From: an uncultured virus (IMG/VR IMGVR_UViG_3300025687_000036)
Lineage: Duplodnaviria; Heunggongvirae; Uroviricota; Caudoviricetes
Length of the DNA stretch: 20,000 nt
Virus record (IMG/VR): IMGVR_UViG_3300025687_000036
Direction: 5' to 3' (one strand)
The notes beneath the pieces were generated by a model. The model did not search any database and had not been told where the DNA came from. It saw only the letters and a list, made by a program, of their open reading frames with translations. Position 1 is the first letter of the stretch; every line of letters begins with the position of its first letter. The position numbers and the translations under genes are program-made. Below, one piece after another: positions 1 to 20,000 of the stretch.

Positions 1-15
1 CAGGGGGATGGTGCG

Positions 16-1263
16 GTGAAGCACAGAATCATCCCCGGAGACTGCGTTGAATCGCTGCGGACGCTGCCTGACGCCAGCGTTCACTGTTGCGTCACATCGC
101 CGCCCTACTGGGGGCTGCGGGACTACGGCCACGACGGGCAGATCGGTCTGGAGTCAACGCCGGAAGCCTACGTCGCTCGCATGGTGGAAGTGTTCCGCGA
201 GGTGCGGCGGGTGCTGCGGGATGATGGGACGCTGTGGCTGAACCTCGGAGACAGCTACGCAGGTTCTTGGGGCAACCAGGGCCGCAAGGAAACAAGAGGC
301 ACGCAACGGCCGATCAACGGCCCGATGATGCAGCGGCTCAAGGCGCAGCCAGTCCGCGAGATTGAGTGTTGCCTAGACGAGGACTGCACTTGCCCAGCCG
401 TGGACGAGAACGGCGGAATCTATCCAGACAAGAAAACGCGCACCGGATCATGGGTGAACGACCACCCAACGCTCAAGCCAAAAGACCTCGTCGGCATACC
501 GTGGCGTGTCGCCTTCGCCTTGCAGGCTGACGGCTGGTGGCTGCGTCAGGACATCATCTGGCACAAGCCAAACCCGATGCCCGAGAGCGTGCGGGATCGC
601 TGCACGAAGGCTCACGAGTACGTTTTCCTTCTCACCAAGAGCGAGCGGTATTTCTATGACGCGGAGGCGGTGAGTGAATTTGCCAAGTGTCAAGATGCCA
701 AGGGCATCCCTTATGCAACTCGACGGGTGCTTGACGGGAAAGCGACAAGCATCGGCAGGCAAGAAAGAACATACGACGCAAAACCTACCCGCAACCGCCG
801 CTCCGTCTGGACGATCACGACGAAGCCGTACAAAGGCGCCCACTTCGCCACCATGCCACCCGACCTCGTCGAGCCGTGCATCCTCGCCGGCACGAGCGAG
901 GAGGGGTGCTGCCCACACTGCGGTTCGCCGTGGGCGAGGGTCACTGAGCGAAAAAAACTGACCCGCCCACGCCCGAATGACTACACGAAGCGGAAAGGCG
1001 ATGAAGGAACTGGAAACTCATGCGCAAACAGTGTTGCCGGTGTCGCAGTGGAAACGAAGGGCTGGCAGCCGACGTGCGATTGCCAAGAGCATAGCCCCGT
1101 GCCGTGCCTCGTCCTCGACCCCTTCGCCGGCTCCGGCACGACGCTGGCGGTCGCCGCCCGCCTGGGCCGCAGCGGCATCGGGTGCGAACTGAACCCTGAA
1201 TACATCGCCTTGGCGGAGGAGCGGATCGCCGAGGCCAGGGAGAAGGCTGGGTTGTTTGCATGA
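16..1263 (+). CDS. DNA methyltransferase, N4-C/N6-A family (beta class), with Cys-rich insertions
   Basis: Catalytic TSPPY near the N-terminus, DIIWHKPNPMPESVRDR..HEYVF core, HFAT.P and SAM-binding LDPFAGSGTT at the C-terminus; GTG start. Confidence 0.95.
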   Translation: MKHRIIPGDCVESLRTLPDASVHCCVTSPPYWGLRDYGHDGQIGLESTPEAYVARMVEVFREVRRVLRDDGTLWLNLGDSYAGSWGNQGRKETRGTQRPINGPMMQRLKAQPVREIECCLDEDCTCPAVDENGGIYPDKKTRTGSWVNDHPTLKPKDLVGIPWRVAFALQADGWWLRQDIIWHKPNPMPESVRDRCTKAHEYVFLLTKSERYFYDAEAVSEFAKCQDAKGIPYATRRVLDGKATSIGRQERTYDAKPTRNRRSVWTITTKPYKGAHFATMPPDLVEPCILAGTSEEGCCPHCGSPWARVTERKKLTRPRPNDYTKRKGDEGTGNSCANSVAGVAVETKGWQPTCDCQEHSPVPCLVLDPFAGSGTTLAVAARLGRSGIGCELNPEYIALAEERIAEAREKAGLFA

Positions 1264-1913
1264 GAGTCCTCGTCGCCTGCGAGTACAGCGGTCGCGTCAG
1301 GGATGCGTTCATCGCAGCCGGCCACGATGCAATGAGTTGCGACCTCCTTCCATCAGATTCAATTGGACCGCATCGCCAGGGCGACGTGCTCGAGATTCTT
1401 AACCAGGGCTGGGACTTGATGATCGCGCACCCGCCATGCACTTACCTGACGGTGTCGGCTGAGTGGGCCTACAAGGATGTCCAGACGAAGAAAATGAAGC
1501 CTGGGACGCTGATCGGTCAGGCTCGCCGAGACGCCAGAGAGAAGGCAATCGAGTTTGTGCTGGCTCTGGCGAACTCGCCGATTCCTCGGATCGCCATCGA
1601 GAACCCGGTCGGCGTTCTCTCGACAAGGTGGCGCGAGCCGGATCAGTTCATTCAGCCATACGAGTACGGCGACGACGCTAGCAAGAAGACCTGCCTGTGG
1701 CTCAAGGGTCTCCCGCGGCTTGCGCCGACTGCGTTTGCCCCCCCCCGTCTCGCGCTTTCCGCGGACTGTCGAAGCTACTCGTTCCGCTGGGGGAACCAGA
1801 CCGACAGCGGACAGAACAAGGAACCGCCGGCCGCGGATCGCTGGAAGATCAGGAGCGAGACATTCGCTGGTTGGGCCTCGGCCATGGCCTCGCAGTGGGG
1901 AGGATTGACGTGA
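1260..1913 (+). CDS. Short phage DNA cytosine-C5 methyltransferase-like protein
   Basis: MRVLVACEYSG (degenerate motif I), DLMIAHPPC (catalytic PC), IENPVG (motif VI), KKTCLW, RSETF..A.AMA.QW; ATGA overlap with the upstream gene. Confidence 0.85.
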   Translation: MRVLVACEYSGRVRDAFIAAGHDAMSCDLLPSDSIGPHRQGDVLEILNQGWDLMIAHPPCTYLTVSAEWAYKDVQTKKMKPGTLIGQARRDAREKAIEFVLALANSPIPRIAIENPVGVLSTRWREPDQFIQPYEYGDDASKKTCLWLKGLPRLAPTAFAPPRLALSADCRSYSFRWGNQTDSGQNKEPPAADRWKIRSETFAGWASAMASQWGGLT

Positions 1914-2164
1914 GCATCCGCGAAGACCTCGCAGAGCAGAACCCCGACGCCCTCCTCGCAGACGGCCTCGAAGCCGCCTTGGTTGGATACACGGTGAATC
2001 ACCACCACCCGGTCGTCGCTGTCTACGACATCGACAAGTGCATCGACGTGCTCGTCGAGCGCGACGGGATGACGCCGGAGGGTGCCGACGAGTTTCTGTC
2101 GTTCAACACGATCGGTGCGTATGTCGGCGAGAACGGGCCGCTGTATGTGAGGTTTTGGAAGTGA
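1910..2164 (+). CDS. Conserved phage hypothetical protein
   Basis: GTGA overlap start at 1910; ADGLEAALVG..AVYDIDKCI..DGMT.E.A.EF.SFN..GAYVGE.GP pattern familiar from aquatic phages. Confidence 0.75.
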   Translation: MSIREDLAEQNPDALLADGLEAALVGYTVNHHHPVVAVYDIDKCIDVLVERDGMTPEGADEFLSFNTIGAYVGENGPLYVRFWK

Positions 2165-2226
2165 CAAGCCGCGAAATCGCGGAGTGACAGAATTCGGGAG
2201 TCGCGGAGGAAAGCGAGGGTGATGGG

Positions 2227-2712
2227 GTGAGTGACAGCGGTTTTCTTCGCCTCGTAGAAAAGCACGCGACTGCCCGCGCTGCCCTCCATGCCGGCCACGG
2301 CTCGAGCCGCCCGCTATCCGGCGGATACGAGCGCGTCGGCATGGCTGGAGAGTTCGCGTTCGGTCGATTCTGCGGGCAGATGCCAGACCTCTCGGAGCGG
2401 CCGTCTGGCGACAAGGGCGTCGACTTCGTCGTTCCGCTTCTCTACACCGTGGACGTGAAGACGGCACGCAAGGCGAACAATCTGATCCACGAGGCGTCAA
2501 AGCCGCTGTTGGCAGACATCTATGTCCTTGCCGAATACAACGACGACGACGAAGAGGCGACGCTGGTTGGCTGGGCCTGGGGGAGCCAGTTGTCTGCGGC
2601 GCCGAAAAAAGACTTCGGTCACGGAATCGAGAACAGGTACATCGCAAGAGCGAACCTGCGATCGATGGGTCATCTTGGGGAAAGGATTTGGAAGCCTCAA
2701 CGGAGTTGCTGA
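2227..2712 (+). CDS. Putative PD-(D/E)XK nuclease-fold protein
   Basis: GMAGEFAF ... DKGVDFVV ... TVDVKT arrangement (E..D..D-x-K). Confidence 0.55.
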   Translation: MSDSGFLRLVEKHATARAALHAGHGSSRPLSGGYERVGMAGEFAFGRFCGQMPDLSERPSGDKGVDFVVPLLYTVDVKTARKANNLIHEASKPLLADIYVLAEYNDDDEEATLVGWAWGSQLSAAPKKDFGHGIENRYIARANLRSMGHLGERIWKPQRSC

Positions 2713-2713
2713 A

Positions 2714-2911
2714 ATGCAGAATGCTGAACATGACGATATGGTCGATGCTTCGCTGCTCGACTACTACATCAAAGCCGCGGTGGTGGCAATTCGGCTTGGC
2801 ATTGGCTTGCAGTATGCGTTTGACAGGTACGTCAAGCCGCATATGCCCCCCAGACGGGAGATCAAGCCGATCCGACCGGATCAGGAATGGATTTTCGGTG
2901 ACAACTTCTGA
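2714..2911 (+). CDS. Hypothetical protein
   Basis: ATG directly after the preceding stop; fills the gap; MQNAEHDD... Confidence 0.5.
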   Translation: MQNAEHDDMVDASLLDYYIKAAVVAIRLGIGLQYAFDRYVKPHMPPRREIKPIRPDQEWIFGDNF

Positions 2912-2956
2912 AGGCCAGCAAAGAAATCGCACCAAAAGCCATCGATTGGCAACACA

Positions 2957-3376
2957 ATGAACTGCAAAGTCTACAAGGCCGCAGAACTCCCAGAGCACGA
3001 GCGGGTCTGGATCGCCCACCGCCTGACGAAGGCGGGCAGTGACTTCAACGCCAAACTCGTCTACTGGACGTATGGCCGCGGTGCTGCCGTGGAGTCCGAC
3101 GGCAGCATCGCGGTCGTCTACGACCACGGCGAGATTATCGGCTGGGCGAGGACGGAGACGTGGCGTGGCTACGACACGCTTGAGGCTTTCGTTGCGCCGG
3201 AGCATCGGGGCCGCGGTGTGGCGGCGTTCGCGGCGTCCGGCCTTGCGGCATCCACGCTGAACGCCAACGGTGGCAGCGTCGCGGTCTTCGCGCCGTCGAT
3301 GATGCTGGTCGCCCGCCGCGCCGGCCTCCACCCGGAACTGTTCGAGAGAGTCGACGGCGAGTGGAGGGCGGCGTGA
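2957..3376 (+). CDS. GNAT family acetyltransferase
   Basis: GEIIGWA and FVAPEHRGRGVA (acetyl-CoA-binding R-G-x-G motif A). Confidence 0.8.
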   Translation: MNCKVYKAAELPEHERVWIAHRLTKAGSDFNAKLVYWTYGRGAAVESDGSIAVVYDHGEIIGWARTETWRGYDTLEAFVAPEHRGRGVAAFAASGLAASTLNANGGSVAVFAPSMMLVARRAGLHPELFERVDGEWRAA

Positions 3377-3588
3377 CCAATGAGGAGCGGATCGAGCTGC
3401 TGGACCGCGTCGCTTCGTCGCAGCGGACGATCCGCGCTCTCATCGAAATCGTCGACGAGCAGGCGGCCGTGATGGCGGCGGCCGGCGAGCCCGGCACGGC
3501 CTTCTCGATCTACATGATCCGCGAGTCGCTGGCGGTCTACTCGAGCCAACTGAGCAGATACCTGAGAAAGCACTTGGAAAAGAACTGA
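3373..3588 (+). CDS. Hypothetical protein
   Basis: GTGA overlap, GGAGGG upstream; MTNEERIELL... Confidence 0.65.
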   Translation: MTNEERIELLDRVASSQRTIRALIEIVDEQAAVMAAAGEPGTAFSIYMIRESLAVYSSQLSRYLRKHLEKN

Positions 3589-3809
3589 TGCCGTCGGCCT
3601 CGCTCCACTTCCGGCTACCGCAGGATCAACGCGACTTCGACGTCGCGTCGTCCGCCGGCAGATACCTGGCGGTGATTCAGTCGCTGGACACGTACCTGAG
3701 AAACCGCATCAAGTACGCCGACGTTTCGGCGGAGGCCGTGAACGCCTACCAGGCGGTGCGCGATGAGTTGCACCGAGAACTCAGCGAGCAGCGAGTGGAG
3801 ATTGACTGA
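3588..3809 (+). CDS. Conserved phage hypothetical protein
   Basis: TGATG coupling; L.F.LP.DQ..F..A...LR..IKY pattern typical of small phage proteins. Confidence 0.7.
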   Translation: MPSASLHFRLPQDQRDFDVASSAGRYLAVIQSLDTYLRNRIKYADVSAEAVNAYQAVRDELHRELSEQRVEID

Positions 3810-4069
3810 TGGACGATGACCTCGAGGCGCTCTGCGACCGCTACGAACTTCTTTGGCGTCGAGCCAGAGAAGGTGCCGCCAGCGCCAACAAGGCGATCGG
3901 CAGGCTCCAGGCCCGCGTCGACTTCCTGAAGACCGAGGTGGAGGAGTTGGAGGATGAGTTGGCGGTCACGCAGAGCCGCCTCTCCAGGGCGAACAGGGAG
4001 AACGAGCAACTGGAGAAGAAGGTTCAACGGTTGAGCCTCAAGATTCTTGAACTCTGGAGCCGCGAGTGA
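3809..4069 (+). CDS. Coiled-coil hypothetical protein
   Basis: TGATG coupling; heptad-rich LQARVDFLKTEVEELEDEL...LEKKVQRL. Confidence 0.65.
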   Translation: MDDDLEALCDRYELLWRRAREGAASANKAIGRLQARVDFLKTEVEELEDELAVTQSRLSRANRENEQLEKKVQRLSLKILELWSRE

Positions 4070-4221
4070 TGGCGAAGAAGAAGTATTCCCAAGGCACGAC
4101 GCAAAAGTCGGTCTCGAAGAACATCTCCAAGCTGGTCGACGAGGGCTACCCGCAGAAGCAAGCCGTCGCCATCGCCCTGGACATCGCGAATCAGGCGAAG
4201 AAGAAAAAGGGCGACAAGTGA
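4069..4221 (+). CDS. Small basic phage protein, 50 aa (absent from the ORF track)
   Basis: Translated by hand: MAKKKYSQGTTQKSVSKNISKLVDEGYPQKQAVAIALDIANQAKKKKGDK; coupled at both ends (TGATG, GTGA); the PQKQAVAIAL motif recurs in phages. Confidence 0.8.
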   Translation: MAKKKYSQGTTQKSVSKNISKLVDEGYPQKQAVAIALDIANQAKKKKGDK

Positions 4222-4580
4222 CGCACCGGCGGGCGAGGAAATCGCCACTGATTGTGGTCGACGTTTCCCTGCTCGAGCAGTGCTGGCAGTCGGAGATGAC
4301 CGGCGAGCAGATCGCCGGCGTCATCGGCGTGAAGAAGTGGCAGTTGCCGACGATCCGCGAGGAAGCCGGCCTGCCGAAGCGCCCCTCGTTCAAGTCCTAC
4401 CTGCGGCCGTGGGACTCGAAAAAGCGACCCAAGGAGCCGGACCCCGAGGTCTCGCCGGAGGAGGTGCAGCACCGGATCGCGAAGGTGCAGGCCAGATGGA
4501 CAGACGAGGTTTTTGTGTTGAGGTCTCTGGGCCGCGTGCGGCCTGTCCCGTATGAGTTTCCGAGGTATTCGATCCAGTGA
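4218..4580 (+). CDS. GcrA-like HTH protein, paralog 1
   Basis: GTGA start; LEQCWQSEMTGEQIAGVIG...GLPKR and C-terminal DP..SPEEVQHRIAKVQARW. Confidence 0.6.
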   Translation: MTHRRARKSPLIVVDVSLLEQCWQSEMTGEQIAGVIGVKKWQLPTIREEAGLPKRPSFKSYLRPWDSKKRPKEPDPEVSPEEVQHRIAKVQARWTDEVFVLRSLGRVRPVPYEFPRYSIQ

Positions 4581-4918
4581 CTGGTGTTCCGCTCGACGAG
4601 GATTTCTTGAGGTTTGCGTGGTCACGGTATCCGCTCTCCTACATCTGTGAGATGGCGAACTGCGGCCGGCGCAAGGTCTACTACTACGCCAGGAAGTTCG
4701 GTCTCGGCCCCAAGCCGGAAGGCACGTATCTGCCCCGCCGTGGCCGGAAGATGCCAGACCCGACCCCTGACCAAATACGTCAACGGTGCCTGGAGGTGCA
4801 GGCCCGGTGGTCCCCAGCGGAGCGCGAGCGGCGGGCCGGGCGGAGCAAACTGTCGGCTGCCGCCAAGGCGATGGGCTACGACGGCCGGAGCGTCCGATTC
4901 TCGGAGAGATTGCTGTAG
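4577..4918 (+). CDS. GcrA-like HTH protein, paralog 2
   Basis: GTGA start; LRFAW..I....ARKFGLGPK and PDPTPDQIRQRCLEVQARWSPAERERR. Confidence 0.6.
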   Translation: MTGVPLDEDFLRFAWSRYPLSYICEMANCGRRKVYYYARKFGLGPKPEGTYLPRRGRKMPDPTPDQIRQRCLEVQARWSPAERERRAGRSKLSAAAKAMGYDGRSVRFSERLL

Positions 4919-4943
4919 GCAAAAGGCGACAGCCCGATACAAT
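4916..4943 (+). promoter_or_regulatory. Possible sigma70-type promoter
   Basis: TAGGCA-N16-TACAAT in a rare intergenic gap just upstream of the VRR-NUC ATG. Confidence 0.35.
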
Positions 4944-4951
4944 GGGCCTCC

Positions 4952-5245
4952 ATGCGACGCCAACCGCTCGAGCGGACGATCGTCGCCAAGGTCATGGCGC
5001 AGGCTCGGAGCCTCGGCTGGTGGGTTATGAAGACCCACGGCGGCTCCTATGGAACCGTTGTCGGCCTGCCTGACGTGCTGGCAATCAAGGACGGCCGGGC
5101 AGCGTGGATGGAAGTGAAGCGGCCGGGGTTTGAGCCGACCCGCGTGCAACTCCATCGTCAGCGCGAACTCAGCGGCTACGGATGCCCGGTGACGACCGTG
5201 ACCAGCGCCGCCGACGCTCGGCATTTTCTGGAGAGCATCGGGTGA
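4952..5245 (+). CDS. VRR-NUC domain nuclease (phage Holliday-junction resolvase type)
   Basis: LE..I ... GLPDVLAIKDGRAAWMEVKRPG..PT..Q. Confidence 0.9.
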   Translation: MRRQPLERTIVAKVMAQARSLGWWVMKTHGGSYGTVVGLPDVLAIKDGRAAWMEVKRPGFEPTRVQLHRQRELSGYGCPVTTVTSAADARHFLESIG

Positions 5246-6327
5246 GCAAAGACATCTCCTTCGGCGCTGCGGTCGTCGGCGACGCCGAGGTGGCGGCGGT
5301 GCGCCGCGTCTTGGAATCCGGCCGGCTGACCCGCGGGCCTGTGTGCGAGGAGATGGAGGCGGACCTCGCCAGGCTCACCGGCCTCGAGGCGCACGTCGTC
5401 TCCAGCGGCACCGCGGCGATGCATCTGGCCCTGCTGGCCGCCGGCGTGCAGCCCGGCGACCGCGTGATCGTGCCGGCCACGACCTACGTGGCGACCCTCA
5501 ACGCGGTGCTCTACTGCGGCGCCGAGCCGGTGCTGGTCGACGTCTGCCCGGCGACGTGGACGATCGACTTCGACGAGGCCGTTGAGGAGGCCGAGAGCCG
5601 GCAGGCCGCGGCGATCGTCCCCGTTCATCTCTACGGCGTTCCTGCCCCTTCGTTTCACGGGTGGCGGGAAGATTATTTCCGCCGCACCGGCCGGCTGGTG
5701 CGAATCGTCGAGGACGCCGCCGAGAGCCTCGGGTGCCTGCGATCAGGCCGGCACCCGTGCGGAGACCTGGCCGCGCTCTCGTTCTTCGGCTCCAAGACGA
5801 TCACGACAGGCGAAGGCGGCGCGGTGCTGTGGCGCGACCCCACGCTCGGTGCCCGCGTCCGGCATCTGGCTGGACAGGCGATGACGAAGCAGAGGTATCG
5901 CCACGACACCGTCGGCTTCAACTACCGGATGACGGAACTTCAGGCGGCCATCGGCGTCGAGCAACTCAAGAAGCTGCCGGCTCTCCTCGACGCCCGCCGC
6001 CATGTGTTCGCCTGGTACGACGAGTTTCTGCCTGCCGGGTGGCGACGACAGGACATCGACAGAAACGACACGCACGGCCTGTGGGCCTACGCAGCGACGA
6101 ACAACGAACTCGACGCCAGAAGGGTCATCCACGGCATGGCTCAGGCCGGCATCGAGTGTCGTCCGATCTTTCCGCCTCTGGGCCGGCACAACCACGCCGA
6201 GAGGTTTGCGGCGTACACGCCGCTGGCGGACTTTCTGCACGACCGCGGCATCGTTCTTCCCACGCACCCGCTCCTGACCAGAGACGACGTCAGTCGCGTG
6301 TGCGAAACCCTGGCGGAGTGGAAATGA
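5242..6327 (+). CDS. DegT/DnrJ/EryC1/StrS family PLP-dependent sugar aminotransferase (perosamine-synthase-like)
   Basis: SSGTAAMHLAL, VPATTYVAT, VHLYG, IVEDAAESLG, SFFGSKTITTGEGG (PLP lysine), GFNYRMTELQAAIG; GTGA start at 5242. Confidence 0.95.
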   Translation: MSKDISFGAAVVGDAEVAAVRRVLESGRLTRGPVCEEMEADLARLTGLEAHVVSSGTAAMHLALLAAGVQPGDRVIVPATTYVATLNAVLYCGAEPVLVDVCPATWTIDFDEAVEEAESRQAAAIVPVHLYGVPAPSFHGWREDYFRRTGRLVRIVEDAAESLGCLRSGRHPCGDLAALSFFGSKTITTGEGGAVLWRDPTLGARVRHLAGQAMTKQRYRHDTVGFNYRMTELQAAIGVEQLKKLPALLDARRHVFAWYDEFLPAGWRRQDIDRNDTHGLWAYAATNNELDARRVIHGMAQAGIECRPIFPPLGRHNHAERFAAYTPLADFLHDRGIVLPTHPLLTRDDVSRVCETLAEWK

Positions 6328-7097
6328 AGATCGTCGGCGTTTCCATGTTCATGGCCGACTGCGGCAAGCACTTGCAGCGCCGCCTCGAGCACCTCGTGTC
6401 CAAGCGCGGCGTGTCGGCGTGGGTGTGGATCGTCCGTCGAACCAACGATGTCACCGACCGGCTTCTGCACGCCTTCGTCGACTCCTCGCCGGTGCCGGCG
6501 ATGGTGATCGAGGAGTCGTGGCCGCAGCCGGCCGACAGGCTCATGGCGGTGTCGATGGCCGGTGACGTCGCCATGAACGCCGCGCTGATGCGAGGCGCCG
6601 AGAGGATTCTGTTCCACGAGAGTGATCTGATCTCGCCGGAGGACGTGGCCCTGCGGCTGGGCGAGGTTCTGGATTCCTCGCCGGCGGCGGCCGTCGCCGG
6701 CGGGTGGCCGTGCCTGGCGAGCGAGGGGATGGACGAGTCGCTGATGCTCTTCGACGGCGCCGCCCGCCTGGGCCGCGAGATGCAGATCGCCTTCGACGGC
6801 CAGCCAGCGGCACTGCCGTTCTTCTATGACTCGTGGGGGTATCGGCTCGACGGCCAGCGGTTCGCGTCTGTGCCTCCGTACTCGCCGTGCTATCGGCCCG
6901 ACGAGCCGTTTCGGCTGGATTCCGTCGGAAGCGTCGCGCTCATCGACGCGAGGTGGCTGCGATACGGCGCACGCATGGAACACGACGGGTTCGTGAGGCT
7001 CTGCGACCAGATACGCCAGATGGAAGGAGAAGTGTGGTGCGACCCGAGGATCATCATCAATCAGCCGCTCGAACTATGGACGTTCCAGAACAACTGA
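6324..7097 (+). CDS. Putative GT-A fold glycosyltransferase
   Basis: ATGA start MKIVGVS; ILFHESDL (DxD-like), FYDSWGYR, DSVGSVALIDA, VWCDP; resembles the downstream GT. Confidence 0.55.
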   Translation: MKIVGVSMFMADCGKHLQRRLEHLVSKRGVSAWVWIVRRTNDVTDRLLHAFVDSSPVPAMVIEESWPQPADRLMAVSMAGDVAMNAALMRGAERILFHESDLISPEDVALRLGEVLDSSPAAAVAGGWPCLASEGMDESLMLFDGAARLGREMQIAFDGQPAALPFFYDSWGYRLDGQRFASVPPYSPCYRPDEPFRLDSVGSVALIDARWLRYGARMEHDGFVRLCDQIRQMEGEVWCDPRIIINQPLELWTFQNN

Positions 7098-7957
7098 TCC
7101 GGCCAGAGGACTGGTGGCCTGTCGATCCGCACTGGCAGGAGCGGTACGACCGCATGGTCGGCATCGGCCGCCGGACGGCCGCTCAACTCGACGCCTGCGT
7201 CGTGATGATCTGCCGCAACTCGATGCCACACCTCGCCAACACGATTGGCCTGCTCCGCGAGTTGTCGCTCGGCTTCAGGTCGATGTCGATCTACGTCCAC
7301 GAGAACGACTCGACCGACGGCACCGGGGAGTTCCTCGACGTCGTGGCGGACGAGAGCTTCTCGATGACTGTCTGCCACGAGACCCTCGGCGGCATCGACG
7401 CCCGTGGGTTTGGTCGCGAGCGGACGGAGCGGCTGGCCTACTGTCGCAACAAGTGCCTGGGGTGGGTCTCGGAGAACGCCTCCCGCACCGCGTGGACGAT
7501 CGTGCTCGACTCCGACGCCCACGGCGGGTGGAGCGTCGACGGCGTCTTCAACAGCATCGGGTGCCTGGGCAGCCACAACACCCGGCCGGACTCCTTCCCT
7601 GCCGGCGGCATGGCCTCCTACGGCGTCTATAGACCTCGCCGGCTCGTACCCGAGGCCGCCGGCATCGGCGAGCACGGCATCCTTCAGTACGACGCCTGGG
7701 CCGCCCGGCTCAACGACTGGCGCGACCGCCGCGAGGAGGTTGGGTTCAACTGGTTTTTCTGTCTCCTACCGCCCGTCGGCTCGCCGCCGATTGAGTTCCT
7801 GTCGGCCTTCGGTGGCCTTGCGGTCTACCGTACCGATGCCTTCCTGGCCGGCGGCTACACCGGCGACGACTGCGAGCACGTCGGCCACCACAGAAACATG
7901 CGCGCCGCCGGCTACTCGATGCACTTGAACCCAGGATGCCGCTACGTCGCGTATTGA
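7076..7957 (+). CDS. GT-A glycosyltransferase resembling CAP59-type mannosyltransferases
   Basis: CRN, ENDSTDGT, RTERLAYCRN, IVLDSD (DxD), YDAWA, SAFGGLAVY, DCEHV, LNP. Confidence 0.75.
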   Translation: MDVPEQLIRPEDWWPVDPHWQERYDRMVGIGRRTAAQLDACVVMICRNSMPHLANTIGLLRELSLGFRSMSIYVHENDSTDGTGEFLDVVADESFSMTVCHETLGGIDARGFGRERTERLAYCRNKCLGWVSENASRTAWTIVLDSDAHGGWSVDGVFNSIGCLGSHNTRPDSFPAGGMASYGVYRPRRLVPEAAGIGEHGILQYDAWAARLNDWRDRREEVGFNWFFCLLPPVGSPPIEFLSAFGGLAVYRTDAFLAGGYTGDDCEHVGHHRNMRAAGYSMHLNPGCRYVAY

Positions 7958-7960
7958 TCC

Positions 7961-8365
7961 ATGTCGTCGAAGCGACTGACCGAAGGCGAGTTGGCGGCCA
8001 GCCGGGAGCGTTCGACGCTGCGGCGGCGTCTGCGCCTGCTGTGGCGCGGAGACTCGACGGACGATGAGATTCGCGAGGAGTTGGCCCTCGGGGAAGATGA
8101 GTTTCGCGCGATCGTCGCTGAGATGGGGCTGCCGGAGAGGTCGAGGGATATCTATCTGCCTGACCCGGCGACGATTCGGCGAGAGTGCGCGATCATCCGC
8201 TCCAAGTGGTCGCAGGCGGAGCGTGAATCACGCCTCGAGGCGGCCTGGTCTGCTAGAATAGACAATGCAGCATCGACGAGGGGGCGGACCAATGCTTCAA
8301 GTGGTGCTCACACTGACTCCCAAGCGGGCCAGGCTGCTGATCAAACGCGGCGACGAGATCGTTGA
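7961..8365 (+). CDS. GcrA-like HTH protein, paralog 3
   Basis: LRLLWRGDSTDDEIREEL...MGLPER and YLPDPATIRRECAIIRSKWSQAERESR. Confidence 0.6.
   Translation: MSSKRLTEGELAASRERSTLRRRLRLLWRGDSTDDEIREELALGEDEFRAIVAEMGLPERSRDIYLPDPATIRRECAIIRSKWSQAERESRLEAAWSARIDNAASTRGRTNASSGAHTDSQAGQAADQTRRRDR
8251..8259 (+). promoter_or_regulatory. Possible extended -10 promoter (TGcTAGAAT)
   Basis: TGn-TAGAAT about 30 bp upstream of the 8292 start, at the head of the membrane/peptidase cluster. Confidence 0.35.
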
Positions 8366-8483
8366 GGACGAGGTTTGGGCGTTCGACGAGCCGGCGCCGA
8401 AGGCGGAACTACGAGACATCGCAGAGTGTGTGTTTCACGACTCGTATGACTTGTTGAACCACTGCTGCCATGGATCGACCTAA
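8292..8483 (+). CDS. Hypothetical protein
   Basis: GAGGGG RBS before ATG 8292; MLQVVLTL... Confidence 0.55.
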   Translation: MLQVVLTLTPKRARLLIKRGDEIVEDEVWAFDEPAPKAELRDIAECVFHDSYDLLNHCCHGST

Positions 8484-8664
8484 CGACATCGAGGTTTCCG
8501 AGTTCGAGGCTCGCGGTGGCGACGACTCGCCTCCGCTGGTCAACAAGGTGGCCGACCCGCCGCCGGCGGGATGGGGAAAACTCACCGGCACGGCGAGGAC
8601 GCTGTCTCCGGCATATCTGCGATTCTTAAGCAAGGGCATGGAGGCTGACGGTGGACATCGATGA
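8470..8664 (+). CDS. Hypothetical protein
   Basis: Overlaps its neighbours in operon fashion. Confidence 0.5.
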   Translation: MDRPNDIEVSEFEARGGDDSPPLVNKVADPPPAGWGKLTGTARTLSPAYLRFLSKGMEADGGHR

Positions 8665-8947
8665 CGACGAAGAACTGTACGGCGCCGGCTTCCCGTTGCT
8701 GGAGAAGTTGAAACTCCTCGCCGAGTGGGCTCCGCTCATTTCGCAGTTGCAGGCCATCGGCGCGGCGAAGACGCCGCACGATCAAGCCGTCGCGCTCGTG
8801 CGGACGCTCCAGTGGGCCGCCGGCAAGAGCATGAACACCATCGACGACGAGGCGCTCGAGCACGTCGAGGCGGTGCTGGCGACGCCGGAAGGCAAGGCGG
8901 CCTTCGAGTGGGCCTACAGCAAGATCAGCGGCGGAGAACAGGCATGA
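8651..8947 (+). CDS. Hypothetical protein
   Basis: GGAGG RBS then GTG; helical protein with NTIDDEALE..EA.L.TPEG. Confidence 0.65.
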   Translation: MDIDDDEELYGAGFPLLEKLKLLAEWAPLISQLQAIGAAKTPHDQAVALVRTLQWAAGKSMNTIDDEALEHVEAVLATPEGKAAFEWAYSKISGGEQA

Positions 8948-9216
8948 CGGCGAGTCAGATCATCGCGATTGCGGCGGCGTTCGCCGTCGCCTTCTGGCCC
9001 CAGATTTACGCAGCCGCCGAAACGGCGATCGGCTGGGCGTTCTCCGATGACGGAGATCATCCGCCGGCGAAGTTGCTGGGACCGACATACAAGGAAGCGA
9101 TCAGTGCCTTGGCGAGCGTTCGCCTCCGGCTTCGCTCCACGAATTGTCTCGACGACGACCGCAAGAAGGCGATCGACGTCCTGACGCTTGGCCTCGTGGA
9201 CGGATCAGACCAATGA
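8944..9216 (+). CDS. Small membrane-anchored protein
   Basis: ATGA start; N-terminal hydrophobic IIAIAAAFAVAFWP. Confidence 0.65.
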   Translation: MTASQIIAIAAAFAVAFWPQIYAAAETAIGWAFSDDGDHPPAKLLGPTYKEAISALASVRLRLRSTNCLDDDRKKAIDVLTLGLVDGSDQ

Positions 9217-9701
9217 GCAGCCCGTGGGTGAGGCTCGTCGTGGCCGCCGTGATCCTTGTTTTTGCCTGGCGCGGGTCGATCCTCGACGTGTCTTGGCCTC
9301 CGTCGCCAGCGGAAGTCATCGACGGGCCGGCGCCTGACAAGAGGCTCCTGGCGTGGGCCGAACCGCTGCGGCCGATCGTCGGAAAGATGCTGCCTTCCGA
9401 CAGGGAGTACCTGGCAAACTTCTACGACGCGATGAGTTTCGTGATTCTTCGCGATGGCAAGCGCGATGACCCGATCGTGTCGACGACGGAGAAGTTCGCG
9501 ACGTTTCATGCAGGGTCGCTGCGACTGGCGATCGACAAGGAAAACGTCGGGAAGTACCCCGGCCTCGCTGCCGCCATCGACGAGGTCTTTATGAGGGCCG
9601 GCGGCCCCGAGGTGAAGTCGATCGACACCGACACCAGAGATGCGCTGGTGGCTGCCTGCCAGGTGCTGTCTTGGACATTCTCGATCCATCGCGATGAGTG
9701 A
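9213..9701 (+). CDS. Membrane-anchored or exported protein
   Basis: ATGA start; WVRLVVAAVILVFAW N-terminal TM followed by a Pro-rich linker. Confidence 0.7.
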   Translation: MSSPWVRLVVAAVILVFAWRGSILDVSWPPSPAEVIDGPAPDKRLLAWAEPLRPIVGKMLPSDREYLANFYDAMSFVILRDGKRDDPIVSTTEKFATFHAGSLRLAIDKENVGKYPGLAAAIDEVFMRAGGPEVKSIDTDTRDALVAACQVLSWTFSIHRDE

Positions 9702-10698
9702 ATTCAACCCGCTCCTCGAGTACGACCGCGGCTTGCGGGGGGCGACACTCGACCCTCGCGAGGACGAACTCCTCGTCGACTCGATCCTTCGGCATGGCGG
9801 AGACCCCGATGGCGACCACGTCGCGCATCACTGGGACTTCGCTGATTCGGCGAAAGGCAAACTGGTCCCACGCTGGGAGAACGTCATGCGGGAGTGGCCC
9901 GGCTGCTGGCCCGGTCCGCCGCAATCGAGAGGCGACTGCGTTTCACACGCCATCCTTCGGGCCGCGCTGTTGTCGTGGACTTGCGAGATTCAGGACGGCC
10001 GCCACGACGAAGTCACCGGCAAGATCGAGGGGAAGCCCGAGGTCTCCGACGTCGGCATCCGAAACAGCGTTCTCTCGAGCGAGGCGATCTACTGGCATCG
10101 CGGCCACAATGGCGATGGGTGGACGTGCAGTTCCGCAGCCCGCGCCATCACGACCGACGCCGGCATCTGGCTGAGACAGAACTACCCCGAGATCGGCATC
10201 GACCTGACGCGATACAACGGCACCATCGCCGGCCGCTGGGGTGCTCGGAAGCCGCCGGAGGAAGTGATCGCGATCGGCCGTGAGCACCTCGTCCGCACGG
10301 CGACGGTGGTCAAGAGCGTCGAGGCGATGCGCGACCTGCTCTACCAGGGCTACGGCGTCTTCTTCTGCTCAATGCTCAAGTGGTCGAGCACCCGCGATGA
10401 CAACGGCTACTCGCCGGTCGTCGTTGGATCGTGGGCTCATGCCCAAGGGATCGTCGGTTACGACGATCGCCCTGAGACGGTGAGCATCTACGGGGAGCCA
10501 CTGGCCTGCGTTCAGAACTCCTGGGGCCGATGGAACTCAGGCCCGCGAACCGTCCGCGGGACGAACTTCGAGATTCCAGAGGGCGCCTACTGGACGAAGG
10601 CGTCGACGATCCTGCGAGGGCAGGCGATTGCACTGTCGAGCGTGGCCGGCTGGCCGGCGAGGAAGCTGCCGAACTACGGTGCGGAGGGAAATGTATGA
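9694..10698 (+). CDS. Papain-like (C1 family) cysteine peptidase
   Basis: Q-x-x-G-D-C-V-S-H (oxyanion Q plus catalytic C), WAHAQGIVGYDD (catalytic H), VQNSWG (catalytic N). Confidence 0.85.
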   Translation: MSEFNPLLEYDRGLRGATLDPREDELLVDSILRHGGDPDGDHVAHHWDFADSAKGKLVPRWENVMREWPGCWPGPPQSRGDCVSHAILRAALLSWTCEIQDGRHDEVTGKIEGKPEVSDVGIRNSVLSSEAIYWHRGHNGDGWTCSSAARAITTDAGIWLRQNYPEIGIDLTRYNGTIAGRWGARKPPEEVIAIGREHLVRTATVVKSVEAMRDLLYQGYGVFFCSMLKWSSTRDDNGYSPVVVGSWAHAQGIVGYDDRPETVSIYGEPLACVQNSWGRWNSGPRTVRGTNFEIPEGAYWTKASTILRGQAIALSSVAGWPARKLPNYGAEGNV

Positions 10699-11066
10699 AG
10701 CCCGACGTCGTCGCTGACGCCACCGGCGTCATCCTGCTTGCCACCGTGGCCGCGCTGCCGATGTCGTGCGTCCCATCGCTGCCGGCGGCCCAGAGGGTGA
10801 ACCTTCAGCCGCTGGTTGCCACGGCCGGGGCATACAGCGTCATGGAAGGCGAGCGCTCGAGCCCGACGCCTGCTCCCGTTCCCACGGTCGGGTGCGAGGA
10901 AGGATGCGAATGCAACGGCAGCGGCAAGGAGCCCAGCGGCGACGGCCTGGCGATCGTCAATTGCCGCTGCCCAGAGACCTGCGCCTGCAAGGCGAACAAG
11001 GCGCCGCCGGCCCACACGTCTGCCGAGGGGACGCCGGGATGGCCGCCACGAAATTTAGTCCCCTGA
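10695..11066 (+). CDS. Exported or possible lipoprotein with a Cys-rich zinc-finger-like domain
   Basis: ATGA start; hydrophobic VILLATVAALPMSC; Pro-rich linker; CEEGCECNGSG..GDG..CRCPETCAC. Confidence 0.6.
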   Translation: MKPDVVADATGVILLATVAALPMSCVPSLPAAQRVNLQPLVATAGAYSVMEGERSSPTPAPVPTVGCEEGCECNGSGKEPSGDGLAIVNCRCPETCACKANKAPPAHTSAEGTPGWPPRNLVP

Positions 11067-11350
11067 AAGCCTGGGTGCTCCGGCGGGCGCCGATGCGCGT
11101 TTCGCTGCACGGGGCTCTTCGCGATCGGCTCGTCGAGCACATCGTCGAGGACTGGCCGGCCGGCTGCCCGCCAGACCGCATCGAGGAGGTCGTCCGCGCT
11201 CGCATGGCCGTCAGGCTCCGCGAGCAGTACGGAAGCGTCATTGCGGTGTTCATCCTGTCTGCCCTCGCGAACATCCTGATCCGCCTGGTCGTCGAGTGGT
11301 GGTTTGCCCACGAGGCCAACCGCGTCCTCATGGCCGAATGGTCTCGCTGA
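11039..11350 (+). CDS. Membrane protein with a C-terminal TM helix
   Basis: YGSVIAVFILSALANILIRLVVEWWF; coupled by TGATG to the HNH gene. Confidence 0.65.
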   Translation: MAATKFSPLKAWVLRRAPMRVSLHGALRDRLVEHIVEDWPAGCPPDRIEEVVRARMAVRLREQYGSVIAVFILSALANILIRLVVEWWFAHEANRVLMAEWSR

Positions 11351-11652
11351 TGCCTCGTCGCGTTCCCACCTACCGGCCACCTTGGATTCCCGCTCGTCAA
11401 GAGAACCGCCCCACGTCCTCCCAGAGGGGCTACGGGTCGGCAGCCTGGCAGCGTGTCCGTCTGGCCGTGATCGCCCGCGACGGCGGCGTCTGCCGCTCCT
11501 GCGGGCTCGTCATCCACAAGGCCGGCGACGCCCACGTCGATCACATCCTCGAGAAGCCGACCGACGAGGCCGCCGAGGCGACGCCGCTTTCCGGCCTCCA
11601 GCTTCTGTGCCGATCCTGTCACGCGAAGAAGACGAAGGCGTCATCCTCCTGA
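11350..11652 (+). CDS. HNH endonuclease, terminase-associated (HK97 gp74-like) type
   Basis: MP.R..., RGY..AW..R..V..RD..CRSC, HVDHI, LQLLCRSCHAKKT. Confidence 0.9.
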   Translation: MPRRVPTYRPPWIPARQENRPTSSQRGYGSAAWQRVRLAVIARDGGVCRSCGLVIHKAGDAHVDHILEKPTDEAAEATPLSGLQLLCRSCHAKKTKASSS

Positions 11653-11937
11653 CTTCCTGCGACTCCTCCTGGCCGCGTTGGCGGCCTTCTGGGTGCCGCC
11701 CTTGAAGCCGCAGGCCAGAGCAAGTTTGTGCCGCCGGTCGGTGCCAAATGGGTAGGTGCGCTCCTTGACCTGCTCGATCATCTTCCTGACGACGAGCCGC
11801 TTCCCAAAGATGACGGTCGTGACCTGGATGCCTTCGCCCTCGGCCGCTTCGATGGCCCGGTAGAGCGACCGCAGGGAGCAGCCGATCACGGCCTTCGCTT
11901 CCTCGAACGTCAGGTAGTCGTCTGTGTCGATCTTCAT
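11641..11937 (-). CDS. Excisionase/MerR-like HTH DNA-binding protein
   Basis: YLTFEEAKAVIGCSLRSLYRAI...FGKRLV; basic C-terminus. Confidence 0.75.
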   Translation of the reverse strand: MKIDTDDYLTFEEAKAVIGCSLRSLYRAIEAAEGEGIQVTTVIFGKRLVVRKMIEQVKERTYPFGTDRRHKLALACGFKGGTQKAANAARRSRRKSGG

Positions 11938-12236
11938 CGCCTCACCGCTCCTATGAATGCGTCCCCTAAGTCAACGAACGCCTCTCCAATCCTCCGCAGG
12001 GGCCGGTCGGCCTGCTGCTGCACGACAATTTGATGCACCGGGGCCGCCTGCGGCAACGGCTGCTGCCAGCCGTTTGCCACGGGCGGGGGCTGCCACGCCG
12101 GCTGCTGCCACCCGCCGGTTGCCACGGCCGGGGGTGCCGGCGCCGCCGCCGGCCGCTCCGCGAGCACCTCGCGGAGCAGCACGACGACGACGACGACCAG
12201 CACGGCCCGCCAGGTGTCACGCACGATGCCGATCAT
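11934..12236 (-). CDS. Membrane protein with Pro/Gln-rich repeats
   Basis: AVLVVVVVVLL TM; duplicated PPxVAxGWQQP; ATGA overlaps. Confidence 0.7.
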   Translation of the reverse strand: MIGIVRDTWRAVLVVVVVVLLREVLAERPAAAPAPPAVATGGWQQPAWQPPPVANGWQQPLPQAAPVHQIVVQQQADRPLRRIGEAFVDLGDAFIGAVRR

Positions 12237-12511
12237 GCCGCGATGCCCTCCCCCGCACGCAGCCTCTTGACGACCGCGCGGCAGTTGGCCGCGTACTCCG
12301 CGGCGTAGCCGTGGAGCGTCTCCTCGACGACCGCCACGGCCTCCTCGCGAGTCTCCACGACCCGCTCGCCCATGAACTCATAGAGCGGCTCGACGCGCCC
12401 CGACGCCAGGTGCCGGTAGAGCGTCTGCTCGCCGTGCTGCACCGGCTCGACCTCATCGACCACAACCAACGGCCTCCCGTCGCTTCCTCGGTATGCCTTC
12501 GCGATCCACAT
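12233..12511 (-). CDS. Hypothetical protein
   Basis: GAGGAGG RBS before ATG at 12511 (MWIAKAY...). Confidence 0.7.
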   Translation of the reverse strand: MWIAKAYRGSDGRPLVVVDEVEPVQHGEQTLYRHLASGRVEPLYEFMGERVVETREEAVAVVEETLHGYAAEYAANCRAVVKRLRAGEGIAA

Positions 12512-12578
12512 CTCGCACCTCCTCACTGGTTGCCACGCACCGGGGCCGCACCGTGCAGCCCGCGATGTCGCGGCGAGT

Positions 12579-12607
12579 AGCCTAGCGTTGTCTCTGCCTG
12601 CCGTCTA
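12579..12607 (-). promoter_or_regulatory. Possible sigma70-type promoter
   Basis: TAGACG-N17-TAGGCT, with the -35 overlapping the upstream stop; followed by a hairpin and the 16-bp motif leader. Confidence 0.3.
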
Positions 12608-12796
12608 ATCGTCGCCACGACGCTTCCGCCGTGAGCGTTTCTGCCGTCGTTTCTCCTGCCTCCTCCGCTCCATCTCCTCGATCGCCGCCGCCGCCACGCG
12701 ATGCATGGCCGCCTCGGCATCGCGACGCGAGGCCAGGCCGGATTCGACGAGGAACGAGAGCCATCCGGCTTCGTATGGGGTGACGCGGTTGGTCAT
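12605..12796 (-). CDS. Hypothetical protein with a basic C-terminus
   Basis: AAGGAGG RBS, ATGA overlap; MTNRVTPYEAGW... Confidence 0.65.
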   Translation of the reverse strand: MTNRVTPYEAGWLSFLVESGLASRRDAEAAMHRVAAAAIEEMERRRQEKRRQKRSRRKRRGDD

Positions 12797-13092
12797 TTCC
12801 TGCCTCCTTTCTGCGTCGGAAGCGAATCCAGCCACCGCGACATAATCGACTCGGTGCATTCGGACGGCAACCAGTGGGTAGCATCGCCCAGGCCGTACCC
12901 AGCGATTTTCTCCAGTTTTTCGATGGCGGAAAAGTAGGCGTCCGCGAAGGCCGGCGGGCAGTCTAGTCCGCTGTCTCGGTCGAGATGCCGCAGCCCGGTC
13001 TCCTGCATGGCGGCTTCTTCACGATCCGCCATAAAGGACACAACTGCATCCAGCAGTGCGGATGCTTCGTCTCTGGTCAGTTTGGTTTTCAT
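12793..13092 (-). CDS. Hypothetical protein, paralog of 13547-13819
   Basis: MKTKLTRDEA...ETGLRHLDRDSGLDCP..AYFSAI. Confidence 0.75.
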   Translation of the reverse strand: MKTKLTRDEASALLDAVVSFMADREEAAMQETGLRHLDRDSGLDCPPAFADAYFSAIEKLEKIAGYGLGDATHWLPSECTESIMSRWLDSLPTQKGGRK

Positions 13093-13511
13093 TTCTGCAC
13101 CTTTCGTTCCGCCGGACGGGCCGTCCCCTTGCACTCGATGACCTCGCACCCCTCGGCGATCGCCCGCTTCGTCCACGCCTCGGCCTGCCGGCGGGACCGG
13201 AACTCGATCACCTCGGCCAGGTCGGTGTTGCTACTGGCAGCCCACCGCATGAGTTCCTTGCCGGCGGGCGTGTTCGCGACCGACTCTATGGCCGCCGGCA
13301 GCCGCCAGAAGAGCACGATGCCCTCCTGCTTCAGCGGCTTGCAGTGGCAGTCCTGCTTCCGCAGTTTCTTCGCCTTCGCCACCGCGTCGCGGTAGCGGTG
13401 GAACCGCTCCACGTCATCGCTCGCCGGCCGGCGCCGGTCGAGCGGCTCCCAGTCGCCATCGTGCCGGCGGGCGTGTTTCACGCCGATGTCGGTGATAATC
13501 CAGTAGATCAT
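13089..13511 (-). CDS. Hypothetical protein
   Basis: GAGGAGAGG RBS before ATG 13511 (MIYWIITD...). Confidence 0.65.
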   Translation of the reverse strand: MIYWIITDIGVKHARRHDGDWEPLDRRRPASDDVERFHRYRDAVAKAKKLRKQDCHCKPLKQEGIVLFWRLPAAIESVANTPAGKELMRWAASSNTDLAEVIEFRSRRQAEAWTKRAIAEGCEVIECKGTARPAERKVQK

Positions 13512-13546
13512 CGTTCCTCTCCTCGTTTCGTGGTTGGTTCTTCTAA

Positions 13547-13819
13547 TCAATCAAGTCGTTCGATCGCATCGACCAGCTCCGAGGCATCGCATTTCTCCGG
13601 CTCCCAGTACTCGGCAGCCGACATATCGCATTCGGCGATTTCCTCGAGCCCGGCGATCGCCGAGAAGTACGCGGCAGCATGCGCTCGAGGGCAGTCCAGG
13701 TGGGTATCGCGGTCGAATTGCCGCAGCCCCGTCTCCCGCATCCCCTGCTCGTCCCGGTCTGTGCCGAATGAGTTGATCGCGCACAGCAGTGCGTACGCCT
13801 GCTCCTTGCTCAGTGTCAT
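13547..13819 (-). CDS. Hypothetical protein, paralog of 12793-13092
   Basis: MTLSKEQA...ETGLRQFDRDTHLDCP..AYFSAI; GAGGAGAGG RBS. Confidence 0.75.
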   Translation of the reverse strand: MTLSKEQAYALLCAINSFGTDRDEQGMRETGLRQFDRDTHLDCPRAHAAAYFSAIAGLEEIAECDMSAAEYWEPEKCDASELVDAIERLD

Positions 13820-13888
13820 CGTCCTCTCCTCGTTTCGCCGCACGGGGCGGCAGGGTTGAATCGGTCCACTGGTTGACACGGGGCGGGG

Positions 13889-14284
13889 TCAGTCACGCCA
13901 ATGCTCAAGCGCATCGTCCTCGGTCTCGAACGGGCCGCCAGCATCCACGCCGCGGACGTACACGTACCATCCGGTGCCCTCGACTGCCCTCTGCTCACAA
14001 CGAGCGACAACCGGCGGCTCGGCCCGCCCCTCGTCGGCATCGATCGTCCAGCCGCCAGCGCGGGCCTCGTCCTCGGGGATCATCACCTCGTCGTCCACGT
14101 TGAGGTATCCGGCCTCGTCACCAACGATTCGACCAGTGAGTCGGCCGTGTCGGTCGATCTCAGGCCAGCAACCGTCCCACGTACAGCCGTCCTGAAAAAT
14201 CTCGTTCCACTCCCGACTCTTGTAGTGCAGGCCGGCTCCGGCCTCGCACCGCCGCTCGTCGGTCATCTCGCTGAATGGTCGCAT
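13889..14284 (-). CDS. Acidic hypothetical protein
   Basis: GAGGAG RBS in the repeat leader; MRPFSEM...GPFETEDDAL. Confidence 0.7.
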   Translation of the reverse strand: MRPFSEMTDERRCEAGAGLHYKSREWNEIFQDGCTWDGCWPEIDRHGRLTGRIVGDEAGYLNVDDEVMIPEDEARAGGWTIDADEGRAEPPVVARCEQRAVEGTGWYVYVRGVDAGGPFETEDDALEHWRD

Positions 14285-14289
14285 CGTCG

Positions 14290-14655
14290 TCTCCTCATGT
14301 TTCGCCGGACGGTGCCGGCTGGTTTCCTCGGTCGGGGGCCACCGCGGCCCGCCCCTCGCCGGCGCCCGAGGGCGGCGCCGGAACCAGGGCGGGTCGTCAC
14401 GCCGCGGCATCCGCCTCCGCAAACTCCATCGCCTCGCGTCGGGTCGAAAACTCCCGCGACCAGACCGCGATGCCGCCCTTGACCAACGCCGCCACCCAGC
14501 GTCGGCCGTTCGCCCGCCTCACCGACCAATGGCCGACCGGAGCATCGAGCAGCATCGCACCGGCACCGTGGCCGGCATCTTCGCTTTTCACCCATCGCCG
14601 TGTCGTCGTGTCCATCTTCGCTCTCCTCATGTTTCGCCGGACGGTGCCGGCTGGT
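14290..14655. repeat. Identical 34-bp direct repeat pair (14290-14323, 14622-14655) forming two gene leaders
   Basis: tctcctcatgtttcgccggacggtgccggctggt read at both positions. Confidence 0.9.
14397..14615 (-). CDS. Hypothetical protein
   Basis: RBS in the repeat leader; MDTTTRRW...FSTRREAMEFAE. Confidence 0.7.
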   Translation of the reverse strand: MDTTTRRWVKSEDAGHGAGAMLLDAPVGHWSVRRANGRRWVAALVKGGIAVWSREFSTRREAMEFAEADAAA

Positions 14656-14686
14656 GTCGGTCGATCCACTGGCTGCCACGCTCCGG

Positions 14687-15040
14687 TCACGCGACCGGGT
14701 CGATGATCCCATGCCTCACCATCCAGAGACGCAGGCCGGCACGGTGCCTCTGAACCGCCGTCGTGTCGAGCTGCCACTGGTCATCCTCGCGGCGGCAGCA
14801 GTCGTGCGCAGCCTGCCAGAGGCCGTACTGCTCGGCCCACTCTTGGTCGCAGCCGACAGGGTCGCCCTCGCCGCCGGCCACTCGCTCGACGGTTGCCTCG
14901 GCCACTCCATCGCAGATCGCCGCCGCCGCCTGGCGGTAGACGACGGCAAAGTCGTCAGCCTCGTCAGCCGACAAGCCAGCCGCCACCAAGTCGAGCTCCG
15001 CGTTCAGCAGGATCGTCACGTCTGGAAGTATCGTCGTCAT
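14687..15040 (-). CDS. Hypothetical protein
   Basis: GAGGAG RBS; MTTILPD... Confidence 0.7.
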   Translation of the reverse strand: MTTILPDVTILLNAELDLVAAGLSADEADDFAVVYRQAAAAICDGVAEATVERVAGGEGDPVGCDQEWAEQYGLWQAAHDCCRREDDQWQLDTTAVQRHRAGLRLWMVRHGIIDPVA

Positions 15041-15145
15041 CGCATCTCTCCTCGCTTCTGGGGTTTCCACGCTCCGGGGCCGCGCCGGCCCGCCCGTCGC
15101 CCCCGGAGCCGGCGTCTCGCCGGGCGGGGGTTGCGGGCGGGTCGC

Positions 15146-15382
15146 TCACTTGCCGCTCCACACTGGCTTCGTTCCTGTCAGGCTTGCGATCTCTTGCGCG
15201 AGTTCCTTCGTGAACGTCCAGTAAACCGGATGGTGGATCACATTCGACCCCTTCCGGCACTTGTCGCCGGTCGAGATGTTGACGGCGCAGCCGTCTTCCA
15301 GAAAACGAACAGGAGCGCCCTCGCCCATCGGAACCATGCGGCTCTTGATCGACTCAATTTGCTCTTGTGTCAGGATCGTCAT
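15146..15382 (-). CDS. Hypothetical protein
   Basis: GAGGAG RBS; leader shares 20 identical bp with the 15040 leader. Confidence 0.7.
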   Translation of the reverse strand: MTILTQEQIESIKSRMVPMGEGAPVRFLEDGCAVNISTGDKCRKGSNVIHHPVYWTFTKELAQEIASLTGTKPVWSGK

Positions 15383-15466
15383 CGCATCTCTCCTCTCGTT
15401 CCCCCATCCGGGGGTCTGGTGAAATCATCCTCTAGTCGAGCCGCCGCGGCAACGAGCCGGGGCGGG

Positions 15467-15826
15467 TCAGGCACACTCAGCACACAGCCGCTCTGGGCTG
15501 CAAATGACCGGAAAAAACCAACTCAGCCCCAGCCGCCCGCACTGGTCGCATCGGTACAGCTTGCCGTCAGGCAGGCACCCGCGGGCATCCTCGATCGCCT
15601 GCCGCAGCCCCTCGCGGGCCTGCTCGTCCTCCAGGCTGCCGGCGAGCCGCTCGGCCACGTCGATCGCCAGGGCCGGCATCTTCCGCCTGCCGCGGTAGGT
15701 GTCGACCTCGACCCAGACCAGCGGCACGTCGTGGCCGGCGGCCCGCCAGGCCCGCACCTCCTCGGCATCGGCCATGACGGCGCCCGCCTCGGCCATTTCG
15801 ATCATCGCGTTTGAAACGTATCCCAT
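15467..15826 (-). CDS. Hypothetical protein with a C-terminal zinc-finger-like motif
   Basis: GGAGG RBS; CDQC...C....CAEC. Confidence 0.7.
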   Translation of the reverse strand: MGYVSNAMIEMAEAGAVMADAEEVRAWRAAGHDVPLVWVEVDTYRGRRKMPALAIDVAERLAGSLEDEQAREGLRQAIEDARGCLPDGKLYRCDQCGRLGLSWFFPVICSPERLCAECA

Positions 15827-15899
15827 CGCCGCGTTCCTCCACTCGGGGTCATCGTTTCCACGATCGGGCCACGCGGCCCGATCTCTCCTTCTGTCGCAT

Positions 15900-15927
15900 A
15901 TCCTAGCATCGGCATAGTGTCTGTCAA
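15900..15927 (-). promoter_or_regulatory. Strong sigma70-type promoter
   Basis: TTGACA-N16-TAGGAT with an extended TGn; the -35 overlaps the TGA stop of the upstream gene. Confidence 0.7.
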
Positions 15928-16220
15928 CCTGAAATCCTTCTGGTCACCCGATACGGTCTCGCCACCAAGCCAGGCACCGGCGACCGCCGCCGGCCCTCGA
16001 CGTGCAGGAGCGCCCAACCCTCGGCACCGTGTGCGAGGAGATAGACGCGGCTGCGCCGCCGGATGACCTCGGCGAGCCGGAACGTGCCCCGGGCGGCCAG
16101 TGGGATGCGCCGGCCGTCGTGGCATCGGTAGTACGGGCCGGCGGAGACCTTGAACCTGTCGCCCGGCACCAGGACGACACGGGGACTGATTCGGTAGCCG
16201 GTTTCGCTGGCCGGGGTCAT
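15924..16220 (-). CDS. Basic hypothetical protein
   Basis: AAGGAGGT RBS, ATGA overlap; MTPASETGY... Confidence 0.7.
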   Translation of the reverse strand: MTPASETGYRISPRVVLVPGDRFKVSAGPYYRCHDGRRIPLAARGTFRLAEVIRRRSRVYLLAHGAEGWALLHVEGRRRSPVPGLVARPYRVTRRISG

Positions 16221-16450
16221 GTGGCACCTCCTTCGATGACGCGAACGTCTGACACGGTCGCGTTGTGCTCGATGTTCCGCCGGGCTCGTTGGACCGCCTC
16301 GGCCTCTGCCTCGGCCAGCACCTGCTCTTCGGTGGCCGCCGGATCGACCAGCATCCAGAACCGCCCGGTGCCGCTCGTCCATGCGTGGAGGTGGCCGCCA
16401 GCGGCGTCATATTCCACGCGGACGCGCTTGTAATGCGTCATCGCGGTCAT
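16217..16450 (-). CDS. Hypothetical protein
   Basis: AAGGAGGT RBS; ATGA overlaps at both ends. Confidence 0.7.
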   Translation of the reverse strand: MTAMTHYKRVRVEYDAAGGHLHAWTSGTGRFWMLVDPAATEEQVLAEAEAEAVQRARRNIEHNATVSDVRVIEGGAT

Positions 16451-16887
16451 GCGGCACCTCCTTCCGCCTGCTCGCCGATGCCGCGGAGGAAATCGGCCGC
16501 CCGGTCGATCGCGTCGTGGAACGCATCCGCGGCCTTCTGGAACTCGGCCTGCGTGCCGTGCTCGTTCTGGTCAAAGAATGCCTCCTGCTTCTCCACGATC
16601 TGCCGCAGATGGTTGAGCATCGCGGCGTGCCGCGACTCGTCGCACGAAGCGCCGGCGGCCGGCACCTCCTCGCGATCCTCGTATCGGTAGTCGTCGCCTT
16701 CGCAGACCCCCTGCACCTCGCTCTCGCCGGGCTCGTCGTAGGATCGCTGGTTGTCATAGTCGGGGTCATCCATCGCGAGGCGGGCCGCCTCCTCGATGCT
16801 CGACGCCTCGACGGTCGTGTCGCAGTAGTAGGTCACCGGCCACTCGATGCGGACGGTGTATGTTCGTGTCGTCGTCTTCGTTGCCAT
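16447..16887 (-). CDS. Acidic hypothetical protein
   Basis: GAGGAG RBS; TYTV.I......TVEASSIEEAARLA motif common in small phage early proteins. Confidence 0.7.
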   Translation of the reverse strand: MATKTTTRTYTVRIEWPVTYYCDTTVEASSIEEAARLAMDDPDYDNQRSYDEPGESEVQGVCEGDDYRYEDREEVPAAGASCDESRHAAMLNHLRQIVEKQEAFFDQNEHGTQAEFQKAADAFHDAIDRAADFLRGIGEQAEGGAA

Positions 16888-16995
16888 GGTCGGGGTTCTC
16901 CTCTCGTCTCGTGTTTCCACGTTCTGGGCAGGCTCGTCGCCGGCATCCCCTTCGCCGCCGGCCACGGGCGCCGGCGGGGCCAGGGGCGGCCGAAG

Positions 16996-17310
16996 TCAGC
17001 GGCTGGCCTTCTTCGTCGTCTTCTTCGCCTTCGCCTTCTCCCGAGGCGTGGCGCAGTGGAACTCTCCGGCGTGAGCGAAGATCGCCACCCCCTCCTCCTG
17101 ATCCTCCTCCTCCTCGTCGTCCCGGGCCACGGCGAAGACCGTGTCGGTGCCGATCTCGGAGTAGCCCTCCGGCACCTCCTCGATGAAGACATCGAGGAGT
17201 TTGCGGCGCGCCAGCGCGTTCAGCACCTCGGCGCAGTCGCTCATGGTCAACTCGGCCTCGTCTCCGTTGGCGAGCGAGCATCGGATCGTTGTCCGGGTCA
17301 TCGCGTTCAT
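16996..17310 (-). CDS. Hypothetical protein with an acidic patch and Lys-rich tail
   Basis: GGAGG RBS; DDEEEEDQEE then KAKAKKTTKK. Confidence 0.7.
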   Translation of the reverse strand: MNAMTRTTIRCSLANGDEAELTMSDCAEVLNALARRKLLDVFIEEVPEGYSEIGTDTVFAVARDDEEEEDQEEGVAIFAHAGEFHCATPREKAKAKKTTKKASR

Positions 17311-17416
17311 CTTCTGGTTCCTCCAGTCGGGGTATAGGTTTCCATCCACGGGGCCACGGTGGCCGCCGACTCGACGCCTCCCCGCGGGCGGGAGGCGCCG
17401 GCTCGGGGGTCAGTCG

Positions 17417-17935
17417 TCAGAACACCTCCAGCGAGTCGAGGTCGCAGTCGGCCAGCACTCGCTCCATCTGCCGCCACTGCCGGCAGGTTTCCCGCCAGCC
17501 AGCCTGCAACTGACGGTGCTCGGCCACCGTCATCTCATCCGGCTCGCACGACCCGTATGTGTCGATGTAGTCGGCGAGCGTTCCGGGGTCGCACTTCGGC
17601 AGGCAGCACAGGACGTCGGTGATGCACGGGGGGATGCCGTTGCCCGAATCGACAATTGATTGGCCGAATCGGATGGTGAACGACCGCCGACCGTGACGCA
17701 CGGTCACCCTCCATATGTCTCGGTCGTCTTTGTCGCAGTCGAACATCCTGCCGTGACTGTCGAATCGAGCGGTCATCGACACGCCGTTCGTCGCCATCCA
17801 CTCGCGAGCCATTTCCGCCAGGTCGTCGCCCTCGGTCATCGAATCTGCCAGCGGCAGCGCGATCGCTCGCCCGTGTACGGTGGCGTCGTGATACTCGCGG
17901 CTGAACGGTTCAAGCGTTTCGTGCGTCGTGTTCAT
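17417..17935 (-). CDS. Conserved phage hypothetical protein
   Basis: W.VT......F...FGQS....P...DVLCCL.K.DPG...DY...YG pattern seen in phage early regions. Confidence 0.7.
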   Translation of the reverse strand: MNTTHETLEPFSREYHDATVHGRAIALPLADSMTEGDDLAEMAREWMATNGVSMTARFDSHGRMFDCDKDDRDIWRVTVRHGRRSFTIRFGQSIVDSGNGIPPCITDVLCCLPKCDPGTLADYIDTYGSCEPDEMTVAEHRQLQAGWRETCRQWRQMERVLADCDLDSLEVF

Positions 17936-18013
17936 CTCTCGTTTCCTCACTCGGGGTCTGCTCGTTCCGCCGGCCGGGGCACCGTGCCTCGGCCGGTTGT
18001 GTCGGCGTGTAGG

Positions 18014-18277
18014 TCAGTCGATCGGCCAACCCTGCCGCCAGTAGCAGGGCACGGTGGCCTCGTCGTCGCTGTCGTCGTCGTCGCCCAGGCGCACCTCGGC
18101 CACGAATTCCTCGTCGCCGCGGCCGCCCTCGTCGCATCGGTAGAGTGATCCGCCGTCCCCCTCGTCGGCCCCCTCGTCGGCGAGCAGCTCTCGCACGTAG
18201 TCGCGGGCGGCCGCGTCGGAAACGGCGTCGAACCGCTCATCGCCACCGCGGTCGAACCTGATCAGGTAGTTGGGCAT
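18014..18277 (-). CDS. Highly acidic small protein (DNA-mimic candidate)
   Basis: 87 aa, about 26 D/E versus 9 R and 0 K by hand count; GGAGG RBS. Confidence 0.7.
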   Translation of the reverse strand: MPNYLIRFDRGGDERFDAVSDAAARDYVRELLADEGADEGDGGSLYRCDEGGRGDEEFVAEVRLGDDDDSDDEATVPCYWRQGWPID

Positions 18278-18356
18278 CGTCTGGTTCCTCCGGTCGGGGT
18301 TCTCGTTCCGCCGGCCGGGGGCAACGTGCCGCCGGCCGGCTGTGTCGGCGTGTAGG

Positions 18357-18569
18357 TCAGACGCGCCGCGCTCCAATCGCCGCCTCGATCTCGGAGACGA
18401 TGCGGCCGAATTCCTCGCGGCGCCGGGCATCCTCGGCTCGCCGGCGCTCCAGCGCCGCCGCCGCGCTGGCGGCGTCGCGCCGCTGGCGCCGGGCCTCCCC
18501 GAAGAACGTGAAGTCTGCGAGAATCAGCGCGGCCACGAAGACCGCCGCGTTGGCTACCAGGATCGTCAT
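18357..18569 (-). CDS. Small membrane-anchored coiled-coil protein
   Basis: MTILVANAAVFVAALILADF TM followed by a charged helix. Confidence 0.7.
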   Translation of the reverse strand: MTILVANAAVFVAALILADFTFFGEARRQRRDAASAAAALERRRAEDARRREEFGRIVSEIEAAIGARRV

Positions 18570-18645
18570 GTCTCGTCTCCTCGGTCGGGGTTCTCGTTCC
18601 GCCGGCCGGGGCACCGTGCCCCGGCCGGTTGTGTCGGCTTGTAGG

Positions 18646-19290
18646 TCAGGAGAGCACCGCGGCCCGTGCCACGCTGTCGCCGGCCATCGCCGCCGTGATC
18701 ATCTCCGCAGACGGGATCGGGGCGTGTCCCATCACCTCGCGATACTGGGCACGGTTCGCCGCATGCTCCTCGGCCACCGCGAGCCACGCGCCACGACGCA
18801 GGTGACGGGGGAAACCGCGGAGCCGCCCACCCTTGCCGATCACCGCGTAGACGGCACGGCAGGCGACGGTCCACGGCTGCGCGGCGTGAACGCCGGCCAC
18901 GACGCGCCGGACCATCTCGGCGTTGTGGCCGACGAGGCGCTCCACGGGGAGATCGGCACGAACACGCTCCACCATGCCGGGCACCGGGGCCGGCGCCGTC
19001 AGCTTCGGCGTGTGGTCCGGCGTCGAGCGGTACGTGCCGGGCGGATTCTTCGCCTCACGACGGCGTCGAGCCTCCCATGCACGCCGGCGCTCGGCCGCCG
19101 CCTCCGGGGTGCCGGGCAGCGGTCGCAGGCGGGCCGCGGTGGCTCGCACCTCCCGCCCCGTGTCGCCGGTGCGGCACAGATACCGCGCCACGCCACGGCC
19201 TTCCAGGCGGCGCAGGACGGTCACCGGCGCCAGCCGGTTGCCGATCCGCACCCGATACTCGCCGCCGATCTTCACCTCAGACTGTCGCAT
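18646..19290 (-). CDS. Basic hypothetical protein with an SH3-like N-terminal module
   Basis: MRQSEVKIGGEY.V......V.V......Y.....TGR.VR..A.RLR resembles N-termini I recall from planctomycete prophage proteins. Confidence 0.7.
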   Translation of the reverse strand: MRQSEVKIGGEYRVRIGNRLAPVTVLRRLEGRGVARYLCRTGDTGREVRATAARLRPLPGTPEAAAERRRAWEARRRREAKNPPGTYRSTPDHTPKLTAPAPVPGMVERVRADLPVERLVGHNAEMVRRVVAGVHAAQPWTVACRAVYAVIGKGGRLRGFPRHLRRGAWLAVAEEHAANRAQYREVMGHAPIPSAEMITAAMAGDSVARAAVLS

Positions 19291-19555
19291 CGTCTCGTCT
19301 CCTCGGTCGGGGTCATCGTTTCCACGAACCGGCGACGCGCCGGTGCGTTGTGTCGGGCATCCGTCTAGCAGTCGCGGGTCGGGGTTTCGTCGGACGGGGT
19401 TCGCCCCCGCGACGCAGTAATATCGGCCAAAAGTTTGTCAGGAGTCAAGTGGGGCGACATTTTGTGGTCAAGGCGACTAGCGGACACAATATGTTGATTG
19501 GACAGTTGGGATTGCCGCGTTTCGTCGGTCGGGGGTCGCGTTTCCATGGACGGGT

Positions 19556-19780
19556 CTAGTTGAATTCCTCGGTCGTGTCACCGACGCGAACGTCTTCCAC
19601 GGCCGCTGTCACGACGAGGTTGAACGTCGGCCCTTCGGGGCCGATGGTCATCGTGATGCGTCCAGTGTCCATGTCGGCGTCGAAGCCGATACCGATTGGC
19701 TTCCCGCTCCACGATCGTTCAAGCCGTTTCAGGCCGACGGCTAGCCGTCGAGTCATCGCCTCGCGTTGCTGTGGCGTCAT
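19556..19780 (-). CDS. Hypothetical protein
   Basis: ATG directly downstream of the motif array; MTPQQREAM... Confidence 0.6.
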   Translation of the reverse strand: MTPQQREAMTRRLAVGLKRLERSWSGKPIGIGFDADMDTGRITMTIGPEGPTFNLVVTAAVEDVRVGDTTEEFN

Positions 19781-19786
19781 CGTCTG

Positions 19787-19869
19787 GTTTCCACGGTCGG
19801 GCTATTCGGGTTTCCACGGCCGGGGTGCCCGTTTCCACGGCCGGGGTTCGCTGGTTTCTACGGTCGGGG
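19787..19869. repeat. Four phased 15-16 bp direct repeats (iteron/operator-like)
   Basis: gtttcYacggYcggg(g) at 19787, 19810, 19831, 19854; spacings 23/21/23. Confidence 0.9.
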
Positions 19870-19874
19870 ATGCT

Positions 19875-20000
19875 ATCGGACGGTCGTCCCCTCGTCACCT
19901 CCGGCGCCAGCGGCTGCCAGGGTGATCGAGCGGGCGAGGTGATCGGACGGTCGTCCCCTCGTCACCTCCGGCGCCAGCGGCTGCCAGGGTGATCGAGCGG
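19875..20000. repeat. Perfect 67-bp tandem repeat running off the window end
   Basis: Unit 19875-19941; the second copy from 19942 is identical over the 59 visible bases. Confidence 0.95.

Follow-up and report, generated by a model that had tools for sequence, protein, structure and literature searches.

An oriented, odd-spaced 16-bp word in the early arm of an uncultured lake phage family and its candidate winged-helix reader

Polar repeats are, to our knowledge, common in the early regions of phages and mostly have no known reader. A near parallel is that of the cluster A mycobacteriophages (L5 gp71, TipsytheTRex repressor; PMC9283540), where more than 20 asymmetric 13-bp sites, oriented with transcription and mostly intergenic, are spread genome-wide, act also as operators on promoters, block elongation in an orientation-dependent way and serve lysogen immunity; the gp71-type reader is a monomer with an HTH and a Stoperator domain. 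D29 Gp36 is a phage Xis-like repressor acting through GC-rich direct repeats, some of them inside a gene (PMC12266134), and in BldC a single arginine recognises an AT tract together with a C-G pair (PMC12266134, PMC5859096). The start-associated sequences of cluster K (SAS/ESAS) are described as standing nearly always 3-7 bp before a start and containing AGGAG (PMC3203893). In Bacillus phage SPbeta, MrpR, which has lost catalytic Arg and His residues, reads the repeated element SPBRE (PMC10516654).

We analysed a window of 20,000 nucleotides from the 49.9-kb contig of a cos-type siphophage. Its early arm carries about 35 same-orientation copies (10815..19869, minus strand) of an asymmetric 16-bp word, CCCCG-NN-CG-NN-GAAAC, worth about 20 bits. 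A sequence-only reading of the window had listed 30 copies, 29 of which score 13.1-22.3 bits leave-one-out, while that at 13872 is a poor copy with 0.9 bits; copies at 10815, 10878, 11099, 12118 and 16201, and weaker ones at 12073, 15114 and 16750, add to that list. The same reading had proposed measuring the strand bias against shuffles, and the bias holds: searching the window with a fixed pattern yields 21 matches, none of them on the plus strand, with 0.13 expected (200 shuffles). A matrix rebuilt from 20 relatives without the window, though starting from the window's own matrix, detects on the 49.9-kb contig 32 sites of at least 13 bits on the minus strand and none on the plus strand. Over 29 loci (the window phage and 28 related ones), 730 sites lie on one strand and 2 on the other, and the word is limited to the early arm; in each of five whole relatives, the 23-37 sites fall within one 7-14-kb arm. 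The word is nearly invariant across this family of uncultured lake phages, a widespread group whose hosts are probably Planctomycetes.

The arm begins with a terminal cluster of four sites 5' of its first gene (19787..19869; starts 19854, 19831, 19810 and 19787, spaced by 23, 21 and 23 bp; this and all sites below are on the minus strand), and most related arms begin with a similar cluster. Adjoining it is a perfect 67-bp GC-rich tandem repeat (19875..20000), where the contig breaks; at this position relatives have phage-specific tandem arrays, mostly of 32-76-bp units. A 21-bp site pair (19519..19555) lies about 70 bp upstream of a putative sigma70-like promoter, TTGACT-18-GATATT (19419..19448, minus strand, a consensus match only). 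A second conserved word, CCAACTGTCC (19500..19509, minus strand), present in 23 of 29 loci, also stands upstream of the early promoter, and a single site follows the promoter directly (19384..19399). Pairs then occupy one leader after another: 19297..19333 (21 bp), whose proximal copy contains the Shine-Dalgarno (SD) sequence of gene 18646-19290; 18575..18611 and 18284..18320 (21 bp each, behind GC hairpins) in the leaders of 18357-18569 and 18014-18277; 17941..17979 (23 bp) before 17417-17935; and 17317..17353 (21 bp) before 16996-17310. At 16880..16928 (33 bp) the proximal copy spans the ATG of 16447-16887, as had been noticed from the sequence, and the site at 16201..16216 occupies codons 2-7 of gene 15924-16220. 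Another putative sigma70-like promoter, TTGACA-16-TAGGAT (15900..15927, minus strand, again by consensus match only), is followed by a 21-bp pair (15833..15869) beginning 30 nt past its -10 hexamer. Over 12529..15413 the sites are single or hairpin-separated (15398, 15114/15063 at 51 bp, 14631, 14322/14299 at 23 bp, 13832, 13106 and 12529, besides the degenerate 13872), and one more lies within gene 11934-12236 (12118..12133), 5' of the winged-helix gene, with the copy at 12073 45 bp off.

The last gene of the arm (11641..11937, minus strand) encodes a 98-aa Xis/MerR-like winged-helix protein, our proposed reader, and the convergent HNH endonuclease gene (11338..11652, plus strand) marks the arm end. 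Three sites lie beyond it (10815..11114; starts 11099, 10878 and 10815), in the distal end of the plus-strand arm, where no good copy had been seen before. They retain the early orientation, and two of them, 63 bp apart, are antisense inside the plus-strand gene 10695-11066. Same-orientation copies in or past the opposite-strand HNH gene, at lineage-specific places, were found at 18 of 23 loci, against 1 of 70 control windows. By crude gene calls, 447 sites are intergenic, 19 span an ATG (across 21 loci) and 97 lie in called ORFs, over 32.0 and 105.7 kb. A copy stands 15-45 nt past the -10 hexamer in 26 of 44 promoter-like sites.

The stoperator analogy drawn by the sequence-only reading thus stands for the number of sites (more than 20), their asymmetry, their orientation with transcription and their mostly short intergenic positions, as well as for a phage HTH protein as the candidate reader; even two DNA-binding domains in one chain recur, here in a 17-bp variant of the system. 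It does not extend to genome-wide spread or to an operator role. Our sites measure 16 or 17 bp instead of 13, are confined to one terminal arm and never overlap promoter hexamers (0/44), an avoidance that classical operators do not display. The candidate reader is a 98-aa Xis/MerR-like protein ending the regulated arm, the word is near-invariant across the family, copies are paired and follow an odd-spacing rule, and there is no evidence of lysogeny in these phages.

Which protein reads the word is suggested by a natural change of the motif. A single-domain winged-helix protein occupies the arm end in each of the 24 16-bp loci whose sequence extends to the HNH gene, and four loci have a paralogue directly behind the terminal cluster. 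In all five distinct arrays built of a 17-bp motif (G161, G163, G165, G169 and L210/L212, the last found through its DNA pattern alone) the same slot holds a two-domain version, with a site inside or directly before the reader gene. A further phage, G175, encodes the two-domain version, yet the 4 kb of its arm that are available show no array. Several other genes do not follow the switch. In trees of the helicase, the recombinase and the 190-aa tandem-HTH protein, G161 clusters with the window phage despite its 17-bp motif, so these genes do not track the motif change; nor do the GcrA-like paralogues (4254-4580 and 4577-4918), formerly proposed as readers, since they are equally conserved in one 17-bp phage (47-49%) and one 16-bp phage (27-50%). 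The earlier notion that one factor reads a phage-wide cis code is supported, and of the readers named for it the HTH protein at 11641-11937 is, by this co-variation, the best candidate; we consider it the probable reader of the 16-bp word. The 17-bp switch may, however, represent only two independent events, and because the sites lie on the same arm, any reader encoded there would be expected to be inherited with them. The 63-aa gene 12605-12796, present in 23 of 24 complete 16-bp arms and so nearly as widespread, remains an alternative.

By its model (pLDDT 89), the candidate belongs to the same MerR-like winged-helix fold class as D29 Gp36, BldC and Xis, and its likeness to the ParA2 N-terminal wHTH, pSK1 Par and Pukovnik Xis (scores below) counts in favour of its being the reader, although a Foldseek search gave no match at E 0.001 or better. 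HTH_17 matches 37 of 79 family members, and an invariant R27 together with a CG-plus-A-tract site recalls BldC. In place of two short-repeat loci, however, the arm offers about 35 long 20-bit sites; a 9-bp head-to-tail repeat is absent and the C-terminal helix is long. A homodimer model scores 0.49 (best control 0.00), a value that 20 of 30 solved pairs and 1 of 23 monomers attained, with runs agreeing in 100% of contacts and pLDDT of at least 73. This modelled dimer is symmetric, whereas the site is not. On a possible BldC/Xis-type head-to-tail polymer on 9-10-bp direct repeats bear the symmetry of this two-copy model and a weak 10-11-bp component of the spacing (0.25).

Our leading reading, held as a whole with somewhat less than even confidence, is a polar, stoperator-like system in which the last gene of the early operon shuts that operon off. 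We infer binding, repression and timing by the winged-helix protein as follows. The 16-bp word would be its DNA binding site, and host RNA polymerase would transcribe the arm from the sigma70-like promoters. Being encoded by the last gene of the arm, the reader would accumulate after a delay, then occupy oriented sites just past promoters, at nearly all gene junctions and beyond the operon end, and the occupied sites would block elongation in one direction. As a negative-feedback timer, the block would end the early phase and stop early transcription from running into the late genes that converge on the arm. Two observations speak against this reading: the sites avoid promoters, where classical operators would lie, and single-domain proteins with dissimilar recognition helices, only about 25% identical, go with one and the same 16-bp word.

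One trait is not accounted for by the shut-off model itself. The seven 21-bp and four 23-bp pairs listed earlier are all present, but the helical phasing read from them fails: among distinct spacers of up to 70 bp (start to start), 243 are odd and 47 even, with peaks at 15, 21, 23 and 25 and troughs at 22 and 24. As 22 is avoided between the favoured 21 and 23, odd spacing cannot stem from the twist of B-DNA, and binding on one helical face is not supported. For spacings of at least 27 bp the period-2 signal is 0.74 (null 95% 0.23), against a weak 10-11-bp component (0.25 at period 10.5, null 95% 0.16). The bias persists at 71-150 bp (35 odd, 12 even) and fades past about 150 bp, implying some communication between adjacent occupied sites in a 2-bp register that reaches about 150 bp at most. 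RNA polymerase advances in single-base steps, and a roadblock to it would not favour odd over even spacers. The rule may instead point to a filament or motor moving in 2-bp steps.

DnaB, FtsK and terminases move in 2-base steps. The sites might accordingly be one-way barriers or loading points for a machine tracking DNA in such steps (a ring helicase, DNA translocase, packaging motor or TnsC-like filament), an explanation we regard as unlikely. Odd spacing would place neighbours in opposite registers, one of them always being met in phase; alternatively, a filament would start from a 15-bp (or 17-bp) footprint and extend by 2 bp at a time, and the component that binds the sites may still be the winged-helix protein. 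Parity indeed survives in hairpin-free long linkers (60 odd, 9 even) as in hairpin linkers (41 of 47 odd, although just 24 of the 47 loops are), and differences in C-run length are offset by the remainder of the linker (170 of 206, Fisher p 1.5e-21). The minimal tandem period passes from 15 to 17 as the motif gains one base, 16 of 17 distinct spacers in 17-bp arrays being odd, and the array adjoins a cos-like end and abuts perfect tandem expansions. TnsC provides a precedent: each subunit touches two adjacent phosphates of one strand and polymerisation is one-way (10.1101/2021.05.25.445634). Yet no motor or AAA+ filament gene is tied to the motif, helicase phylogeny not tracking it; terminal clusters obey the rule (60:24) less strictly than leader pairs do (157:15); and the strong promoter and leader link is more simply transcription control. 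In its fullest, similarly doubtful form, the arm by the cos end would form a polar nucleoprotein track with a register of 2 bp. The winged-helix protein would perhaps mark oriented sites that a two-base-per-subunit filament or ring motor bridges or scans over at most about 150 bp, so that selection keeps neighbours odd-spaced. Such a track would serve, with the same small likelihood, to control how DNA enters, how packaging ends or how forks pass, and not simply to repress.

It is rather improbable that the arm is a centromere-like or compaction domain, modelled on RacA or pSK1 Par, whose protein coats, anchors or segregates an extrachromosomal prophage while the tyrosine recombinase resolves dimers. 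The idea draws on the 30-residue C-terminal helix of the predicted structure and on the dense terminal cluster. In fold comparisons the top matches are partition-protein wHTH domains and RacA: the ParA2 N-terminal wHTH (Z 8.4, rmsd 2.0, 57 aligned) and pSK1 Par (Z 6.6, rmsd 2.3, 53 aligned; Z 5.5-6.6 for RacA/pSK1 Par), beside Pukovnik Xis (Z 5.7, rmsd 2.2, 50 aligned) and BldC (Z 4.5, rmsd 2.7, 49 aligned). Values of 5.5-8.4, however, denote a common fold, not function. Scanning GTDB with the pair pattern brought up arrays on no contigs other than short phage-like ones, and the recombinase keeps R146, K171, H234, R237, H257 and Y266 in 6 of 6 cases. A repeated element in a phage encoding a tyrosine-recombinase-fold protein resembles SPBRE/MrpR, but here the catalytic residues are intact and the recombinase does not track the motif. 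A centromere would need neither transcription-aligned orientation nor placement behind promoters and in leaders, and RacA sites are inverted repeats (PMC12266134), which ours are not.

We give little credence to action of the motif in early RNA, through translation control, processing or antitermination, for instance via the CsrA-like protein that the phage encodes (Pfam E 1e-17). All copies lie on the early-transcribed strand, GC hairpins flank many of them, the AAAC end is mostly unpaired in folding, and an ATG follows 1-9 nt behind the site in 144 of 654 distinct contexts. CsrA target sites have an invariant GGA; at motif positions 11-13 GGA occurs in 69% of these start-proximal contexts and in 43% of the other 510, which does not fit a CsrA site. 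Those 510 contexts away from start codons keep 20.0 bits, which, with the sites in and past HNH genes, speaks against translation, leaving some room for another RNA role. Copies upstream of promoters and antisense in late genes, where amino acids change, argue against the word as a translation signal. Furthermore, no compensatory pairing occurs within the motif, motif-free genes of the first block have ordinary leaders, and the co-varying protein has, by its model, a DNA-binding fold. The gene-proximal copy was earlier said usually to hold the SD sequence; this is true of 6 of 11 close pairs (GGAG/GAGG), whereas unpaired copies go with a separate SD further downstream. Like SAS/ESAS, the word is asymmetric, of one orientation, restricted to the non-structural arm, found before unrelated genes and able to hold the SD. 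The proposed analogy nevertheless breaks down, as most copies are not start-adjacent, some clusters stand away from leaders and the companion copies form direct rather than inverted repeats.

It is very unlikely that the reader is a host protein for which the chromosome offers only a few sites, the 16- and 17-bp types then reflecting different hosts. Single-domain winged-helix proteins are only about 25% identical and differ in their recognition helices, yet the same 16-bp word is kept, and a factor with fewer than five chromosomal sites would be invisible to our host scan. That scan, of a sample of 151 genomes from the likely host order, gave no excess of the word over a reversed-pattern control, which points to a phage-encoded reader; 15 chromosomal matches inspected lay in unrelated contexts, mostly within long frames, and the two-domain gene accompanies every 17-bp array found.

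That copies mark crossovers, or arose as by-products when gene cassettes were shuffled and leaders duplicated, perhaps with the tyrosine recombinase, is highly improbable: orthologous leaders do precede unrelated genes in relatives and population contigs have joints near leaders (e.g. 13854-15075, 15124-15389, 15465-19288), but copies arise at differing places in coding sequence and antisense, 69 of 84 linker families are majority-odd and the recombinase does not track the motif change, so that shuffling looks like a consequence of shared leaders.

The natural switch between a 16-bp word with a one-domain protein and a 17-bp word with a two-domain protein names the 98-aa candidate and makes it testable with two proteins and two oligonucleotides. 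If odd spacing reflects a partner moving in 2-bp steps, the register of a motor or filament would be legible in the sequence and could be looked for in other genomes, and if the polar track is real, a 'rule of two' for double-stranded DNA phage. Our literature search found no such account of gene control for this widespread group of probable Planctomycete phages, and the present analysis, made from sequence, would describe how their early genes may be controlled.

The array consists of copies, all in one orientation, of the word CCCCG-NN-CG-NN-GAAAC, which has an invariant spacer and carries about 20 bits (525 distinct contexts). In the window the fixed pattern matches the minus strand 21 times against 0.13 expected, and a matrix built on 20 relatives gives 32 minus-strand and no plus-strand sites in the contig, all within window positions 10815-19854, in agreement with the strand bias noticed in the sequence-only reading. 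Of the 30 copies listed there, all but the one at 13872 hold in leave-one-out scoring. At least eight same-strand copies were present in 25 of 35 loci, and the strand ratio over 29 non-redundant loci, each oriented by its majority strand, is 730:2; left out of the counts were L004 (same contig as L003), L010, L020, L031 and L033 (near-duplicate site layout) and 10 loci with two sites or fewer. In five whole genomes the copies are restricted to one arm of 7-14 kb, with 0-2 stray matches elsewhere. A hairpin inside the motif was ruled out by the absence of covariation, and nothing in Rfam approached the gathering score.

The 49,893-bp contig, of which the window is the final 20 kb, has 64% GC. 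Complete relatives measure 64-75 kb and, as read from translations, carry in order terminase, portal, capsid, tail and replication genes, HNH, and an opposite-strand arm of small genes. In four genomes (G004, G005, G166, G167) the arm starts close to the terminase end and follows a CCCCC..GGGG stretch, taken here as a cos site on the assumption of an HK97-like layout. Window 14000-20000 has no DNA match among GenBank phages, the best terminase matches of one relative to these phages reach only 39-40%, and Pfam and PHROGs left almost all arm genes unnamed. The host is probably a planctomycete: of the five GTDB contigs that bear arrays, three fall in bins assigned to Pirellulales or Planctomycetaceae, one falls in a Cephaloticoccus bin and one is unnamed. 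Sequencing runs containing at least half of the window stretch are labelled freshwater or aquatic, and none of those listed is an RNA run. No integrated phage copy was seen. Many 6-bp palindromes (CTGCAG, AGGCCT, CACGTG, GGATCC and others) are strongly avoided throughout the genomes of relatives, in arm and core alike. Two DNA methylase-like genes and a set of genes for sugar nucleotides and glycosylation (by translation, GDP-mannose dehydratase-like and epimerase-like; also a DegT aminotransferase and a glycosyltransferase-like gene) lie at 15948-17838 of the related genome G000 and at window 5242-6327 and 6833-7957. A phage-encoded CsrA homologue (Pfam E 1e-17) is found at L068:13650-13832 (G000 28649-28831, +), with matches also in G001 and G002.

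Where the start was assembled, a cos-like site is followed by a sigma70-like promoter, a few motif-free genes, a tandem array, a cluster of 2-8 sites and the arm proper, with one or two sites at each gene junction. Sites are about 15-fold denser between genes than within them (447 sites in 32.0 kb of intergenic DNA, 97 in 105.7 kb of ORFs from crude gene calls), confirming the suspected leader enrichment. Complementarity to the Shine-Dalgarno sequence, named beforehand as a possible trivial cause, does not explain the motif, because the information content is still 20.0 bits at sites away from start codons. No copy overlaps any of the 44 promoter-like sites, and for 26 of these a copy lies 15-45 nt after the -10 hexamer. 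Copies also occur in or past the convergent HNH gene in 18 of 23 loci (against 1 of 70 control windows); their positions differ between lineages, and the amino acids encoded there change.

The tandem arrays that abut the first site cluster (window 19875-20000; starts of L002, L005, L006, L008, L009, L017, L022, L023, L025, L149 and L151) are perfect or near-perfect, GC-rich and phage-specific, with unrelated sequences in units of mostly 32-76 bp; most assemblies break there. Some genomes have a second one near the cos-like end, and L035:7181-9618 is exceptional in having sites on either side of the tandem repeat and terminal cluster. The motif-free block of 1-5 genes has lower GC and its own promoter (L043:9300-11270, L048:5880-7300, L053:830-1780, L149:130-1430) and resembles, by analogy with T5, a first-entry segment. 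Another conserved word, C(C/T)AANTGTCC (window 19500-19509, minus strand; 23 of 29 loci), is found upstream of early sigma70-like promoters, that at the cos-like end among them; TTCTCAC often precedes the word.

Examination of distances between neighbouring sites revealed a parity rule. The 21- and 23-bp pairs had been read as helical phasing, which proved mistaken: for spacings of at least 27 bp, the score is 0.74 for period 2 and 0.25 for period 10.5 (null levels 0.23 and 0.16), leaving a weak 10-12-bp component. Among distinct spacers up to 70 bp in the 29 loci, 243 are odd and 47 even; counts by length include 15 (25 cases), 21 (45), 22 (5), 23 (47), 24 (15), 25 (24) and 26 bp (10), followed by 29 (6), 31 (9), 39 (10), 49 (13) and 51 bp (14). 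Odd spacers form the majority in 28 of 29 loci, with one tie. The pattern used to find the loci permitted both parities alike, and recombinase-chosen loci give 29:8 (odd:even). The rule is stricter in leader pairs (157:15) than in terminal clusters (60:24), still visible at 71-150 bp (35:12) and not significant beyond 150 bp. The length of the C-run before a site varies freely and the remaining linker compensates (170 of 206).

Linker tests ruled out hairpin symmetry and common ancestry as sources of parity. Hairpin-free linkers are 60:9, hairpin linkers are odd in 41 of 47 cases although their loops are odd in only 24 of 47, and 69 of 84 linker families are majority-odd. As relatives are not independent, p-values are overstated and this family count is the fairer figure; under loose 60% clustering nearly all linkers fuse into one family and the ancestry test is powerless. 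Neither is parity a general property of leaders (site-to-ATG 103:101, stop-to-site 100:89), and cruder word controls lean even (next GATG 201 even to 139 odd, previous TGAC 166 to 131).

The candidate reader is the 98-aa product of 11641-11937 (-), predicted (pLDDT 89) to have a winged-helix fold and a C-terminal helix of 30 residues. Structure comparison places partition-protein, Xis and RacA domains nearest (Z 8.4-5.5), with no cluster A repressor among the 50 matches listed; Foldseek gave no match at E 0.001, and an atlas search only unnamed clusters and HTH_17. The single-domain gene stands at the arm end in all 24 16-bp loci reaching HNH, and in four loci a paralogue lies directly behind the terminal cluster. 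Two copies are modelled as a symmetric dimer (0.49 against 0.00 for the best control; contacts agree 100%, pLDDT at least 73), a mark attained by 20 of 30 solved pairs and 1 of 23 monomers. Such a dimer would be consistent with a fused two-domain form, not obviously with an asymmetric site.

Such a form exists. In four recombinase-selected relatives (G161, G163, G165, G169) a two-domain winged-helix gene fills the same arm slot and the site is the 17-bp CCCG-NN-CG-NN-G-M-AAA(C); a DNA-only scan for this pattern led to L210/L212, likewise with a two-domain gene. That scan returned 26 stretches, five in arrays (G161, G163 twice, L210, L212) and the others chance; of the 37 recombinase-selected records, 26 lack a strict 16-bp match and seven have one, most being fragments that end before the arm or not examined further. 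The 17-bp sites keep parity (16 of 17 distinct spacers odd), with a tandem period of 17 against 15 in the 16-bp type, and some lie within or immediately before the two-domain gene. In two-domain genes the stretch that codes for the linker between the domains (peptide DPSVAK) itself contains the 17-bp site, as one copy or as two copies 25 bp apart (L154:5139, L153:6130, L210, L162). Helicase, recombinase and 190-aa tandem-HTH protein all place G161 with the window phage, and G161 keeps decayed 16-bp leaders; the motif therefore goes with the arm gene rather than with the core.

Several facts count against this reader: it is linked to its sites on one arm, independent 16/17-bp switches are perhaps only two, G175, whose available 4 kb of arm contains no array, has the two-domain gene, and an identical 16-bp word accompanies single-domain proteins about 25% identical. 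Another arm-borne gene, 12605-12796 (-), is also widespread (23 of 24 complete 16-bp arms, two 17-bp arms); its 63-aa helical product, which by eye we take to resemble MshEN or S4 N-terminal helices, is a possible partner of the candidate. Two core proteins were rejected as readers: the conserved tandem-HTH protein of 190 aa beside the helicase (L068:5525-6097, +, divergent from the recombinase gene) does not track motif type, and the conserved 285-aa tyrosine recombinase (L068:4238-5095, -), without arm-binding domain, has intact catalytic residues and is no dead MrpR-like protein.

Site positions are most simply fitted by polar shut-off, a reading we favour at somewhat under even chances: the product of the operon's last gene would bind sites of fixed orientation downstream of promoters, at gene junctions and beyond the operon end, and so shut the early operon off. 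It gives no account of parity. A partner advancing along the array two bases at a time would account for parity and its decay with distance, and we consider it a distinctly less probable alternative. Steps of two bases are known for helicases, FtsK and terminase. For TnsC such a register is documented (10.1101/2021.05.25.445634). Compared with polar shut-off and the two-base partner, the remaining proposals fit more poorly. A centromere-like coat over the sites is improbable, and a signal acting in RNA slightly more so. Reading by a host protein is quite improbable; across the 151 genomes sampled from the likely host order, the motif showed, by inspection, no excess over a reversed-pattern control except in a bin containing phage contigs, and 15 chromosomal matches share no common context. 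Least probable are cassette crossover points, the gene swapping seen at shared leaders in population contigs being best read as a consequence of those leaders.

Among known systems, the array would work much like cluster A stoperators, whose genome-wide spread and operator overlap (PMC9283540) it lacks. It is not the cluster K SAS (PMC3203893), nor is it SPBRE/MrpR (PMC10516654), in which the recombinase, unlike the one here by its residues, is not catalytically intact. The winged-helix class has precedents in D29 Gp36 (PMC12266134) and BldC (PMC5859096). A literature search, thin for subscription papers, turned up neither a description of this motif nor any odd-spacing rule. The array offers one testable rule, odd spacing, together with a named candidate for its reader.
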